A stretch of 64,000 nucleotides of DNA from Candidatus Woesebacteria bacterium (GCA_020060565.1 JAGVAE010000002.1:307270-371269); one strand, 5' to 3'; shown: positions 1 to 64,000, numbered from the stretch's first letter. A program made the numbers and translations. The notes: generated from the sequence alone by a model not told the origin.

Positions 1-12
1 ACTTACTCTATA

Positions 13-483
13 TTGGTTAAACCAAAAATTGGCTGGAAATTACCATATGAACACGTAGAGCTTGTAGCTCTCTCACCTGATGAGGTTGTGTTCACTGCTT
101 TATGGAAGTCTTTTGAAGAAAAGGTGGCTGAATTGTATGGTTATGCAGATTTAGTGCAATTATTTGGTTACTATCAATATGAATCTAACTTGAGGACAAA
201 GTTTGAACCAAAGAACATTGAAGTGAATGGTTTCTGGAAGTTGGTTGATTTTGTACTTAATTCTGGTATTCCAAAAGATGCAATACAGCTGGAGGATTTG
301 GCAGATATTTTAAGAGTTGATAAAAATGAAGTTTTTGACTATCTTGTAAAAGCTAAGGAATTGGGATATGAAATAAGAAATAATTCAACCAACCCTCAAA
401 TTGAGGATGGTCATTTCTTAATACCTTATGGTTATCCAACCCTAAGTCATAGAAGTGTTCAGTTGTCAAAGGGATTAATATAA
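13..483 (+). CDS. Hypothetical protein. It probably continues upstream of the window; the first in-frame start is TTG at 13, and the frame is open back to nt 1. The C-terminal 40 aa look like a winged-helix/HTH.
   Basis: The ORF is open to the window edge. I recognise no catalytic motif. It is co-oriented with, and 6 nt upstream of, the next ORF. Confidence 0.3.
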   Translation: MVKPKIGWKLPYEHVELVALSPDEVVFTALWKSFEEKVAELYGYADLVQLFGYYQYESNLRTKFEPKNIEVNGFWKLVDFVLNSGIPKDAIQLEDLADILRVDKNEVFDYLVKAKELGYEIRNNSTNPQIEDGHFLIPYGYPTLSHRSVQLSKGLI

Positions 484-489
484 AAATAT

Positions 490-1803
490 ATGCCAAACAA
501 TAATGATTATTACTTGAAAGTATTTGTTGATAAGAGCGAGCTTGTAAGAAATGGTGACTTATCTACTTTTTATGAAGGGGATATGTCAGAGGAAGCAAAG
601 GCCAGATATAGAACTATAGAAGAGAAACTAGAATCAGGTTACTTGGAAGATTTAATAACTTCACTTAGAGAAAACCCCGAAAGTGGAAGCGTATATGAGC
701 TGGATGTTCAACACAAAGATTTAATAAAACGGATGGTTGATTCGGTGACAAGTGAAATAGGAAGGGCGATTATTGGACTCAGTATCCTTCAGTTGGCAGT
801 AAAAAGTATTGTGCCAGAACAAAGCATTCGTCTACATAAAGGTGGGGGCGGAACAAGAAATTTTTCATGGAAAGAAGGTGTTTCAATGCGTTCATTAGAC
901 AAGAGATATATCACTCCTATTTTACGAAGGCATGACCTTTTACATCTTAATGCGGATGGTTTTATGATGACCAGAAGTCTTGCTGAAAATTACCCTTACT
1001 CCAAAGTGTATAAAGCTCAACTAAGAGGTGCTAGGAATCAATGGCTTGATTTGGTTGAAGCAGTTGAGGATGGAAATCTAGAACCGTTAGGTGCTATGAA
1101 GTATTTAATTTCTTTACTTATTAACAGGGCGGATGATTTCAAAAAATTAGCTAGCGAATCATTAAAACTATCCGAAGAGGTTGTTAAACATATTTCTGGA
1201 AAGAGTGGTGTTTTAAGTATTATTGAAGAACATATTTCAAAATCTGATTACGCAGCAAGATTAATGGAGATTTCAATGCACTCTTTAATGCAAGCATTAC
1301 AGGAATTGAAAGTATTTCCAGGGGAAGAACTTAAACCCTTGTCTCAAATGAGATCAGCCAATAAAAAGCATGGAAACATAGGGGATGTAGAATTAGTTGA
1401 GGACTCTGAAATTGTGGAATCTTGGGATGCAAAATTTGGAAAGTCTTATCTTCGGGACGAGGTGGAGGAACTTTCGGAAAAGTTAAAGCGTCATGAATCA
1501 GTAAAAGTTGCTGGATTTGTCACAGATACAGACCCTCAGAGGTTAGATGAAATGAAGAAACGTATATCGGAAATTGAAGAACTCCATGGTTTAAGGATTG
1601 TAATTGAAAGATATAGTGATTGGGTTAATGAACAGTTTGACAGGGCGGATAAAGAGGTGGGTGCAAATGAGGTTGATGTGGCAGGGCGATGGCTAACTGC
1701 ATATACAGAATCTTTGGCCCAGAAAAGAAGAGAAATTGCTCCAATAGACGAACCTTGTGAGGCTTGGCTTAATTCGTTAAAAAATATTCTTGGGAAGAAC
1801 TAA
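490..1803 (+). CDS. Hypothetical cytoplasmic protein of 437 aa: charged, alpha-helical, with a Gly-rich loop HKGGGGTRNF. Function unknown; it might be a nuclease or defence-type protein.
   Basis: Long clean ORF with an ATG start. It has no transmembrane segments. It is not recognisably a methyltransferase and has no Walker-type NTPase motif. Confidence 0.45.
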   Translation: MPNNNDYYLKVFVDKSELVRNGDLSTFYEGDMSEEAKARYRTIEEKLESGYLEDLITSLRENPESGSVYELDVQHKDLIKRMVDSVTSEIGRAIIGLSILQLAVKSIVPEQSIRLHKGGGGTRNFSWKEGVSMRSLDKRYITPILRRHDLLHLNADGFMMTRSLAENYPYSKVYKAQLRGARNQWLDLVEAVEDGNLEPLGAMKYLISLLINRADDFKKLASESLKLSEEVVKHISGKSGVLSIIEEHISKSDYAARLMEISMHSLMQALQELKVFPGEELKPLSQMRSANKKHGNIGDVELVEDSEIVESWDAKFGKSYLRDEVEELSEKLKRHESVKVAGFVTDTDPQRLDEMKKRISEIEELHGLRIVIERYSDWVNEQFDRADKEVGANEVDVAGRWLTAYTESLAQKRREIAPIDEPCEAWLNSLKNILGKN

Positions 1804-2444
1804 GGCGAAGGTTTGTCTGACCAGCCTTCTTTGCCTTGGGTAAATTCTCTACCATCTGGTGAGATACACCTTCTTATACCCGTTCTTTCGTAATATTGCT
1901 CGCTTGAAAGCTGTCCGCCATCATGACCGATTGCTTTAACACAATCTTCATATGTTTTAACCCAAGAGTATTTTTCTTTTATGGTTGGAGCTAAATCTCC
2001 TCCAGGAAGAAGTTCTGGAGTGAAATTACTTTCTGGACAACCGTGGTCACAATCTTGGCGAGTACCACTGTTAAGAAGAACCGAAGCTAATTCCCAAGCA
2101 TTCATACTTTGCGAGATTGTATAAACTGCTCCTCTTTCAATTGTTTTACTGCCTTTGCCTACTTTAATGAAATTTTCTCCTCCTTTGGTGTTATCTTGCG
2201 TATGTTCCAGTGCAAAAGTGAAAGCTCTTTCATCTTTGATGAAATCGTAATACTTTAAATCACCAACAATAGCATCTAAGGTTTTATTCTTGCTTATCGT
2301 AAACTGGATGTCGGGAGTATCATTCCTTGGAGCCTCAAACTTTGATTGCCAATTTTTAAACAGCAATATTCCAAATATACTTGCAACTCCGAACAATATT
2401 ATTAAAGAGATTAAAGGTTTTTTGAATTTAACTTTTTTAACCAT
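1800..2444 (-). CDS. YceG/MltG-like endolytic murein transglycosylase family protein (short form) with an N-terminal membrane anchor.
   Basis: N-terminal transmembrane helix (LISLIILFGVASIFGILLF), then a 'TISKNKTLDAIVGDLKYYDFIKDERAF' block that resembles the YceG N-lobe. It converges on the upstream ORF with a 4-nt overlap. Confidence 0.35.
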   Translation of the reverse strand: MVKKVKFKKPLISLIILFGVASIFGILLFKNWQSKFEAPRNDTPDIQFTISKNKTLDAIVGDLKYYDFIKDERAFTFALEHTQDNTKGGENFIKVGKGSKTIERGAVYTISQSMNAWELASVLLNSGTRQDCDHGCPESNFTPELLPGGDLAPTIKEKYSWVKTYEDCVKAIGHDGGQLSSEQYYERTGIRRCISPDGREFTQGKEGWSDKPSP

Positions 2445-2595
2445 ACTGTTATTTAAAAGTATACTCTTTTAAAGTATTATAGTATTGAAGAAAGGATAGA
2501 ATGGGAATGACAAGGCTGAATGGTCTACATTTCTTATGTCATTTCAAACATTGTCATTATCCCCAAATATCTCAGTAGTTTGATATACTTTAGCC

Positions 2596-3222
2596 ATGGT
2601 TAAATTTGTTTATTTTGATGTTGGTGGAACTGTGATCAAAGATTTTAGCGGAACCAATAATTGGGATAATCTTAAAAAAGAAATTGGTATAAAAGATGAT
2701 CAATATGAAAGATTTGATCTTCTTTTTGATAAACATCTAGAGATTAACACTACACGGGAGGTAGATACCCTAAAACCATTAATAGAAAAAGAATTCGGTG
2801 TTAAATTTGGCAAAAATTACTCCTTGCTTATAAATGGTTTTGTAAATCGTTTTGAAACAAATAAATCCATTTGGTCAGTAGTTAAGGAAATACAAAAAAC
2901 CTCCAAAGTTGGACTATTAACCAATATGTATCCAGGAATGTTTGAAGCTATCAAAAAAAGGAAATTGATTCCCGATATTAATTGGGATGAAATAATCGAT
3001 TCAAGTATTGTGGCTCTTCAAAAGCCAGATTCTGATATCTATAAACTTGCTCAAAATAAAAGCGGTGTTAATGGCGGAGAAATATTGTTTGTCGACAATG
3101 TTCAAGAGAATATTGATACAGCACAAAAGTTTGGCTGGAAAACTTTTCTATATAATCCAAAAGAGTCTGTTCTATCTAGTAAAAATTTGTTAGAATACTT
3201 CCACTTATTAAATGAAAAATAA
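2596..3222 (+). CDS. HAD-superfamily hydrolase (haloacid dehalogenase-like phosphatase).
   Basis: Motif I 'YFDVGGTV' (DxDGT-like) near the N-terminus, and a C-terminal '[18 protein letters not shown]' motif III region. Confidence 0.65.
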
Positions 3223-3709
3223 AAGTTTATATATAACAATCTTTCTAGTAGTACTTGTTGCCGTTGGTGGATATTTTGTTTTTAAGATTCCTTCACCAGT
3301 TATTAATCAACAATTACAAGAAGAGACTCTTTCTGATAATATAGAGAGTGTCGATACAAGTACTTTGGGAGTTGAGACAACTATGAATGATCAATTAGAA
3401 ATTGTAGATGAAGTATTAGGAACTGGGATAGAAGCTGTTGCCGGAAAAAGTGTAACAGTTAATTATTCAGGAACTCTTACAGATGGAACAAAATTTGATA
3501 GTTCTTATGATAGAAATGAACCATTCGTTTTTAATCTAGGTGCGGGTGAAGTTATTGTGGGATGGGATCAGGGAGTAGTTGGTATGAAAGTTGGAGGAAA
3601 GAGAAAATTAGTTATTCCCCCATCTTTGGGTTATGGATCAGCTGATTTAGGGGTGATTCCTCCAAACTCAACACTTGTTTTTGAGATAGAGCTTCTGAAA
3701 GTTGATTAA
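3212..3709 (+). CDS. FKBP-type peptidyl-prolyl cis-trans isomerase, membrane-anchored.
   Basis: N-terminal transmembrane helix, plus the canonical FKBP core '[62 protein letters not shown]'. Confidence 0.85.
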
Positions 3710-3714
3710 TAAGG

Positions 3715-4815
3715 GTGCTAAATAAATTTTTTAAATCAAAAGTGGGTAATGTTCCTCTGCCAGTATTTTTCCCTGATGCTACTCGTGCAGTAGTTAAATC
3801 TATTGACACATCAGATCTTGAAGAAACCAATACACCCGGAATTTTGGTTAACACATTTCATCTTTGGCAGGAATTGGGAGTGGATGTTTTAAAGAAGTTT
3901 GGGGGAATACGGGAGTTTATGAACTACCATGGAGCTGTAATTTCAGACTCTGGGGGATTTCAGGTAATGTCTGTTATTAAGTCAAAAAATATTAAAGGTA
4001 AAATTACCGATGAAGGAGCTGTTTTTTATCCTTCTAAGAATAAAAAGAAGATATTAACTCCGGAAAAATCAATTGAATTTCAGATGAATTTAAAGACAGA
4101 TATGGTGGTTGTTTTAGATGACTTTACAGATCCAGCCTCAACCTATGATGATGCAAAAATATCAGTGGAAAGAACGCTTTCTTGGGCAAAAAGATCAAAA
4201 GTTGAATTTGAAAAGATTTGTAAAGAAAAGAAATTGGGAGATGATAGACCTTATCTTCTTGGCGTGGTTCAGGGTGGAAAATATCAAGACTTAAGAGAAT
4301 ACTGTACAAAGGAGCTTGTGAGTATTGGTTTTGATGGATTGGGATATGGTGGTTGGCCAATAGATGAAGGGGGAAATTTTGATTACGACTCTGCCAAGTC
4401 GATTGCTGACAACACCCCCTCAGAATATTTCTTATATGGACTAGGGGTAGGTAAACCCGATGAAATTTTAGGTTGTGCAAAATTGGGATTTAATATTTTT
4501 GATTGCGTTCTTCCTACTAGAGACGCACGGCATGGAAGACTATATATTTATAATTTTGATTCAATTGACGAAATAAATTTAAATATTCCCAATTTTTATT
4601 CTTTCTACACACCAACAAGAGAGAAGTACTATAAAGATGAAACTCCTATAAGCACCGCATGTGATTGTTTGTTATGTAAAAAATATTCAAAAGCATACTT
4701 GGCACATCTTTTTCGCATTGGAGATTTTACTGCAGGACGCCTTGCAACAATCCACAATTTACGTTTTTACTCGTTATTGATGGAGAAGATCAGAACTACT
4801 ATTGACAAAACATAA
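3715..4815 (+). CDS. tgt: Queuine tRNA-ribosyltransferase (tRNA-guanine transglycosylase).
   Basis: Hallmarks 'DSGGFQ', 'VVQGG', 'LPTRDARHGRLY', and the Zn site 'CDCLLC...H'. The length of 366 aa is typical. Confidence 0.85.
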   Translation: MLNKFFKSKVGNVPLPVFFPDATRAVVKSIDTSDLEETNTPGILVNTFHLWQELGVDVLKKFGGIREFMNYHGAVISDSGGFQVMSVIKSKNIKGKITDEGAVFYPSKNKKKILTPEKSIEFQMNLKTDMVVVLDDFTDPASTYDDAKISVERTLSWAKRSKVEFEKICKEKKLGDDRPYLLGVVQGGKYQDLREYCTKELVSIGFDGLGYGGWPIDEGGNFDYDSAKSIADNTPSEYFLYGLGVGKPDEILGCAKLGFNIFDCVLPTRDARHGRLYIYNFDSIDEINLNIPNFYSFYTPTREKYYKDETPISTACDCLLCKKYSKAYLAHLFRIGDFTAGRLATIHNLRFYSLLMEKIRTTIDKT

Positions 4816-4842
4816 AAAGTGCGTTTATACTTGCGCACTACT

Positions 4843-5526
4843 ATGGAACCCGAGGAAAATCAGTCAGTAGAACAGGAACAATCTGTGCAACAGTCTTCTT
4901 ATCAAGAACCTGAACAGTCCAGTGGTGTTTCTTTCCCAACAGTAGGCGAACAAAAAAAATCTGGAGGAGCAAAAACAATTTTAATAGTAGGTATTTTAAT
5001 TTTGGTAGCCATCCTTGGATTTGTAATTTATAAAAGTGCAAGCAAAAAAACGGATGGTACATCTTCTGAGCCAATCTCTTACGATGGTTTAACCACACCA
5101 TCTTCAGAACTAATAGTTGAGCCAGTTACACCGGCTCCTTCTCCTGCAGCTTCCGTTGATAAAACCAAGATTAAAGTTCAAGTTCAAAACGGAACAGGAA
5201 TAACGGGGGAAGCGGCTTACCTTCAAACCCAGCTTAAAGATTTGGGGTATATAGATGTTAAAGTTGGCAATAGTGAATCTACAGTTTCAACAACTACAGT
5301 TAGCTTTTCAAATAAATTAGACCCAAGTGTTGTGAGTGAAATCACTCAAAAATTAAATTCGGTTTATCAAACAGTTACAACCAATACTTTAACCTCTTCC
5401 ACTTATGATGTTGTAGTTGTAACAGGTCTTAAAAAGGGAGCAACCCCTAAACCATCTGTTAGCCCAACAGCAAGCGCTTCTGCGTCGCCATCTGCTTCTC
5501 CGACTCCATCACCAACCTCAACTTAA
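4843..5526 (+). CDS. LytR_C (LytR/CpsA/Psr C-terminal) domain membrane protein with an S/P/T/A-rich tail. The ORF track starts it at GTG 4819; the first ATG is at 4843.
   Basis: Single transmembrane helix (ILIVGILILVAILGFVIY), then 'KIKVQVQNGTGITGEAAYLQTQLKDLGYIDVKVGNSES..TTTV', a typical LytR_C block. The C-terminus is SPTASASASPSASPTPSPTST. Confidence 0.5.
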   Translation: MEPEENQSVEQEQSVQQSSYQEPEQSSGVSFPTVGEQKKSGGAKTILIVGILILVAILGFVIYKSASKKTDGTSSEPISYDGLTTPSSELIVEPVTPAPSPAASVDKTKIKVQVQNGTGITGEAAYLQTQLKDLGYIDVKVGNSESTVSTTTVSFSNKLDPSVVSEITQKLNSVYQTVTTNTLTSSTYDVVVVTGLKKGATPKPSVSPTASASASPSASPTPSPTST

Positions 5527-5548
5527 CAAGATGCTATAATATTAATAT

Positions 5549-6010
5549 ATGCCCGATTTAAGTCAGACATTGTTTGAAACTTTCAATTTAAGTTTGGGTA
5601 AGATTTCTATCCCTGTTCCATATTGGCAAGCAGCAGCCATAGTTGCTCTAATTTTTTTTCTGATACTGCTTTTAGCAAAATTTCGTGAGCATTCTATTCA
5701 CTGGTCGTTAAAAGGTGGAGTATTTGGAATATTTTTTGGATTTCTGTTGGCCTTGATTTTGGAAGGATTTCTTCTAATTGGAGGTAAGACTGTACTAACT
5801 GAAGCTTTGGGTTGGAAAAATCCACCAACACCAATTGCGCACTTACTGGACGCAGGAAGGTCTGAACTTATTAATGTATTGGGTATTAAAACTGAAATAC
5901 CAACTTCATATGCGAAGGAAAATGTTTCAGTTCAGGATGCAATGGAAGTTATCCAGAGTTTGAATCCAAGTGATATTACCAAAGTCAAAAACATCCTTTG
6001 TTCTCCTTAG
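5549..6010 (+). CDS. Hypothetical small membrane protein with two or three transmembrane helices.
   Basis: ATG start, hydrophobic helices, no recognisable domain. Confidence 0.35.
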   Translation: MPDLSQTLFETFNLSLGKISIPVPYWQAAAIVALIFFLILLLAKFREHSIHWSLKGGVFGIFFGFLLALILEGFLLIGGKTVLTEALGWKNPPTPIAHLLDAGRSELINVLGIKTEIPTSYAKENVSVQDAMEVIQSLNPSDITKVKNILCSP

Positions 6011-6028
6011 TTTGGTATACTTCAAGGA

Positions 6029-7057
6029 ATGGAAGAATTAATAGATAGACTGAATAAGCTTAAGATATCTGCTGATATTGAAGGAAAGAAAGAAAGGATC
6101 AAAATTCTTGAGGGAGAATCAACCAAAGCTAATCTTTGGGATGATCCCAATTATGCAAGACGGGTAACCCAGGAGTTGAGTGATTTAAATAAAGAAGTAG
6201 AAGAAATTCAAGAACTTTCGGAGACTTTGGAAATCTTAACACAAGTCAATGATGAAAGCGAATTAAGAAAAGCTGAAAAAGCCCTAGAAAGATTGGAAAT
6301 GACGACTTATCTTTCTGGTAAGTATGATGTTAAAAATGCAATAGTTTCAATTCACGCAGGTCAGGGAGGAACGGAGGCTATGGATTGGGTCTCAATGCTA
6401 CTTCGTATGTATATGCGTTTTTGTGAAAGGAGAGAATGGAAGACGGAAACTTTTGAATATACTCCAGGGGAGGAAGCTGGGATTAAAAGTGTTATCTTTA
6501 ATGTTTCGGGAAGACATGCTTATGGTTATCTAAAAGGTGAAGCAGGAACCCATAGGCTTGTCAGGCAATCTCCATTTAATGCGGACAAATTAAGACAGAC
6601 CTCATTTGCGCTTGTGGAAGTCATGCCTGAGCTTGAAGAAACTGATGCTTCAGACATTGATATTAAAGATAGTGATTTGGATTGGCAATTTATTCACGCT
6701 GGAGGTCACGGGGGGCAAAATGTAAATAAAGTAGCAACTGCAGTACGCTTAACACATATTCCATCAGGAATAGTTATTACCGCCTCAACTGAAAGATTCC
6801 AAGAACAAAATAGGAAAATTGCCTTAAGTTTACTTCGAGGAAAACTTTGGCTGCGTGAACAAGAGATTGCCAAAGGACTTAAAAAGGATATAAAAGGGGA
6901 TTATCGTCCTGCTTCTTGGGGAAATCAGATCAGAAGTTATGTCCTCCATCCATATAAAATGGTAAAGGATTTGCGGACTGAAGTCGAAACAGGAAATACA
7001 GATGTAGTATTAGATGGGGGGATCGACGAATTTATTGATGCTGAGTTGAAAATGTAA
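6029..7057 (+). CDS. prfB: Peptide chain release factor 2, encoded as a single uninterrupted ORF with no +1 frameshift site.
   Basis: GGQ motif 'GGHGGQNVNKV', the RF2-specific 'SPF' tripeptide (RQSPFNADKLRQTSFA), and an intact N-terminus MEELIDRLNKL. Confidence 0.9.
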   Translation: MEELIDRLNKLKISADIEGKKERIKILEGESTKANLWDDPNYARRVTQELSDLNKEVEEIQELSETLEILTQVNDESELRKAEKALERLEMTTYLSGKYDVKNAIVSIHAGQGGTEAMDWVSMLLRMYMRFCERREWKTETFEYTPGEEAGIKSVIFNVSGRHAYGYLKGEAGTHRLVRQSPFNADKLRQTSFALVEVMPELEETDASDIDIKDSDLDWQFIHAGGHGGQNVNKVATAVRLTHIPSGIVITASTERFQEQNRKIALSLLRGKLWLREQEIAKGLKKDIKGDYRPASWGNQIRSYVLHPYKMVKDLRTEVETGNTDVVLDGGIDEFIDAELKM

Positions 7058-7100
7058 TTTTCGATTTGCGTTTTTGGCTTTTATAGTGTTATATTTGGTT

Positions 7101-7538
7101 ATGGAACCAATAAACCCCCAGCCAGTAGTAGGGCCTGTGCAGAATTTAAATACAAATAAAACCTGGATGTATATTGTTGGTGCTTTTCTTGTTGTTGTTT
7201 TGGGTGTGGGGGGTGGCTGGCTAATTTCTTCAAAAGTAATTAACAAAGGTCCTGTTGCAGCACCTGGTACAAAAGTGACTTCAACTGAAGCTGGGGTACT
7301 TGATGCCAATACCAAATATGATAATGCAACAGGAGTTATGAAAGAAGGAGGAACGGGGAATGAGGGAACACACCACCTTGATCGTGAAGGTGGAGTTGAT
7401 CAGACAGTTTATTTGACTTCAAGTGTGATTGACCTATCTAGTTTTAATGGTAAAAAGGTTCAGGTTTGGGGTCAAACATTAGCTTCAAAGAAAGCTGGAT
7501 GGCTGATGGATGTTGCTAAAGTACAAGTCATTCAGTAA
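7101..7538 (+). CDS. Hypothetical secreted or membrane-anchored protein. ATG at 7101; the track's TTG at 7074 is also possible.
   Basis: An N-terminal hydrophobic helix followed by a Gly/Thr-rich soluble region. No known domain. Confidence 0.35.
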   Translation: MEPINPQPVVGPVQNLNTNKTWMYIVGAFLVVVLGVGGGWLISSKVINKGPVAAPGTKVTSTEAGVLDANTKYDNATGVMKEGGTGNEGTHHLDREGGVDQTVYLTSSVIDLSSFNGKKVQVWGQTLASKKAGWLMDVAKVQVIQ

Positions 7539-7574
7539 TTATTGTCTTCATCTGGTAATATTAAGAGACTATAT

Positions 7575-8243
7575 ATGTCTCACGAAAAGAAAAATATTAT
7601 TCATTTTGAGAAGGTAACAAAGAAATTTGGTGGTATGGCTGCGGTTGATAATGTTTCATTTGATGTAGAAGATGGTGAATTTGTTTTTATCACAGGTCCT
7701 TCAGGGGCAGGAAAAACTACACTTCTTAAGTTAATTCTGGGAGAAATATCCTCAAGCAGCGGGGAAGTGATAGTTGATGGTGTGAATGTTGAAAATTTAA
7801 AAGAAAAAGAATTACCCTACTTTCGCCAAAAAATAGGTATAGTATTTCAAGATTTTAAGGTACTACCACAGCGTTCAGTTTCTGAAAATATAGAAGTTGC
7901 TCTAGCTGTAACAGGAGTTGATGAAGCCCAATGGCAGGAAAGAATAAAACACGTTCTTAAACTGGTGGGACTTTCTCGTCAGGAGGATCTTTTTCCATCT
8001 CAACTTTCAGGAGGAGAACTGCAAAGAGTTTCTTTAGCACGTGCTTTGAGTGTTAATCCCAAGCTTCTTTTGGCAGATGAGCCGATGGGAAACTTAGATT
8101 GGGAAACATCTGATTCAATAATGCAATTATTTGAAAAAATTAACAAAGAAGGTAAAACCATAGTGATGGCGACACATAACTTGGAAATTGTTAAGAAATA
8201 TAAAAAGCGTGAGATACATATAGTAGGTGGTAAAATAAATTAA
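7575..8243 (+). CDS. ftsE: Cell-division ABC transporter ATP-binding protein FtsE.
   Basis: Walker A 'GPSGAGKTT', signature 'LSGGELQRVSLARAL', Walker B 'LLLADEP'. About 222 aa counted from ATG 7575. Confidence 0.85.
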   Translation: MSHEKKNIIHFEKVTKKFGGMAAVDNVSFDVEDGEFVFITGPSGAGKTTLLKLILGEISSSSGEVIVDGVNVENLKEKELPYFRQKIGIVFQDFKVLPQRSVSENIEVALAVTGVDEAQWQERIKHVLKLVGLSRQEDLFPSQLSGGELQRVSLARALSVNPKLLLADEPMGNLDWETSDSIMQLFEKINKEGKTIVMATHNLEIVKKYKKREIHIVGGKIN

Positions 8244-8273
8244 TTAAAAAATAAAAATTTATAATTTAAAATT

Positions 8274-9191
8274 ATGAAAAGTATTCATCTTAAAACTGCA
8301 CTGGGATGTATGAGAAGGTCTCCGTTTCAGGCTATGGCTGCTACATTTGTTTTGAGCCTTACCTTTTTTGTCGCCACTTTAGTATCTGTTCTTGTTTATT
8401 CTTCATCTCAGCTTCTAAATTATTTTGAGTCTCGTCCTCAGGTGATTGCTTTTATTAAAGATGGGACTACCGATACCCAAGTTGCTGATTTACAACATAA
8501 GCTGGAAAGCGAGGAAAAAATTGAAAATGTTAAGTATGTAAGTAAAGAGGAAGCTCTCTCTATTTATAAAAAAGCTACTAGCGATAATCCACTTTTGGGA
8601 CAGCTTGTAAGTCCATCAATTTTTCCTGCTTCCCTAGAATTTTCTGTAAACGACTTATCCTTTGCCCAAGATATTATTGATCAAATAAAGAGCGAGGATA
8701 TAGTTGATTCTGTTGGTTTTACCGCTGCAGTTGGTGGGGAGGCTAATTTAAACGATGTTGTCAATAGACTTAAAACCATAACTACATATGTTAGATTGGG
8801 AGGTGGAATATTTACAGGAGTTTTGGCTCTGGCTTCATTTGTTGTTCTTCTTATAACAATAACAATGAGAATGGCAACACGCAAAGAAGAAATTGAGATA
8901 CTAAATCTTATTGGGGCAACCAAAGCATTTATAAGAAGTCCTATCATGCTTGAGGCTCTTATATATGCCGTAGTTGGTGTTTTTGTTGGTTGGATACTGT
9001 GCTTTATTACTGTTTTATATTCGGCTCCTGGCTTGGTTTCTTATTTTGGTGAAATTCCAGTTCTTCCAAAAGATACGCTTGGGATTCTTACAATCTTTGG
9101 AATTATTTTGGGAGTAGAGCTTTTGGGCGGTCTTATTTTGGCAATTTCAGGAAGTTTACTTGCAATTTCAAGAGTCAGAAAATCAAGATGA
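8274..9191 (+). CDS. ftsX: Cell-division permease-like protein FtsX.
   Basis: N-terminal 'LKTALGCMRRSPFQAMAATFV', a large extracellular loop, three C-terminal transmembrane helices, and a position directly downstream of ftsE. Confidence 0.8.
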   Translation: MKSIHLKTALGCMRRSPFQAMAATFVLSLTFFVATLVSVLVYSSSQLLNYFESRPQVIAFIKDGTTDTQVADLQHKLESEEKIENVKYVSKEEALSIYKKATSDNPLLGQLVSPSIFPASLEFSVNDLSFAQDIIDQIKSEDIVDSVGFTAAVGGEANLNDVVNRLKTITTYVRLGGGIFTGVLALASFVVLLITITMRMATRKEEIEILNLIGATKAFIRSPIMLEALIYAVVGVFVGWILCFITVLYSAPGLVSYFGEIPVLPKDTLGILTIFGIILGVELLGGLILAISGSLLAISRVRKSR

Positions 9192-10351
9192 AAGAATATG
9201 GAAAAAAATTATTATTTCTCCTATTTGTCCTAATACTTCTTTTTGGGACATTTTCTATTGTTAAGGCGCAAGCTTGTAATAACGCAGAAGAATGTCAGAA
9301 ACTTATTGATGAATATTCAGACCAGATAACAATACTTCAAGGGCAGGCAAAAACTTTGAAAAATCAAATTGCTCAATTTGATGCTCAAATTAAGTTGACG
9401 ACATTAAAGATTAATCAAACTCAGGCTCAGATTAACCTTTTAGGCGGACGTATAGATCAACTTGAAATTTCTTTAAATGACTTAACCAAAGCTTTTTCTT
9501 CGCGCGTAGTAGAAACATATAAACTTTCAAAGTTTGAGAATAGCCTTTTTTTCTTCCTTGGCGCAGATGATATAAACGATGCAACTCAAAGATTTCATTA
9601 TTTGAAAAAAATAGAAGAAGAAGATAGAAATTTATTAAATAAACTTGAGATAGCACAAACTACATATAAGGGAGAAAAAACTGATCAGGAGGAACTACAA
9701 AAAAAACTTAAGGATCAACAAGCAAAACTAAATGCTCAAAAAACCGCAAAGAATAGCCTGCTGGCTGCAACTAAGAATGATGAGTCTAAATATCAGTCAC
9801 TTCTTTCTCAAGCAAAAGCACAGCTTTCTGCATTTAATAGATTCGTTGCTGGTCAGGGTGGAGCGTCAATTTTAAGTAATCAAACAAAATGTAGTTCTTG
9901 GGGTTGTTATTACAATCAAAGAGATTCTCAATGGGGGAATATTGGAATGGGTGGTTCATCGTATTCAATGGCTAGTTATGGATGTTTAGTCACCTCGGTA
10001 TCTATGATAGCCAGCCACTATAACAAAAATATTAAACCTGGAGATATTGCAGTCAACTCAGAAGCTTTTGTACCAAGCACTGGCTACTTGTATCACGATT
10101 TTAATGTAAATGGTGTCAAAGTAACAATTAACAGCGCCTCTAGGTCACTATTAGATAGTGAACTTTCAGCAGGAAGACCTGTTATCGCGGGATTGTATTC
10201 AGGTCCAGATCACTTCATAGTAATACTTAGGAAAGATGGAGATAAATATATAATGAACGATCCATTTATGGAAAATGGGGATGAGAAATCTCTAACTGAT
10301 AAATATAGCGTCTCAGATATTACAAGTCTTCGTTTGGTAAGTTTTAATTAA
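9188..10351 (+). CDS. Coiled-coil protein with a C-terminal papain-like (Peptidase_C39_2/CHAP-like) cysteine peptidase domain. Putative FtsEX-activated peptidoglycan hydrolase, analogous to EnvC/PcsB/RipC.
   Basis: Signal/transmembrane helix, about 200 aa of heptad-rich coiled coil (QAKTLKNQIAQFDAQIKLTTLKINQTQAQINLL...), then 'YSMASYGCLVTSVSMIASHY' (a Cys nucleophile block like C39_2 'CGPTSLAMVLSYYG') and a downstream 'DHFIVIL' His. Its start overlaps the ftsX stop (ATGA). Confidence 0.55.
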   Translation: MKEYGKKLLFLLFVLILLFGTFSIVKAQACNNAEECQKLIDEYSDQITILQGQAKTLKNQIAQFDAQIKLTTLKINQTQAQINLLGGRIDQLEISLNDLTKAFSSRVVETYKLSKFENSLFFFLGADDINDATQRFHYLKKIEEEDRNLLNKLEIAQTTYKGEKTDQEELQKKLKDQQAKLNAQKTAKNSLLAATKNDESKYQSLLSQAKAQLSAFNRFVAGQGGASILSNQTKCSSWGCYYNQRDSQWGNIGMGGSSYSMASYGCLVTSVSMIASHYNKNIKPGDIAVNSEAFVPSTGYLYHDFNVNGVKVTINSASRSLLDSELSAGRPVIAGLYSGPDHFIVILRKDGDKYIMNDPFMENGDEKSLTDKYSVSDITSLRLVSFN

Positions 10352-10395
10352 CATTTCTCTCCAAAAGTAGTAATGTAAGATAACTATTAGTTTCA

Positions 10396-11199
10396 ATGAT
10401 TCGAATAATTAAAGTCCTGTTGAGTTTAATATTAATTGGATTATTTAACCCTTTGTCGGTTTCAAGAGTTTTTGCACAAGTAGTTATTAATGAATTTGTA
10501 ATAAACGGAAGCCCTGAATGGGTAGAATTTTATAATGCGAGTTCTTCTGCTGATTATATAAAGAATTATTATATAGACGATGACATTAGTTTTATGGATG
10601 ATTCCGGAACCGGAACAAGAAAATCATTATCGTTACTGAATGTTTCAAATCCTACATATCCATTTATTGAAACTTCGTCTTTTTTCAACAATCCTGGGGA
10701 TTGGGTTGTATTATTTGACCAAAGTGGAAATATTTTAGATCAATATCAATATACATCTGACCCAGGAAAAGATATATCAATTGGAAGGTACCCTGATAAT
10801 GCAGGAACATTTTCAGTTTTGGCATATTCGACAAAAGCTGATGGAAATTCTGCGCCCTCTACCCCTGTTCCCACTTCCACTTCTCAGCCCACTAATACTC
10901 CAACTCCAACCTCAACTCCAATTTCTACCCCAATTCCAACAAAAACTCCCATCCCAACTCCAACCAAAGCACCAACAATGACACCAACTCCAACCATAAG
11001 CCCTACCGGGGAATCATCTACTGCTTCAGGAGACGTTTTAGGATCTGAAGCTGTCATAGATAGTCCTTCACCTGTCTCTGAAAATAAAAATATAGTTATT
11101 GCTATTGTTTTTGTAGGATTGGGAACAATACTGATTGGAGGATCTATTTATTGGGTCATTAGAACTTCCAAGTCAGCCAAACCCCAGAATGATATATAA
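10396..11199 (+). CDS. Lamin-tail-domain (LTD) surface protein with a Pro/Thr-rich linker and a C-terminal transmembrane anchor.
   Basis: Signal peptide, then 'VVINEFVINGSPEWVEFYNAS', the LTD signature. The linker is PTSTSQPTNTPTPTSTPISTPIPTKTPIPTPTKAPT, followed by a C-terminal helix IVIAIVFVGLGTILIGG. Confidence 0.5.
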   Translation: MIRIIKVLLSLILIGLFNPLSVSRVFAQVVINEFVINGSPEWVEFYNASSSADYIKNYYIDDDISFMDDSGTGTRKSLSLLNVSNPTYPFIETSSFFNNPGDWVVLFDQSGNILDQYQYTSDPGKDISIGRYPDNAGTFSVLAYSTKADGNSAPSTPVPTSTSQPTNTPTPTSTPISTPIPTKTPIPTPTKAPTMTPTPTISPTGESSTASGDVLGSEAVIDSPSPVSENKNIVIAIVFVGLGTILIGGSIYWVIRTSKSAKPQNDI

Positions 11200-11208
11200 T
11201 GTTTTATC

Positions 11209-11646
11209 GTGCTCACTAAAATTGTAAAAAGCAAAATTGCAAAACAAATAAATGCTTGGCTTCCAGTGATTCTGTGGGCGGCTCTTATATTTCGTTTTTC
11301 TTCTGGAACAATTCCTTTAGCATCTGCAGTTCATTGGCAGGACTTTTTAGTTAAAAAGACTGGGCATATTTTACTCTTTGGAGCTCTTGCGGTTTTGATT
11401 TATAGAGGACTGAGAATGGAAGGAGTTAGTAGAAAAAGATCGGCAATCTATGCTGTTATTTCAGCTATTTTGTACGGTGCTACTGATGAGTATCACCAAA
11501 TGTACACACAAGGAAGAGAATCGCATATGAGAGACGTTTTTATTGACGGCGGGGGGGCGACTCTGATAATCTTGGCATTGTATTATTTACCACCAAAATT
11601 GTCGGTGAAAATGCATTCGGTTTTTCATAAATTTAATTTGGATTAA
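11209..11646 (+). CDS. VanZ-like family membrane protein. GTG start as in the track.
   Basis: Four transmembrane helices, with 'GHILLFGALAVLIYRG' and 'YGATDEYHQMYTQGR' matching the VanZ family consensus. It contains a G7 tract at 11551-11557. Confidence 0.6.
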   Translation: MLTKIVKSKIAKQINAWLPVILWAALIFRFSSGTIPLASAVHWQDFLVKKTGHILLFGALAVLIYRGLRMEGVSRKRSAIYAVISAILYGATDEYHQMYTQGRESHMRDVFIDGGGATLIILALYYLPPKLSVKMHSVFHKFNLD

Positions 11647-11652
11647 AAAAAA

Positions 11653-11739
11653 ATGCAAAAAATATTAGTAACTGGAGGTGCAGGATACATTGGGAGCTTT
11701 ACGACGAAGACGAAAGCGACCAATTATAATTATGAATAA
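11653..11739 (+). other. A 28-codon upstream ORF whose first 16 codons (MQKILVTGGAGYIGSF) duplicate the GalE N-terminus. Its stop (TAA 11737-11739) overlaps the galE ATG (11732).
   Basis: Direct reading: atg caa aaa ata tta gta act gga ggt gca gga tac att ggg agc ttt, then the GC-rich stretch acgacgaagacgaaagcgacc, then taa. Its 3' half is nearly identical to the galE 5' end. Confidence 0.3.
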
Positions 11740-12718
11740 AATACTTGTTACAGGTGGAGCAGGTTACATTGGGAGCTTTATGGTTCGTGAACTTAAAGAT
11801 AAAGGATTTGATCCAGTTATTCTTGACAATCTTTCACAGGGACATAAGGAGTCTGTTTCAAATTTCCGTTTAGAGGTAATAGATTTGGTTACTGAGAAAG
11901 AAAAGCTTGATAATCTTTTATCTAACGAAAAATTTGACGGAGTAATACACATGGCAAGCTTTATTCAAATGGGGGAATCGTATAAAGATCCAGCTAAGTA
12001 TTATATGAATAATGTTTTTGGATTCATGAATCTAATGGATTCAATGAAAGAACATGGTGTTGGGAAAATAATTTTATCCTCATCGGCGGGTGTGTATGGG
12101 AATCCAGAAAAGGTTCCAATTAAAGAAGGTGATGTTAAAAACCCACTAAACCCATATGGTGAAACAAAATACATTATGGAAAGAATGCTTGAAGACTATG
12201 ATACCGCCTACGGTATTAAGTTTATTTCTATCAGGTATTTTAATGCGGCGGGAGCAGCAGTTGACGGTTCAATCGGAGAGGACCATCCAGAAGAAAGCCA
12301 TCTTATTCCAAATATAATAAAATCAGTTTTATCTGGTACAGAATTTACCTTATTTGGTAACAATTATGATACTCCTGATGGAACTTGTGTTCGAGATTAT
12401 ATTCATGTTTTAGATTTAGTTAACGCCCATTCAATAGCAATGGAAAAATTGCTAGCAGGTTCAGCTAGTGCTTTTTATAATGCAGGAATGGGGGAGGGAC
12501 ATTCAAATATGGAGATAATAAAAACTGTAGAAGAAGTGGTGAAAACTGGAGTCAAGGTAAGGGTTTTACCTAAAAGAGAAGGAGACGCTAATATTTTATA
12601 TGCAGATATTGAAAAAATTAAGAATGAACTTGGGTGGCAACCGAAGAATTCGATAGTTGACATAGTCAAAACTGCATACCTCTGGCACAAGACCCATCCA
12701 AGTGGCTATAATGGTTAG
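11732..12718 (+). CDS. galE: UDP-glucose 4-epimerase. Start taken at ATG 11732 rather than the track's 11678.
   Basis: 'MNKILVTGGAGYIGSF' Rossmann motif, 'SSSAGVYG', 'YGETKYIMERML' (the YxxxK catalytic site), 'HVLDLVNAH'. Confidence 0.8.
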   Translation: MNKILVTGGAGYIGSFMVRELKDKGFDPVILDNLSQGHKESVSNFRLEVIDLVTEKEKLDNLLSNEKFDGVIHMASFIQMGESYKDPAKYYMNNVFGFMNLMDSMKEHGVGKIILSSSAGVYGNPEKVPIKEGDVKNPLNPYGETKYIMERMLEDYDTAYGIKFISIRYFNAAGAAVDGSIGEDHPEESHLIPNIIKSVLSGTEFTLFGNNYDTPDGTCVRDYIHVLDLVNAHSIAMEKLLAGSASAFYNAGMGEGHSNMEIIKTVEEVVKTGVKVRVLPKREGDANILYADIEKIKNELGWQPKNSIVDIVKTAYLWHKTHPSGYNG

Positions 12719-12720
12719 AA

Positions 12721-13635
12721 ATGTTCGTTCTTAAATTACTTGTCCATTATTTCATACCTCACGAGAGCAATAATCAGAAGGCAAAAGTTTTACATCCCAA
12801 AAGCTTAGGTTTAATTGCTATTTTTCTTATTGCTTTTCAATTTGTTGTTAGTTTGGGAAATACTTCTTTTCCTCAAGTATTGGGATATGCAGCTAATATT
12901 GTACCAAGTGAGGTTGTTCGTCAAACCAATGCCCAAAGGTCAGCGGTCGGACTTTCACCCCTTACTGAAAACTCTGATCTTAGTTCAGCTGCCATAGCCA
13001 AAGGAAATGATATGTTGGCAAAAGGGTATTGGGCACATTTTGCCCCAGATGGAACAAGTCCCTGGACATTCTTTACCCAATTTGGATACAAGTATCAGTA
13101 TGCTGGAGAAAATTTGGCTCGGGATTTTTCGGATGTTTCAAGTGCAATAAATGCCTGGATGAGCTCACCGACACATAAGGAAAATATATTAAATCCACAT
13201 TATAAAGAAATTGGTATAGGGGTAGTTGAAGGTTCTTTGGCTGGAGCAAATACCACAATAATAGTACAGTTTTTTGGAACTTCTCTTTCAGGTTCCCCTT
13301 CAGTCCCAGTTGCCAAAGCAAAAGAAACAATGATTGTTTCAAATGAGTCACCAAAACCGATTGCGCAAGTTTCGACTCCGGTTCCGTTACCTTTACAAAC
13401 TTCTGGAGTAGAAGCTGTAACTGGAGTAACTAAGTTTACAAGTTCTCCCTTCTCTTTTACTAAAAATTTGTCATTAGCGGTTGTTGGTATTCTTCTTTTG
13501 GTTTTATCTATTGACTTGGCAGTAGTTAGACGTAAAAGAATTGCTAGGATTGGGGGGCGTACTTTAGCGCATATCAGCTATCTTGGAATGATTTTGGCCG
13601 TTATACTAATATTAAAAGCAGGACAAATTATTTGA
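12721..13635 (+). CDS. CAP/SCP/PR1-domain (YkwD-like) protein with transmembrane segments at both the N- and C-terminus.
   Basis: 'VVRQTNAQRSAVGLSPLTENSDLSSAAIAKGNDMLAKGYWAHFAPDG...GENLARDF...SSPTHKENILNPHYKEIGIGV', the CAP-domain signature blocks. Confidence 0.6.
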   Translation: MFVLKLLVHYFIPHESNNQKAKVLHPKSLGLIAIFLIAFQFVVSLGNTSFPQVLGYAANIVPSEVVRQTNAQRSAVGLSPLTENSDLSSAAIAKGNDMLAKGYWAHFAPDGTSPWTFFTQFGYKYQYAGENLARDFSDVSSAINAWMSSPTHKENILNPHYKEIGIGVVEGSLAGANTTIIVQFFGTSLSGSPSVPVAKAKETMIVSNESPKPIAQVSTPVPLPLQTSGVEAVTGVTKFTSSPFSFTKNLSLAVVGILLLVLSIDLAVVRRKRIARIGGRTLAHISYLGMILAVILILKAGQII

Positions 13636-13637
13636 CA

Positions 13638-13898
13638 ATGAAAACATTTGTAAAACATCTACCTCACTACCTAACTCTTTTTGGCATCATATTTGCTGGA
13701 TTTGCCGGCCTTATTTTATTTTCTTATGACAAATATTTTCAGCTAAGTATTGGTGTAGCCGCAGCTTCTGCCTACGTAGCTTGGGGGGTGGTCCACCATA
13801 TCCTTCATAAAGATTTTTATTTTGAGATTCTTCTCGAATACCTGGCGGTTGCTATTTTAGGTCTCACAATTGTTTTTTCGTTGATTATTAGGTCATGA
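13638..13898 (+). CDS. Small hypothetical membrane protein of about 86 aa.
   Basis: Two or three hydrophobic helices, no domain recognised. Confidence 0.3.
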   Translation: MKTFVKHLPHYLTLFGIIFAGFAGLILFSYDKYFQLSIGVAAASAYVAWGVVHHILHKDFYFEILLEYLAVAILGLTIVFSLIIRS

Positions 13899-13916
13899 TA
13901 TAATACGATTTACATC

Positions 13917-14807
13917 ATGCAAAAAATTACAAAAGCAGTAATCCCAGCAGCCGGTTTTGGTACAAGATTTCTTCCTCAAACCAAAGCTATGCCAAAAGAA
14001 ATGCTTCCTATTGTTGATAAACCTATTATTCAATACATTGTGGAGGAATTGGTGGACGTTGGTATCAAAGATATCATTATTGTTACAGGCTATCACAAAC
14101 GCACCATTGAAGATCACTTTGATTACCCTAACCTTGATTTAGTTGAGAATTTAAAAATGGGAGGGGAAAAGAAACGCCCAATGCTTGAAGAAGTTGAAAA
14201 AATTGCCAATATGGCAAATTTTGTATACGTTAGACAAAAAGGTCCATACGGAAATGGTACACCACTTCTAAATGTAAAAAGTATGATTGGAAACGAACCC
14301 TTTATTTATACATGGAGTGATGATTTTATAGTGGCAAAACCTTCAAGATTTAAACAACTATTGTCAGCGTATGAAAAGTATGGTTGTAGCTGTTTATCTG
14401 GAGTAAAAGCTAATAAAGATGAAGATTATATAAGATATGGTTTTGTTGGAGGAGACAAGCTTGAACCTGGGATAATTGATGCAAAGGTTCTTGTTGAAAA
14501 ACCAGGCCGTGAGAATGCTCCGTCAGATCTAGCAACTGTTTCAGGGTTTTTATTTACTCCAGACATTTTTAATTATTTGGATAAAGTCCTTGACAATCTG
14601 GAGTCTGGAAAAGAGTTTTATTACAATGATGCTCTAAAGCTTATGCTTGAGGATGGTAAGCGTGTTTTGGGAGTCGAAATTGCCGATGGGAAATATTATG
14701 ACACAGGAAATAAAATCGAATATCTTAAAACCGTTGTAGAATTTGCCCTTAACCATAAAGAGCTTAATGGTAAATTTAGAGAGTATCTTAAAAGCCTTCA
14801 AATATGA
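13917..14807 (+). CDS. galU: UTP--glucose-1-phosphate uridylyltransferase.
   Basis: 'AVIPAAGFGTRFLPQTKAMPKEMLPIVDKPIIQYIVEE' is the classical GalU N-terminus. Confidence 0.8.
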   Translation: MQKITKAVIPAAGFGTRFLPQTKAMPKEMLPIVDKPIIQYIVEELVDVGIKDIIIVTGYHKRTIEDHFDYPNLDLVENLKMGGEKKRPMLEEVEKIANMANFVYVRQKGPYGNGTPLLNVKSMIGNEPFIYTWSDDFIVAKPSRFKQLLSAYEKYGCSCLSGVKANKDEDYIRYGFVGGDKLEPGIIDAKVLVEKPGRENAPSDLATVSGFLFTPDIFNYLDKVLDNLESGKEFYYNDALKLMLEDGKRVLGVEIADGKYYDTGNKIEYLKTVVEFALNHKELNGKFREYLKSLQI

Positions 14808-16723
14808 AACTACTTGTAACCGGCGCCGCGGGATTTATAGGGGCAAACTTTGTACACTATTGGGTTGATAAATACCCAAAGGATGAGATAAGGGTAATTG
14901 ATGCATTAACTTATGCGGGCAATATCGAAAATCTTGCACCTGTTATTAAAAAAATAGATTTTATTGAAGCAGATATTAATGATAGATCAAAAGTTGCGGG
15001 TGCAATGAAAGGGGTGGACGCTGTAATTCATTTTGCTGCAGAAAGCCATGTAGACAGAAGTGTCTTTGATCCCTCAAGGTACTGGCAGACTAATGTTCAT
15101 GGAACTGTTACCCTTCTTGAAGAAGCACATAAACTAGGAATAAACCGCTTCCATCACATTTCAACAGATGAAGTTTACGGTGAGCTTCCACTCCTTTCAG
15201 ATGAAAAATTTAGTGAAAAAACTCCGTATGCTCCCAGACCCGACAACTTATATGCATTAAGTAAAGCTGAAGCTGACAAATTGGTTTTAGAGTTTTATAA
15301 AAAGACTGATATGTATATTACAATTTCAAATTGCTCGAATAATTACGGGCCATATCAATTTCCTGAGAAGTTTATTCCTATCGTTGTCACTAATTTGATT
15401 GATGGTATTCAAATTCCGATTCATGGGGATGGTAGAAATGTTCGTGATTGGATTCATACCAAAGATCATGCAAACGCAATTGATCTAATTCTTCAAAAAG
15501 GTAAAAAGGGAGAAACGTATCTTGTTGGGTCAAATAATGACAGGGATAATAACTACATAGCAGAAAAAATGGTTTCACTTTACGGCGAGGATCCAAATAC
15601 CATTCGCCACGTACCAGATAGACACAGCAATGACAGAAGATACGCAATTGATGCCACAAAAATTATTCAGGAATTAGGTTGGAAGCCAGAGGTTGATAGG
15701 GATAATTTTGATGACGGATTGAAAGAAACAATTGATTGGTATAGAGATAATCAGGATTGGTGGAGACCGCTTCTAAAGAGACGCGCAGTAATTTCAGATG
15801 AAAATAAATCGGTAAGTGCTTTTATCACATTGAACCGCGAGACTGGCAAAACTAAATTTATTTTTGGAAAACTTGAGGCCAAGGAAAAAATAACCCTTCC
15901 CAAAAATGACCTTAAGGAACATTTTGTAGAAGCAAATATAGTAAGGCATGAGATGGTTATCAAAAATTTGGAATCCAAAAAGTGGTATCAAGACAGTTCA
16001 GATGAAATAAAAGACGAGATTAAAGCACTTGCCATGAATCCTTCAACTTTTGGTTATGCTGAGGATCTATCGTCTCATGAGGAAAAAATTGGAAAAGATA
16101 CATTACTTAAACTAATCAAAATTGAGCATGCTCCCAATGAATATGGAATATATGGAATAGGTACATGGTTTGTAGTAGAGAATGAAAAAGGAGACAAAAG
16201 GTCTGAAGGTTATTATTCATGGGGATGGGGTCCAAAGAGCGGTGCTAAGCTTTTGGTTCTAGTCAGAAGAAATGGAGAAATTACCCATTTTGCATTTCAA
16301 AGAGAAGGAAAGTTCCCAACAGGATCTATTGAATATAACCTAGCAGGAGGGTTCCCAAAGTTAAATGAAAGTGTTTTAAATTTTATTTTAAGATCATTAA
16401 AGAAAGATTTGGGATTGGATGTACAAAAAGAAAACATCACTCTAAATGAAATTGTAAGTCTTGGTCGTGTAGCACCTGACTCAGGAATGACAAACAATCA
16501 CCCAAATTTGTATGCCGTAATAGTTGATTTTGAGGATGATGTTTATCCCGATGTTACCGAGGGGGTCAAGTTTGAAGAGAATGAGGGAATAGTTCTCTGG
16601 CCAATAAGTGAAACATCTGAGATTGTTAGTAAATGTGATGACGCCTACTTCTTAGCGGCAATGGCAAGACTTGATTTATCTGGGATATATACTATAAATT
16701 TGACTGAGGATAGAAAGGACTAA
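14804..16723 (+). CDS. rfbB: dTDP-glucose 4,6-dehydratase (RmlB, residues about 1-325) fused to a roughly 310-aa C-terminal extension that ends in a degenerate Nudix-hydrolase-like box.
   Basis: RmlB: 'LLVTGAAGFIGANF', 'HFAAESHVDRS', 'YALSKAEADKL', and a terminal 'IDWYRDNQDWWRPL'. In the extension, 'GGFPKLNESVLNFILRSLKKDLGL' fits Gx5Ex7R[ES]uxEExGu with substitutions. Confidence 0.7.
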   Translation: MKLLVTGAAGFIGANFVHYWVDKYPKDEIRVIDALTYAGNIENLAPVIKKIDFIEADINDRSKVAGAMKGVDAVIHFAAESHVDRSVFDPSRYWQTNVHGTVTLLEEAHKLGINRFHHISTDEVYGELPLLSDEKFSEKTPYAPRPDNLYALSKAEADKLVLEFYKKTDMYITISNCSNNYGPYQFPEKFIPIVVTNLIDGIQIPIHGDGRNVRDWIHTKDHANAIDLILQKGKKGETYLVGSNNDRDNNYIAEKMVSLYGEDPNTIRHVPDRHSNDRRYAIDATKIIQELGWKPEVDRDNFDDGLKETIDWYRDNQDWWRPLLKRRAVISDENKSVSAFITLNRETGKTKFIFGKLEAKEKITLPKNDLKEHFVEANIVRHEMVIKNLESKKWYQDSSDEIKDEIKALAMNPSTFGYAEDLSSHEEKIGKDTLLKLIKIEHAPNEYGIYGIGTWFVVENEKGDKRSEGYYSWGWGPKSGAKLLVLVRRNGEITHFAFQREGKFPTGSIEYNLAGGFPKLNESVLNFILRSLKKDLGLDVQKENITLNEIVSLGRVAPDSGMTNNHPNLYAVIVDFEDDVYPDVTEGVKFEENEGIVLWPISETSEIVSKCDDAYFLAAMARLDLSGIYTINLTEDRKD

Positions 16724-16728
16724 TAAGT

Positions 16729-17313
16729 ATGATGAGATTTGATCCCTTCAAACACGTTAAAAAAACTGGAATTGACGGAGTTGTTTTAATTGAACGACCA
16801 ATTTTGGGAGATGCTCGTGGTTTTCTTCACGAACCGTACAACAAGGAAGAACTAAAAGTTGCAACGGGGGTAGAGTTTAACCCAGTTCAATGGACACATG
16901 CGTATATAAAACCTGGGGTAATAAAAGCAGTTCATTCTGAAGATTGGAATAAATTAATCTATCCCATAACTGGAATTTTGTATGCCCCAATTTGTGATTT
17001 AAGGCCTGATAGTCCCACATTTGGAAAAGTGGAGTATATAAAAATAGACAATACTAAAGAAGATTCCCTCCGCCAGGCGTTGTTTCTACCTTCAGGAGGA
17101 ATAGGAAACTCCATTTGTACGTTGGGAACTGAAATGATGCATTATTTTTATTTAATTGATGAATATTGGGACGATGCAAAGGCTAGAGGGATTGCCTGGA
17201 ATGATCCAGACTTAAATATAAAATGGCCTATCGAAAGTCCAATTCTTTCAGAACGCGATCAAAATAATCCAACCTTAAGAGAGGTTTTTCCAGAGAAATT
17301 TACTTCTAAATGA
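16729..17313 (+). CDS. rfbC: dTDP-4-dehydrorhamnose 3,5-epimerase-like (RmlC cupin).
   Basis: Size of 194 aa, its position between rmlB and rmlD, and 'GVVLIERPILGDARGFLHEPYN'. Confidence 0.55.
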   Translation: MMRFDPFKHVKKTGIDGVVLIERPILGDARGFLHEPYNKEELKVATGVEFNPVQWTHAYIKPGVIKAVHSEDWNKLIYPITGILYAPICDLRPDSPTFGKVEYIKIDNTKEDSLRQALFLPSGGIGNSICTLGTEMMHYFYLIDEYWDDAKARGIAWNDPDLNIKWPIESPILSERDQNNPTLREVFPEKFTSK

Positions 17314-18209
17314 TGAAAAAAGTATTGGCAATTGGCGGCAGTGGAATGGTTGGTTCAAGGTTTTGTGAACTAGCTTCTTCTAAGTTTGATATAGTTTCCA
17401 TCGATGAGAAAACATTGGACATTACAGACAGAAATGCAGTTGAAAAATACTTTGGAGAAAATAAATTTGATTCAGTTGTAAATTTCTCAGCATATACTAA
17501 TGTCAGTGAGGGTGAAAACGATAGAGGAAACGAAGAAGGTTTAGCTTGGAAATTAAACGTCTTGGCCCCAGGTTATTTAGCTGAAGCTTGTTTAAAAAAT
17601 AATATTTTCCTAGTGCATATCTCTACAGATATGGTGTTCTCTGGAGGCAAAAGTGATCCAGGACCGTACTCTGAAGATCATCTAATTCCAGAAGACAGTT
17701 CTGTTGTGACCTGGTATGGATATACAAAAGGGTTAGGGGAAAAAGCTGTGAAAAATATTCTTGGAGAAAAAGCCTGTATTCTTAGATTGATTTATCCATT
17801 CAGGTCACATTTTGAAGGAAAACTTGATTACCTGAGGAAACCCATCCAATTGTACAAAGAAGATAAATTGTACCCTCTGTTTACTGATCAAAAACTTACC
17901 ACAATATTTGTAGATGATGCTTGTAGAATTTTAGAAAGAATTCTTGAGAAAGGTCAAACGGGGATTTTACATGCGAGCTGTACTGACCTAGCTTCTCCTT
18001 ACGATCATGTTTTATATGTCTTAGAAAAAATCGAAGGAAAAGGTATTGAATTAAAGACTGGATTAATAGAGGAGTTTTTAAAAACAGCATCGTCTGTTGT
18101 ACGCTATCCACAATTTGGAGGTTTGAAAACAGAAAGGACACAAGAGGTGTTGGGAATGAAGTTCAGGACTTGGCGACAGATGGTTGATTCTTTTGTCTCC
18201 AATCTCTAA
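17310..18209 (+). CDS. rfbD: dTDP-4-dehydrorhamnose reductase-like (RmlD).
   Basis: 'MMKKVLAIGGSGMVGSRF' Rossmann motif, about 299 aa, and 'VHISTDMVFSG' typical of RmlD. Confidence 0.6.
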   Translation: MMKKVLAIGGSGMVGSRFCELASSKFDIVSIDEKTLDITDRNAVEKYFGENKFDSVVNFSAYTNVSEGENDRGNEEGLAWKLNVLAPGYLAEACLKNNIFLVHISTDMVFSGGKSDPGPYSEDHLIPEDSSVVTWYGYTKGLGEKAVKNILGEKACILRLIYPFRSHFEGKLDYLRKPIQLYKEDKLYPLFTDQKLTTIFVDDACRILERILEKGQTGILHASCTDLASPYDHVLYVLEKIEGKGIELKTGLIEEFLKTASSVVRYPQFGGLKTERTQEVLGMKFRTWRQMVDSFVSNL

Positions 18210-18813
18210 TCTCTTTGTGATTTCCACCTAAAAGTACACTTGGAACTTTATGCCCTTTGTAATTTTCGGGTCTGGTGTATTGAGGATACTCTAGGTATCC
18301 AGGTTCCTTGTGGGATTCCACTGCCGAGGACTCATCTTTTCCCAAAACTCCTGGAATAAGGCGTATTACCGAGTCAACCAGTACCATTGCAGGAATTTCT
18401 CCTCCCGTAAGAACATAATCTCCAATAGAAATAATCTCATCAACTAGGTTTTCATGAACTCGATGATCAACACCTTCATAATGTCCTGCAATTAAAATTA
18501 GATGGTTATACTTTGAAAGCTCAACCGCTTTTTGCTGTACAAATCTTTTTCCTGTAGCGTCAAGGAGGATTACCCTTGACGATTTAGTTCGTAGGTCTTT
18601 TAAGGCATTATCAACAATATCAACACGAAGTAGCATCCCAGGACCTCCTCCATACGGTTTATCATCAACACTGCGGCGTTCTCCTTCCCCCCATTTCCTT
18701 AAATCATGCACTCTAACTTTAATGAGATCCCTGCTCTCGGCACGCTTAATAATGGAAGCATCAAAGGGTCCATCAAACATGTCTGGGAAGAGAGTGATTA
18801 TGTCAATTTCCAT
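18163..18813 (-). CDS. trmD: tRNA (guanine37-N1)-methyltransferase.
   Basis: 'IDIITLFPDMFDGPFDASIIKRA' and 'GHYEGVDHRVHE' (SPOUT knot). Length 216 aa. Confidence 0.9.
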   Translation of the reverse strand: MEIDIITLFPDMFDGPFDASIIKRAESRDLIKVRVHDLRKWGEGERRSVDDKPYGGGPGMLLRVDIVDNALKDLRTKSSRVILLDATGKRFVQQKAVELSKYNHLILIAGHYEGVDHRVHENLVDEIISIGDYVLTGGEIPAMVLVDSVIRLIPGVLGKDESSAVESHKEPGYLEYPQYTRPENYKGHKVPSVLLGGNHKEIRDWRQKNQPSVAKS

Positions 18814-18834
18814 ATGTGTATTGTATCATTAAGT

Positions 18835-19992
18835 ATGGACAAAATAGTCATTGTTATGCCTGCTTATAATGAGGCAGAAAATATTAAGCTCATGATTACC
18901 GAGCTTTTTAATGAGGTTTTTCCCAAGGTTGAGAACGTCGAAATGCACCTATTGGTGGTTGATGATTATTCTCCAGACGGAACTGGGGATATAGTTAAAA
19001 GCTTTCAGGATAAATACAAGAATTTGCATATGCTCCAAAAGCAAAAAGAAGGATTGGGTTGGGCATACATCAGGGGTTTCCAGTATGCAATTGATAAATT
19101 AAATGCAGATGCAGTGATGGAAATGGATGCCGATTTTCAACACCCTCCGCGCTTCGTGAAACCAATGGTTGAAGCCTATTTGAATGGTGCCGATTATTGT
19201 ATAGGAAGTAGATATATAAAAGGAGGATCTGTTCCAAGGCAGTGGGCACTATCCAGGAAAGCCATCAGTTATTTTGGAAATTTGTTTATTAGGCTTGTTC
19301 TTCTTAAGCCTTCCATTCATGATTTAACAACAGGATTTAGGTTGGCTAGAGTTAAGGGGATTTTAGATAAGATTGATTTAAATAATTTAATGGAGCCTAC
19401 AAGGTTTGCCTACAAAGTAGATTTACTTTATCAGTGTATTAAAAACTCTAAAAAAACAGTTGAGGTTCCATTGGAGTTTGCTGCAAGAACAAAAGAAGTT
19501 TCAAAGTTTAATCCCAAAGAAATGACCTCAACTTTCAAGGTTGCAATTATTCTGGGGATTAAAGATAAGATTAGATTTATTAAATTTGGTGTTGTTGGCT
19601 TTGTTGGTTTTGCAGTTAATTATTTGGGATTGGAGCTTTTAAAACGCTTGGGACTTTCTACTTATTTTGCAACACTTTTTGCAACTGAGGCCGCAATCGT
19701 TTCAAATTTTATACTAAACAATATTTGGACATTTAAAGACAAAATAATAACTTCTTTTAAAGATTTAATAGTTCAGTTTTTGAAGTTTAATTTTTCATCT
19801 CTTTTTGCTGTAATTGTACAGCCATTAATTGTTGCAGGTGTAGCTAAACTATTTGGAGATACATCACTGATTCGTTTTGGGGCTCTCATATTTGCCTTAA
19901 TTTTTGTTATCGTTCCCTATAACTACGTTGTTTACAATCTTTTTATCTGGCGAACTTGGAAAATCCCCAAATTTTTCAAGAGAGATAGATAA
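18835..19992 (+). CDS. GT2 polyprenyl-phosphate sugar synthase (DPM1/GtrB/CsbB-like) fused to a C-terminal GtrA-like flippase domain. Start at ATG 18835 rather than the track's 18706.
   Basis: 'IVIVMPAYNEAENI', 'VDDYSPDGT', and 'MDADFQHPP' (the DxD region). The C-terminal 'KFGVVGFVGFAVNYLGLELLKRLGLSTYFATLFATEAAIVSNFILNNIWTF' matches the GtrA family. Confidence 0.8.
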   Translation: MDKIVIVMPAYNEAENIKLMITELFNEVFPKVENVEMHLLVVDDYSPDGTGDIVKSFQDKYKNLHMLQKQKEGLGWAYIRGFQYAIDKLNADAVMEMDADFQHPPRFVKPMVEAYLNGADYCIGSRYIKGGSVPRQWALSRKAISYFGNLFIRLVLLKPSIHDLTTGFRLARVKGILDKIDLNNLMEPTRFAYKVDLLYQCIKNSKKTVEVPLEFAARTKEVSKFNPKEMTSTFKVAIILGIKDKIRFIKFGVVGFVGFAVNYLGLELLKRLGLSTYFATLFATEAAIVSNFILNNIWTFKDKIITSFKDLIVQFLKFNFSSLFAVIVQPLIVAGVAKLFGDTSLIRFGALIFALIFVIVPYNYVVYNLFIWRTWKIPKFFKRDR

Positions 19993-20258
19993 GATCTTTG
20001 GCTTGCCAAAGTAGACTTATTTGGAAGACATGGAAGCTTCCATGGGGGAAGAAATAGGAATTTCCGTTGCTTCAAATATGGTTTTAGGAGTACTATTTAC
20101 AATATTTATAGGTTGTATAGGACGTTCCGATTTATAACCATTTTTGTTTGGATTTAGTCTTCTTTCTTTTTCTCTCCAATGTCTGGGAACTTCCATTGTA
20201 TATAGTTAGTCTGGATTCAGAAGAAAAACCCATGGTTCGACTTCGCTCACCACAAGCT

Positions 20259-21416
20259 TTAGAGGAATGGAGCCCAATTGGCTATGGGCATTACATTTTG
20301 GGAGATGAAGGCAAGGGAAAAAAGATAGATAGGGATTATGATTACACCTATCGCGATCTTAAACTCCTTTTTAACTAAGATGTCCGAGAAAGCCACATAA
20401 AGGAATGGAACAAGGGGGAGACAGTAGCGCATAAGGTCTCTATGGGAAATAAAAAGGGAAAGCACAAAAAATACCATTGAAAAAACCGCTATTTCATACT
20501 CTTTCTTTGCAAAAAGTCTGTAAACTCCGATTGCACCAATAAGATAAATAAATATAACTTCTTCCAGCCAGAACGTTCCTACCCATGGGGCTGAGTAATT
20601 AAATATCTGAAATGGAGGAAAAAAGAGGTGAATATTATCCCCCGAATTAAAATATGCCCAGAAATTACCTTGAGTAAAATAATAAAGCGTAAATACAATC
20701 AAAAGTCCTAAAGGAATTAAAAGGATGGGAAAAGTATGTCTAAGATTAAGATTTCTAATCCATTTAGAAGCTGAAACTATTTTTTCTTTTAGGATTGGAA
20801 TTAGTAGATACAGTGAGTACGAAATAAATAACAGAATTCCAGGGGATTTGGTCAATTGCGCAATCATCCCCCAAATTCCAGCAAGCCAATATTTCTTACT
20901 TCTAAAGTAATAAAGTGATGCGATAATGGAACCAACAAAAAGTGGATCAGCGGACCCAGTGGACCTTACTATCAGCCAACGGGCAGGAAAAACCGCAAAA
21001 AGAAAAGTTAAAAATAAAGCATCCCTTCTTCCTACGAATTTACCAATTAATCTATTGAAAAAATAAATTGCGATGATACTTGAGATAAGTGTGACTATTA
21101 ACATTGCGTAGGGGTAATTGGTGATTATGCCAAAAAGTCTAATAAGAACTGGAAATAATGGAAAATGGGCTGTGTAATATTCTGTGGGAAGGGGAAATTG
21201 AAAGCTCGTTTCAATTAAACTTTTGTTGTACATTGTTTTTGCTGCAACCAGATAAAGTGGACCGTCGTAGTTTGAGACTATTGTGGCCAGTCCGTTTGTA
21301 GGAAGTGGAATACTCCAAAACACTGGAATTCTAAGGAAAAAAGGAAGCCAAATAAGAATAGTTGGGATAAGTGAGAAAACCCCTGCCCAAAAAAGTTTTT
21401 TAATTGTCGCTTTCAC
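20259..21416 (-). CDS. Polytopic membrane protein with about 11 transmembrane helices; possibly a GT-C/GT87-like glycosyltransferase.
   Basis: Multiple hydrophobic helices. It sits in the glycosylation island, divergent from the GT2 at 21463. I recognise no diagnostic motif. Confidence 0.35.
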   Translation of the reverse strand: MKATIKKLFWAGVFSLIPTILIWLPFFLRIPVFWSIPLPTNGLATIVSNYDGPLYLVAAKTMYNKSLIETSFQFPLPTEYYTAHFPLFPVLIRLFGIITNYPYAMLIVTLISSIIAIYFFNRLIGKFVGRRDALFLTFLFAVFPARWLIVRSTGSADPLFVGSIIASLYYFRSKKYWLAGIWGMIAQLTKSPGILLFISYSLYLLIPILKEKIVSASKWIRNLNLRHTFPILLIPLGLLIVFTLYYFTQGNFWAYFNSGDNIHLFFPPFQIFNYSAPWVGTFWLEEVIFIYLIGAIGVYRLFAKKEYEIAVFSMVFFVLSLFISHRDLMRYCLPLVPFLYVAFSDILVKKEFKIAIGVIIIPIYLFSLAFISQNVMPIANWAPFL

Positions 21417-21462
21417 ATCTGTATATTAACATGCGGGGGTTAAATTATGCTAGACTTTAGGC

Positions 21463-22173
21463 ATGGATACTAAAATACCTGAACTTTCTGTATTCTTACC
21501 TGCTTTCAATGAAGGAGAGACTATAAAAGAAGTTGTTGTCAAAACCAAAAATGTTCTTCAAAAAATAACAACTAGATGGGAAATAATCGTAGTCAATGAC
21601 GGTTCGGTTGATTTTACAAAAGAAATTATAACGGCACTACATAAAGAAGATTCAAGGATCAGACTTATTAATCATGAAGAAAATAGGGGTTATGGAGCTT
21701 CATTTAGATCTGGTCTTTATGGATCAAAACATGAATGGATTGCATTTACAGATTCTGATGGCCAATTTGATTTTAGTGAGATTACAAACTTCATTGCTAA
21801 ACAAAAAGAAACTAGGGCAGATATTGTAATTGGGTATTATAAGAAACGTAGAGTATCCAAATTTAAAATTATAACTAGCAAAATTTGGGAGTTTTCAATA
21901 ATAATTCTATTTGGTCTTAAGGTTCGTGATATTGATTGTGGTTTTAAACTAATTTCTAAGCGTGTTGTTCAAAAAATACCACAACTCGAAAGTGAACGGG
22001 GTGCATTTATTAGTAGTGAATTTTTAATTAAGGCAAAACGAGCGGGATTTAAAATTGTTGAGATCCCAGTGACCCATTATCCAAGATTAACTGGTACGGG
22101 GACTGGAAGAAGGTTGAATGTCATAATAAAAAGCTTTATTGATTTACTTAGATTATGGAAAAAATTATATTAA
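21463..22173 (+). CDS. GT2 glycosyltransferase (DPM1/GtrB-like).
   Basis: 'LSVFLPAFNEGETI', 'VVNDGSVDFT', 'TDSDGQFD'. Confidence 0.8.
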   Translation: MDTKIPELSVFLPAFNEGETIKEVVVKTKNVLQKITTRWEIIVVNDGSVDFTKEIITALHKEDSRIRLINHEENRGYGASFRSGLYGSKHEWIAFTDSDGQFDFSEITNFIAKQKETRADIVIGYYKKRRVSKFKIITSKIWEFSIIILFGLKVRDIDCGFKLISKRVVQKIPQLESERGAFISSEFLIKAKRAGFKIVEIPVTHYPRLTGTGTGRRLNVIIKSFIDLLRLWKKLY

Positions 22174-23729
22174 AAATGATTACACTTCGTAATAAAAAAT
22201 GGATTAAGAATATCACTACTGAATTTTGGATTCTTATTGCAATTCTTGTTGTTGGTGCAGTTCTTCGTCTTTATAACATTGAAGGATACATGACCTTTTT
22301 GGGAGATGAGGGGCGTGACGTAATTATCGTTAGAAGGCTTTTAACTGAAGTTCACCCTCCATTAATTGGGCCAGGGACATCAATTGGAAATATGTATTTG
22401 GGTCCGATGTACTATTACATGATGGCTCCAGCTCTTGCCTTGGCTGGGTTTTCTCCAATTGGACCTGCGGTTGAAATCGCGATACTTGGGATAATAACAA
22501 TCTGGCTTATCTGGTATGTGGGGAAGACTTGGTTTCCTTCGACAAGCTCAGGACCTTCGGTGGTGGGACTTATTGCTGCTGGTCTTTATGCAATTAGTCC
22601 AACTGTAATTATCTATTCTCGTTCTTCTTGGAATCCAAACATTATGCCATTCTTTGCACTTCTTTCTGTCTTTTCTATTTGGAAAGTATGGAAACAGAAG
22701 AAAATCGGTTGGTTATTGGTTTTAGGATTTTCTTTTGCTGCAGTTCTTCAATCCCATTACATAGGTCTTTTACTTCTTCCAACTATTGGAATTTATTGGT
22801 TATTAACGTGGTGGAAATTAAAAAATAAAAAAGAAGAAATAAAAAAGTTCATGCGCTATTCGCTATTCGCTATTTCGCTATTTACTATTCTTATGTCTCC
22901 TTTGTTCTTCTTTGATATTCGTCACAATTGGACAGTTTCAAAAGCAATCTATACATTTTTCACTGTTCGTCAAACTACAGTTTCTGTTAGACCATGGACG
23001 GCAATACCAAAAACTCCGGAAATACTTGAAACAATCAATACCAGCCTAATTGGAGGCAAGAATGAAATGGCGGGTCAATTAACCTCTATAGCAATGGTAG
23101 GAATGGTTGTATTTTTGGTATGGATATACTTCAGAAAAAAGAAAACCCCTTATCCATTCAGTAGTTTAGCCATTTTATTTTTATGGTTTGGATTTGGACT
23201 TGTTGGTTTTGGGATTTATAAACAAAATATTTATGATCACTACTTTGGGTTTCTATTTGTGGTGCCATATCTTTTAATGGGGGCACTTATTGCCTCCGTC
23301 CTAAAAGACGGAAAGCTTGGGAAAATCTTAGGAGGTGTGATATTAATTTATCTAGTTGGAGTTAACTTAGTACAAAATCCTTTAAGATTTCATCCAAACA
23401 ATCAACTACCAAGAGCTATCAATGTTGCTAAAATAATTGAAGTTGAGTCAAAAGGGGAACGTTTTAATTTGGCAGTAATTGCGGAAAGAAATTATGAAGA
23501 TGGATACAAATATTTTCTTCTAAAAGATAATCAACCCGTAGTTAGTATTGATGCTCAAATTGAAGACAGTATTACTGATCAGTTGTTTGTTGTTTGCGAG
23601 CTTGAAAAAACAAAATGTAATCCCACACATAATGCTAACGCTTCTGTGGCCAACTTTGGTTGGAGTAAAATAGATAGTAGTTGGGAAGTGGATGGGGTGA
23701 TAGTATACAAACTTGTTCACACAAAATAA
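22155..23729 (+). CDS. Polytopic membrane protein, 'DxGRD' family. Putative GT-C glycosyltransferase, paralogous to the gene at 24708..26234.
   Basis: Shares 'LRLYNIEGYMTFLGDEGRDVIIVRRL...IGPGTSIGNMYLGPMYYY' with the paralogue's 'LRVFRIDQILAFHYDQGRDALVIWDL...IGPTTGLAGVFRGPFYYY'. It has 11 or more transmembrane helices. Confidence 0.45.
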   Translation: MEKIILKMITLRNKKWIKNITTEFWILIAILVVGAVLRLYNIEGYMTFLGDEGRDVIIVRRLLTEVHPPLIGPGTSIGNMYLGPMYYYMMAPALALAGFSPIGPAVEIAILGIITIWLIWYVGKTWFPSTSSGPSVVGLIAAGLYAISPTVIIYSRSSWNPNIMPFFALLSVFSIWKVWKQKKIGWLLVLGFSFAAVLQSHYIGLLLLPTIGIYWLLTWWKLKNKKEEIKKFMRYSLFAISLFTILMSPLFFFDIRHNWTVSKAIYTFFTVRQTTVSVRPWTAIPKTPEILETINTSLIGGKNEMAGQLTSIAMVGMVVFLVWIYFRKKKTPYPFSSLAILFLWFGFGLVGFGIYKQNIYDHYFGFLFVVPYLLMGALIASVLKDGKLGKILGGVILIYLVGVNLVQNPLRFHPNNQLPRAINVAKIIEVESKGERFNLAVIAERNYEDGYKYFLLKDNQPVVSIDAQIEDSITDQLFVVCELEKTKCNPTHNANASVANFGWSKIDSSWEVDGVIVYKLVHTK

Positions 23730-23731
23730 TT

Positions 23732-24724
23732 ATGAATTACGAAGAATCACAAAAAATATTAGAAGAGATAAAAAAAGCAAATAAAATTTTAATCAATTGC
23801 CACAGAGGGCCAGATTCTGATTCAGTTGGAAGTGCTTTGGGACTCTCGAATATATTAGAAACAATGGGCAAAGAGATCGTTGTAATTTGCCCAAGTGAGA
23901 TACCAAACGATCTAAGATTTTTACCAGGCTCTCAAAAAATCAGAAGAATAGATTATGCAAACTTCAATTTTAAAGAGTATGATCTTTTTTTGGCAATTGA
24001 CTCTTCTAGTTTCTCAATGGTTACTGGTTCAAGAGAATCAAGACAGCCAGGAGGTATTGATATCATTGTAATAGATCACCATTTTTCGAATGAGGGTTTT
24101 GGAAAAATAAATTTAATCGATAGTAAAGCTACTTCTACAGGAGAACTGTTATTCAATGTTTTTGAAGATTGGAATGTTGTTATTGATGCGGATACTGCTA
24201 ATTGTTTGTTAACTGGTGTAATTGGAGACACGGGGTGTTTTATGTATCAAAATGTGGGTGAAGACACATTGAAGATTGCAGCAAAGCTTATTAGTTTAGG
24301 CGCAGACAAAGACAATATTGTATATAACATTTATCGCAATATTAATTTCTCAGAATTAAAAATTTGGGGAAAGATAATTGAAAATATGCAGATTGACAAG
24401 GAAAATCGTTTTGTTTGGTCGATAATCCCTATAGCGATTTACAAAGACTTTATTGGAATTGAAAACATCAAAGAAGACGCGGCCAACTTGTTTTTCCCGA
24501 TTGTTAAAGATACTGATTTTGGAATAATTATGGAGGAAAGAGAGAATGGGGAATTATCAGCAAGTTTTAGATCAAGATCTGGCTTTGATGTCTCAAAAAT
24601 CGCAAAAGAAGTTGGTGGAGGTGGACACAAAGCAGCTGCGGGAGCAAGAATAGAGGGATTGTGTTTTAGTGATGCAGTAGAAAAAGTTTTGGCAGCAGCC
24701 AGGAAGTATGCTAAAAAAAATTAA
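23732..24724 (+). CDS. nrnA: DHH/DHHA1 phosphoesterase (NrnA-like oligoribonuclease/pAp phosphatase). Start at ATG 23732.
   Basis: 'CHRGPDSDSVGSALGL', 'DHH' (VIDHHF), 'GGGH' (VGGGGHKAAAG). Confidence 0.75.
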   Translation: MNYEESQKILEEIKKANKILINCHRGPDSDSVGSALGLSNILETMGKEIVVICPSEIPNDLRFLPGSQKIRRIDYANFNFKEYDLFLAIDSSSFSMVTGSRESRQPGGIDIIVIDHHFSNEGFGKINLIDSKATSTGELLFNVFEDWNVVIDADTANCLLTGVIGDTGCFMYQNVGEDTLKIAAKLISLGADKDNIVYNIYRNINFSELKIWGKIIENMQIDKENRFVWSIIPIAIYKDFIGIENIKEDAANLFFPIVKDTDFGIIMEERENGELSASFRSRSGFDVSKIAKEVGGGGHKAAAGARIEGLCFSDAVEKVLAAARKYAKKN

Positions 24725-26234
24725 AAAGTTCTTAAGCCTCGAATCACTTTCGGTTTCTATCATCCTAATAATTTCTTTTATCCTACGTGTTTTCAGGATT
24801 GATCAGATTCTTGCATTTCATTATGACCAGGGAAGGGATGCACTGGTAATTTGGGATCTAATATATTCACATAAATTATTTTTAATAGGGCCCACAACTG
24901 GTCTTGCCGGGGTTTTTAGAGGACCGTTCTATTATTATTTAATTGCACCTTTTTATTGGTTGGGTAATGGGAATCCTGTTTATCCTGCAGTTTTCCTTGC
25001 GATTCTTTCGGTTGTTGCTTTGGGTTTAATGTATCTTCTTGCAAAAAAGATTGGTGGCAAAAGAACTGGTTTTATTGCACTGATTCTTGGAACTTTCTCT
25101 TTTGAAATAATATATGCAAGTCGTTGGTTGAGTAATCCCACCCCAATGCTTATTCTTTCAATGATAGTTGTATGGTGTCTATTTAAGATTTTAGATCAGA
25201 AAAAAAGACCTGCCCCACAGAGCCTTGGCGGCGTGGGGTGGGCATGGATAGTTCTTTCATTTGTTTTGGGTTTATCATTTTTCCATTTTGGTTCATCTGG
25301 AGAATTGTTTTACTTCCCAGCACTACTTATATTCGCAATAGTTTTTAAAAAGTTTCCAGATATTAAAACTTTTCTTATTTCAATTGGAGTTTTTCTTCTA
25401 ACCTTTTCACCTCTTTTTCTTTTTAATTTAAAACATGGAGGAATTTTGGGAAATAATATTGCAGGACTTTTGTTATCTGGTACTAGTTTTAATCTACCTT
25501 CTTGGCAATTTGTTATTGATAAATTAAAAGATATTGGAGTTTATTTTTCTTCGCTTGTATTTCACAGCCCGTCAGTCAGTGAGTTGACTCATATATTTGC
25601 CATTATTGCTGCGTCTTTGATTTTTCTTCCAAAACTTATTAAGAATGACAAAATAAAAGTAATCCTCATACTTTTAGGATCAGTAGCTTTTGGAGCCGTG
25701 TTTTTTCAAGGTAATAATGGCAATTTTTATCAGTATTACCTAACTGGATTTTATTTAATATTCCTACTTCTATTTGCAACAGTTTTAAATTCTTTATTTG
25801 AATCCTCTTTTGTGGGAAAAGTGTTAATGATTTACTTAATGCTTTTCTTTATGTTTCAAAATTGGACTTGGACCAAGCCCTATTTGATGGCAAAAGGTAG
25901 TGAACCGGATTTGATAGTTTTAACTAATCAAAAGCAAGCGATTGATTGGGTGTATAAAAATGTGGGTGAAAAGGAATTTAACGTAGATGTCTATGTTCCC
26001 CCTGTAATTTCATACTCATATGATTACCTGTTTAAATGGTTAGGAACTACAAAGTATCATAAACTCTCAGTGGACTCTCAAGTTCCTCTTCTATACACTT
26101 TATATGAGGTGGATCCTCCACATCCTGAAAGGCTTAAAGCCTGGATGGATAGACAAAGGGGAATAGGCAAAGTAATAAAGGAAGAAACTTTTGGAGGTAT
26201 AACAGTACAAGAGAGGGAAAGAATAATTAAATGA
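24708..26234 (+). CDS. Polytopic membrane protein of the 'DxGRD' family (paralogue of 22155..23729).
   Basis: See the paralogue at 22155..23729. 508 aa, multi-pass. Confidence 0.45.
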   Translation: MLKKIKKFLSLESLSVSIILIISFILRVFRIDQILAFHYDQGRDALVIWDLIYSHKLFLIGPTTGLAGVFRGPFYYYLIAPFYWLGNGNPVYPAVFLAILSVVALGLMYLLAKKIGGKRTGFIALILGTFSFEIIYASRWLSNPTPMLILSMIVVWCLFKILDQKKRPAPQSLGGVGWAWIVLSFVLGLSFFHFGSSGELFYFPALLIFAIVFKKFPDIKTFLISIGVFLLTFSPLFLFNLKHGGILGNNIAGLLLSGTSFNLPSWQFVIDKLKDIGVYFSSLVFHSPSVSELTHIFAIIAASLIFLPKLIKNDKIKVILILLGSVAFGAVFFQGNNGNFYQYYLTGFYLIFLLLFATVLNSLFESSFVGKVLMIYLMLFFMFQNWTWTKPYLMAKGSEPDLIVLTNQKQAIDWVYKNVGEKEFNVDVYVPPVISYSYDYLFKWLGTTKYHKLSVDSQVPLLYTLYEVDPPHPERLKAWMDRQRGIGKVIKEETFGGITVQERERIIK

Positions 26235-26977
26235 AACCATATTTAAGTGTTGTCATACCAGCATATAATGAAGAGTACAACTTAAGAACTGGGGTATTGG
26301 ACTCGGTATATGATTATCTTTCAGGGCAAAAACACACTTGGGAGATTATTTTTGTTGACGATGCTTCAACTGACAACACAGCCAAACTGGCGGAAAACTT
26401 TGCAAGTAAACATGAGAATTTTACTGTTCTTAAAGAACCCCATAGGGGAAAGGCAGGAACAGTAACGGCGGGTATATTAAAATCTAAAGGGGAGATAATC
26501 CTTTTTACAGATACTGACCAAGCGACTCCAATTGATCAAATAGAAAAAGTATTGCCAAAATTCAAGGCGGGGTATGATGTTGTAATTGGTTCTCGTAAAG
26601 GTCGTGAAGGAGCTCCTATTATAAGAAAAGTAATGGCCTATGGTTTTTCGTTACTGAGACTTTTGATTCTTAGACTTCCATATAAAGATACACAGTGTGG
26701 TTTTAAAGCTTTTTCAAATTCTGCTGCAGAAGAGATATTTAAAAGGCTTGAAATATTTAGTTCAAAAAACAAAAGCGTTGGAGCATCAGTAACAGCAGGA
26801 TTTGATTTGGAAATACTTTATGTTGCCAGAAAGTTGGGATATAAAGTGGCGGAAGTTCCAGTGGATTGGCACCACAAGGAAGGAACAAAAGTAAATCCGA
26901 TTAAAGATTCAATAGAAGGGCTTCGTGGTCTTTTTATGGTTCGCCTAAATTCACTTCAGGGAAAATATAAAGTTTGA
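26231..26977 (+). CDS. GT2 glycosyltransferase (DPM1/GtrB-like).
   Basis: 'LSVVIPAYNEEYNL', 'VDDASTDNT', 'TDTDQATP'. Confidence 0.8.
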   Translation: MKPYLSVVIPAYNEEYNLRTGVLDSVYDYLSGQKHTWEIIFVDDASTDNTAKLAENFASKHENFTVLKEPHRGKAGTVTAGILKSKGEIILFTDTDQATPIDQIEKVLPKFKAGYDVVIGSRKGREGAPIIRKVMAYGFSLLRLLILRLPYKDTQCGFKAFSNSAAEEIFKRLEIFSSKNKSVGASVTAGFDLEILYVARKLGYKVAEVPVDWHHKEGTKVNPIKDSIEGLRGLFMVRLNSLQGKYKV

Positions 26978-27049
26978 AAAGAAGGGAGAGATAAATAATG
27001 TTGTTTTAACTTCAGACAACTCGTGATACTTTTGTGTTAGAATTGGTGA

Positions 27050-27772
27050 ATGAAAACTGTAATAGTCACAGGTGCTTCAACAGGGATTGGGAAAGCTACA
27101 GCTTTAGAATTTGCAAAAAATGGGGGGGGTACCATTTTATTGATTGCCAGAAATGAACAAAAACTAAATAAAGTTAAAGAAGAAATTGAAAAGTTGGATG
27201 GAACGGCAGAAGTTTTTGTTGCTGATTTAAACTCTTCTGAAGGAACTAAAAAATTAATTAGTGATATTAAAACCAAACATTCTGAAATAAACATTCTTTG
27301 TAATATTGCAGGGATTTGGCATGGGGAGAATGAAGTATATGCTGGGAAAAATTATGAAGAATTCGAAGAAAAAGTGATTTTGAATACTTTGAATGTTGGT
27401 ACTATTGCTCCATTACTTTTATCGCATGGCCTTATTTCTATAATGCCCAAGGGAAGTTCAATAATTAATCTTTCAGGAACTTTCGAAAATGGAGGAAAGG
27501 GGTGGCTCCCATATTATGTGAGCAAGAGAGCCATTGAAGACTTATCTGTTGGAATGTCTCAAGAATTGGAAGAAAAAGGAGTTAGAGTTAATTGTATTTC
27601 TCCATCTGATACTGCAACTGAAGAATATAAAAGATTTTTTCCCAATGATGCTGCAGAAGCTCAGTCTCCAGAACAGGTTGCAAAGTTTTTTGTAGAACTT
27701 GCTGATAGAGATGTAACTGGAAAAGTTTTTGTAATTAAAAACGGGCAGACTTCAGAAGGTTTTCATAAATAG
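27050..27772 (+). CDS. Short-chain dehydrogenase/reductase (SDR).
   Basis: 'VIVTGASTGIGKA' and 'YYVSKRA' (YxxxK). It contains a G8 homopolymer at 27122-27129. Confidence 0.8.
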   Translation: MKTVIVTGASTGIGKATALEFAKNGGGTILLIARNEQKLNKVKEEIEKLDGTAEVFVADLNSSEGTKKLISDIKTKHSEINILCNIAGIWHGENEVYAGKNYEEFEEKVILNTLNVGTIAPLLLSHGLISIMPKGSSIINLSGTFENGGKGWLPYYVSKRAIEDLSVGMSQELEEKGVRVNCISPSDTATEEYKRFFPNDAAEAQSPEQVAKFFVELADRDVTGKVFVIKNGQTSEGFHK

Positions 27773-27791
27773 TTTGTGCTAGAATTTAAGG

Positions 27792-28235
27792 GTGAAAATC
27801 ACAATTAAAAAAACTGATTTAAAAGAAGTTTTTGCAATTCATAAAAAGATTCCTGAATTTACTCCAAATCCTCCAAAAACATTGAAAGAATTTGAAGATG
27901 AGATTAAAGATAAAAAGTATCTTGTTCTTACAGCGTACTGTGATGGAAAAATGGCGGGATACAGCATTGGATATGACAAATTTTCTGATAGATCATTTTA
28001 TATTTGGCTTTGTGGAGTAATTCCCGAGTACAGAAAGCAGGGTATATTTTCTTCACTTATCTTATATCAGGAGAAATGGTCAAACCAAAACGGTTACAAG
28101 TCAATAAAAGTGAAGACATGGAATAGACGAGTACAAATGCGGATCGCCTTGGATAAATTGGATTACTATTTGGTGGGTTTTGAAGAGAAACCAGATGTTT
28201 TAGATAATAGGTTGATATATGAAAAAATTCTTTAA
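27792..28235 (+). CDS. Small GNAT-like acetyltransferase-fold protein with a GTG start. Tentative.
   Basis: 'YSIGYDKFSDRSFYIWLCGVIPEYRKQGIFSSLI' resembles GNAT motif A (R/Q-x-x-G-x-G/A). Confidence 0.35.
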   Translation: MKITIKKTDLKEVFAIHKKIPEFTPNPPKTLKEFEDEIKDKKYLVLTAYCDGKMAGYSIGYDKFSDRSFYIWLCGVIPEYRKQGIFSSLILYQEKWSNQNGYKSIKVKTWNRRVQMRIALDKLDYYLVGFEEKPDVLDNRLIYEKIL

Positions 28236-29724
28236 ACAAAACTGGATTTATGTTATTGGGGGAATTGGGGTTTTGATTCTTTTTTCTTTGCGTTTTTGTA
28301 ATCTAACTCTTCTTCCTGTTTTTGCTGATGAAGCTATATATGTTCGTTGGGCACAGATAATGAAAGCTGAGGAAACTCTTCGTTTTCTTCCAATGTCTGA
28401 TGGCAAACAACCTTTTTATATGTGGGTTACAATTGCTTTTTTAAAGTTTATTAACGATCCCTTACTTGCAGGGCGTATCGTATCAGTACTATCAGGTCTA
28501 GGAACTTTAGCTGGAGTTTCTTTTCTTAGTTTTTTATTATTTAAATCTAAGAAAGCTGCCTTATTTGCTGCTATTGTCTATTCACTATCACCAATTACTT
28601 TCTTTTTTGACAGGATGGCATTGGTTGATTCAATGCTTGCAATGTTTGGAGTCTGGACATTTATCTTTGCATATCTTTCTATAACTCGTGAACGATTGGA
28701 CTGTGCGATGATAGCTGGTTTTTCATTGGGAGCGGCCTGGCTTACAAAGTCTCCAGCATTGTTTTTTGCTTTAATGCTTCCTACACTTTGGTTGTTTGCT
28801 AAGTCCAAAAGAAGTCTTATTAAAGTTATTCCGTTAACTTTTGTAACAGTTGTAATTGGTTATGGAATGTACAATATCCTGCGTCTTGGAACTAACTTTC
28901 ATATGATTGCACTCCGAAATTTGGACTATGTCTATCCTGTTAGCCATCTACTTTCTAGCCCCTTTGATCCTTTAAAGCCATTTTTGCTTCAAGTATGGCA
29001 GTGGTTAGTTATGATGGGACCTTGGCCGTTAATAGTATTAGGGGTTATTGGTTTGGTTGTTAATTTTAAGAAGAATTGGAAACAAAACACAGTTCTTCTA
29101 ATTTGGTTTATTGCTCCTATTGTTATTGAATCAGAATTTGCAAAAGTACTAACTGCCCGCTATATTCTTTTTACAATTCCGTTTTTGATTATAATTGCTT
29201 CATCTGCGTTTAATAGTTTATCAATTAGATGGTTACGAATTACAAGTTATGTAGTTTTAATTATATTTGTTGTACAGGCTTTTATTTTTGATTATTATCT
29301 TCTAACCAATCCTTCAAAAGCAAATCTGCCCAGGAGTGAAAGATCTGGCTATTTGGAAGAGTGGACCGCAGGACATGGTATTAAAGAAGTTTCAATTTAT
29401 ATCCAAGAATATCAACGAGCAAATCCTGGTAAAAAAATAATAGTGGGAACTGAAGGTTTTTTTGGGACACTACCTGATGCACTTCAAGCTTATTTGAATA
29501 GAGATAGAGAGATTACTGTCATTGGGGTTGGTCTTAATTTTACTGAAATTCCCATTTCCCTTAAAGAATCTTTTAAAGCGGGGAACACTACATTTTTAGT
29601 AATTAATGACAATAGATTTAATGGAAAAATTGAAGGAGAAGAACTAAAACTAATTTCAAGTTTTCCAAAGACCAAGCGACCTGATAGTTCTTATCAATCA
29701 CTACTATTATTTCAATTGAAATAA
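28219..29724 (+). CDS. ArnT/PMT_2-family GT-C glycosyltransferase (GT39/83-like).
   Basis: An N-terminal transmembrane helix, then 'LLPVFADEAIYVRWAQIM', the first-loop DE motif. About 12 transmembrane helices and a C-terminal soluble domain. Confidence 0.6.
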   Translation: MKKFFKQNWIYVIGGIGVLILFSLRFCNLTLLPVFADEAIYVRWAQIMKAEETLRFLPMSDGKQPFYMWVTIAFLKFINDPLLAGRIVSVLSGLGTLAGVSFLSFLLFKSKKAALFAAIVYSLSPITFFFDRMALVDSMLAMFGVWTFIFAYLSITRERLDCAMIAGFSLGAAWLTKSPALFFALMLPTLWLFAKSKRSLIKVIPLTFVTVVIGYGMYNILRLGTNFHMIALRNLDYVYPVSHLLSSPFDPLKPFLLQVWQWLVMMGPWPLIVLGVIGLVVNFKKNWKQNTVLLIWFIAPIVIESEFAKVLTARYILFTIPFLIIIASSAFNSLSIRWLRITSYVVLIIFVVQAFIFDYYLLTNPSKANLPRSERSGYLEEWTAGHGIKEVSIYIQEYQRANPGKKIIVGTEGFFGTLPDALQAYLNRDREITVIGVGLNFTEIPISLKESFKAGNTTFLVINDNRFNGKIEGEELKLISSFPKTKRPDSSYQSLLLFQLK

Positions 29725-29725
29725 A

Positions 29726-31495
29726 ATGAAATTATTATTAAAGATCATTATTGCAGCTTTAATCATTTTCATTATTTATCAATCACGTTGGATACTATCT
29801 TTCAAATACGAACCTGAATATTATGAAAACTTTTTTTATGAAAGCCAATACTCATATCCATCAAGTGCTAGGGGAATATCTGATGGTACTTTATATAAAT
29901 TCGTCGGTTATAGACTAACTCAAGGTGAAAATCCATTCAATATTAACTGGGAAATTCCTCCTTTTGGGAAAGTTTTATATGGGTATTCTTCAAGATTTCT
30001 GGGTAGTCCCTTTTGGTTTTCTTTAGCCTGTTTTTTTACAGCTTTGGTAGTTTTTTTCCTTATTCTTTCAAAGAATTTTAAAAATTATTTAATTCCATTT
30101 ATTGGTGTGGTGTTTTTGATTCTGATTCCACATTTTTCCAATCAGATTTCCGATACTATGCTGGATTTACCACTTACCCTTGCATATTTGGCTCATATGT
30201 TTTTCTTTTTTAATTATATTGACAAGAAAAAGATTATGAATTTAGTTGTAGCTGGTTCGCTGCTGGGAATTGCAAGTGCTATAAAACCACCAATATATGT
30301 GCCATTTATTTTGTTATTCGAACTTCTGATAGTTTATTTGAATGAGAAAAAGTTAAGAAGAGTTTTGATGCTTCCTATTTTTGTTTTTGCTGGTTATGTT
30401 TTAGGGTATTTTATTTATTTTGTCAGACATCCGAACCCTATTCCTTGGTTAAGACTTCATGAAAAGATTTATGATTTTTATTCAGGTTCAAAATTGGGAG
30501 TGAACTACACAGCTGCCATAAAAGAACTGTTTAATTTTGGTACTTGGGGATTTGTTTATGTGGCAGGACTAATTAGCTATTGTGTTTCCTGGACTAGATA
30601 TTTCAAAAACAAAAAAGATCTTAAGCTTTTGACAGCTATTTTGTTTTCAACGGTTTTTTTGGTAGTTAACTCTTTTATACCATTTTATCCAAGATATCTA
30701 TTGCCTCTCAGTTTTACCTTTATTTATTTAATTCTTTTTATGTTTAAGGATAAGCTTATAATTCCCCTTTTTATATGTGTTTTATCTTTTCCATTCTTTT
30801 ACAAAGCCTTTATCCCGTCTGATCCTGGAGGGGATGTGGGGGCGACTGCTAGATTTATTGAAACGAGAGCGGACAGAGAGCTTTATAGAGCAATTAATCC
30901 AAGTAAACGTAAAGAGATTTCGGAAAACGATTTTATCAATACACTTGAAAGCTTTAATAATACTTTGGGTACACGAAAAATACAGGTAACAATTGGAGAA
31001 GGTAATAAGCTTAATAACAAGTATTATTATGACCTTAATGTTAAATATGCCACAAGGTTTGGTGTGGTAGAGAACAATATACCTTTTGAATATGAGAATG
31101 TGCAAAATCAGTGGAAATTGAATTGGAATTGGGATTATCTTTATAAAGATTTCCTACCTGGATTGAATGTGGAATTTACCAAAAAACCATTACAACCATC
31201 CGAAATTTACGAAGTTTATATAATACCCAGACTAATGTTTGATTGGACTAAAAATTTAGACAATTTATCCAGATTAACAGGGGTATCTAGTCTTGTAATT
31301 AATCAAAAATTAACATCGGTAGTCCCCAACGGCTTTGAAAAGTTTGTTGGATACTTAAGTAAAGATGTTTCAGAAGTCGAGAGAGACGAAATAATGAAAG
31401 ACAATGGGGTAGTTAGGATTAAAAAAGTATACTTGGATCCGAAGACGGAATCTGAATCAAACTCGTTAATTTTAACTAAAACGTATTCCCAATAA
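29726..31495 (+). CDS. Polytopic membrane protein with about 10 transmembrane helices and a roughly 220-aa C-terminal extracytoplasmic domain of unknown fold.
   Basis: The hydrophobic N-terminal two-thirds is followed by a soluble C-terminus ('ETRADRELYRAINPSKRKEISEND...'). No known catalytic motif. Confidence 0.35.
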   Translation: MKLLLKIIIAALIIFIIYQSRWILSFKYEPEYYENFFYESQYSYPSSARGISDGTLYKFVGYRLTQGENPFNINWEIPPFGKVLYGYSSRFLGSPFWFSLACFFTALVVFFLILSKNFKNYLIPFIGVVFLILIPHFSNQISDTMLDLPLTLAYLAHMFFFFNYIDKKKIMNLVVAGSLLGIASAIKPPIYVPFILLFELLIVYLNEKKLRRVLMLPIFVFAGYVLGYFIYFVRHPNPIPWLRLHEKIYDFYSGSKLGVNYTAAIKELFNFGTWGFVYVAGLISYCVSWTRYFKNKKDLKLLTAILFSTVFLVVNSFIPFYPRYLLPLSFTFIYLILFMFKDKLIIPLFICVLSFPFFYKAFIPSDPGGDVGATARFIETRADRELYRAINPSKRKEISENDFINTLESFNNTLGTRKIQVTIGEGNKLNNKYYYDLNVKYATRFGVVENNIPFEYENVQNQWKLNWNWDYLYKDFLPGLNVEFTKKPLQPSEIYEVYIIPRLMFDWTKNLDNLSRLTGVSSLVINQKLTSVVPNGFEKFVGYLSKDVSEVERDEIMKDNGVVRIKKVYLDPKTESESNSLILTKTYSQ

Positions 31496-32155
31496 TACAA
31501 GTGCTCCGATAATAGCATCTTTAGCTTTTATTTTTTTGCCTTTCTCATAGCTCCTGGGTTTATATTTTATAGCAACTTCTTTTATTTGGATTTTTTTCTT
31601 AAGTAGTTTTGCGGTTATCTCTGCTTCTATTTCAAAACCGCTGGATTTAAGGTTTAAAGATTTAAAAATATTGGTGGGGATAAGTTTGTAGCATGTATAG
31701 CTGTCTGTTAATTTACTTCCAAATAAGACGTTACAAAAGGTTGTTATGGCAATATTTCCCAAATAGGTTCTAAGATATGCATGTTTACTTTTACCCATTA
31801 TTCTTGATCCATATACTACGCCACTTTTTGTGATTAGATTGGTCAACTTTGGAAATTCTGTAGGATCATACTCAAGGTCTGCATCTTGAATAATGGTGTA
31901 GTCACCCTTTACCATTTTTATTCCGGATCTTACGGCACCTCCTTTACCTAAATTTGTATTATGAGAAATGATTTTTAGTTTTTTGGCAAACCTTGCTGAC
32001 TTTTTAAGTTTTTGAAGAATTTGCAGTGTTTTATCAGTTGAACCATCATTAATAACAATTACTTCATAAATATCTTTTAAACCAATAACTTTATCCAAAA
32101 TTGTTTTTACGGTCGTTTCTTCATTAAGTACTGGGATAATTACCGAAAGTTTCAT
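31472..32155 (-). CDS. GT2 glycosyltransferase (DPM1/GtrB-like).
   Basis: 'LSVIIPVLNEETTV', 'VINDGSTDKT', 'QDADLEYDP'. It converges on the upstream gene with a 24-nt overlap. Confidence 0.8.
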   Translation of the reverse strand: MKLSVIIPVLNEETTVKTILDKVIGLKDIYEVIVINDGSTDKTLQILQKLKKSARFAKKLKIISHNTNLGKGGAVRSGIKMVKGDYTIIQDADLEYDPTEFPKLTNLITKSGVVYGSRIMGKSKHAYLRTYLGNIAITTFCNVLFGSKLTDSYTCYKLIPTNIFKSLNLKSSGFEIEAEITAKLLKKKIQIKEVAIKYKPRSYEKGKKIKAKDAIIGALVLLGIRFS

Positions 32156-32167
32156 ATAATTTAGATT

Positions 32168-33400
32168 GTGCGCAAATACTTTCCTATTTTAGCAATTTTG
32201 ATTATTTCTTCAATCATGAGATTTTGGAATTTAGGAAATATCCCTTTGGGGTTGTCGCTTGACGAAATTGAGTTGAGTTTACTTCTTCCCACGCCCTTTT
32301 TGATTAGACTTCCATTTGCTTTAATGGGAATACTTTCTATTTATCTTTTTTATAGGCTTGTAAGAAAAGTATTTAATGACGATAAAATTGCCTTGATTTC
32401 GACATTAATTTTGGGGGTTATTCCGTGGCATGTAACAGAAAGTAGAATTATGTCGTGGGGAATTATTCTATTATTGATTGGGGAAATACTAGCACTTTTT
32501 TTATTTAGATTTGTCAACAAAAAAAATAATATTTATCTTGGAATTATACTATTACTTGTTTGTGTAATTGTCCCTGTCTCAGGCTTGGCAATAAAAGTAA
32601 ACGATGAACGTTTGGTTGTAGTAAACAATTCTCCTAAGGTTCTTTCAAGAATATTTATAAATAAATTAACAGAAAACTTCAGACTCCGAGAAGAAACACT
32701 TTTTACTAATTTAGATTTTGGTAACTATTTTTTTGCTGGGCATCCAAGAGAAAGGGGTGGAATTGAAGAAACTCAAAAACTTTTATTATTTACTCTGCCA
32801 TTTATAGTTTTGGGGCTATTTAAACTTGGAAAAGATAAAAGTCAATTTTTATTTTCCTGGATTATTATTTCTCTTTTTGTTTTAACATTCTTTAATCTTC
32901 AGGGATCCCAAACATTAATACTAATATTCCCTTTTGTTGTGTTAGCTGCGATTGGAATAGTTAATGCACAGCGGATACTTGTGATTTTAGTGTTGATTTT
33001 TGGGATTTTTGAAAGTTTATATTTTTATAATTTGTATTTTTCGGGATTAACTGAAAGTCAGTTTTCTCCAAGAAGACCAGTATATATTGAACTGTCAGCA
33101 AAAATTAAAGATATAAAAAGAGAGGGTGAACATGTTTTGGTTAATGACAGAATTGGAAACTCCAAAGAATTTCTTAGTTTTTATTTGAAGAAAAATATCG
33201 AAGAGTTTGACTTTAGGATTTTTGATTATCACAAGGAGAGTGAAACGGGAAAATTATTTGTTGATGTTTTTCCTGATGATCCAATTTCTAATGAGCCGTT
33301 GTATACAAAAGATGGAGCTTGGCCTGACAACTTAACTATTCTTAGTGTTTTATATGATGTTGGTAAGCGACAGAAAGTAGTTATATATAGAACTAAATGA
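32168..33400 (+). CDS. Divergent or shortened ArnT-like GT-C paralogue (410 aa). GTG start.
   Basis: Its N-terminus 'MRFWNLGNIPLGLSLDEIELSLL' aligns with the paralogue motif 'LRLWNLG..P..DEAA', but the GYNAYS block is degenerate and the C-terminal domain is shorter. Confidence 0.4.
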   Translation: MRKYFPILAILIISSIMRFWNLGNIPLGLSLDEIELSLLLPTPFLIRLPFALMGILSIYLFYRLVRKVFNDDKIALISTLILGVIPWHVTESRIMSWGIILLLIGEILALFLFRFVNKKNNIYLGIILLLVCVIVPVSGLAIKVNDERLVVVNNSPKVLSRIFINKLTENFRLREETLFTNLDFGNYFFAGHPRERGGIEETQKLLLFTLPFIVLGLFKLGKDKSQFLFSWIIISLFVLTFFNLQGSQTLILIFPFVVLAAIGIVNAQRILVILVLIFGIFESLYFYNLYFSGLTESQFSPRRPVYIELSAKIKDIKREGEHVLVNDRIGNSKEFLSFYLKKNIEEFDFRIFDYHKESETGKLFVDVFPDDPISNEPLYTKDGAWPDNLTILSVLYDVGKRQKVVIYRTK

Positions 33401-34992
33401 CAAAGAAACTATTAATCACAGTTTTAATATTAGGAGCCATTTTGAGACTCTCCTGGCTTGGGACTATCCCATCAGGTTTTTTCAGAGATGAAGCAGCTAT
33501 TGGATATAATGCATATTCAATCTTTAAAACAGGAGCAGATGAGTTTGGAATGAGACTTCCTCTAGTTTTTAGATCCTTTGAAGTTTTCTTTCTACCTGCC
33601 TATCTTTATATTTCTGCCCCAATTGTGGGACTTTTAGGACTATCTGAATTTTCTACGAGGTTAATATCTACTCTTTCTGGGATAGCTGCAATTTATATAG
33701 TTTATTTAATTGCTAAAAATATTTGGGACAAAAAAGCAGGAATCTTTGCCGCTTTTGTTCTTGCTATATCTCCCTGGCACATTTTTTATAGCAGGGGAAC
33801 TTTTGAAGGGAACTTGGGATTGACTCTTTTTACTGCAGGATTTTACTTTTGGATACGGTTTTTGCAAAAACTAAATACTAAACATTTCCTTTTTTCTGGT
33901 ATTTTGTTTGCTCTTTCAATGTATTCATATCAAGCAGAAAGAGTAGTTGTCCCTTTGTTTATAATCTCTGCCCTTATTGTTAGTTTTAATAATTTTTGGA
34001 AAATAAAAACAAAATTAATCTTGCCAATTATTATTTTATTCATTCTTATGATTCCACTTCTCTCCTTGACGTTTAAACCTGGTGGGTATCATAGAGCGGT
34101 TGGAGTAAGTATTTTTTCTCAAATAACAAACCCACCGGGCTGGATAAGTGATATTTCCCCTGGGGTTTTGATAAATAATAAAACTTACTTAAGGGTTCGT
34201 GAGGTCTCATCGCTCTATCTTTCTTACTTTTCACCTCGCAATCTTTTTAATTTTGGGGATTACAATCGTCAGAGGTCTGTTGAGAATTCTAGTGTTTTTT
34301 ACTCCTTTATGATTATTGGACTAGTCTTTGGAATATGGAAGATTATTAAAAAAGGAACTGTTAATACAAAACTACTAATGTTGTGGTTAGTCTTTGCTCC
34401 CGTTCCAGCAGCTTTAACTGGAGATCCATTCCATACTTATAGAGCTCTACTTGTTTTTATTCCTTTTTCAATATTAATAGGCTATGGTTTTAGCCGTCTC
34501 AGTTATCAGAAAATCTTTTTAGGAGTTTCGCTTATTTCACTTTCAATATTTGTTTTTAATTATTTTTTTGTTACCCAGGTAACACGAGCTCATGATTGGG
34601 ATTGGGGATACAAAGAAATGAGTAGCTTTATTAATACTCTTCCGAAAGATCAAAAAATTGTAATAAATGACCTTTCAACAGAAAGCTATATTCATTATCT
34701 TTTCTTTAATAAAGTAGAACCCACCATTTATCAAAAAGAAGTAGCTTCTTTGGGTAATGTTTCGGATTACTATTATTCAGACCCAAGCGAAATTCGTCCA
34801 ACTAAAATTGACTCTCTTGAATTTAGAAAGGTGGATTGGCCAACAGAAAGAGGAAATACGAAAACTGTATTTGTAATGTGGGGAGACACCCTTCCCGATA
34901 GTGAGTATGAAAATGATCCAAAGGTAAGACTACTTAAAAAAATTTCATATCCTGACGGATCAGATGCTTTTAAAATTGTTGAGATAATTTAG
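33397..34992 (+). CDS. ArnT/PMT_2-family GT-C glycosyltransferase.
   Basis: 'LRLSWLGTIPSGFFRDEAAIGYNAYSIFKTGADEFG'. Multi-pass membrane protein with a C-terminal soluble domain. Confidence 0.6.
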   Translation: MTKKLLITVLILGAILRLSWLGTIPSGFFRDEAAIGYNAYSIFKTGADEFGMRLPLVFRSFEVFFLPAYLYISAPIVGLLGLSEFSTRLISTLSGIAAIYIVYLIAKNIWDKKAGIFAAFVLAISPWHIFYSRGTFEGNLGLTLFTAGFYFWIRFLQKLNTKHFLFSGILFALSMYSYQAERVVVPLFIISALIVSFNNFWKIKTKLILPIIILFILMIPLLSLTFKPGGYHRAVGVSIFSQITNPPGWISDISPGVLINNKTYLRVREVSSLYLSYFSPRNLFNFGDYNRQRSVENSSVFYSFMIIGLVFGIWKIIKKGTVNTKLLMLWLVFAPVPAALTGDPFHTYRALLVFIPFSILIGYGFSRLSYQKIFLGVSLISLSIFVFNYFFVTQVTRAHDWDWGYKEMSSFINTLPKDQKIVINDLSTESYIHYLFFNKVEPTIYQKEVASLGNVSDYYYSDPSEIRPTKIDSLEFRKVDWPTERGNTKTVFVMWGDTLPDSEYENDPKVRLLKKISYPDGSDAFKIVEII

Positions 34993-35009
34993 TGTGCTAT
35001 CATGAAGAA

Positions 35010-36695
35010 ATGAAATCATTGAATAGAAAATGGTGGGTGTTTTTGTTTTTTGCTGTACTTCTGAGTGTGCCCTCATTTTTAAAAATAGTTAGGCCGGGAT
35101 TTTTTCCAATGCAAGATAGTATGCAGGTTTTTAGACTTTTTGAATTGGATAAATGTGTTAATGATTTACAACTTCCTTGTCGTTGGATTCCCGATGGGGG
35201 ATATGGCTATGGATATCCACAGTTTAACTTCTATGCTCCGCTTGTTTACTACCTGGGTGAGATCATTCATTTGGGTGGACTTCAATTTATAGATTCTATA
35301 AAGGTATTGTTCGCTTTAGGTTTTATCCTTTCTGCAGTAACAATGTTTATTCTTATAAAAGAACTATTTGGTGGTTTTTCTGCTTTTGTAGCCTCGGTAC
35401 TTTATATATATGTTCCATATCGTGCTCAACAGGTTTATGTAAGGGGGGCACTAAGTGAATTTTGGGCTAGTGTATTTTTCCCACTTATTTTGTGGGCAAT
35501 ATACAAACTAATAAAGAATGGAGATAAAAAGTACATTGTTTGGACCGCTTTATCTATAGCTGGCTTATTTTTAACTCACAATATCTTAGCGTATTTATTT
35601 ATCCCCATTATTCTTTTTTGGATTCTGTTTTGGGCATTTATAGAAAAAGGTATTAATGTAAAAAGACTGTCTCTGTCGCTTGGACTAGGTATTGGGCTTT
35701 CTGCCTTTTTTGTTTTACCAATGTTTTTTGAACGAGGATATGTTCACGTTGAAACTCTTTTAGGTGGTTACTTTGACTATAGACAGCATTTTGTAAACTT
35801 AAAACAATTGTTTTTCTCAAATCATTGGGGTTACGGGTCTTCAATGTTGGGGCCCGTTGATGATTTGGCTCTTTCTGTTGGAATTGTTCATTGGATAGTT
35901 GGGGCAATATCGCTAATTCTTGCCCTTATTATATTTAAGAAAAATAAAAAATTATCGTTGCTTGTTTTGGGAATGGGTGTGATTGAGGTGGTGGTCCTTT
36001 TTTTGATGCATGAAAGATCGTCATTTATTTGGTCGGCCATTCCTCCTCTTTCTTGGCTGCAATTTCCTTGGAGATTTTTGTCGTTAAGTGCTTTTATTCT
36101 TTCTTTTTTGTCAGGTTTTATATTTATGTATTTGGGAAAAGTAAGGTATATTTTCGGAATTTTAACTATTGTTGCAGTTTTTGTGCTCCACCTAAACTTT
36201 TTTGCACCCAAGGCTTGGCTTGATATAAAAGATAGCGATGAGTTAAGTGGTGAAGTATGGACAAAACAACTAACTGCAAGTATTTTTGACTATCTTCCAA
36301 TTTATGCAAAACTACCCCCAAACACAAAGGCGCCTGATGTACCTGAGATTTTGAGTGGAAGTGCTACTTTTGAAAATTATGTTAAGGGTAGTAATTTTCA
36401 AACTGGCAAACTCGATGTTAAAGAGAATGCCAGAATAAGGATTCCCTTGTTTGATTTTCCCGGTATGGTTGTAACTTTGGACAATAAGATCATTTCTCAT
36501 ATAAACAACGATTGCACAAATGAACCACATTGTTTAGGACTTATCACTATCGATGTTCCTGTTGGGGAATATTATTTTAAAGTTAAACTTAATAACACAC
36601 CAGTAAGAGTGATTGGTAATACGCTAAGCCTTTTTGCAATAATGGGAATAGTTTATGTTTCTATCAAAAAAAATGCTGAAATTTCTAAAAAATAA
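35010..36695 (+). CDS. YfhO-like GT-C membrane glycosyltransferase, paralogue 1 of 3 in tandem. ATG at 35010; the track has GTG at 34992.
   Basis: The N-terminal loop 'FFPMQDSMQVFRLFELDKCVNDLQLPCRWIPDGGYGYGYPQFNFY' and the C-terminal beta-domain 'YFKVKLNNTP' are shared with the next two genes. Confidence 0.45.
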   Translation: MKSLNRKWWVFLFFAVLLSVPSFLKIVRPGFFPMQDSMQVFRLFELDKCVNDLQLPCRWIPDGGYGYGYPQFNFYAPLVYYLGEIIHLGGLQFIDSIKVLFALGFILSAVTMFILIKELFGGFSAFVASVLYIYVPYRAQQVYVRGALSEFWASVFFPLILWAIYKLIKNGDKKYIVWTALSIAGLFLTHNILAYLFIPIILFWILFWAFIEKGINVKRLSLSLGLGIGLSAFFVLPMFFERGYVHVETLLGGYFDYRQHFVNLKQLFFSNHWGYGSSMLGPVDDLALSVGIVHWIVGAISLILALIIFKKNKKLSLLVLGMGVIEVVVLFLMHERSSFIWSAIPPLSWLQFPWRFLSLSAFILSFLSGFIFMYLGKVRYIFGILTIVAVFVLHLNFFAPKAWLDIKDSDELSGEVWTKQLTASIFDYLPIYAKLPPNTKAPDVPEILSGSATFENYVKGSNFQTGKLDVKENARIRIPLFDFPGMVVTLDNKIISHINNDCTNEPHCLGLITIDVPVGEYYFKVKLNNTPVRVIGNTLSLFAIMGIVYVSIKKNAEISKK

Positions 36696-38361
36696 TATTT
36701 ACTACATACTTGTGATTCTTTTGACTATTCCTGCCGTTTTTGCACTTTTTCATAATGGTTTTTATGGGGCATCAGATGATTTGCATATAGCTTGGCTTTT
36801 TGAGATGGATAAACTCTTTAAAATTGGACAGATTCCACCAAGGTTTGTGCCAGATCTGAGTTTTGGTTTTGGCTACCCTCTTTTTAATTTTGTATTTCCT
36901 TTCCCTTTCTATCTTGGGGAATTATTCCATACCATTGGCCTAAGTTTAGTAGATAGTGTGAAGGTGGTCTTTGGAATTTCTTTGGTTTTCTCGGGTTTGA
37001 TAATGTTTTTGTTTCTCAAGAATATAATCTCATCTTTACCCTTAAGTCTTTTAGGATCTTTAATCTATGTTTATGCTCCTTATAGATCAACAGATGTTTA
37101 TATAAGAGGAGCATTTGGCGAAGCTTTGTCTTTTGTTTTTTTACCCCTTCTTTTATATGGAATAATTAAGATTTTCAAGAATGTTAACAAAACAAATAGA
37201 GTTGATTGGAGAAATGCTGCCATCTCTGCTTTTGGACTGGGGATTTTGATACTTACTCACGACATAGTTTCATATATGTTTTTCCCTTTTTTCTTACTTC
37301 TTATACTTATGTTTTTTATCATTACAAACAGTTCGTCTCGCATTAGCTTTGTAATTAGTAGTGGAATTGGTATTGTGGGGGGGCTTCTTCTAAGTATTTA
37401 TTTCTGGTTTCCTGCAATCACTCAAAGCGGTCTTATGGCATTTAGTACTGTTTTTGATTTCAAAGATCACTATCCAACCATTAAGCAATTAATTACACCC
37501 TTCTTTGGTTATGGAGCTTCAGTCGCGGGGCCGCATGATGGTATGTCGTTTTTCTTGGGGGTGGGTAATATTGCTGCGATGGTTATTGGCTCAATAGTCG
37601 CTCTTTTCACTTGGAAAAAAATAGAGATCTTTCAAAAAATTGTAATTATTTGGGCGGTGATATCTTTTCTTTTGGCATTTTTCATGATGAATTATCGATC
37701 AACTTTTCTTTGGAACATTTTGCCCTTTTTGCCATATTTCCAATTTCCTTGGAGATTCTTAACCTTAACAACACTGGTGAGCTCTCTTTTTGTTATACCA
37801 ATCAGTATTATCAATAAAAAATATCTGATAGGAGCCCTGGTTACAGTTGGCTCTGTTTCATTAATTATTTTTAATCTGAATATTTTTAAGCCTCACGATT
37901 TTCTGGAAAGGCAAGACGAGTATTACTTAAATAGATATATTCCAATTCCTACAGCTAGTGACTCATATTTAGAAACACAAGAAGAATATCTAAGACTTCC
38001 CAAAAATACATTGGTAAGACCAGATAAAAACTACCCCCCACTTACTTCCGAAGCGAATTTTAATTACTCAGTTATTGAAACGAATGGAATTTATCTGAAA
38101 GCTAATGTGAGTGTTGGTAGTGGTAGTCAAGTTTCGTATAATAAGTATTACTTTCCTGGATGGAAAGCGTATGTTGATGGAAAAGAGGTAGAAATTAATA
38201 TTGGAAAACCTTTTGGACAAATATCAATAAATATTCCAAAAGGGGAGAGTATCGTTGAATTTGATTATAAAGAAACAACTCTTAATTTATTTCTAGATGG
38301 AATTTCCCTACTAACCTTAATAGCTTTGACGATGTTTCTTGTTAAGAAAAAGATCAGATGA
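36655..38361 (+). CDS. YfhO-like GT-C membrane glycosyltransferase, paralogue 2.
   Basis: 'HNGFYGASDDLHIAWLFEMDKLFKIGQIPPRFVPDLSFGFGYPLFNF' and a C-terminal 'YYFPGWKAYVDGKEVEINIGKPFGQISINIPKGESIVEFDY' (the YfhO-type C-terminal motif). It contains a G7 tract at 37377-37383. Confidence 0.45.
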   Translation: MFLSKKMLKFLKNNIYYILVILLTIPAVFALFHNGFYGASDDLHIAWLFEMDKLFKIGQIPPRFVPDLSFGFGYPLFNFVFPFPFYLGELFHTIGLSLVDSVKVVFGISLVFSGLIMFLFLKNIISSLPLSLLGSLIYVYAPYRSTDVYIRGAFGEALSFVFLPLLLYGIIKIFKNVNKTNRVDWRNAAISAFGLGILILTHDIVSYMFFPFFLLLILMFFIITNSSSRISFVISSGIGIVGGLLLSIYFWFPAITQSGLMAFSTVFDFKDHYPTIKQLITPFFGYGASVAGPHDGMSFFLGVGNIAAMVIGSIVALFTWKKIEIFQKIVIIWAVISFLLAFFMMNYRSTFLWNILPFLPYFQFPWRFLTLTTLVSSLFVIPISIINKKYLIGALVTVGSVSLIIFNLNIFKPHDFLERQDEYYLNRYIPIPTASDSYLETQEEYLRLPKNTLVRPDKNYPPLTSEANFNYSVIETNGIYLKANVSVGSGSQVSYNKYYFPGWKAYVDGKEVEINIGKPFGQISINIPKGESIVEFDYKETTLNLFLDGISLLTLIALTMFLVKKKIR

Positions 38362-40076
38362 AAAAAAATATAAAAAAAATAATAATACCTTTGTTGGTAG
38401 TTGTAGTTGGAGTCCTTGCGTCATTAACTCTTTTCAAACACAATTTTTATTTTAATATGCATGACGATCTTCAAATGATGCGTCAGCTGCAGCTGGAGAA
38501 ATGTTTTGCCGACGGACAAATACCGTGTCGCTGGGTACCTGATATGGGGTACGGTCATGGTTTTCCTCTTTTTAATTACTATCCGCAATTGCCCTATCTT
38601 TTCGGTCAAGTGTTCAGGCTTTTTGGCTTTGTTTTTAATGATGTGGCTAAGTTGACTTTTGCTTTGGGGATAATTGCGTCGGGAGTTGGCATGTATTTAA
38701 TGTCTAAGGAGTTTTTTGGAAAACTTGGTGGAATTTTGTCTGCGATTTTATATATTTGGGCACCATATCATTCTCTTGATATCTATGTACGAGGTGCAAT
38801 GAATGAATCCTGGGCTTTTGTTTGGTTTCCAATAATTCTTTGGGGGATATATAAGCTTGTTAAAGAGGGAAAAAATAAATACTTTATCATTCTTTCTCTT
38901 GCCATCTCCGCTCTTCTTTTGACTCACAACATTATGGTTATGATTTTTGTTCCCGTTGCAGCTCTTTGGACAATTGGATGGTTGGTGGCAGAAAAGAATT
39001 GGAAAATTATTATAAAACTTGGACTATCTGGGATCTTAAGCTTAGGCCTTTCTGCATTTTTCACCTTACCTGCAATTTTTGAACAAAAATATGTTCATAT
39101 AGATACGCTTGTAACGGGTTATTTCCAATATCATGCTCATTTTGCAACTATTTATCAACTTTTTATTTCCAGATTTTGGGGAGACGGACCTTCAGCCTTT
39201 GGGGTAAATGATGGTTTGGCGTTTCCTGTAGGACACGTGCATTGGATACTTGCAATTATAGTTACCATTCTTTTAGTAGTAAAAATCATCAAAACAAAAA
39301 AAATTATTAATTTTGATCTAATAGCTTTGTTTGCAATTTTAGTAGGGACAATGGGTGCATTTATGAGTCATCAAAGATCATTTTTTATATGGGAGAATTT
39401 ACCTGTTTTAGAATTTGTTCAGTTTCCATGGAGATTTTTGACCTTGAATGTATTGGGATATTCGATTGCAGGAGGAGCCTTGGTTTATTTGGTTAAGGAA
39501 ATTGGGTGGCTGAAAAAATCCATTTGGCAATATCTTTTGGTGGCGGCTATATCGCTTTTGGTAATAATAATTAATTGGAATTTCTTTAAACCTATTCACT
39601 CAGGACCCATGAGCGATGAGGAAAAATTCAGTGGTGAGGCTTGGAGAATTCAAACTCAGGCAGGTATTTTGGATTATTTACCAATTCAGGCTAAAGACGA
39701 CCCTCCATCGGCAAGAAATAGTCTGGTGGATGTTGTTGATGGGAAGGTCGAAGTTTCAAATGAGTCATATGGAACAGATTGGGCAAAGTTTGATTTAGAG
39801 ATTCAAAGCACAGAGGCAAAAATCAGAGTAAACATCTTTAATTATCCAATATGGAAAGCGTATGTTGATGGGGTAGAAACTAAAATATATGTGGATGACA
39901 ATGAGGAATGGGGCAGGATATATATTGATGTTTCCAGTGGAAATCGTGAAGTCTATTTAAAACTTAATAATACATCTCTTCGTAATGTAGCTAATGGAAT
40001 ATCGGTAGTTGCTTGGTTGGTTCTTATATCTTATTTTTTTTGGGGAAAGAAAATAATGAATGGTAGATTGACCTAA
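38358..40076 (+). CDS. YfhO-like GT-C membrane glycosyltransferase, paralogue 3.
   Basis: 'HNFYFNMHDDLQMMRQLQLEKCFADGQIPCRWVPDMGYGHGFPLFNYY' and a C-terminal 'NYPIWKAYVDGVETKIYVDDNEEWGRIYIDVSSGNREVYLK'. Confidence 0.45.
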   Translation: MKKNIKKIIIPLLVVVVGVLASLTLFKHNFYFNMHDDLQMMRQLQLEKCFADGQIPCRWVPDMGYGHGFPLFNYYPQLPYLFGQVFRLFGFVFNDVAKLTFALGIIASGVGMYLMSKEFFGKLGGILSAILYIWAPYHSLDIYVRGAMNESWAFVWFPIILWGIYKLVKEGKNKYFIILSLAISALLLTHNIMVMIFVPVAALWTIGWLVAEKNWKIIIKLGLSGILSLGLSAFFTLPAIFEQKYVHIDTLVTGYFQYHAHFATIYQLFISRFWGDGPSAFGVNDGLAFPVGHVHWILAIIVTILLVVKIIKTKKIINFDLIALFAILVGTMGAFMSHQRSFFIWENLPVLEFVQFPWRFLTLNVLGYSIAGGALVYLVKEIGWLKKSIWQYLLVAAISLLVIIINWNFFKPIHSGPMSDEEKFSGEAWRIQTQAGILDYLPIQAKDDPPSARNSLVDVVDGKVEVSNESYGTDWAKFDLEIQSTEAKIRVNIFNYPIWKAYVDGVETKIYVDDNEEWGRIYIDVSSGNREVYLKLNNTSLRNVANGISVVAWLVLISYFFWGKKIMNGRLT

Positions 40077-40085
40077 AAAAAGTAA

Positions 40086-40472
40086 ATGAAAATAATTGAG
40101 TTCGACCCGACTTATTTAAAAGACAATGGGCTTGTTGCGATTTATAATAAATCGGTTTTGTCGGGCAAAAACCTAGATTTTACTTTAGACGAAAGTGGTG
40201 TTATTGTTTTACCTCCAGATTCGGTTGGTGGCAATCATAAACATTTAAGAAGAGAGGCTTTTTATTCATTGGGAGATCTAAGGGTTTATTGGATAGATAA
40301 AAAAGGTAAAAAAATAAGTCAATCTATGGCTCCCATGAAGAATAAATATAAACTTTTCGTAGTCGAGCCTTACGAATCACATGTTATTAAAAATATATCT
40401 AATAAAGATCAGATTTTGGTAGAATATGCGTCTGTTCAGCAGTCTAATGTTGAACCTGTAAAAATTATATAG
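40086..40472 (+). CDS. Small hypothetical protein of 128 aa, possibly a cupin fold.
   Basis: The His/Glu spacing 'GGNHKHLRREAF ... YESHVIKN' is suggestive of a cupin metal site. Weak. Confidence 0.25.
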   Translation: MKIIEFDPTYLKDNGLVAIYNKSVLSGKNLDFTLDESGVIVLPPDSVGGNHKHLRREAFYSLGDLRVYWIDKKGKKISQSMAPMKNKYKLFVVEPYESHVIKNISNKDQILVEYASVQQSNVEPVKII

Positions 40473-40493
40473 CTTCCGTGCTACAATTTAAGG

Positions 40494-41987
40494 GTGAAAG
40501 ACGTAACTGAAGAGCACTTGGATCCGACCACTGAGATATCCATAGAGAATGTAAAGGAACGTTCTGTACGTGGTGTAGTGTTTCTTACTGGGAGGACTTT
40601 CCTACTTCAAATAATTAGTTTGGTTGCTCAACTTTTTTTGTTTGCCTACTTAGGTAAATACGAATTTGGGGTTTTTGCCATAGTTAGTGCTATTATTAAT
40701 TTCCTTGTTTATTTTTCAGATATTGGGTTGGCTGCAGCGTTAATTCAAAAAAAAGAAAAGCCAACAGATGCAGATTTAAAAACAACCTTTTTAGTTCAAC
40801 AGTTTTTAGTAATGACCATTATTGGAGTAGTTATTGCGCTAACTCCCTTTTTTAGTCAAAGGTATTCACTTAATACTGATGGACAGATACTCTTGTATGC
40901 ACTTGCAGGATCTCTTTTTCTTTCTTCTCTAAAAAGCATTCCATCCGTTCTTCTTGAAAGAAAACTGGAGTTTATAAAACTTGTCTTTCCACAGATTTTG
41001 GAGCAGGTTGTATATAACGTTATTTTGGTTATCTTGGCTATGAAAGGTTTTGGTCTTGCAAGTTTTACCTTTGCGGTTATTGCAAGGGGAGTAATTGGAG
41101 TAGTGGCAATTTATACTCTTCAGCCTTGGATTCCTGGATTCGCATTCTCAAGAAAAACTCTCTCGGGTTTATTTAAATTTGGAATTCCCTATCAGATAAA
41201 TACTTTTTTGGCTACTTTTAAGGATGATGGAATAACATTGATATTGGGTAGTATTCTGGGTCCTAGTGGAGTCGGTATTCTTTCCTTTGCTCAAAAAATA
41301 GCCAGACTTCCTTTAACATTTTTTATGGATACGGTTACACGTGTAACTTTTCCTGCATTTTCCCGTATGCAGGATGCAAAAGAGGATCTCAGGCGTAGTG
41401 TAACCAGATCAATATTCTTTATTTGTTTACTGGTTTTTCCTAGCTTGGTAGGGATATGTATTTTAGCTCCGATTTTGGTTAATGTGGTTCCAAGGTACAA
41501 TCAATGGGTTCCAGCCCTGGTTCCAATAGTATTTATTTCAATTAATTTTGTTTTTGCAGCAGCCACAACTCAACTTACCAATCTATTAAATGCTATTGGA
41601 AAAATTAAAATAACCTTTTACTTAATGATTATGTGGACAGCTCTAACATGGGCTTTTGTTCCTTTCTTAGCCCTTAAGTTTGGTGTGGTTGGAGCATCAA
41701 TCGGATATTCCTTAGTTGGAACGTCGTCTGTTATCGCCATTATTATTGCCAAAAGATACGTTGATTTTTCAATAACAGATTCGATAATGAAACCATTAAT
41801 AGGATCTGTGGTTATGGGAGCGGTGCTTCTTATAATGAGGAGATATTTGCCAGTTAGTATTGTATCAATGGAAATATTAGCAGTTTCAGGGTTGGTTATT
41901 TATATTGTTTCAATGGTTTCAATGGTTGGTCTAAGTCTAATAGAAGATGCTAAAAAAAGCTTTAAAACTATTTTCTCAAAGAATTAA
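40494..41987 (+). CDS. Wzx-like oligosaccharide/polysaccharide flippase (MOP superfamily). GTG start.
   Basis: About 12-14 transmembrane helices, and 'LLQIISLVAQLFLFAYLGKYEFGVFAIVSAIINFLVYFSDIGLAAALIQ' typical of the Wzx/RfbX N-terminus. Confidence 0.6.
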   Translation: MKDVTEEHLDPTTEISIENVKERSVRGVVFLTGRTFLLQIISLVAQLFLFAYLGKYEFGVFAIVSAIINFLVYFSDIGLAAALIQKKEKPTDADLKTTFLVQQFLVMTIIGVVIALTPFFSQRYSLNTDGQILLYALAGSLFLSSLKSIPSVLLERKLEFIKLVFPQILEQVVYNVILVILAMKGFGLASFTFAVIARGVIGVVAIYTLQPWIPGFAFSRKTLSGLFKFGIPYQINTFLATFKDDGITLILGSILGPSGVGILSFAQKIARLPLTFFMDTVTRVTFPAFSRMQDAKEDLRRSVTRSIFFICLLVFPSLVGICILAPILVNVVPRYNQWVPALVPIVFISINFVFAAATTQLTNLLNAIGKIKITFYLMIMWTALTWAFVPFLALKFGVVGASIGYSLVGTSSVIAIIIAKRYVDFSITDSIMKPLIGSVVMGAVLLIMRRYLPVSIVSMEILAVSGLVIYIVSMVSMVGLSLIEDAKKSFKTIFSKN

Positions 41988-43605
41988 TCTAATAATTCTG
42001 ATTCTTCTGGGGTCTATCTCATGGTCTTGGACGATGGTTAAGAGTGGTTGGCAATATTCTTACGGTCTTGGTTTTTGGGGAGCAAATGGACACGATGGAG
42101 TTTGGCATATTGCGCTATCTGAAAGCTTAAGTAGGGGGCTACTAAATATGCCTGTTTTTGCTGGAGCATCTTTACAAAATTACCATATTGGCTTTGATTT
42201 GATTTTAGCTCTACTTCATAAAATTGCTTTTATCCCCACCTCTGTTTTGTATTTTCAGATTTTACCTCCCATATTTGCATTGTTAATAGGTCTATTAACT
42301 TATGTGTTTACACTGAGTTGGACGAAGTCCAGTCGAAGTGCATGGTGGTCTACCTTTTTTGTTTATTTTGGTGGCAGTTTTGGTTGGGTGATTGGAAAAG
42401 GGGAATCAGTATTTTGGTCGCAACAAGCCATTTCAACTCTTGTAAATCCCCCCCTTGCTCTTTCTTTAATATTTTTACTATTAGGTTTAATTCTTATTAA
42501 AAAACTTGATGAGAAATTTACTACAGTTAACTTTATTTTGAGCATATTGGTCTTTGGAACCCTAATTGAGATTAAAGCGTATGCAGGAATAATGGGTCTT
42601 GGGGCACTTTTTGTTTCATCTGTCTACTCTTTGTTTATTAGAAAGAATATAAATTTATTGAAAGTTTTTGTAGGCGCATTTCTTCTATCTTTAGTGTTAT
42701 ATCTGCCATTAAATAAGAATTCGACGGGTCTTTTGGTTTTATCTCCCTTTTGGTTTTTAGAAACAATGATGGGGACGAACGATAGAGTTGACTGGCAAAA
42801 GTTTTATTCAGCAATGATGACGTACAAATCAGGAGGAGTTTTTGTAAAAGGGATACTTGCTTACGGAGTAGCTTTTGTTGTTTTTATTCTGGGAAATTTT
42901 GGAACAAGAATTATATTTCTTTTTAGAAAAATTAAAATTGATAAAATAAACATTTTTATTTATTCAATAATTGGAGCCGGGGTAGCAATTCCAATGCTTT
43001 TTCTTCAAAAAGGAACTCCTTGGAATACAATACAATTTTTTTACTATTCCTTGTTCTTTTCTTCAATTTTAGCAGGAATTGTTTTATCCAAAGTAAAAAG
43101 TAAAATAATTATATTGGTTGTTGTTTTGGCAACAATCCCCACAACTTTTATTACTTTAAAAGATGTTTTCGTCCCATCTCGTCCTCCCGCAATGCTTCCA
43201 CTAGATGAGCTTGCCGCACTTTCATTTTTATCAAAACAACCTGACGGAGTCGTTTTGACTAAACCTTTTGATTTCAATCGCGCAAAAGCTGCTGAAAATA
43301 ACCCCCCCAGGCCACTATATTTATATACTTCAACCGCTTATGTATCTGCGTTTTCGAAACAACAAACATTCTTAGAGGACGAGATTAACATAGATATTAC
43401 TGGATATAGTTGGAAAACCCGAAAGGATCAAGTTTTGGAATGGTATGAAAGTAAAGATGTATCAATGAGATCTAATTTTCTTATCGACAATGACATAAAA
43501 TATATTTATTGGTTGAAAGAAGATGATACCATGTTTTATTTGAATAAATTATCACTTACTAATATTTTTGAGAACAATTTGGTTATTGTTTATAGAGTCG
43601 AATAA
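41947..43605 (+). CDS. Polytopic membrane protein of 552 aa; candidate Wzy-like polymerase/ligase or another GT-C.
   Basis: Multi-pass protein directly downstream of the flippase. It carries two C7 tracts (42448-42454 and 43302-43308). No diagnostic motif. Confidence 0.3.
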   Translation: MLKKALKLFSQRINLIILILLGSISWSWTMVKSGWQYSYGLGFWGANGHDGVWHIALSESLSRGLLNMPVFAGASLQNYHIGFDLILALLHKIAFIPTSVLYFQILPPIFALLIGLLTYVFTLSWTKSSRSAWWSTFFVYFGGSFGWVIGKGESVFWSQQAISTLVNPPLALSLIFLLLGLILIKKLDEKFTTVNFILSILVFGTLIEIKAYAGIMGLGALFVSSVYSLFIRKNINLLKVFVGAFLLSLVLYLPLNKNSTGLLVLSPFWFLETMMGTNDRVDWQKFYSAMMTYKSGGVFVKGILAYGVAFVVFILGNFGTRIIFLFRKIKIDKINIFIYSIIGAGVAIPMLFLQKGTPWNTIQFFYYSLFFSSILAGIVLSKVKSKIIILVVVLATIPTTFITLKDVFVPSRPPAMLPLDELAALSFLSKQPDGVVLTKPFDFNRAKAAENNPPRPLYLYTSTAYVSAFSKQQTFLEDEINIDITGYSWKTRKDQVLEWYESKDVSMRSNFLIDNDIKYIYWLKEDDTMFYLNKLSLTNIFENNLVIVYRVE

Positions 43606-43632
43606 TTGATCAATTGGTGATACAATTTAGCC

Positions 43633-44532
43633 ATGGCATCAAAACTCTCAGTTGTTGTCAACACTTATAATGAAGCTAAGATTTTGCCGCAGGCTTTAAC
43701 CTCTGTCCGCGATTTGGTGGATGAGATAGTTATAATTGATATGGAGTCCTCTGATAATATTCATGAAATCGCTAAAAAGTTTGATGCTAAAGTTTTTTCC
43801 CATAAACACCTTGAATATGTTGAACCTGCAAGAAATTTTGGAACAAGTAAAGCTACGGGGGATTGGGTATTGGTTTTAGATCCTGATGAGGAAGTTTCGG
43901 ACACACTTGCCACAAAAATTAAAGAAATAATTAAAAATAACGAAGCTGATTATTGTAGAATCCCCAGAAAAAATATTATTTTTAACCACTGGATTGAGCA
44001 TGCTCACTGGTGGCCTGACTATAACATCAGGCTTTTTAGGAAAGGAGCGGTTTCGTGGAGTGAGGTAATTCATGCAGTACCTTTCACTCAAGGCAAGGGT
44101 ATTGATTTTGATGCAAAGGAAGACTTGGCAATAATACACCATCACTACGATTCGCTTGAGGGTTATGTGGAACGTATGAATAGATATACTTCAATTCAAG
44201 CTGACAGAAAAGTAAAAAGTGGATATAAATTTAGTTGGCGTGACATCTTAACAAAACCAACAAATGAATTTTTAAGTAGATATTTTGGAGATAAAGGCTA
44301 TAAAGATGGTATATACGGTTTAGCTCTATCACTTTTGCAGGGTTTTTCTGAACTTGTATTGTATTTAAAAATTTGGCAAGCAGATAAGTTTAAAGACGAG
44401 AAAGTTAGTTTAACTGAAATAATTAATGAAATGAGAGAAAAAGAACGTGATTTACATTACTGGCAGGGAGATTCAATGTATAAAGAATCGGGTGACATCA
44501 GAGACCGCGTTAGACGTAAGCTCCGTATTTAA
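43633..44532 (+). CDS. GT2 glycosyltransferase, paralogue family D (with 45457 and 59628).
   Basis: 'LSVVVNTYNEAKIL' and 'LDPDEE'. The C-terminal block 'HAHWWPDYNIRLFRKGAVSWS' is shared with the paralogues. Confidence 0.7.
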   Translation: MASKLSVVVNTYNEAKILPQALTSVRDLVDEIVIIDMESSDNIHEIAKKFDAKVFSHKHLEYVEPARNFGTSKATGDWVLVLDPDEEVSDTLATKIKEIIKNNEADYCRIPRKNIIFNHWIEHAHWWPDYNIRLFRKGAVSWSEVIHAVPFTQGKGIDFDAKEDLAIIHHHYDSLEGYVERMNRYTSIQADRKVKSGYKFSWRDILTKPTNEFLSRYFGDKGYKDGIYGLALSLLQGFSELVLYLKIWQADKFKDEKVSLTEIINEMREKERDLHYWQGDSMYKESGDIRDRVRRKLRI

Positions 44533-44533
44533 T

Positions 44534-45472
44534 ATGACCAAAAAAACTCCGAGTGTCTCAATAATAATTTTAACCACTAACGCGCTTGCCATGACCAAAG
44601 AACAGCTTTTGGATGTTGCCAAACTTGATGTTGATGGAATAAAGGCTGAATGTTTGGTTGTCGATAATGGAAGTGGAGATGGAACAGAAGATGCAATAAA
44701 GAACTACAAACTTCCCAATATGGAATATAAGTTTATTCAAAGTGGAGCCAATTTGGGGTTTGCGGGTGGAAATAATGTTGGAATAAAAGATGCGCTAAAA
44801 CGCGGCTTTGACTACATCCTTCTTATGAATAACGACCTTGTGTTGCCCAGGGATATTGTTACTAAATTGGTTGGATACATGGAAGAAGGTCCAGAAGTGG
44901 GAATAGCTTCACCTAAAATGTATTTTGCCAAAGGTTATGAATTCCACAAAGACAGGTATAAAGAGAGTGATAAAGGAAAAGTGTTTTGGTATGCTGGGGG
45001 AATCATAGACCGTGTTAATGTCTATACTTCCCATCGTGGTGTAGATGAAGTTGACCGAGGTCAATATGACAAAACTGAAGAAACAGATGTTGCCAATGGG
45101 GCGTGTGTAATAATTAGACGGGAAGTTTTTAAAAAGATTGGACTACTTGATCATTCATTTTTTTTGTATTGGGAAGATGCTGATTTTTCAGAACGAGCCA
45201 AACGCGCAGGTTATAAAATTATGTATTTCCCAGGAACTTGTATGTGGCACAAAGTTTCTGCTTCAACGGGCGGGTCTGGAAGCCCCACGAATGATTACTT
45301 TTTAACCAGAAATAGATTCTATTACTCCTTGCGATACTCTTCTTTGAGAACAAAATTTGCAGTTTTAAGAGATACTATTAGACTTATATTTATGGGACGT
45401 ACTTGGCAAAGATGGGGTGCTATCGATGCACTTTTAGGAAGAAAGGGGATGGGTCAATGGGCCAAAAGGTGA
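44534..45472 (+). CDS. GT2 glycosyltransferase (rhamnosyl/glucosyltransferase-like). Start at ATG 44534.
   Basis: 'VSIIILTTN', 'VVDNGSGDGT', 'LLMNNDLVL', 'YWEDADFSERA'. Confidence 0.75.
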   Translation: MTKKTPSVSIIILTTNALAMTKEQLLDVAKLDVDGIKAECLVVDNGSGDGTEDAIKNYKLPNMEYKFIQSGANLGFAGGNNVGIKDALKRGFDYILLMNNDLVLPRDIVTKLVGYMEEGPEVGIASPKMYFAKGYEFHKDRYKESDKGKVFWYAGGIIDRVNVYTSHRGVDEVDRGQYDKTEETDVANGACVIIRREVFKKIGLLDHSFFLYWEDADFSERAKRAGYKIMYFPGTCMWHKVSASTGGSGSPTNDYFLTRNRFYYSLRYSSLRTKFAVLRDTIRLIFMGRTWQRWGAIDALLGRKGMGQWAKR

Positions 45473-46185
45473 CACTATCAGTAATAATTCTTCAAGGTGG
45501 CAATTATGACAAAGAGTTGTTTGTTAATTGCCTGGATTCTGTTTCTTTTGCAGATGAAATTATAAAAGTAGAAACTGACAATTTAAAAGGTTCTTTCTCA
45601 GACTTCAGAAATAGTGGAGCAAAGATGGCAAAAGGCGAATGGCTATTGTATGTAGATACTGATGAGATTGTTACATCTGAACTCAAAAAGGAAGTAGAAA
45701 AAACGATTCAGAACAATGATTTTTGCGCTTATGCAATTCCAAGACGCAATATTGTTTTGGGACGGGAAATGAAACACTGTGGACTATGGCCAGATTATGT
45801 TTTAAGACTCATTAAGAAAGACTGTTTAGTTAGCTGGGAGGGTAAGTTGCATGAACAACCCAAAATTAATGGCAAGACGGGATATTTAAAGGAACCATTG
45901 ATTCATAAGAAACATGATGATATTGCTGGGATGGTAGAAAAGACGAATAAATGGTCAGAGGTTGAAGGAAGGCTTATGTTCGAAGCTCATCATCCTCCAA
46001 TGAATTTTTTTAGATTTGTTTCTGCTGGACTTCGTGAGTTTTGGCAAAGAATGATTCTCCAAACGGCTTTTTTAGACGGAACGGAAGGAACCATTTATGG
46101 GCTTTATCAAGTTTATAGTAGACTAATCTCATACTCAAAACTTTGGGAGATGCAGATACAAAAAAATGAAGGCGGCAATATATAA
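45457..46185 (+). CDS. GT2 glycosyltransferase, family D paralogue. Start at ATG 45457.
   Basis: 'LSVIILQGGN', 'VDTDEIV', 'KHCGLWPDYVLRLIKKDCLVSW'. Confidence 0.65.
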   Translation: MGQKVTLSVIILQGGNYDKELFVNCLDSVSFADEIIKVETDNLKGSFSDFRNSGAKMAKGEWLLYVDTDEIVTSELKKEVEKTIQNNDFCAYAIPRRNIVLGREMKHCGLWPDYVLRLIKKDCLVSWEGKLHEQPKINGKTGYLKEPLIHKKHDDIAGMVEKTNKWSEVEGRLMFEAHHPPMNFFRFVSAGLREFWQRMILQTAFLDGTEGTIYGLYQVYSRLISYSKLWEMQIQKNEGGNI

Positions 46186-47194
46186 TCCATATTTAGATAC
46201 ATTAGGAGGAGGGGAACGCTATACACTTTCCTTTGTCAAGGCATTAATTGATAAAAGGTATCAGGTAGATATTGAGTGGAAATCCAAAGGAATCGTTAAA
46301 CTTCTTGAAGACCGTTTTGGAATGAACCTTGTGGGGGTCAATGTAGTTGAGAATGTAAACAGGGGAGACGGATATGATCTTTGTTTTTGGGTCAGTGATG
46401 GAAGTATTCCAGCTCTTCGTGCTAGAAAAAACCTTCTCCATTTTCAAATTCCACTCCATGATGTAAACGGAAAGTCCTTGATGAATAAAATGAAACTTTT
46501 TAGAGTAAGTAAAGTAATATGTAACTCCTTTTTTACAAAAAAAATTATCGATAGGGAGTATGGGGTAAACAGTGTTGTTATTTATCCTCCTATTGATACA
46601 AAATCGATAAAACCAAAAAGAAAAGAAAATATAATTTTGTATGTTGGAAGATTTTCCAAACTAACACAAAGTAAAAGGCAAGATGTTTTAGTTCATGCAT
46701 TCAAGAAACTTATTTCTGCAGGGGGTTTATCTGATTGGAAATTAATTTTAGTAGGAGGAATCGAGGTTGGGGTAGATAGTTATTTTGAAGAAATCAAAAA
46801 AATATCATCTGAGCTTCCAATTGAGATAATCACAAGCCCTGATTTTAAGACACTAAAAGAATTATATGGAAGAGCAAAACTATTTTGGTCTGCTTCGGGG
46901 TTTGGAGAGGACGAAGCCAAAAATCCTCAAAAAGTCGAGCATTTTGGTATGACCGTTGTTGAGGCAATGACTGCGGGTGTAGTACCTGTTGTATACAATG
47001 CGGGTGGACATAAAGAAATTATTAGAGATAGTAAAAATGGATTTTTATGGACAAAAGAAAACGACCTTATAAAAATTACCTCCAAAATCATTAAAGATAA
47101 GTCTCTATTAAGAAGGATTTCTGCAAATGCAAAAAGTGATTCAGAATTTTATTCAAAAGAAAAATTTGAAGAGGAAATATTTAAGTTGATATGA
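46166..47194 (+). CDS. GT4 (group 1) glycosyltransferase.
   Basis: 'EHFGMTVVEAMTAGVVPVVYNAGGHKEII', the E-x7-E GT4 motif region. Confidence 0.8.
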   Translation: MKAAIYNPYLDTLGGGERYTLSFVKALIDKRYQVDIEWKSKGIVKLLEDRFGMNLVGVNVVENVNRGDGYDLCFWVSDGSIPALRARKNLLHFQIPLHDVNGKSLMNKMKLFRVSKVICNSFFTKKIIDREYGVNSVVIYPPIDTKSIKPKRKENIILYVGRFSKLTQSKRQDVLVHAFKKLISAGGLSDWKLILVGGIEVGVDSYFEEIKKISSELPIEIITSPDFKTLKELYGRAKLFWSASGFGEDEAKNPQKVEHFGMTVVEAMTAGVVPVVYNAGGHKEIIRDSKNGFLWTKENDLIKITSKIIKDKSLLRRISANAKSDSEFYSKEKFEEEIFKLI

Positions 47195-49524
47195 AGCTCC
47201 GTTTTCTTAAAAACTGGCCGATTTTCGCTATTTTTGTAGTTGTTTTTGTCTTTTTTTGGAAAGTTTTCTTGTTAGGACAAGTTCCCATCCCAGCCGATTT
47301 TATTGTAGGTACTTACTATCCATGGCTGGATTACAAATGGGGTTATTCAGTTGGAGTTCCTGTTAAAAATCCAGTAACTAGTGATGTGGTTTCAATAGTA
47401 TACCCACTTAGAAGTTATGCAGTTGATATTTTAAGACAAGGACGTCTGCCTTTATGGAATCCTTTTATGTTTAATGGGTTTCCACTTCTTGCAGATTTTC
47501 AAGTTGGACTGCTTTCTCCAACTATGTTGTTATATTTTTTTCTCCCTAAGATCTGGGCTTGGACATTTCAAGTAATGGCACAGCCTTTTCTTGCAGCACT
47601 TTTTACATATTTATTACTCAGGAACTTTGGACTTGAAAAGAAGGCATCTTTTTTTGGAGGAATCTTTTATGCATTCGCGTCATTTAACATAGTTTGGATG
47701 GAATGGAATACAAATTCACTCGTTGCAGCATTTATACCCTTAATCATTTTATTATTGGATAAACTCATAAAAACTGGAAAGACATATTGGGGGATCTTGT
47801 TATCTGTGAGTATATGTTTACAAATATTCTCAGGCTATCCACAACTGGTTATTTTTACAGTAGTGGCTCTTTTTGTTTTTATTTTCTTCCATTTGAAAGA
47901 ATTTAATATAAAGAAAATCTTTTATATTTTATTATTTCTTTTTTCGGGACTATTACTTTCAGCAGTAATTACAATTCCAGCATCTGAACTAATATTAAAT
48001 TCTCAAAGAAGGTTCGAGATTTTGGCGCATGATCTCATTTATCTTCCTTGGCAAAATTTAATTACAATATTTGCACCAGATTATTTTGGCAATCCCGCAA
48101 CTGGAAATTATTTTGGTGTTGGTAATTACGCTATTAACACAATTTACTCAGGAGTAATTGTATTTATTTTGGCATTAGTTGGAATTTTTAAATATTGGAA
48201 TCGTCGTGAAATAAAATACTTTGTTTGCTTGATTCTTCTAAGTTTACTGTTTGCTCTTCCAACTCCTTTTGCAAAGTTGCTTTTTGATTTTCATATTCCA
48301 GGTCTTTCAGCATCATCCAATACTAGAATATTAGTTTTGGCGAACTTATCATTTGCCGTACTTGCTGGTTTTGGAATGTTGAGTCTTTTAAAGAAGGAAA
48401 AAATATCAAACCTTAAAATTATTTTTATACCATTAATTACCCTTATTGGAGCTTTTTTCTATACCCACTTCTTTGGAATTGATAAAAGTATCTCACTAAG
48501 AAATCTAATTTTACCAATTGGCTTTTCTGTTATAGCTATAGTATTAATTCTATTAAGGCAACACTTTTACGATAAAAGATTGTTAAGATATTTACTTGTA
48601 ATATTCATTGGGGCGGTTGCCATAATTGAACTTTTTAGATATGGTTTCAAATATACACCATTTTCTCCCCAATACTTAATTTTTCCAGAAACTCCAATAC
48701 TTTCATATTTGAAAAAAGATAACGAACTATTCAGAGTATCGCCAGGAAATACGATACCTATGAACATGTGGGTTCCTTATGGTATTGAATCTACTTCTGG
48801 GTATGATGCTGCTTATCCTATCTGGTGGGCAACTCTATTTGGTGTAATAACCAGTCAAGATGCGGATAATAAAAGCTTCAGTTATTATGCACCTTTTGAA
48901 AAATATGATAGTCCATGGTTTGATGTACTTAACAATAAATATTTACTCGTTTATAATCCACGGTCAGTTTCAAATGAGTCTTCAGAGAAGCTGTTGCTCA
49001 ATCAAATAAACAACATCAAAAAGTTTGAAAAAGTTTTTCAGGATAAATCAGTTGCTATATTTAAAAACAACAAAGTCTTTCCCAGGGCATTTTTCGTTTC
49101 CGACTGGGAAGTTTTATCAGATAAAGAGACGCTTTCAATTCTTATCGATAAAAATTTTTCTTTTAGAGAAAAAATAACAATTAATAAAGATACAAACCTT
49201 ACAAAAAGTGAAAATGTGGTAAGTAAAGTTTCCTATAAATCCTATTCACCTGAAAAAATTTTAATAAATGTTGAAACCAATAAAGAAGGTTTTCTGTTTG
49301 TTTCTGATTCTTGGTATCCTGGTTGGAAAGCGTATGTTGATGGGAAGGGTGTGGAGATATTTCGAGCCAATTATGCCTTTAAAGCTGTCCCTGTATTAAA
49401 AGGTAATCATAAGGTAGAATTCATTTATGATCCAATGTCTTTGAAAGTCGGAAAGATATTGTCTTTGACAACACTTGTATTTTTAGTAGGAGTTTTAATA
49501 TATGAAAAACGAAAACAAATTTAA
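47191..49524 (+). CDS. YfhO-like GT-C membrane glycosyltransferase, long form of 777 aa.
   Basis: About 14 or more transmembrane helices, and a C-terminal 'DSWYPGWKAYVDGKGVEIFRANYAFKAVPVLKGNHKVEFIYDP', the classical YfhO-family C-terminus. Confidence 0.5.
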   Translation: MKLRFLKNWPIFAIFVVVFVFFWKVFLLGQVPIPADFIVGTYYPWLDYKWGYSVGVPVKNPVTSDVVSIVYPLRSYAVDILRQGRLPLWNPFMFNGFPLLADFQVGLLSPTMLLYFFLPKIWAWTFQVMAQPFLAALFTYLLLRNFGLEKKASFFGGIFYAFASFNIVWMEWNTNSLVAAFIPLIILLLDKLIKTGKTYWGILLSVSICLQIFSGYPQLVIFTVVALFVFIFFHLKEFNIKKIFYILLFLFSGLLLSAVITIPASELILNSQRRFEILAHDLIYLPWQNLITIFAPDYFGNPATGNYFGVGNYAINTIYSGVIVFILALVGIFKYWNRREIKYFVCLILLSLLFALPTPFAKLLFDFHIPGLSASSNTRILVLANLSFAVLAGFGMLSLLKKEKISNLKIIFIPLITLIGAFFYTHFFGIDKSISLRNLILPIGFSVIAIVLILLRQHFYDKRLLRYLLVIFIGAVAIIELFRYGFKYTPFSPQYLIFPETPILSYLKKDNELFRVSPGNTIPMNMWVPYGIESTSGYDAAYPIWWATLFGVITSQDADNKSFSYYAPFEKYDSPWFDVLNNKYLLVYNPRSVSNESSEKLLLNQINNIKKFEKVFQDKSVAIFKNNKVFPRAFFVSDWEVLSDKETLSILIDKNFSFREKITINKDTNLTKSENVVSKVSYKSYSPEKILINVETNKEGFLFVSDSWYPGWKAYVDGKGVEIFRANYAFKAVPVLKGNHKVEFIYDPMSLKVGKILSLTTLVFLVGVLIYEKRKQI

Positions 49525-50407
49525 AGTTTCGGTAGTAATGCCAAATCTCAATGGAGAAAAACTTTTGGAAAAGAACCTTCCAAATCTTATTGCGGCTAAA
49601 AATTATACCCCCAACGGAATAATGGAAATTATTATAGTTGATGATGGGTCTTGGGATGGTAGTGTTTCTTTTTTAAAGAAAAACTATCCAGATATCAGAC
49701 TTTTTAAGCACAAAATAAATAGAGGTTTTTCAGCAGCGGTTAATACTGGGGCGAGGGCGGCTAAGGGAGATTTGATACTCCTTATTAATACCGATGTTCT
49801 TCCAAATCGAGATTTTCTTGTAAATGTGTTGCCCAGTTTTAAAGATAAAACTGTATTTGCTGTTTCAACCCACGAAAAAGGATTTGGATCTGCAAAAGGA
49901 ACATTTGTGGATGGTTATATTCAACTTGCAATGGGGGAAGAGGGAAATAAAAAGCACCCCAGTTTTTATGTCAGCGGAGGAAGCGGGGTTTTTAGAAGAA
50001 GTATATGGGTCGAACTTGGTGGAATGGATGAAAAACTTCTTTCACCTTTTTATTGGGAAGATATAGATCTTTGCTATAGGGCAGCAAAACGTGGATATAA
50101 ACTACTTTGGGAACCAGACGCAATTGTTGAACACCACCATGAGTCCACCATTAGTAAATTTCCCAAAGATTATGTAGCAAGAATTAGGGAAAGAAATCAG
50201 CTTTTAATGCTTTGGAAGAATGTGACTAGTCCAAACCTAACCAGAAAACACATAATTGGTCTTTTGGCACGGCTTATTAAACATCCTGGGTATATTAGAA
50301 TAATAATGATGGCTCTTGGTAGATTTGGGACAGTGATGCAAAAAAGAAAGAAGGAGATAAAAGAAAGCAAGGTTTCTGATGAAGTAATATTTTCTAGATA
50401 TGCATAA
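49502..50407 (+). CDS. GT2 glycosyltransferase.
   Basis: 'VSVVMPNLNGEKLL', 'IVDDGSWDGS', 'INTDVL', 'YWEDIDLCYRA'. Confidence 0.75.
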   Translation: MKNENKFKVSVVMPNLNGEKLLEKNLPNLIAAKNYTPNGIMEIIIVDDGSWDGSVSFLKKNYPDIRLFKHKINRGFSAAVNTGARAAKGDLILLINTDVLPNRDFLVNVLPSFKDKTVFAVSTHEKGFGSAKGTFVDGYIQLAMGEEGNKKHPSFYVSGGSGVFRRSIWVELGGMDEKLLSPFYWEDIDLCYRAAKRGYKLLWEPDAIVEHHHESTISKFPKDYVARIRERNQLLMLWKNVTSPNLTRKHIIGLLARLIKHPGYIRIIMMALGRFGTVMQKRKKEIKESKVSDEVIFSRYA

Positions 50408-51236
50408 GAAAGACATTGTCCTTTCGATTGTTGTAGTTAATCTAAACACAAAAGATCTAACAATTGGTTGCATCCGTTCTGTTAAAAAAGAAGCTAAGGA
50501 TTTATCGTTTGAACTACTCTTAACCGATAATGGAAGTAATGATGGTTCTGTTGAAGCTTTTAGGGAGATTAAAAAAGAAGATTATTGGAAAGATAAATTT
50601 ACACTGATTCTTAATGATAGTAACACTGGATATGCTAAGGCAAATAATCAGGGGATAAGAAAAGCTAAAGGAAAATATATACTTCTACTAAATAATGATA
50701 CGGTAGTTCATCAAAACGCTTTACAGTGTTTGGTTAGCTTTGCCGATAAAAGTTCAGATGTTGGTGTAGTTGGTTCTCGGCTTCTTAATATTGATGGAAC
50801 ACTTCAGATGTCTTGTTATCATTTTCCAACAATAACAAATGCCATAAAGGAATATTGGCTGGGTCAGAAGGGGTTATTTGAAAAGTTTGCACCAAAAGGA
50901 AAAAATCCTATAACAGTGGACTCGGTAGTTGGGGCAGCATTCTTAATTACACCGGAAGCGAAAAAACGTGTTGGAATATTAGATGAACGCTACTTCGCTT
51001 ATTTTGAAGATATTGACTATTGTAGACAAACCTGGAAAAAAGGACTTAAGGTTTACTATCTACCTGACTCGGTTATTACACACTATCATGGAGCAACATT
51101 TAAAAAATTAGCAAATGAAAAAGAGAGGTGGAAAAAATTAATTCCTTCAAGCAAGGTTTATCATGGAACTCTTAAGCACTATATTATCAATACAGTACTT
51201 TGGTTGGGTCAAAAATGGCAAAAAATAATTTCATAA
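50400..51236 (+). CDS. GT2 glycosyltransferase.
   Basis: 'LSIVVVNLNTKDLT', 'LTDNGSNDGS', 'LLNNDTVV', 'YFEDIDYCRQ'. Confidence 0.75.
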   Translation: MHKKDIVLSIVVVNLNTKDLTIGCIRSVKKEAKDLSFELLLTDNGSNDGSVEAFREIKKEDYWKDKFTLILNDSNTGYAKANNQGIRKAKGKYILLLNNDTVVHQNALQCLVSFADKSSDVGVVGSRLLNIDGTLQMSCYHFPTITNAIKEYWLGQKGLFEKFAPKGKNPITVDSVVGAAFLITPEAKKRVGILDERYFAYFEDIDYCRQTWKKGLKVYYLPDSVITHYHGATFKKLANEKERWKKLIPSSKVYHGTLKHYIINTVLWLGQKWQKIIS

Positions 51237-52921
51237 TTTTTTTTAAAAAATTGCTTAAAGTTAAGATATTATTAATAACAATTGTCTTATTGGCATCTTT
51301 CTTACGGCTTTATAAAATTTCGATAAATCCTCCATCGCTTTTTGGTGATGAATTGGATTTGGGTTACCAAGCTTATTCAATACTTAAAACAGGACGCGAC
51401 TATCAAGGTAATTTTATGCCAATTCATTTCCACTCTTTGGCTGAATGGAGAACCCCGCTTTATTTATACTCCGCAGTTCCTACGGTTGCTGTGTTTGGTA
51501 TAACTCCACTTGGAGTACGGCTTCCCGCAGCTATATTTGGTATTTTGAGTGTGGTAGCAATGTATTTATTTGTTACCGAATTGACAAAAAACAAACGTTT
51601 AGGAGTTCTTTCGGCTTTTTTAATGGCAGTGTCTCCCTGGGCATTGCAATATTCAAGAGCAGGTTTTGAAGTAACGGAAATGTTATTTTTCCTAATTCTT
51701 GGCCTCTATTTCTTCTTAAAATCTCTTTTTCAATCAAGATACTTATGGCTTTCTGTTATTTGTTTGGTTATAACTCCTTTGATTTACTCTACTGCCAAAC
51801 TGTTTATTCCACTTCTTTTGGTTTTTCTATTTATTCTATATAGAAAAGAAGTCGTAAAATTTAAAAGAAAAGATTTAATTGTTGCACTTGTTTCTGGGTT
51901 GATTATTGGTATACCAGTTATTTATAGCACCCTTTTTGGTGGCGGAACTCAAAGAATTGGCGATATTAGTGTTTTCTCTGATCCAAATATGGAACAGGTA
52001 GTTGGAAACGGAAGGAACATTAGCAACAATAGATTCATTTATAATAAATATACTTACTGGGGAGGAAAAATTGTTGATAATTATCTTCAATCATTTTCTC
52101 CAGAATTTCTTTTTTTAAAGGGAGATATTAATCTTCGTCAATCTACAGGGATTGGTGGATTGTATTTGATTGAAATAATTGCTCTCATGTCTGGTTTAGG
52201 TTTTTTCTTCTTTGGAAGGGAGATTAGCATTAAAGTAAAATATCTAATGGGTTTTTGGATTCTTTTGGGAAGTGTTCCCTCAGCCTTAACAATTGGTGGA
52301 GGAGCTCATGCAACTCGTCTAATTTTAATTTTACCCGCATTAATATTTTTTATTTCTTTTGGTTGGGTAGCAATTTATAAAATAGTTGCACAAAAATATA
52401 AAACATCTTTTGTTGTTGCTATTTCCGTTTTGTATGCATTATGCATGCTCTTCTATTTTCATAGATATTATGCAATTTACCCAACAATTAGTGTCAATTG
52501 GTGGCATTATGGATGGAAAGGCGCAATATCTGAGATAAAATCGATTGATTCAAATTATGACCGTGTAATCATTTCAATGAAGGGGGAGCCAGCTTGGATA
52601 TTTTTTGCTGGTTACTATCAATATGATCCACATCTTTGGCAGACAGAATTTCCAATTGGAAAGGATGTTGAAGTCTCTGGATTTGGAAAGATCTCCCATA
52701 TAGGAAAATATTATTTTGGCTCTCCCAATGAGGAAGTCAAAATATACGGGTTGGGCAAGTATATAGATGCAAAAACCTTGTATTTAGCTAATGCCAACGA
52801 AGACGGAGAAAACCTGGTTAAATATCCAGATAAAACACCAGATGGGTTGAAGCTTATAAAAAGTATTACTTATCCTTCAGGTGAACCCGCATTTTATCTT
52901 TTTGAAGGAACTGCAAAATGA
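51215..52921 (+). CDS. ArnT/PMT_2-family GT-C glycosyltransferase, tandem array member 1 of 5. ATG at 51215; the track has TTG at 51200.
   Basis: 'LRLYKISINPPSLFGDELDLGYQAYSILKTGRDYQGNFMP'. Confidence 0.6.
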   Translation: MAKNNFIIFFKKLLKVKILLITIVLLASFLRLYKISINPPSLFGDELDLGYQAYSILKTGRDYQGNFMPIHFHSLAEWRTPLYLYSAVPTVAVFGITPLGVRLPAAIFGILSVVAMYLFVTELTKNKRLGVLSAFLMAVSPWALQYSRAGFEVTEMLFFLILGLYFFLKSLFQSRYLWLSVICLVITPLIYSTAKLFIPLLLVFLFILYRKEVVKFKRKDLIVALVSGLIIGIPVIYSTLFGGGTQRIGDISVFSDPNMEQVVGNGRNISNNRFIYNKYTYWGGKIVDNYLQSFSPEFLFLKGDINLRQSTGIGGLYLIEIIALMSGLGFFFFGREISIKVKYLMGFWILLGSVPSALTIGGGAHATRLILILPALIFFISFGWVAIYKIVAQKYKTSFVVAISVLYALCMLFYFHRYYAIYPTISVNWWHYGWKGAISEIKSIDSNYDRVIISMKGEPAWIFFAGYYQYDPHLWQTEFPIGKDVEVSGFGKISHIGKYYFGSPNEEVKIYGLGKYIDAKTLYLANANEDGENLVKYPDKTPDGLKLIKSITYPSGEPAFYLFEGTAK

Positions 52922-52974
52922 CAAGCTTTGCTAAGTAATGTCTCTTAGCCTTCTTGATGGTACAATTATTGTAG

Positions 52975-54669
52975 ATGAAAAGGATCGCAATTTGGGTTAT
53001 TCTGATTTTTGCATTTTTGCTTCGTTTTATATTAATAGATAAATATCCAATGGGATTTAATGCCGATGAAGCCTCTTTTGGTTATGATGCCTATTCAATC
53101 TTAAAAACTGGCAAGGACCAGTGGGGGAACACATTTCCTTTAGTCCTTAAGTCGTTTGGGGATTATAAATCACCAATCTTTAGCTATCTGACGATTCCAT
53201 CGATCGCCGTCTTTGGTCTTAGTGTCTTTGCAACCCGCCTTCCCAATGTAATAATTGGCACTCTAGCTGTTTTTGCAGTTTATTTATTAGTTCTTGAAAT
53301 TGGTAAATTGAAAATTAGTCATTCATTGAAAATTGGCAATTGGAAATTGGCAATTGCGGCAAGTTTTTTGCTTGCCGTCAATCCTTGGAGTGTAATGATG
53401 AGTAGAGGTGCATTTGAAGCGAACTTGATTACTCTTTTTTTACCTCTTGGAATTTATTTCTTTTTAAGAGCACAGGAAAACAGTAAGTATTATGTTTGGT
53501 CCTCTGTTTTTTTTGGAATTAATCTTTTTACGTATCATTCAGCAAAATTTATTACCCCAATAGTACTTGTTGGGCTAATACTTATTTTTAGAAAGTCTAT
53601 TGCAAATATCAAATTCAATAAAATTTTACCGTCACTGGTAATGTTTTTAGTATTCTTTGGTGCTCTTGTTTACTCTTTGACAATTGGGGGCGCAACTAGA
53701 ATGGTAGAAAGAAGTATTACTCAAGGCGCACTTATCCAGGGTTTTGATGAGAGAATGGAAGCACTTTCTCACGGGTCAAACCCAATAGTTGCCAAAATAC
53801 TTCACAATAAATATCAAGTAATGGTAAGTAGGTTTATTTTTAATTATTTTCAATATTATTCGCCTAAATTTTTAATTAATGATGGGGCTGGGGACGGAAG
53901 CTATGGAATGATACCTGGTGTTGGAGTTGTTAACATGGTTGAAATTGTTTTGTTCTTTGGAATTATTCCACTATTGTTTATTGAGAAAAAGTATAAAAAC
54001 GTACTTTTGGTGGTTTTAGCTTGGTTGGCTATAACTCCAGTTCCTGCTGCATTGGCAACAGGTATAGGTTACTCGGGCAATAGAGCAGAAGGGATGATTC
54101 CTGTTTTACAAATCATTGGAGCCTTTGGATTTGTTGGATGGGCACTTCTTTTAAAAAGATTTAAAAGGATCTATTTTAAAATTGTATTGGTTTGTTTAGG
54201 TATACTATTAATTTTTGGAGTATATGGATTTGTCAGATCATACTTTAAGATTCCTTCAAATCTAGTATTAAGTCAGCAAATATATGGGAGTTTAGAGGTT
54301 GCTGCTTGGTTGTCAGAAAACAGCAAAGGACGTGAAGTATTGGTTAGTAGAAGCTTAACTGAAACTCAAATCTTTGTAGCATTTGCAAATGCTTGGGATC
54401 CAATTAATTTTCAGAAAAATACAAAAACCTGGGGGTTTGATGAGTCAAACTTATCTTGGGTAGATCAATTACCAAATTATTCAGTTGGAAATTATACATT
54501 TAAATCCATCGATCCAATAAAAGATTTTATGGGGGATAGATTAATTGTTTTGAGGGCTCATGAGTTCGTAGGAGAACAAATTCCGACAAAAGTATTTTAT
54601 TATCCAGATGGAACACCAAATATTTATGTTTTAGATATGAACCAAAAAGCTTATGCAAACAACATATAA
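52975..54669 (+). CDS. ArnT/PMT_2-family GT-C glycosyltransferase, array member 2.
   Basis: 'LRFILIDKYPMGFNADEASFGYDAYSILKTGKDQWGNTFP'. It contains an AATTGG-based repeat at 53296-53357. Confidence 0.6.
   Translation: MKRIAIWVILIFAFLLRFILIDKYPMGFNADEASFGYDAYSILKTGKDQWGNTFPLVLKSFGDYKSPIFSYLTIPSIAVFGLSVFATRLPNVIIGTLAVFAVYLLVLEIGKLKISHSLKIGNWKLAIAASFLLAVNPWSVMMSRGAFEANLITLFLPLGIYFFLRAQENSKYYVWSSVFFGINLFTYHSAKFITPIVLVGLILIFRKSIANIKFNKILPSLVMFLVFFGALVYSLTIGGATRMVERSITQGALIQGFDERMEALSHGSNPIVAKILHNKYQVMVSRFIFNYFQYYSPKFLINDGAGDGSYGMIPGVGVVNMVEIVLFFGIIPLLFIEKKYKNVLLVVLAWLAITPVPAALATGIGYSGNRAEGMIPVLQIIGAFGFVGWALLLKRFKRIYFKIVLVCLGILLIFGVYGFVRSYFKIPSNLVLSQQIYGSLEVAAWLSENSKGREVLVSRSLTETQIFVAFANAWDPINFQKNTKTWGFDESNLSWVDQLPNYSVGNYTFKSIDPIKDFMGDRLIVLRAHEFVGEQIPTKVFYYPDGTPNIYVLDMNQKAYANNI
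53330..53357 (+). repeat. A 14-bp tandem duplication (aaattggcaattgg / aaattggcaattgc) built from AATTGG units, inside the ArnT-like gene at 52975..54669. More AATTGG-like units lie just upstream at 53296-53316.
   Basis: Read directly from the sequence. The position is homologous to the repeat in the paralogue at 56700. Confidence 0.7.
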
Positions 54670-56368
54670 ATCAAAATGGAAAGAAATTGGGACCTTAATT
54701 GTAATTGTTGTTTTGGGGTTTTTTTTAAGATGTTATTCTCTTACTTCTTTTCCACCTTCACTAAATTGGGATGAGGTATCACATGGTTACAATTCATATT
54801 CTATTTTGAAGACGGGAAAAGATGAATGGGGAGAAAACTTACCTTCGATCTTCAGGGCGTATGGAGATTATAAACTTCCTGTCTATATATACATAACTAC
54901 AATATCAATAAAAGCATTTGGTTTAACTGATTTTGCAGTGAGATTTCCCTCTGTGTTGGCAGGAGTGGGAACTATAATCGCAACATACTATTTGACGTAT
55001 GAGTTGTTTAGGAAAAGGAAACTCGGTTATTTATCAGCTTTCTTAGTTGCTGTTGAACCCTGGAGTCTTTTTACTTCCCGAGGGGCATTTGAAGCTAATT
55101 TAGCCTTGTTTTTTGTTGTTCTTGGTGTTTATTTCTTTGTAAAGATTATTAAGAATTCTAAATATCTAATATTTTCATCATTCTTTTTAGGTCTTTCTGT
55201 ATGGACTTACAATTCGGCACGCGGATTTGTTCCAATCCTATTGATAGTTATGGCAATGCTGTATAAAAAAGGTCTAAAAGACATTTTTTCAAGAAACATA
55301 AAAACCATTATATTTAGCGCCTTAGTTTTGATGGTTTTTTTAATTCCCATGTTTGTCCAACTTATGCAGCCATCTGGTCAGGCGCGGTATGGCAAAGTTT
55401 CACTTATAGATAATGGAGCAATTACTCAAATAAATGAGTCAAGAAGGATTTCAAAACTGTCACCTTTTCTTAACCGAGCAGTTAATAATAAAGTTACATA
55501 TTTTGCTAAACATTTTACGGTTAATTGGGTCTCACACTTTTCTTTCGATTTCCTGTTTTTTAATGGTGGGAGCAATTATCAGTTTAACATTCCAAAGCAC
55601 GGCATAATCTACATTATCAATGTGATACCGATGATTGTAGGTTTTGTTTGGCTGATTATTAAGAGGTCAAAGAGTGCAATTCTACTTATTGCTTGGTTGT
55701 TAATATCGCCAATTCCGTCATCCATAACAAATGAAGCACCTCATGTCTTAAGGGTAATAACCATGCTTCCCGTGCCAATGATTATTACGGCAATTGGTAT
55801 TTACAAAATGGCAGAGTGGTTGAAAAACAAAATTCATGTTTCAAGAAGTATAACTATAACTTTATACATAATAGTTATTTTTGTTTTTTTGGAAAACTAC
55901 ATGATAAATTACTTTACTAATTATAGGAGAGATTATTCATGGAGTTGGCAATATGGTTACAAAGAAGTTGTTGGTTATGTAAGAGACAATTACAATAACT
56001 ACGATAAAATTATTGTAACAAAAAAGTATGGTGAACCCCATGAATACTTTTTGTATTATCTAAAGTATGATCCCATCAAATACCATAACGATTCGGAAAA
56101 GATAACCTTTTATCAAAGTGGTTGGTGGTGGGTAGATAGATTTGATAAATTTTATTTTGTAAACGATTGGCAGATTAAACTTAACCCTGATTATATGAGT
56201 AGTATTCAGCAGTCTTTTATAACAGAATCAAAAAATATGGTCGATTGTTCTAATGTAAAATGTTTACTTGTAACTTCGCCTGACAATTTTCCACCAGGAT
56301 GGAAAAAAGTAAAAACAACCAAATTTTTAGATGGAAGTGTGGCATTTGAAATGTATGAAAATAATTAA
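54653..56368 (+). CDS. ArnT/PMT_2-family GT-C glycosyltransferase, array member 3.
   Basis: 'LRCYSLTSFPPSLNWDEVSHGYNSYSILKTGKDEWGENLP'. Confidence 0.6.
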   Translation: MQTTYKSKWKEIGTLIVIVVLGFFLRCYSLTSFPPSLNWDEVSHGYNSYSILKTGKDEWGENLPSIFRAYGDYKLPVYIYITTISIKAFGLTDFAVRFPSVLAGVGTIIATYYLTYELFRKRKLGYLSAFLVAVEPWSLFTSRGAFEANLALFFVVLGVYFFVKIIKNSKYLIFSSFFLGLSVWTYNSARGFVPILLIVMAMLYKKGLKDIFSRNIKTIIFSALVLMVFLIPMFVQLMQPSGQARYGKVSLIDNGAITQINESRRISKLSPFLNRAVNNKVTYFAKHFTVNWVSHFSFDFLFFNGGSNYQFNIPKHGIIYIINVIPMIVGFVWLIIKRSKSAILLIAWLLISPIPSSITNEAPHVLRVITMLPVPMIITAIGIYKMAEWLKNKIHVSRSITITLYIIVIFVFLENYMINYFTNYRRDYSWSWQYGYKEVVGYVRDNYNNYDKIIVTKKYGEPHEYFLYYLKYDPIKYHNDSEKITFYQSGWWWVDRFDKFYFVNDWQIKLNPDYMSSIQQSFITESKNMVDCSNVKCLLVTSPDNFPPGWKKVKTTKFLDGSVAFEMYENN

Positions 56369-57980
56369 AAAACTGTTCACTGTTCACGGTCTACTGTTCA
56401 CTGCAATTGCTCTTGCAGCAATACTTAGACTGTGGAATTTGGGGAGTAATCCTCCAAGCCTTACTCCTGATGAAGCAGCGCTTGGATATAATGCATATTC
56501 GATTCTTAAAACTGGTAAAGATGAACACGGAACAGTGTTGCCTATCATTTTTAAATCGTTTGGAGACTTTAAACCTGGGCTTTATGTTTACTTAACAATT
56601 CCATCAATTGCTATATTTGGTTTAAATGAGTTTGCCACAAGACTTCCATCCGCTTTAGCTGGAGTTATTTCTGTGTTTTTGGTTTATTTAATAATTAGGA
56701 AATTGGAAATTGGAAATTGGAAATTGGGAATTATCGCGGCATTTGTCGCTGCTATTAATCCCTTTCTCATTTATTTTTCCAGGGGCGCTTGGGAAGCAAA
56801 TGTCTCCCTTACATTAACTCTATTTGGAATTTATTTTTTCTTAAAAGCCGTTAAAGACAGCAGGTACTTACTACTTAGTACTTTGTACTTTGCACTGACG
56901 CTAGTCACTTATCAGGGAGCCAAGTTATCAACAGCAATTGTTCTATTCCTTCTGATTGCTATATATTGGAAAGATTTTTGGAATATAAAATTGAAATATT
57001 TACTTATTTCGTTAGGGTTGGGAATTGTCATTTCGATTCCAATAATATTAAGTCTGTTCAATGGGCAAACACAAAGACTTACTATATATAGTATTTTTTC
57101 TTTTGTTCGTCCTGAGACGGAAATACAAACTTACTCAGATGGATATTTTTGGTTATTTCACTCAAATGCTCTCAATCATGCCAGAATGGTTGCGAGTCGT
57201 TGGTTTAATTTCTATTCAGGACAATTTCTTGTGTTTGAAGGGGATGTTGCTAATCCTCGCTATGGTGTCCCGTACCAAGGGGTTTTACTTATGGCAGATT
57301 TATTTATGTTACTGTTGGGGCTTTTTACGCTTTTTAAAAACAAAATGTCCAAGCCAAGCTTGTTTATATTCTTATGGTTAATTCTGGCACCCTTTTCGGC
57401 CGCTCTTTCTAGAGATCAGACAAATGCAGTAAGATCTTTAAATGCCGCAATACCTTTGATTGTTATTATTTCATTTGGTTTTAACCAAGTGGTAAGTTGG
57501 ATATCCATTCAGAGAATTAAGTTTCCTTACTACATACTACTTTCTACATTCTACTTCTTTAGTTTTGTTTACTTCCTTGATGCTATTTTTGTTCATTTAC
57601 CTGCTCATAACTCTAGTTACTGGAAATATGGTTATAAAGAAGCTGTAAGCTATATCACCGAAGTTGAATCAAAATATACACATATAATCTTTGAACAATC
57701 ATTTGACCAACCGTATATTTACTTCCTTTTTCATCAAAAGTACAGTCCAACTAAGTTTCAAGACCAGGCAAATCTAGTAAGTAGCCAATACAAAGGAGAC
57801 GTAGGATTTCAAACTCGATTGGACAATATTAGATTTGAACAGATAGATTGGAGTGCATTAAAGAATGACCATAATGTTTTGGTTGTGAGTTCAACGAATC
57901 CTGAAAAGTACCCTGTTATTAAAGAGATAAATTATTTAAATGGTCGCGATGTTGCCTTTAATATTATCGAAATAAAGTAA
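56355..57980 (+). CDS. ArnT/PMT_2-family GT-C glycosyltransferase, array member 4. Start at ATG 56355.
   Basis: 'LRLWNLGSNPPSLTPDEAALGYNAYSILKTGKDEHGTVLP'. It contains (AAATTGG)x4 at 56700-56727. Confidence 0.6.
   Translation: MKIIKKLFTVHGLLFTAIALAAILRLWNLGSNPPSLTPDEAALGYNAYSILKTGKDEHGTVLPIIFKSFGDFKPGLYVYLTIPSIAIFGLNEFATRLPSALAGVISVFLVYLIIRKLEIGNWKLGIIAAFVAAINPFLIYFSRGAWEANVSLTLTLFGIYFFLKAVKDSRYLLLSTLYFALTLVTYQGAKLSTAIVLFLLIAIYWKDFWNIKLKYLLISLGLGIVISIPIILSLFNGQTQRLTIYSIFSFVRPETEIQTYSDGYFWLFHSNALNHARMVASRWFNFYSGQFLVFEGDVANPRYGVPYQGVLLMADLFMLLLGLFTLFKNKMSKPSLFIFLWLILAPFSAALSRDQTNAVRSLNAAIPLIVIISFGFNQVVSWISIQRIKFPYYILLSTFYFFSFVYFLDAIFVHLPAHNSSYWKYGYKEAVSYITEVESKYTHIIFEQSFDQPYIYFLFHQKYSPTKFQDQANLVSSQYKGDVGFQTRLDNIRFEQIDWSALKNDHNVLVVSSTNPEKYPVIKEINYLNGRDVAFNIIEIK
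56700..56727 (+). repeat. A perfect heptanucleotide microsatellite, (AAATTGG)x4, inside the ArnT-like gene at 56355..57980 (it encodes KLEIGNWKL).
   Basis: Read directly from the sequence. Confidence 0.8.
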
Positions 57981-59620
57981 TGAAAAAAATATTATTAGTA
58001 TTGATAATCCTTTTAGCTTTTATTTTAAGGTTTTGGAAACTGGATGTGTATCCAGCTTTAAATGCCGATGAAGCAGCTATTGGCTACAATGCTTATTCAT
58101 TAATTCAAACTGGGTTGGATGAACATGGTCATTCATTTCCAATTCATTTCCAATCATTTAATGACTATAAACCAGGTCTATATTTCTATTTAGTTTTACC
58201 TTTCGTTAAAGTATTGGGATTGACAGAATGGGCGGTTAGGATCCCAGGGGCACTCTTGGGGGTATTGTCTGTTTTTGTTCTCTATCTTTTAGTTAACGAA
58301 TTATTCAAAAACAAAAAACTTGCTTTAGTATCTTCATTGTTCCTTGCCATATCCCCCTGGCACCTGCAATTTAGTAGGGGTGGGTGGGAAGTAAACACTG
58401 CAACATTTTTTATATTAAGTGGACTTTTGTTTTTCTTTAAAGCATTAAATGAAGAATTGTTTCGTTCAAAAATTATTAAGCTTGCGGCAAGTTCAATATT
58501 TTTTGTTGCGTCTCTTTACACTTACCACGCAGCAAGAGTTATTGTTCCACTTTTAGGTCTTTCCATTCTAGTTATTTATTGGAAAAAGATACTAATAAAT
58601 TTTAAGCCATATTTGATATTTTTGATAATTATCATAGTATTACTTCTTCCCCTTGTTCAGAATCTTCTTTCTTCTGGAACACTATCAAGAGTTGCAGGGG
58701 TGGGGCTTTTTGCAGACCTTGGTCCCATCAATCGCACAAACGAGCAAAGAGGGGAACATGGAAGTGTAACAAGTATTACAGGCAGGCTACTTCATAATAA
58801 AGTTATAAATTATGGATTGGCATTTGCTGATAATTGGACATCTCATTTTAATGGTGAGTATTTGTTTATGTCAGGTGACTCTATTGAAAGAAATAAAGTT
58901 CCGGAAACAGGGGAGATGTACTTGATTGATATTCTCTTTTTGGTAATTGGATTTATATATCTTTCAAAAGGTTTTAATAATAGTTGGAAATTTATAATTT
59001 TGTGGTTAGTGATTGCGCCCATTGCCTCAGCCCTGACTTTCCAGTCCCCCAATGCTTTAAGATCGCAAAATATGGTGATTCCACTTGTTGTAATAAGTGC
59101 CTTTGGACTAACAAAGATAGTTGAATGGTTAAATAGTCAAATGGTTAGTAATATCTTGCGTACTACATTCTACATACTACTTGCCACTTTTATTATTTGG
59201 AATTTCACACGATACCTAAATATGTACTACTTACATATGAGCAAAGTTTATCCTTATTCTTCTCAGTATGGGGTTAAGGAGCTTGTTACATATGTTTCTG
59301 AGAATCAATCGAAGCATAAAGATATATATATAACAAACAGATATGATCAGCCATATATTTTATTTTTATTCTACTTAAAATATTCACCTCAAATGTTTCA
59401 AGAAAATCATAGCTTAACTTCCCGTGATGGTTATGGTTTTTCAACTGTTGCCAATTTTGATAAATATCACTTTGGATCAATTGATTTTGATTCATTCAAG
59501 AATAATTACCCAGAAAGCCTCATAATAGGTGCACCTAGCGAGATACCAAATTCAGCAAATATTATTAAGCGGATTTACGGAACAAATGGATTTGAATATT
59601 TTGATATAGTACAAGATTAG
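57980..59620 (+). CDS. ArnT/PMT_2-family GT-C glycosyltransferase, array member 5.
   Basis: 'LRFWKLDVYPALNADEAAIGYNAYSLIQTGLDEHGHSFP'. Confidence 0.6.
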   Translation: MKKILLVLIILLAFILRFWKLDVYPALNADEAAIGYNAYSLIQTGLDEHGHSFPIHFQSFNDYKPGLYFYLVLPFVKVLGLTEWAVRIPGALLGVLSVFVLYLLVNELFKNKKLALVSSLFLAISPWHLQFSRGGWEVNTATFFILSGLLFFFKALNEELFRSKIIKLAASSIFFVASLYTYHAARVIVPLLGLSILVIYWKKILINFKPYLIFLIIIIVLLLPLVQNLLSSGTLSRVAGVGLFADLGPINRTNEQRGEHGSVTSITGRLLHNKVINYGLAFADNWTSHFNGEYLFMSGDSIERNKVPETGEMYLIDILFLVIGFIYLSKGFNNSWKFIILWLVIAPIASALTFQSPNALRSQNMVIPLVVISAFGLTKIVEWLNSQMVSNILRTTFYILLATFIIWNFTRYLNMYYLHMSKVYPYSSQYGVKELVTYVSENQSKHKDIYITNRYDQPYILFLFYLKYSPQMFQENHSLTSRDGYGFSTVANFDKYHFGSIDFDSFKNNYPESLIIGAPSEIPNSANIIKRIYGTNGFEYFDIVQD

Positions 59621-59627
59621 AAAGAAT

Positions 59628-60476
59628 ATGAAACTAAGCGTTGTATTGGCTACAAGAAATGAGGAAGAAAATATTAAAAGATGTTTGGAATCGGTTAAAT
59701 CTATTGCCGATGAAGTAATAGTGGTAGATGAGTATTCAACAGATAAAACCAGAGAAATTGCAGAAAGCTTGGGGGCTAAGGTATCTCTGGAACCTCACCA
59801 TGCAATATTCCATATAACCAAACAGAAAGCATTGGATAAAGCCAAAGGGGAGTGGATTTTACAACTTGATGCAGATGAGGTGGTTACACCTGAGTTGGCT
59901 CAGGAAATTCAAATGATAATTAATGAAGAAAAAATAACAGTTCCAGAAAAAAGGAAAAAACTATTTGCAAGGCACCAAAATCTGATTGAAAAAAGAGATG
60001 GGGTAGTTGGGAAAAAGACGGGGGAGATTGTTGGTTATTTCATTCCAAGACGTAACATGTTTTTAGGTAAACCTTTGATTCATGCAGGTGTGTATCCTGA
60101 TGGAGTAATTAGACTAGTTAAGAATGGTAAATCACACTTTCCACAAAAATCTGTTCATGAACAGATTGGACTTGATGGGGAAGTGGGTTGGCTTTCAGGG
60201 GATCTTCTTCACTATGATTCCCCCACCCTAAGGCGTTATTTGAAACGACTTAATAGATATACAGATCTGCATGCAAAGGAGTTAGAAGAAAAGCAAGTTA
60301 CCAAAAGCTGTTTGGGATTTTTAAATTACACTTTAATTAAACCAACCGTAGTTTTCTTAAGTCTGTTCTTTAGACACAAGGGATTTTTAGATGGGGCAAA
60401 TGGATTTTTGTGGTCTTTCTTTTCAGCTTCCCATTTTCCAGTTGCATATTTCAAGTATATTACGAATAAGCAGTAA
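59628..60476 (+). CDS. GT2 glycosyltransferase, family D paralogue.
   Basis: 'LSVVLATRNEEENI', 'LDADEVV', 'IHAGVYPDGVIRLVKNGKSHF'. Confidence 0.7.
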   Translation: MKLSVVLATRNEEENIKRCLESVKSIADEVIVVDEYSTDKTREIAESLGAKVSLEPHHAIFHITKQKALDKAKGEWILQLDADEVVTPELAQEIQMIINEEKITVPEKRKKLFARHQNLIEKRDGVVGKKTGEIVGYFIPRRNMFLGKPLIHAGVYPDGVIRLVKNGKSHFPQKSVHEQIGLDGEVGWLSGDLLHYDSPTLRRYLKRLNRYTDLHAKELEEKQVTKSCLGFLNYTLIKPTVVFLSLFFRHKGFLDGANGFLWSFFSASHFPVAYFKYITNKQ

Positions 60477-60518
60477 TAGTACTTGTGCCTCGAAGCCTTA
60501 GCGAAGTGATATAAATAT

Positions 60519-60543
60519 TTGACGTTCTAATTTTTGTTATAAT
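60519..60543 (+). promoter_or_regulatory. Sigma70-like promoter: -35 TTGACG at 60519-60524, and an extended -10 TGtTATAAT at 60535-60543.
   Basis: Read directly from '...atatTTGACGttctaatttttgtTATAATgtggaaATG'. The 13-nt spacer is short, but the TG-extended -10 compensates. Confidence 0.35.
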
Positions 60544-60549
60544 GTGGAA

Positions 60550-60699
60550 ATGAACAATCTAACAACAAAATACCTACGCTGGGCACAACAGGCTGGAGGT
60601 GCCGGTTGGAATGAACATGTTGGTAAGTGGCTCAGACGTAAAGCAAATAAAAGATTGAGAAGATTTTTTGCAAATGGTTTAAAGCTAACAAAGTTTTAA
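60550..60699 (+). CDS. Small basic ORF of 49 aa (MNNLTTKYLRWAQQAGGAGWNEHVGKWLRRKANKRLRRFFANGLKLTKF). It is not in the supplied ORF track because it is under 60 aa.
   Basis: The ATG lies 7 nt after the -10 element. It is rich in Lys/Arg and ends 1 nt before the SDR gene start. Confidence 0.3.
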   Translation: MNNLTTKYLRWAQQAGGAGWNEHVGKWLRRKANKRLRRFFANGLKLTKF

Positions 60700-60700
60700 T

Positions 60701-61408
60701 ATGAATTTAAAAAACAAAGCTGCTATTGTTACTGGAGCAAGTGATGGACTTGGAAAACAAGTGACTTTTAAATTGGCGAAAGAAGGAGTAAGTCTGGCAC
60801 TTATAGCAAGGGACGAAGGTAGATTAAATGAAGTTAAGCTGGAAGCAGAGAAACTTGGTTCTCCGAAAGTTGAAGTTTATCCATGTGATATTTCCGACAG
60901 TAAAAAGGTTGAAGATGTTGTGCGTCAGATTGAAGTTGATTTTAATGAAGTTCAAATTCTTTTAAACATTGCTGGTATCTGGCAGAAATTAAATTTATTA
61001 GAAGACATATCTATAGAAGAGATAGACCAAGTTGTTGATATTGATCTAAAAGCAATGATGTATATGACCCATTTCGTCCTCCCCATTCTCAAACGTCAAA
61101 AGGAAGCTCTAATAATTAACGATTCTTCAAAGTCCGGGGTCACGGCTCAACCAGGACAAAGCATTTATACAGCTGCAAAGTGGGGAGTGAGAGGTTTTAC
61201 TGACGTACTTAAAGAAGATCTAAAGAATACCACGGTTCGTGTAGCAGGTCTTTATCAGGGAGGAACTAATACTGAAATGTTTAATAAAAGTGGTGAACAT
61301 TTCGATCAGAGTAAATTTATCAACCCAGAAGATTTAGCTGATGTTATCCTTTTTATGCTTTCTCGACCCTCTAAGATTTGGCTTCACGATGTCAGAGTGG
61401 AGTATTAA
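60701..61408 (+). CDS. Short-chain dehydrogenase/reductase (SDR).
   Basis: 'AAIVTGASDGLGKQ' and 'YTAAKWG' (YxxxK). Confidence 0.8.
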   Translation: MNLKNKAAIVTGASDGLGKQVTFKLAKEGVSLALIARDEGRLNEVKLEAEKLGSPKVEVYPCDISDSKKVEDVVRQIEVDFNEVQILLNIAGIWQKLNLLEDISIEEIDQVVDIDLKAMMYMTHFVLPILKRQKEALIINDSSKSGVTAQPGQSIYTAAKWGVRGFTDVLKEDLKNTTVRVAGLYQGGTNTEMFNKSGEHFDQSKFINPEDLADVILFMLSRPSKIWLHDVRVEY

Positions 61409-61438
61409 AATAGTCTGCCTTGGCTGTATAATTTAGAT

Positions 61439-62401
61439 ATGCTCAAAATTGCAATTGATTCAGGACCACTCACGAGTGGGGATTCGATTAGGGGGATAGG
61501 AACTTATACAAGAGAGCTTCTAAAGTCTCTAAATATGAAAGGGGTGGATGTCTCAAAGGAAGACCTGGAAAAGTACGATATTGTTCACTTCACACGCTTT
61601 AACCCGTTTTTTATTTGTCTTCCATTTGTTAAACCAAATAGGACAAGATTTATTTTGACAATCTATGACCTGATTCCTCTTATTTATCCCAAACATTACC
61701 CACCTGGGTTGAAAGGAAAAATTAAGTTTTTGATAAATAAGTTTTTGATTAAGAAAAATGTTGACGCGATTATTACAATTTCAGAGACTTCTAAGAAGGA
61801 TATTTGTAGATTCTTGGATGTGGCTCCAGATAAAGTATTTGTTACCTACTTGGCTCCCAGAGAAATATTTAAAAAACTTGAAAACCCTAAATACCCAGGT
61901 CTTCCAAAGCGTTTTGCCCTGTATGTTGGTGATGTTAATTACAATAAAAACATACCCAATTTAGTTAACGCGTGTGAGTTGGTGGGTATTCCATTAGTTA
62001 TCGCAGGAAAACAAGCTACACAAATAGAAGATATGGACTTGAATCATTCTGAATTGTCACATCTTAAAAATATTAATTGGAAGGGAGTTATTAGATTGGG
62101 GTATGTTGATGATAGTGATCTGGTTAAAATCTATAATCTTGCGTCAGTTTATGTTCAACCTTCTTTTTATGAAGGTTTTGGTCTTCCTGTTTTGGAGGCC
62201 ATAGAATGCGGTACTCCTGTTGTTGCAACGAAAATTCAATGCTTGGTAGAAGTATTGGGAAATAGTTTTGATTATGTTGATGCCAAGGATCCAAAAGATA
62301 TGGCAAGGGGAATATCAAATCCAAATAAGAATGTAAAACTTCCGAGGGCATATTCCTGGGAAAAGACTGGAAAATCGACCCTGAAAGTATATAATAGCTA
62401 A
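61439..62401 (+). CDS. GT4 (group 1) glycosyltransferase.
   Basis: 'VYVQPSFYEGFGLPVLEAIECGTPVVATK'. Confidence 0.8.
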   Translation: MLKIAIDSGPLTSGDSIRGIGTYTRELLKSLNMKGVDVSKEDLEKYDIVHFTRFNPFFICLPFVKPNRTRFILTIYDLIPLIYPKHYPPGLKGKIKFLINKFLIKKNVDAIITISETSKKDICRFLDVAPDKVFVTYLAPREIFKKLENPKYPGLPKRFALYVGDVNYNKNIPNLVNACELVGIPLVIAGKQATQIEDMDLNHSELSHLKNINWKGVIRLGYVDDSDLVKIYNLASVYVQPSFYEGFGLPVLEAIECGTPVVATKIQCLVEVLGNSFDYVDAKDPKDMARGISNPNKNVKLPRAYSWEKTGKSTLKVYNS

Positions 62402-62404
62402 AAT

Positions 62405-63343
62405 ATGGCCACAAACTTCTGGATCGGTAAAAGAGTTTTAATTACTGGGGGCAGTGGTTTTTTGGGAAAACACTTAATAGCAAAACTCAAGGAGAAAAAT
62501 CCCAAATCAATTAGGATTGCCGATATTGATAAATACGACCTTAGAGAGTACAAAGATTGTCTCAGGGCTAGTCGTGGGATTGATGTAGTGATTCATTTAG
62601 CAGCCAAGGTTGGTGGAATTGGATTTAATAGGGAGTTTCCTGCTGATCTTTTTGATGACAATATTTTAATGGGAGTTAATATGATGAAGGCTGCAAGAAT
62701 AAATAAAGTTAAAAAGTATGTAGCCTTAGGAACTATATGTGCTTATCCAAAATTTACCCCAATTCCTTTTGCCGAAAAAGATTTGTGGATGGGATATCCT
62801 GAAGAAACCAATGCTCCATACGGACTTGCTAAAAAAATGCAGCTTGTACAAGCCGAAGCATATAGACAGCAATATGGGTTTAATGCAATTTTCCTTTTAC
62901 CTGTAAATCTTTACGGTCCAGGAGATAATTTTGATCCAAAATCTTCACATGTTATACCTGCTCTTATTATGAAGTTTGTTGAAGCCAAGAGAAAAAATAA
63001 AAAAGAGGTTGTTGTTTGGGGAACAGGAAAGCCTTCCAGGGAGTTTCTATATGTAGAAGATGCAGCAGAAGGAATCTTAAAAGCAGCTGAGAAATATAAC
63101 AAGAGTGATCCTGTCAATTTAGGGGCCGGATTTGAAATAACAATAAAAGAACTTGCAAGTCTTATTAAGAAGCTATCAGGATTTAAAGGAAGTATTGTTT
63201 GGGACAAAACAAAACCTGATGGACAACCAAGACGCAAACTTAATGTGGAAAGAGCCTATAAAGAGTTTAATTTTAGAGCTAAGACTTCATTTGAAAAAGG
63301 TCTCAAAGGCACCATTGACTGGTATTTAGCAAATTTTAAATGA
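62405..63343 (+). CDS. fcl: GDP-L-fucose synthase (GDP-4-keto-6-deoxy-D-mannose 3,5-epimerase/4-reductase).
   Basis: 'VLITGGSGFLGKHL', 'LLPVNLYGPGDNFDPKSSHVIPALI', 'VVVWGTGKPSREFLYVEDAAEG', and 'KPDGQPRRKL' match the Fcl/WcaG blocks. Confidence 0.8.
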   Translation: MATNFWIGKRVLITGGSGFLGKHLIAKLKEKNPKSIRIADIDKYDLREYKDCLRASRGIDVVIHLAAKVGGIGFNREFPADLFDDNILMGVNMMKAARINKVKKYVALGTICAYPKFTPIPFAEKDLWMGYPEETNAPYGLAKKMQLVQAEAYRQQYGFNAIFLLPVNLYGPGDNFDPKSSHVIPALIMKFVEAKRKNKKEVVVWGTGKPSREFLYVEDAAEGILKAAEKYNKSDPVNLGAGFEITIKELASLIKKLSGFKGSIVWDKTKPDGQPRRKLNVERAYKEFNFRAKTSFEKGLKGTIDWYLANFK

Positions 63344-64000
63344 AAATCTTTGTTGTAATTCCTCTTTTCAATGAAAAGAAGCATATAGCCTCTGTTATAA
63401 AAAATGTAAGTAAATATAAGCTACCCATTGTTGTGGTTGATGATGGATCCACGGATGGCTCGGGTCTAAAAATAATTGCACTTCGTGATAAAGAGTTAAG
63501 AAATAAAAATGTAACTGTCTTGACTCATAGAATTAATCTAGGAAAAGGTGCAGCAATGAAAACAGGAGCAGATTATGCATTCAGTAGGGGGGCAGATGCA
63601 GTTATTTTTATGGATTCTGATGGACAACATGAAGCCTCAGATCTTCTAAAGTTTATCGATGCCCTAAAAGACGATAGGTATGATGTTATTTTGGGATCAA
63701 GGAATCTAAATTACGGAGTTCCATTGGTTAGGTTTTTGGGCAATAAATTTGCTTCAGTTTTAATGGTTTTACTCTTCAAGGTCTACGTATCTGACGTAAT
63801 ATGTGGTTTTAGAGCTATTACAAAGGATGGATATAAAAAAGTTAAATGGGATTCAGATGGATATGGAGTTGAAACTGAGATGGTTGCCAGGATTGGGAAA
63901 AATAAAACTAAGTTTAGTGAAATCCCAGTTCAGACTATTTACCATGACGTTGTTAAAGGGGTTACTCTTCTTGATGCTTTCGAAGTACTAGGTAACGTTG
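63340..64000 (+). CDS. GT2 glycosyltransferase (DPM1/GtrB-like), 3'-truncated by the window edge.
   Basis: 'KIFVVIPLFNEKKHI', 'VVVDDGSTDGS', 'MDSDGQHEASD'. The ATG overlaps the fcl stop (ATGA). Confidence 0.75.
   Translation, partial: MKIFVVIPLFNEKKHIASVIKNVSKYKLPIVVVDDGSTDGSGLKIIALRDKELRNKNVTVLTHRINLGKGAAMKTGADYAFSRGADAVIFMDSDGQHEASDLLKFIDALKDDRYDVILGSRNLNYGVPLVRFLGNKFASVLMVLLFKVYVSDVICGFRAITKDGYKKVKWDSDGYGVETEMVARIGKNKTKFSEIPVQTIYHDVVKGVTLLDAFEVLGNV

Follow-up and report, generated by a model that had tools for sequence, protein, structure and literature searches.

YfhO is responsible for the GlcNAc on LTA in Bacillus subtilis and Staphylococcus aureus, as Lmo1079 is for the GlcNAc on WTA in Listeria monocytogenes. 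In Haloferax volcanii, archaeal Agl-type glycosylation of surface proteins involves AglJ, AglG, AglI, and AglE, together with AglB and with AglD, AglR, and AglS. Systems that combine a GT-A enzyme, a flippase, and a GT-C enzyme include CsbB/GtcA/YfhO, GtrB/GtrA/GtrX, ArnC/ArnEF/ArnT, and GacI/GacL. The initial annotation of the locus described here took the function of YfhO to be known only for teichoic acids; however, PgtC2 of Streptococcus pyogenes and PgfM1/M2 of Streptococcus mutans are YfhO-family enzymes that O-glycosylate proteins (PMC12041528). It also proposed Listeria GtlA as a model for comparison, but GtlA is a cytoplasmic GT-A, with GtlB and YfhO serving as its GT-C partners (PMC8035078). 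For PF10131, a family of the GT-C/PMT clan, the function is stated as unknown, without a characterized member (PMC7801869).

Three tandem paralogues and their conserved motifs

The window, the whole 64-kb stretch of DNA that was analyzed, comes from a bacterium of the Microgenomates/Woesebacteria type, in agreement with the CPR host first suggested, and contains 16 GT-C genes. Three of these, P1 to P3, stand in tandem in the same direction, and a fourth family member, P4, follows at a distance:

35010..36695, plus strand: P1, a 561-aa ORF (567 aa from an alternative GTG start at 34992)
36655..38361, plus strand: P2, a 568-aa ORF whose start overlaps the end of P1
38358..40076, plus strand: P3, a 572-aa ORF with a 4-nt overlap between its start and the stop of P2
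47191..49524, plus strand: P4, a bona fide YfhO-family GT-C of 777 aa (Pfam YfhO, 82.5 bits)

Full-length BLASTP alignments relate P1 to P3 at 39% amino acid identity (E 8e-121), P1 to P2 at 30% (E 8e-71), and P2 to P3 at 30% (E 3e-64), P2 being the most divergent. The three ORFs of 561 to 572 aa are therefore the tandem paralogues of about 570 aa that had been proposed, and P4, named as the fourth member, has the C-terminal end ascribed to it. P1, P2, and P3 all carry the shared N-terminal loop consensus that had been claimed for them, and each has a further motif near the C terminus:

35109..35240, plus strand: P1 loop motif MQDSMQVFRLFELDKCVNDLQLPCRWIPDGGYGYGYPQFNFYAP (aa 34-77), with the invariant Asp right behind TM1
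36769..36900, plus strand: P2 loop motif ASDDLHIAWLFEMDKLFKIGQIPPRFVPDLSFGFGYPLFNFVFP (aa 39-82)
38457..38588, plus strand: P3 loop motif MHDDLQMMRQLQLEKCFADGQIPCRWVPDMGYGHGFPLFNYYPQ (aa 34-77)
36459..36485, plus strand: P1 C-terminal motif PGMVVTLDN, diverged, matching PGWKAYVDG at 3/9 positions
38155..38181, plus strand: P2 C-terminal motif PGWKAYVDG, exact (aa 501-509)
39846..39872, plus strand: P3 C-terminal motif PIWKAYVDG, matching at 8/9 positions, with a beta strand at aa 499-503 in the AF2 model

In 28 sequences of the family, D36, K48, Q54, P56, R58, P61, D62, G68, P70, and N73 (P3 numbering) of the first loop are invariant, with D37 conserved to at least 90%; the residues at the D36/D37 site are QDS in P1 and SDD in P2. 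GT-C enzymes are expected to conserve an acidic residue near TM1, in the first loop outside the membrane, and D36, which holds this place in P3, is the candidate catalytic base. P1, P2, and P3 keep those acidic and basic residues that are invariant in the family, so none of the three looks like a dead enzyme.

PGWKAYVDG had been attributed to all three proteins. The attribution is exact for P2 and does not hold for P3 or P1, which have the variants listed above; P4 carries the exact motif (aa 710-718), and P-x-W-...-D is the sole conserved part of it among the 28 family members. In the AF2 model of P3, a beta-sandwich (aa ~414-536) is followed by a C-terminal TM helix (540-567), and the C terminus of P2 is 39% identical over 70 aa (E 1e-7) to that of the true YfhO protein P4. 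As in YfhO, the predicted C-terminal part thus consists of an extracytoplasmic beta domain with a PGWKAYVDG-type motif (diverged in P1) and a terminal TM helix.

The AF2 model of P3 (pLDDT 84, pTM 0.88) gives the family a GT-C fold. In Foldseek, GT-C enzymes account for every one of its top 31 PDB matches (E down to 3.7e-5, TM 0.36-0.46), the best being STT3, AglB, PglB, DPY19, ArnT, Pmt4 (PMT), Emb, and AftD. Hydropathy, the positive-inside rule, and the helices of the model together predict 11 TM helices and one C-terminal anchor. The N terminus has 3 to 4 K/R and no D/E, and between the conserved loops come short K/R-rich ones, the predicted arrangement being one in which the motifs HDD...CRWVPD, RGAxxE, THN, and QFPWRFL and the beta domain lie outside and the K/R-rich loops inside. 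The predicted topology favors the extracytoplasmic position claimed for the N-terminal loop, a cytoplasmic one not being predicted.

A short subfamily between PF10131 and YfhO

The initial annotation proposed GT-C kinship with YfhO and PF10131 and a search with both Pfam models, whose curated cut-offs are 28.5 bits for YfhO (PF09586) and 26.4 bits for PF10131 (PTPS_related). The outcome of this search was divided. P1 passes PF10131 (29.9 bits) and has no YfhO match, P3 stays below both cut-offs (YfhO, 25.1 bits; PF10131, 20.8 bits), and P2, searched by itself, has no Pfam match, YfhO and PF10131 included, and no NCBIfam match; none of the three reaches the YfhO cut-off. Across the family, 24 of the 28 members match PF10131 and 21 match YfhO at E<0.01 (best YfhO E, 1.5e-12). 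When the P1-P3 family was compared by hhalign with P4 orthologues from related genomes, 147 columns of the TM core aligned with a probability of 98.8% (E 5.6e-17), so that this core is homologous to that of bona fide YfhO proteins. The kinship is upheld by this alignment, by the PF10131 match of P1, and by the predicted GT-C fold. Some relatives are named '6-pyruvoyl-tetrahydropterin synthase-related protein' by NCBI.

Shared with the YfhO family are the GT-C fold, the predicted N-in topology, the Asp right behind TM1, the homologous TM core, the C-terminal beta domain with its terminal TM anchor and P-x-W-K-x-Y-x-D-G motif, and, for the P3 type, the genetic pairing with a Pol-P-sugar-synthase-type GT2. 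In contrast, P1-P3 have ~570 aa and 11+1 TM helices, whereas YfhO has about 780-880 aa; the YfhO model has 835 positions, of which ~64-390 align, and the PF10131 alignment covers only the first ~300-320 of 621 model positions. Both models begin aligning at residues 72-78, with the N-terminal loop motif outside both, and the motif HDDLQMMRQLE...CRWVPDMGYGxGFPLFN is specific to the P1-P3 family. A further difference from YfhO is that P1-P3 have no teichoic-acid genes nearby in the window. P1-P3 are a separate short (~570 aa) subfamily between PF10131 and YfhO.

The family contains at least 17,000 clusters at 50% identity. All named relatives are Microgenomates-type CPR bacteria, and the subfamily, which among the best 80 loci is seen only in these, is apparently restricted to Microgenomates. 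P1-P3 are a routine enzyme type, widespread in that group, and not a new kind of system. They are not a local expansion, being three old orthologous clades; P1-clade orthologues are found in L001, L003, L015, L057, L060, L076, and L078, and P2-clade orthologues in L001, L003, L015, L057, L076, and L078. Because the clades are old and distinct, the sugar, the linkage, or the position on the acceptor most likely varies among P1, P2, and P3.

The conserved cluster around P3

P1 and P2 represent additional old clades; only P3 stands in the conserved core cluster. In a comparison of 57 long related loci, which underlies the counts out of 57 given here, the P3-type gene was present in 57/57 and clustered with genes for Wzx, the STT3-fold protein, and GT2/GT4 enzymes in ~50. 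The conserved cluster comprises GT2, PMT_2, P3, Wzx, the STT3-fold protein, three GT2s, and GT4:

26231..26977, plus strand: GT2 of 248 aa (Pfam GT2), probable polyprenyl-phosphate-sugar synthase; 57/57 loci
28219..29724, plus strand: PMT_2-type GT-C, in most genomes the gene immediately upstream of P3; 52/57 loci
31472..32155, minus strand: GT2 of 227 aa, Pol-P-sugar-synthase type (best match, AglJ/PgfS), inserted among the core genes in a lineage-specific manner
40494..41987, plus strand: Wzx/MOP-type flippase (Polysacc_synt_3, 180.7 bits); 51/57 loci
41947..43605, plus strand: STT3/AglB/PglB-like GT-C-fold membrane protein of 552 aa (AF2 pLDDT 81.9); 50/57 loci
43633..44532, plus strand: cytoplasmic GT2; 50/57 loci
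44447..45472, plus strand: cytoplasmic GT2, rhamnosyltransferase-like; 45/57 loci
45403..46185, plus strand: cytoplasmic GT2; 45/57 loci
46166..47194, plus strand: cytoplasmic GT4; 37/57 loci

P4 is an optional member; 11/57 loci have it in this same place. A copy of the inserted minus-strand GT2, 46-50% identical, lies behind P genes in L057, L065, and L077.

The best PDB relatives of the GT2 at 26231..26977 are Pyrococcus furiosus DPMS (5mlz), Synechocystis GtrB (5ekp), and ArnC (9bhc), and among NCBIfam models it is closest to PgfS, Dol-P-hexose transferase, and ArnC. In four genomes (L053, L055, L058, and L061) a GT2 of this type is fused in frame to the N terminus of a P3-type protein, and the same fusion occurs in the library proteins P0250, P0254, and P0259; the fusion proteins match PF10131. 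This in-frame joining of a DPMS/GtrB/ArnC-like GT2 to the P3 type supports a polyprenyl-phosphate-sugar donor.

As in the three-component systems, a DPMS/GtrB/ArnC-type GT2 is here linked to a GT-C, by synteny in 57/57 loci and by fusion, and the island resembles them also in having several GT2/GT-C pairs together. It differs in that no stand-alone GtrA-type flippase gene was found among the window ORFs, the GtrA_DPMS_TM domain occurring in the window only as a fusion to the GT2 at 18706..19992, whereas a Wzx/MOP protein is the conserved neighbor. DPMS, GtrB, and ArnC have C-terminal TM helices, which are missing from the unfused GT2; it has no TM helices at all. An initiating phosphoglycosyltransferase was not found in the window.

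With the Agl system the cluster shares DPM1-like GT2s, a Wzx-like flippase, and an STT3-fold enzyme, and a last sugar could be added extracellularly by the extra GT-C enzymes. AglJ and the haloarchaeal Dol-P-hexose transferase are among the best NCBIfam matches of these GT2s, all Agl matches being far below cut-off. The model of the 41947..43605 product matches OST catalytic subunits (E 7e-8), and its C-terminal domain matches AglB-S2 (3vu0), in Foldseek. In contrast to the Agl enzyme, the protein has no sequence match to STT3/AglB/PglB, no WWDYG motif was seen, and neither Pfam nor NCBIfam gave a match.

Proposed function and alternatives

We consider it likely that P1-P3 are extracytoplasmic GT-C enzymes that take a Pol-P-sugar donor from the GT2 and act on a glycan or glycoprotein built by the cluster; they probably add single sugars to this cell-surface material outside the cell. 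The cytoplasmic GT2 (26231..26977, with its paralogues) would move a monosaccharide from a nucleotide sugar to polyprenyl phosphate, the lipid-linked sugar would be flipped across the membrane, and the GT-C, with the invariant Asp behind TM1 (D36 in P3) as base, would pass the sugar to the surface acceptor. A lipid-phosphate sugar would thus serve as the donor for all three enzymes. The initial annotation had raised a potentially novel surface polymer as the acceptor. Synteny points to the glycan, or glycoprotein-linked glycan, that is built by the cluster of P3 as the most likely acceptor.

We hold only tentatively, and with considerable doubt, a wider reading in which P1-P3 decorate within a conserved, apparently Microgenomates-wide surface glycosylation pathway akin to archaeal and eukaryotic protein glycosylation. 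DPM1-like GT2s and the GT2/GT4 enzymes would assemble a lipid-linked oligosaccharide, the Wzx-type protein would flip it, and a previously unrecognized STT3-fold enzyme (41947..43605) would transfer it en bloc to protein or wall; PMT_2-type and YfhO-like GT-Cs, P1-P3 among them, would then diversify the glycan from Pol-P-monosaccharides. If so, the island of 16 GT-Cs would serve to diversify surface glycans and would bear on how these epibiotic bacteria attach to their hosts.

Two of the alternatives to the decoration of a cluster-built glycan draw on further genes of the window:

10396..11199: secreted protein with an LTD domain, a Pro/Thr/Ser linker of ~50 aa, and a TM anchor at the C terminus
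13917..18209: rmlA/B/C/D-like dTDP-rhamnose genes

It is possible, if somewhat unlikely, that P1-P3 are direct protein O-glycosyltransferases, transferring the sugar from Pol-P-sugar to Ser/Thr where secreted or membrane-anchored proteins are disordered and S/T/P-rich, in the manner of PMT, PgtC2, and PgfM1/M2. YfhO-family enzymes do so in streptococci (PMC12041528), the P4 C terminus matches the NCBIfam models of PgfM1/PgfM2, the partner GT2 best matches PgfS, and the LTD-domain protein with its linker would be a plausible substrate. However, the Pgf matches are far below their cut-offs (33-75 bits versus 500-1500), genetic linkage to a specific substrate gene is lacking, and the place of P3 within a Wzx/GT2/GT4 cluster suggests an oligosaccharide context.

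A more doubtful alternative is that P1-P3 add side chains to a rhamnose wall polysaccharide that replaces teichoic acids, comparable to GacI/GacL of S. pyogenes or the CsdA-F pairs of Lactococcus lactis. Rhamnans of Firmicutes are decorated by GT-A/GT-C pairs (PMC8035078), Patescibacteria have been suggested to possess wall polysaccharides of rhamnose (PMC11809585), and the window holds both the rml-like genes and a rhamnosyltransferase-like GT2 (44447..45472). The rml genes, however, lie 20 kb off, outside the conserved core cluster; neither a rhamnan-type ABC exporter nor a full LCP ligase was identified in the window, only a LytR_C domain protein, and the literature searched yielded nothing on the chemistry of CPR walls.

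It is quite improbable that P1-P3 polymerize or ligate glycans, or that they are catalytically inactive parts of a GT-C complex, serving as a scaffold or in carbohydrate binding. The best structural matches do include the oligosaccharyltransferases STT3, AglB, and PglB, and the many GT-C genes standing side by side, of 16 in the window, would allow hetero-oligomers like Pmt1-Pmt2 or EmbA-EmbB, but a monosaccharide donor is favored by the in-frame fusion with a GT2 of the Pol-P-monosaccharide-synthase type, P1, P2, and P3 retain the invariant acidic and basic residues, and the 41947..43605 product in the same cluster is a better OST-like candidate.

Teichoic acid is an unlikely acceptor, and it is very improbable that P1-P3 are teichoic-acid glycosyltransferases like YfhO or Lmo1079: the TM core and C-terminal domain are homologous to YfhO and a GT2 accompanies them, as CsbB does YfhO, but Pfam found no LtaS (sulfatase), TagF/TarL (Glyphos_transf), or TagO-type domain among the 58 sense ORFs of >= 90 aa in the window, the subfamily is distant from Firmicutes YfhO (sub-threshold and ~250 aa shorter), and several acceptor classes are known for the YfhO family.

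Family, fold, and topology of the three tandem genes

Three tandem YfhO-like genes with the GT-C membrane glycosyltransferase fold, here called P1, P2, and P3, encode proteins of 561 to 572 amino acids:

P1: 35010..36695 (+), ORF; a start at the in-frame GTG at 34992 would lengthen the protein by six residues
P2: 36655..38361 (+), ORF, co-directional with P1 and P3
P3: 38358..40076 (+), ORF, co-directional with P1 and P2

The ORFs overlap at P1/P2 and at P2/P3. The PMT_2 gene upstream ends next to P1, or within it should translation begin at the GTG. This arrangement is consistent with a single operon. In pairwise BLASTP, full-length identity is 39% between P1 and P3 (E, 8e-121), 30% between P1 and P2 (E, 8e-71), and 30% between P2 and P3 (E, 3e-64). 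The N-terminal motif that the initial annotation had described was found in all three proteins. The C-terminal PGWKAYVDG that it ascribed to every copy is exact in P2 and in P4, the 777-aa protein encoded at 47191..49524, whereas P3 has PIWKAYVDG and P1 has PGMVVTLDN. P4, proposed there as a fourth member, proved to be a genuine Pfam YfhO protein (82.5 bits) whose C terminus matches the end of the model, and the last 70 residues of P2 are 39% identical to those of P4.

P1 matches PF10131 (PTPS_related) at 29.9 bits, above the cut-off of 26.4, while P3 falls under the cut-off in both families (YfhO, 25.1 bits against a cut-off of 28.5; PF10131, 20.8 bits) and P2 has no match among the curated family models of Pfam and NCBIfam. 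None of the three is covered by an NCBIfam model. The similarity to YfhO and PF10131 postulated in the initial annotation is nevertheless present in the family, 24 of 28 members matching PF10131 and 21 of 28 matching YfhO, and the family profile aligned, through the transmembrane core, with one built on genuine YfhO orthologues of related genomes (98.8% probability; E, 5.6e-17). Searches of PDB sequences with P4 and with three profiles (A1, A2, which represents the P1-P3 family, and A3) returned nothing meaningful.

The AlphaFold2 model of P3, built with 28 sequences (pLDDT, 84; pTM, 0.88), has only GT-C enzymes as its best PDB matches, namely, STT3, AglB, PglB, DPY19, ArnT, Pmt4, EmbB, and AftD, with E values down to 3.7e-5 and TM scores of 0.36 to 0.46. 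In this model, the last ~120 residues fold into a beta sandwich; compared alone, this part is similar to the side domains, also beta sandwiches, of GH30/GH5 enzymes. A cytoplasmic N terminus, 11 transmembrane helices, and a C-terminal anchor are predicted from hydropathy, the positive-inside rule, and the helices of the model, with short K/R-rich loops inside and with the HDD, PCRWVPD, RGAxxE, THN, and QFPWRFL motifs and the beta domain outside. The conserved loop is thus predicted to be extracytoplasmic, as the initial annotation had supposed. Its motif in the P1-P3 family, MHDDLQMMRQLE..KCF..QIPCRWVPDMGYGxGFPLFN, is strongly conserved; because the YfhO and PF10131 models begin aligning only at about residues 72 to 78, this motif is a subfamily signature outside both described families. 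The possibility that P1-P3 are pseudo-enzymes was rejected, since the family-invariant residues are all kept.

P1-P3 are GT-C glycosyltransferases in the YfhO/PF10131 neighbourhood, a known kind, and belong to a short, very large, uncharacterised, apparently CPR-specific subfamily. Automatic annotation already gives relatives the names "YfhO family" and "PTPS-related"; what the analysis adds is the division into three old clades, the conserved cluster, a GT2 fusion that predicts the donor, and an STT3-fold neighbour.

The conserved cluster and the age of the triplet

P3 is a constant part of a gene cluster conserved across Woese-, Blackburn-, Shapiro-, Ames-, and Daviesbacteria.

Table. Occurrence of core genes in 57 related loci, each 19 kb or longer (GT2 genes are named by window position)
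GT2 (26231-like): 57/57
PMT_2 (28219-like): 52/57
P3-type: 57/57
Wzx: 51/57
552-aa protein (41947..43605): 50/57
GT2 (43633-like): 50/57
GT2 (44447-like): 45/57
GT2 (45403-like): 45/57
GT4: 37/57
YfhO (P4-like): 11/57
GT2 (49502-like): 20/57

Between the core PMT_2 gene and P3, the window holds six lineage-specific inserted ORFs (29726, 31472 on the minus strand, 32168, 33397, P1, and P2). P1-type copies occur in 9 and P2-type copies in 3 of the 57 long loci; most genomes have a single copy, which is of the P3 type in every case. A neighbour-joining tree resolves three clades, one for each window gene with its orthologues, which come from three Woesebacteria loci (L001, L003, and L015) and three Shapirobacteria-type loci (L057, L076, and L078). 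This grouping of orthologues across lineages indicates that the P1-P2-P3 triplet is ancient and has been maintained. Recent tandem duplication was rejected, as each copy is closer to its orthologues than to its paralogues. L081, a 76% identical relative, has the same P1-P2-P3 order.

A word-indexed search returned more than 2,183 relatives, the top matches all being about 570 aa long; the few source-named relatives among these top matches are from Microgenomates, Woesebacteria, or the "Patescibacteria group," and their annotations differ ("PTPS-related," "GT39," and "YfhO family"). The exhaustive profile search gave 17,184 clusters at 50% identity with E values of ≤1e-3 and 5,670 with E values of ≤1e-30. 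The family signature is present in 534 loci of GTDB species representatives, and the best 80 of these belong to Woese-, Blackburn-, Shapiro-, Davies-, and Amesbacteria or to unnamed Patescibacteria. Many loci (L003, L004, L006, L008, L010, and others) are titled "uncultured Gammaproteobacteria bacterium" yet carry a Microgenomates-type cluster with identical gene order, and these titles look like placeholder or wrong taxonomy.

Locus L007 shares 83%, 68%, and 82% identity with the window in its GT2, PMT_2, and Wzx genes, against only 51% in its P3-type gene; L011 and L032 have the same pattern. The outside-acting GT-C genes therefore change, by divergence or by exchange, much faster than the genes around them. 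A 128-aa protein without a family match is encoded between P3 and Wzx (40086..40472, +); its gene is kept in the two closest relatives (L081, 12983..13369; L082, 8545..8931) and missing from the 57 other loci. Both relatives also have an extra 427-aa gene, without a family match, immediately after P3. Four library proteins, P0261 (3329 aa), P0291 (1670 aa), P0244 (1093 aa), and P0247 (1116 aa), have two to six family-profile matches each, with YfhO, PF10131, and PMT_2 regions on the one chain of P0261. These chains are true fusions of several GT-C enzymes or, alternatively, tandem genes joined by gene calling.

A putative donor pathway and an STT3-fold neighbour

The main evidence on mechanism is a gene fusion: in four loci (L053, L055, L058, and L061), the N terminus of the P3-type protein carries, in frame, a 26231-like GT2. 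These ORFs of 803 to 822 aa start about 750 nt upstream of position 10001, and their GT2 part is 40 to 46% identical (E, 1e-57 to 1e-64) and their GT-C part 42 to 46% identical. Three independent library proteins (P0250, P0254, and P0259) likewise combine Glycos_transf_2 and PF10131 on a single chain, and locus and library fusions taken together measure 803 to 832 aa. The fusion fits the predicted topology, in which a cytoplasmic N terminus precedes TM1. The solved proteins most closely related to the 26231-like GT2 are all polyprenyl-phosphate glycosyltransferases: the Pyrococcus furiosus Dol-P-Man synthase, Synechocystis GtrB, and ArnC. In NCBIfam it matches PgfS, a haloarchaeal Dol-P-hexose transferase, and ArnC best, with every score under the cut-off. 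Judged by these relatives, the GT2 is a probable polyprenyl-phosphate-sugar synthase.

Glycosylation by pairs of GT-A and GT-C enzymes is well known. The fusion and the relatives of the GT2 support the standard GT-A/GT-C scheme (reviewed in PMC8035078), in which the GT2 would make a polyprenyl-phosphate sugar inside the cell, the lipid-linked sugar would be flipped, and the GT-C enzyme would transfer the sugar outside, presumably through the Asp after TM1. Recurrent fusion to a DPMS/GtrB/ArnC-like GT2 provides a concrete donor hypothesis for a PF10131-like family without a characterised member.

The gene directly after Wzx, conserved in that place in 50 of the 57 related loci, is a further cluster member:

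41947..43605 (+), 552-aa membrane protein

Neither Pfam nor NCBIfam has a family for it. Relatives number more than 1,343; among those listed, none has a Pfam match and all source-named ones are "hypothetical protein." By sequence, no relative was found among PDB chains. Its AlphaFold2 model (pLDDT, 81.9) is closest to the STT3/AglB/PglB oligosaccharyltransferase catalytic subunits (E, 7e-8 to 1e-4; TM score, 0.48 to 0.54), and the globular domain at its C terminus matches the corresponding one of AglB-S2 (3vu0). The consensus shows no WWDYG motif. Membership in the P1-P3 family was rejected (hhalign probability, 22%). The position directly after the flippase gene makes the modelled protein a candidate en-bloc transferase. 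The pathway-level reading of the cluster rests on this candidate and would deserve more attention if confirmed; GT2 26231, P3, Wzx, the STT3-fold protein, and the GT2/GT4 genes form a defined set for heterologous reconstitution.

The acceptor and the surrounding glycosylation island

An attached life on other cells is assumed for CPR/Patescibacteria, and almost nothing is known of their envelope chemistry. Literature searches combining YfhO with Patescibacteria and oligosaccharyltransferase with CPR returned nothing relevant. The acceptors of YfhO-family enzymes include lipoteichoic acid (LTA), wall teichoic acid (WTA), and proteins (PMC8035078 and PMC12041528). Taken as a whole, the initial annotation was largely right in observation and partly right in interpretation, and the findings on P1-P3 overturn nothing.

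We favour as acceptor a glycan or glycoprotein made by the conserved cluster. One alternative is direct O-glycosylation of S/T/P-rich proteins, for which there is a candidate substrate in the window:

10396..11199 (+), secreted lamin-tail-domain (LTD) protein anchored by a C-terminal transmembrane segment; its linker of ~50 residues is rich in Pro, Thr, and Ser (S+T reaching 53% over the richest 30 aa)

The LTD protein is a plausible O-glycosylation substrate. Another alternative is decoration of a rhamnose wall polysaccharide, a polymer raised for Patescibacteria in PMC11809585. A teichoic-acid role for P1-P3 is the least supported, as no LtaS, TagF/TarL, or TagO-type domain was found among the 58 window ORFs scanned.

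From about 18.7 kb to the window end (64000), the DNA is a single, unusually dense glycosylation island, nearly all on the plus strand. It encodes 16 polytopic GT-C-type proteins, comprising eleven PMT_2-like proteins (of which one scores under the threshold), P1-P3, P4, and the 552-aa protein, as well as twelve GT2, two GT4, and one Wzx/MOP flippase; five of the PMT_2 genes form a run at 51200..59620. The window contains no tRNA genes and no Rfam matches and thus offers no RNA by which to place it taxonomically. Further features lie upstream of the island or near its start:

13917..18209 (+), rmlA/B/C/D-like dTDP-rhamnose set, upstream of the island
14804..16723, RmlB-like ORF of 639 aa, with the dehydratase domain at residues 4 to 299 and ~340 C-terminal residues without a family match
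18706..19992 (+), 428-aa GT2 fused to a GtrA/DPMS transmembrane domain
20259..21416 (-), 385-aa polytopic membrane protein without a Pfam match

The fused GT2 has the architecture of archaeal-type Dol-P-Man synthase and carries the only GtrA-like domain in the window. In NCBIfam, the 385-aa protein is weakly similar to [quoted passage not shown]

Follow-up and report, generated by a model that had tools for sequence, protein, structure and literature searches.

An old, conserved array of five GT-C-fold glycosyltransferase paralogues in a Candidatus Woesebacteria genome, most likely serving the building of a cell-surface sugar coat

Introduction

Multicomponent transmembrane glycosylation systems act on the wall polysaccharides and teichoic acids of Gram-positive bacteria, where CsdA/CsdB, GacI-J-K-L, SccN/SccM, SccP/SccQ and CsbB/YfhO all follow one scheme: a GT-A/GT2 enzyme makes a polyprenyl-phosphate sugar, which is flipped by a GtrA or Wzx protein and then added to its acceptor outside the membrane by a polytopic GT-C enzyme. 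In the wall-polysaccharide clusters of these organisms each GT-C enzyme serves one position or linkage and draws on Und-P-sugar donors (PMC9574508; PMC11754754). Tandem paralogous GT-C genes within a single cluster occur in mycobacteria, in embC-embA-embB and among Aft, Mpt and PimE, which are arabinosyl- and mannosyltransferases. A single lipid-linked monosaccharide serves as donor for many of the mycobacterial GT-C enzymes, whose acceptors and linkages differ; the polymer is built outside the membrane, and the Emb proteins carry large carbohydrate-binding C-terminal domains. The protein O-mannosyltransferases of family GT39 and ArnT (GT83) are further enzymes with which a GT-C protein may be compared.

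Here, we describe a tandem array of GT-C genes in a stretch of 64,000 nucleotides (the window) from a Candidatus Woesebacteria genome (GCA_020060565.1, JAGVAE010000002.1:307270-371269), and consider its age, its variability and its likely function in relation to these systems.

Results

Five intact open reading frames follow one another on the plus strand between 51215 and 59620 (T1-T5; Table 1), with lengths of 568, 564, 571, 541 and 546 aa when the start codons of the first-pass annotation are used. T1 and T2 are separated by 53 nt, and the remaining junctions are overlaps of 17 nt (T2/T3), 14 nt (T3/T4; 38 nt with the earlier T4 start) and 1 nt (T4/T5, TAATG). The GT2 gene upstream overlaps T1 by 22 nt, and the GT2 gene downstream begins after a gap of 7 nt. 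Reading frames, lengths and junctions all match the first-pass annotation, which had described five genes of 541-571 aa that overlap or nearly abut. Such tight spacing would fit co-transcription and a single operon is plausible; the frequency of promoter-like and terminator-like sites did not exceed that seen after shuffling the sequence.

Table 1. Features of the array and its surroundings, by position in the window
Feature	Position	Strand	Details
rmlA-D (rhamnose genes)	13917-18209		
GT2-GtrA fusion	18706		
DPMS/GtrB-like GT2s	21463, 26231, 31472, 63340	31472 minus	best solved relatives DPMS, GtrB, ArnC
D, sixth full-length T-family paralogue	33397-34992	+	531 aa; PMT_2 61 bits
E, F, G, three GT-C paralogues of the YfhO/PTPS_related type (second tandem set)	34992-40076	+	Pfam
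MOP/Wzx-like flippase	40494		
Two soluble GT2 genes directly upstream of T1	49502-50407, 50400-51236	+	Pfam
T1, GT-C glycosyltransferase paralogue	51215-52921 (ATG); alternative TTG start 51200	+	568 aa; PMT_2 36.7 bits, PMT 27.4 bits
T2, GT-C paralogue	52975-54669	+	564 aa; PMT_2 27.8 bits
T3, GT-C paralogue, variable slot	54653-56368	+	571 aa; PMT_2 46.0 bits, PMT 44.8 bits
T4, GT-C paralogue	56355-57980; alternative ATG 56331	+	541 aa; PMT_2 46.6 bits
Heptanucleotide tandem repeat inside T4	56693-56732	+	AATTGGA, 5.6 copies; TRF
T5, GT-C paralogue, best conserved member	57980-59620	+	546 aa; PMT_2 44.9 bits, PMT 41.3 bits
Soluble GT2 after T5	59628-60476	+	282 aa; Glycos_transf_2 71.7 bits
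SDR	60701-61408	+	Pfam, NCBIfam
GT4	61439-62401	+	Pfam, NCBIfam
Fcl-like epimerase/reductase	62405-63343	+	Pfam, NCBIfam
GT2 cut by window end, candidate polyprenyl-phosphate-sugar synthase	63340-64000	+	translation

Pairwise BLASTP alignments of T1-T5 cover 480-573 residues at 28-36% identity (28-31% for T1 against T2-T5), with E values between 1e-56 and 1e-102. Given that these alignments run the full length of the proteins and that their E values lie far beyond chance, the five are full-length paralogues, as had been supposed. They share one architecture, in which TM1 of a multi-TM GT-C core is followed by an acidic D-E catalytic loop and the protein ends in a soluble C-terminal domain (alpha/beta, ~120 aa). 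Mean identity between paralogues declines along the protein, from 46% over residues 1-60, the best conserved part and in keeping with the conserved N-terminal catalytic loop proposed earlier, through 38% over residues 61-230 to ~23-25% in the loop, the later TM helices and the C-terminal domain, the last of which can still be aligned across all copies. Synonymous sites are saturated among the paralogues (pS 0.69-0.77), so dN/dS between them could not be computed.

All five proteins pass the Pfam gathering threshold for PMT_2 (PF13231, 26.1 bits) and T1, T3 and T5 also pass that for PMT (PF02366, 22.7 bits), for which T2 and T4 were not listed. Neither the MIR domain of the large loop nor the C-terminal PMT_4TMC module, both features of eukaryotic PMT enzymes, was matched in T1-T5 at E <= 0.01, and nor was the Pfam arabinosyltransferase family; none of the curated families considered (ArnT, Pmt, the Gram-positive GT-C systems and others) was reached. 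T5, the sole member modelled, gave an AlphaFold2 structure (pLDDT 89.7, pTM 0.91), which Foldseek matched to STT3, AglB, PglB, Pmt4 and ArnT at probability 1.00 (E 6e-9 to 1e-6), the first four ranking as high as ArnT. Residues D30-E31, D47, R87, R133, R237 and R361 (T5 numbering) are invariant in the six paralogues of the window and kept in 95-100% of 216 family members. The D-E motif of the first loop after TM1 is present in 95% of these, the rest being mostly alignment gaps, and together with invariant Arg, Asp and Tyr residues this acidic loop is common to all copies. T1-T5 are GT-C-fold enzymes of the PMT_2 type, the class that includes PMT, ArnT and STT3, and their clade is large, uncharacterised and typical of the Microgenomates (CPR/Patescibacteria). 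For T5 there are > 2600 homologues, with identities of 59-81% among the top ones. Homology suggests that the D-E catalytic loop faces the outside of the membrane, and the accompanying GT2 and flippase genes would fit the use of lipid-linked (polyprenyl-phosphate) sugar donors.

The order T3, T4, T5, GT2 is kept in ~45 Microgenomates genomes (Woesebacteria and Blackburnbacteria). T2 usually stands in front of this block, as T1 often does; T1 lies directly upstream of T2 in some relatives only. T3 adjoins T4 in 41 of 44 loci and T4 adjoins T5 in 41 of 43. Each of T1-T5 has its own clade in the tree, with orthologues from 19-44 other loci (19 for T1, 40 for T2, 44 for T4), and orthologues are 43-83% identical, as against 28-36% between paralogues. 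The duplications are ancient, and the block has been inherited as a syntenic unit. In comparison with the closest relative (L049), T1, T2, T4 and T5 have dN/dS values of 0.09-0.16 and are under clear purifying selection; synonymous sites of T3 are saturated in this pairing. The first-pass annotation had looked to diverged C-terminal domains as the seat of acceptor specificity. Their identity between paralogues is indeed low, but they are not fast-evolving, since dN/dS in this domain shows no rise against L049 and at 0.07-0.08 is the lowest or near-lowest of the protein. The array is an old, strongly conserved block of these ultra-small bacteria (CPR/Microgenomates) and not a recently expanding family.

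T3 is the sole array gene that varies between close relatives, and its slot behaves like a variable cassette. It is 46-49% identical to the T3 of close relatives in which the flanking genes reach 64-83%, its best database match is 62%, and across loci its identity is uncorrelated with that of T5 (rho 0.02). Identity falls below 50% in 9 of 17 close genome pairs for T3, in one for T2 and in none for T4, and three T3 types are found among four close relatives. Most of the divergence falls within the central membrane region (residues ~80-430); the C-terminal domain, kept at 60-85%, is among the best conserved segments. The heptanucleotide repeat within T4 encodes a loop insert (EIGNWKL), and a pattern search found a degenerate copy in T2 (53325-53356). 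As a simple repeat this heptamer is widespread, occurring in genes of unrelated kinds, and it is not a feature of the array.

The five genes are only part of the family, a point that the first-pass annotation had missed: the window holds 14-15 GT-C genes (~25 kb), with eight or nine beyond the array and its sixth paralogue. That paralogue, D, lies 16 kb upstream, is 28-34% identical to T1-T5 across ~490-570 residues and forms its own tree clade; in relatives it adjoins the array or sits inside it. The members of the second tandem set, E, F and G, are 30-39% identical to one another, and YfhO-like genes of this type are inserted between T2 and T3 in 18 of 42 relatives. Loci L029, L039 and L049 have the same pair of GT2 genes ahead of T1; in L018, L030, L031 and L040 a single member of the pair precedes it.

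Downstream of T5, the soluble GT2 is found in 41 loci, which represent almost all relatives. No TM segment was found in this protein, which among solved structures is closest to the N-terminal halves of GmaR and SunS; it is not DPMS-like. The SDR, GT4 and Fcl-like genes keep their order in relatives, where the GT2 cut by the window end (best solved relatives dolichol-P-mannose synthase 5mlz, ArnC and GtrB 5ekp) is followed by a small DUF2304 membrane protein. A GalE gene also lies within the window. The YfhO gene at 47191 and several GT2s have sub-threshold matches to the S. mutans Pgf protein-glycosylation proteins, and the small GT2s match ArnC-like families below threshold only. GT2, flippase and GT-C components are thus all encoded together in the window, with ~five candidate lipid-sugar synthases against 14-15 GT-C genes. 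GT-C genes and synthases do not pair one to one, T1-T5 lying head to tail with no synthase interleaved. No initiating phosphoglycosyltransferase, LCP ligase catalytic domain or rhamnan ABC exporter was found in the window.

Discussion

The explanation that best accounts for the locus as a whole, and which we hold to be reasonably probable, is that T1-T5 carry out distinct sugar transfers outside the membrane, from lipid-linked sugars onto one surface glycoconjugate. T1-T5 are predicted to be five intact, non-redundant enzymes, and the role of the array is most likely the building of a cell-surface sugar coat. DPMS/GtrB/ArnC-like GT2s of the same ~45-kb glycan island would load polyprenyl phosphate with sugars at the inner face of the membrane, and the products would then be flipped, with the GT2-GtrA fusion and the Wzx-like flippase as candidates for this step. 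Each T enzyme would transfer its sugar to a different position or acceptor of the glycoconjugate, so that the five would represent successive or parallel steps and not interchangeable copies. The acceptor may most readily be a rhamnose-containing wall glycopolymer, or alternatively the glycans of surface proteins. The step that sets close relatives apart would be that of T3, which would thus be the likely source of variation in the glycan.

A rather unlikely alternative, but one that deserves attention, is that these are PMT-type protein O-glycosyltransferases, which would take mannose or another sugar from polyprenyl phosphate and attach it to Ser/Thr of proteins that are secreted or lie at the surface (pili, S-layer, adhesins), the paralogues either having separate acceptor sets or forming heteromers like yeast Pmt1-Pmt2. 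The PF02366 matches of T1, T3 and T5, the D-E motif in the first outer loop, the appearance of Pmt4 among the best fold matches and the label 'glycosyltransferase family 39 protein' that close homologues bear in source records would all agree with this, as would the Pgf-like matches of YfhO and several GT2s. PMT matches in Pfam point to protein O-glycosylation as much as to polysaccharide, and the likeness of the conserved GT2 after T5 to the protein/peptide glycosyltransferases GmaR and SunS also counts against our preferred reading. However, T2 and T4 fall below the PMT model, no curated Pmt family was matched, no candidate acceptor protein was found, and STT3, AglB, PglB and ArnT equal Pmt4 as fold matches, whilst the content of the island (rml, Wzx, many soluble GT2 and GT4 genes) resembles a polysaccharide locus. 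MIR and PMT_4TMC were not detected either, although to our knowledge bacterial Pmt enzymes also do without MIR, and its absence does not exclude an enzyme of the bacterial type. A true ArnT, which would modify lipid A or some other lipid with 4-amino-4-deoxy-L-arabinose or a comparable cationic sugar and so confer resistance to cationic peptides, is very improbable. The proteins are named 'ArnT-like' by JGI, as in the first-pass annotation, and at the level of fold and superfamily the term is apt: ArnT (5ezm) is of similar length and overall architecture and superposes on the T5 model with a TM-score of 0.54-0.55, and small GT2s have the ArnC-like matches noted above. Membership fails, however, on the curated equivalog model (NF009784/PRK13279, cutoff 567 bits), where T5 scores 16 bits (E 0.0036) and T1-T4 are unlisted at E <= 1. 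A PDB sequence profile search reached ArnT at E = 0.066, and none of the companion Ara4N genes arnA, arnB, arnC and arnD turned up when the ORFs of the window were scanned with Pfam and NCBIfam. CPR bacteria are described as unable to synthesise lipopolysaccharide, and lipid A is not expected in an organism of this type.

The first-pass annotation had also proposed a young family in birth-and-death evolution, perhaps diversified by phage or predators through changes of specificity in the C-terminal domain. The discordant T3, the GT-C genes that come and go at the T1/T2 and T2/T3 junctions and the frameshift-prone repeat in T4 could be read in this way, and for the T3 cassette something of the idea survives. 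For T1, T2, T4 and T5 it is largely refuted by the ancient orthologue clades, the shared order, the saturated synonymous sites and the low dN/dS; in T3 itself it is the membrane region and not the C-terminal domain that has diverged, and the heptamer is not specific to the array. As an account of the whole we regard it as improbable, the array being a fixed specialisation. The possibility that repeats led the assembly to expand or collapse the array is negligible. No DNA repeat shared by the copies exceeds 97 nt (62-73% identity), which is not enough to mislead an assembler; gene order is the same in independent assemblies (Logan, JGI, NCBI), and GC content is uniform over the region. As far as can be judged from sequence alone, mis-assembly is excluded.

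Returning to our preferred reading, distinct transfers onto one surface glycoconjugate, the locus can be set beside the described systems. With ArnT, T1-T5 share a length of ~550 aa, a multi-TM core with a small outer C-terminal domain, PMT_2 and a TM-score of ~0.55, but they differ in failing the curated model and in having no Ara4N pathway genes in the window. With the GT39 enzymes they share PMT matches (T1, T3, T5), the D-E of loop 1 and the GT-C fold seen in Pmt4, differing in the lack of MIR and PMT_4TMC and in the sub-threshold scores of T2 and T4. As in the Gram-positive systems, all three kinds of part are present, along with rml genes. Those systems, however, have one or two GT-C genes, each with its own GT2, whereas here five to six paralogues run head to tail without paired synthases among 14-15 GT-C genes, and no membership of the Gram-positive families is seen at the sequence level. 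Emb, AftD, AftB and PimE are among the fold matches of T5, but these are weak (E 1e-3 to 4e-2, TM-score 0.27-0.39), and the Emb chains in the PDB have ~1,050-1,080 residues compared with ~550 aa, including a 120-aa C-terminal domain, in the T proteins. As here, paralogous GT-C genes stand in tandem in these mycobacterial clusters.

Results

The first-pass annotation had described an uninterrupted tandem array of five ArnT-like paralogues of 541-571 aa, and the arrangement is borne out: five long plus-strand ORFs of these lengths (T1-T5) follow one another in a window of ~34% GC whose plus strand carries almost all of the genes. T1 and T2 are separated by a 53-nt gap, T2 and T3 overlap by 17 nt, T3 and T4 by 14 or 38 nt and T4 and T5 by 1 nt (TAATG), with the next gene starting 7 nt after T5. 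Counts of promoter- and terminator-like signals equalled those in shuffled sequence and do not address operon structure; this applies equally to the weak hairpin that the T1-T2 gap contains (52930-52949). In an all-against-all BLASTP comparison the five proteins aligned at 28-36% identity across 480-573 residues (E 1e-56 to 1e-102), and an alignment of T1-T5 with the sixth paralogue in the window, D, contains 39 invariant columns distributed along its full length, so that T1-T5 are full-length paralogues of one architecture, as had been supposed. Likeness between the copies at the DNA level is limited to a 97-nt stretch of the catalytic loop (62-73% identity) and collapse or expansion of the array by the assembler is therefore of no concern. 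Mis-assembly was rejected on this ground and because the same order recurs in independent assemblies.

Features of the window, with identity and dN/dS relative to the closest relative, L049 (dS is 0.9-1.9, so ratios are approximate, and the T3 ratio is not meaningful)
Feature	Position	Strand	Description	Amino-acid identity	dN/dS
Housekeeping genes	first 13 kb		tgt, peptide-chain release factor, ftsE/ftsX-like
PcsB-like/C39-like peptidase	9188-10351
Lamin-tail-domain and CAP/YkwD-family proteins	10396-11199 and 12721-13635
GalE	11678
rmlA, rmlB, rmlC, rmlD	13917-18209
RmlB ORF	14804-16723		639 aa
GT2-GtrA fusion	18706
Membrane protein	20259-21416	-	385 aa, ~7 segments
PMT_2-type genes	22155, 24708, 28219, 32168; 29726		29726 below threshold
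GT2 and SDR	26231-27772		GT2 at 26231, SDR at 27050
D	33397-34992		sixth full-length paralogue
E, F, G	34992-40076		second tandem set, YfhO/PTPS_related-type GT-C; 30-39% mutual identity
MOP/Wzx-type flippase	40494
Polytopic membrane protein	41947-43605		552 aa, ~11 hydrophobic segments
Large YfhO gene	47191
T1	51215-52921	+	568 aa; upstream TTG start at 51200 also possible	79%	0.095
T2	52975-54669	+	564 aa	77%	0.159
T3	54653-56368	+	571 aa
T4	56355-57980	+	541 aa; alternative start 56331	75%	0.097
T5	57980-59620	+	546 aa	83%	0.103
GT2 and SDR	59628-61408		GT2 at 59628, SDR at 60701

All five proteins pass the Pfam PMT_2 gathering score, and T1, T3 and T5, alone among the five, also pass that of PMT. 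T5 was modelled with confidence by AlphaFold2 (pLDDT 89.7, pTM 0.91). The model runs from an N-terminal helix, through a loop whose short helix bears D30-E31, into a bundle of membrane helices; residues ~230-300 form a loop that is partly helical, and residues 432-546 form the alpha/beta C-terminal domain. Compared with the PDB using Foldseek, this model gave significant scores for GT-C enzymes only: STT3, AglB and PglB (E 6e-9 to 1e-6), Pmt4 (1.4e-7), ArnT (1.6e-7, TM-score 0.54-0.55) and, more weakly, ALG9/ALG12, Emb, Aft and PimE. Among PDB sequences, a profile of the six paralogues matched STT3 (E 0.0085) and ArnT (E 0.066) only. No curated NCBIfam family was reached by the T genes of the window; the ArnT equivalog reached 16 bits where the cutoff is 567, and the top NCBIfam match was a sub-threshold one to the archaeal Agl23 model. 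The T genes are Pfam PMT_2 members with a GT-C fold that fall outside ArnT in the membership tests, and the label 'ArnT-like' is thus apt for the fold but not for the family. D30, E31, D47, R87, R133, R237 and R361 (T5 numbering) are invariant in the window paralogues and, across 216 members of the family, are retained in 95-100%, so T1-T5 are all predicted to be catalytically competent. Searched with a profile, 1.84 billion cluster representatives yielded 6,449 members at E <= 1e-30, making this a large family without an identifiable characterised member.

More than 2600 homologues of T5 were found at E <= 1e-10, of which the top 120 are full length and 59-100% identical; those with names are annotated either as 'glycosyltransferase family 39 protein [Patescibacteria group bacterium]' or as '4-amino-4-deoxy-L-arabinose transferase-like'. 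For the study of synteny we used 45 loci from a scan of species-representative genomes and three from look-ups of close homologues, calling ORFs in each and assigning them to the best-matching window gene. Where titles were informative among the 45, they were mostly those of Candidatus Woesebacteria, Blackburnbacteria or Microgenomates. The order T3, T4, T5 and then a soluble GT2 of the type found at 59628 recurs in nearly all loci of sufficient length. It usually has a GT4 downstream, often with an SDR and an epimerase as well, and T2 upstream, to which about half of the loci add T1. Adjacency is kept between T3 and T4 in 41/44 loci and between T4 and T5 in 41/43. Gene gain and loss are concentrated at the T1-T2 and T2-T3 junctions, the latter holding inserted genes in 18 of 42 loci; these are mostly YfhO-type genes like E, F and G here, while L020 and L041 have the C-D pair inserted. 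Orthologues are 43-83% identical to their window counterparts and the window paralogues 28-36% identical among themselves, and in a neighbour-joining tree of the 216 family members each window gene falls in its own clade with almost no mixing (orthologues from 19 loci for T1, 40 for T2, 43 for T3, 44 for T4, 41 for T5 and 17 for D). The clades and the conserved order together place the T duplications before the split of these lineages, and the block has been inherited rather than repeatedly created afresh. For the array as a whole, the birth-and-death turnover that had been proposed is contradicted by the same two observations.

Two further protein families are found at the junctions in relatives and are absent from the window: a ~420-aa membrane protein between T1 and T2 (34 ORFs) and, between T5 and the GT2, a ~425-aa protein whose N terminus bears a GxGxxG dinucleotide-binding motif (15 ORFs); examples from these junction families lie at 3722-4987 of L001 and 11651-12928 of L008. 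The array, in its Microgenomates form, also occurs in records titled 'uncultured Gammaproteobacteria bacterium' (L010, L014, L016, L017, L022, L024, L025, L032, L039-L041, L043 and L045), whose T5 is 49-60% identical to that of the window (in L043 the best segment is 34%). The label on these MAG records is probably wrong.

Synonymous sites are saturated between paralogues (pS 0.69-0.77), so dN/dS among the five could not be computed and orthologues from L049 were used instead. T1, T2, T4 and T5 are clearly under purifying selection (see the table), genes next to the array give similar ratios, and dN/dS is at or near its minimum in the C-terminal domain (0.07-0.08). The annotation had contrasted a conserved N-terminal catalytic loop with diverged C-terminal domains where acceptor specificity would sit. 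Such a gradient is real among the paralogues, with 46% identity for residues 1-60, 38% for 61-230 and 23-25% beyond, but within each orthologue group every region is conserved, the C-terminal domain at 39-60%. This regional pattern is the one expected of long-fixed functional specialisation.

T3 behaves differently from its neighbours. Window T3 is 46-49% identical to T3 of L049, L001 and L004, loci whose T2, T4 and T5 share 55-83% identity with their window counterparts. Across 40 loci, the identity of T3 to the window gene is uncorrelated with that of T5 (Spearman 0.02), whereas T4 tracks T5 (0.73), and among the 17 locus pairs with T5 at least 65% identical, T3 falls below 50% in nine, T2 in one and T4 in none. 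Three T3 types are present among the four closest genomes, and L009, L035 and L037 each hold two T3-like genes. Sliding windows place the divergence in the central membrane and loop region (down to 17-47%), with the catalytic loop (~residues 20-80) and the C-terminal domain (~440-520) at 60-85%; one slot of the array thus varies, in its membrane core rather than its C-terminal domain. The divergence may reflect a cassette from an unsampled donor, differential loss of old subtypes or episodic fast divergence, and we prefer none of these. The best database match to T3 is 62% identical, compared with 81% for T5, and lies on a contig of 65,914 bp, as a 61% T5 homologue likewise does; with so distant a match on such a contig, horizontal replacement looks the same as fast divergence or differential loss.

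The array lies in a glycan island of ~45 kb. The window holds 14 GT-C genes, or 15 with the sub-threshold one, whose summed coordinates cover ~25 kb of 64 kb (39%); among them, D shares 28-34% identity with T1-T5. Around the GT-C genes, soluble GT2 and GT4 genes are numerous, and the nearest solved structures to the small GT2s are dolichol-phosphate-mannose synthase, GtrB and ArnC. GT2s classed as DPMS/GtrB-like start at 18706 (the GtrA fusion), 21463, 26231, 31472 and 63340. The housekeeping genes at the start of the window mark it as chromosomal DNA rather than a mobile element. In the RmlB ORF the dTDP-glucose 4,6-dehydratase match spans residues 2-323 only, and the C-terminal half (~315 aa) is without a family match. 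The 552-aa and 385-aa membrane proteins are without Pfam matches, the latter weakly matching a 'cell surface glycopolymer formation protein' family, and both are possible additional polymerases, ligases or GT-C-like enzymes. A GT2 followed directly by a short-chain dehydrogenase (SDR) occurs twice and may represent a recurring two-gene module; a role for these SDRs as DprE2-like epimerase partners was dropped, as NCBIfam gave them, among the 25 best matches listed, nothing but generic SDR/FabG-type ones below cutoff. Just upstream of the island, the Lamin-tail-domain and CAP/YkwD-family proteins, adjoined by the PcsB-like/C39-like peptidase, are possible surface or secreted proteins.

A tandem repeat, (AATTGGA)n, lies in frame within the coding sequence of T4 (56693-56732) and T2 (53325-53356), where it encodes a loop insert, EIGNWKL, and also occurs in L028 (8671-8698), L020 (10290-10324), L018 (14759-14786) and L025 (12990-13017). 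Gain or loss of one unit would shift the reading frame. In a metagenome scan, at least 120 contigs (median GC 41%) had four copies or more, with a maximum of 17, spread over many unrelated ORFs and read in either orientation, which identifies a widespread dispersed simple repeat rather than a feature of the array; an array-specific phase-variation switch was accordingly rejected.

Discussion

T1-T5 are five intact GT-C enzymes forming an ancient, constrained and syntenic block, which sits in an island with candidate polyprenyl-phosphate-sugar synthases, flippases and nucleotide-sugar enzymes. From established GT-C biochemistry we infer a pathway in which sugars would be loaded onto polyprenyl phosphate within the cell, the lipid-linked sugars would be flipped to the other side of the membrane and each T enzyme would then transfer a sugar onto its own position or acceptor outside the membrane. 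This biochemistry is known from Gram-positive wall polysaccharides (PMC9574508) and has been shown for SccM and SccQ of S. mutans (PMC11754754). The conserved order, the separate orthologue clades and the purifying selection suggest that T1-T5 carry out non-redundant steps.

The rml genes, the Wzx-like flippase and the abundance of soluble glycosyltransferases in the island lead us to favour a wall glycopolymer as the acceptor. A serious alternative is PMT-type protein O-glycosylation, to which the PMT Pfam matches, the GmaR/SunS-like GT2 that always follows T5 and sub-threshold Pgf-like matches all point. A true ArnT role, which the shared fold might suggest, is very unlikely. Mycobacteria build arabinan and mannan from polyprenyl-phosphate monosaccharides outside the membrane. 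It is possible, though we consider it rather unlikely, that T1-T5 work together with the island's 9-10 other GT-C enzymes as a comparable assembly line outside the membrane, here in an ultra-small CPR bacterium with a single membrane. Such a line would make the greater part of a complex, branched heteropolysaccharide of the cell surface from polyprenyl-phosphate monosaccharides, and T3 would be the exchangeable step that sets the glycan type, or serotype, and through it host or phage recognition. As the variable slot in an otherwise fixed array, T3 is a candidate marker of glycan type.

CPR bacteria (Patescibacteria) have genomes of ~1 Mb, and attachment to other cells is considered their way of life, which makes the cell surface central to their biology. 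The order of the block is kept across Woesebacteria, Blackburnbacteria and related lineages, which argues for a conserved multi-step surface glycan, uncharacterised so far, and the block offers a concrete set of targets for glycan chemistry in CPR enrichments. Our literature search found no description of GT-C arrays in CPR bacteria or of the T1-T5 block, and glycosylation goes unmentioned in a 2024 perspective on Patescibacteria. What is of interest is the conserved arrangement and the organism, which belongs to a poorly understood group, rather than the type of enzyme, together with the testable handle that these genes give on the CPR surface.

The enzymology is ordinary, and it is the arrangement, conserved with one of its five slots variable, that is undescribed in the literature searched. 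Nearest in mechanism are the three- and four-component transmembrane glycosylation systems of Gram-positive bacteria. Nearest in organisation is the mycobacterial embCAB cluster, together with Aft, Mpt and PimE, where many GT-C enzymes use one common lipid-linked donor.
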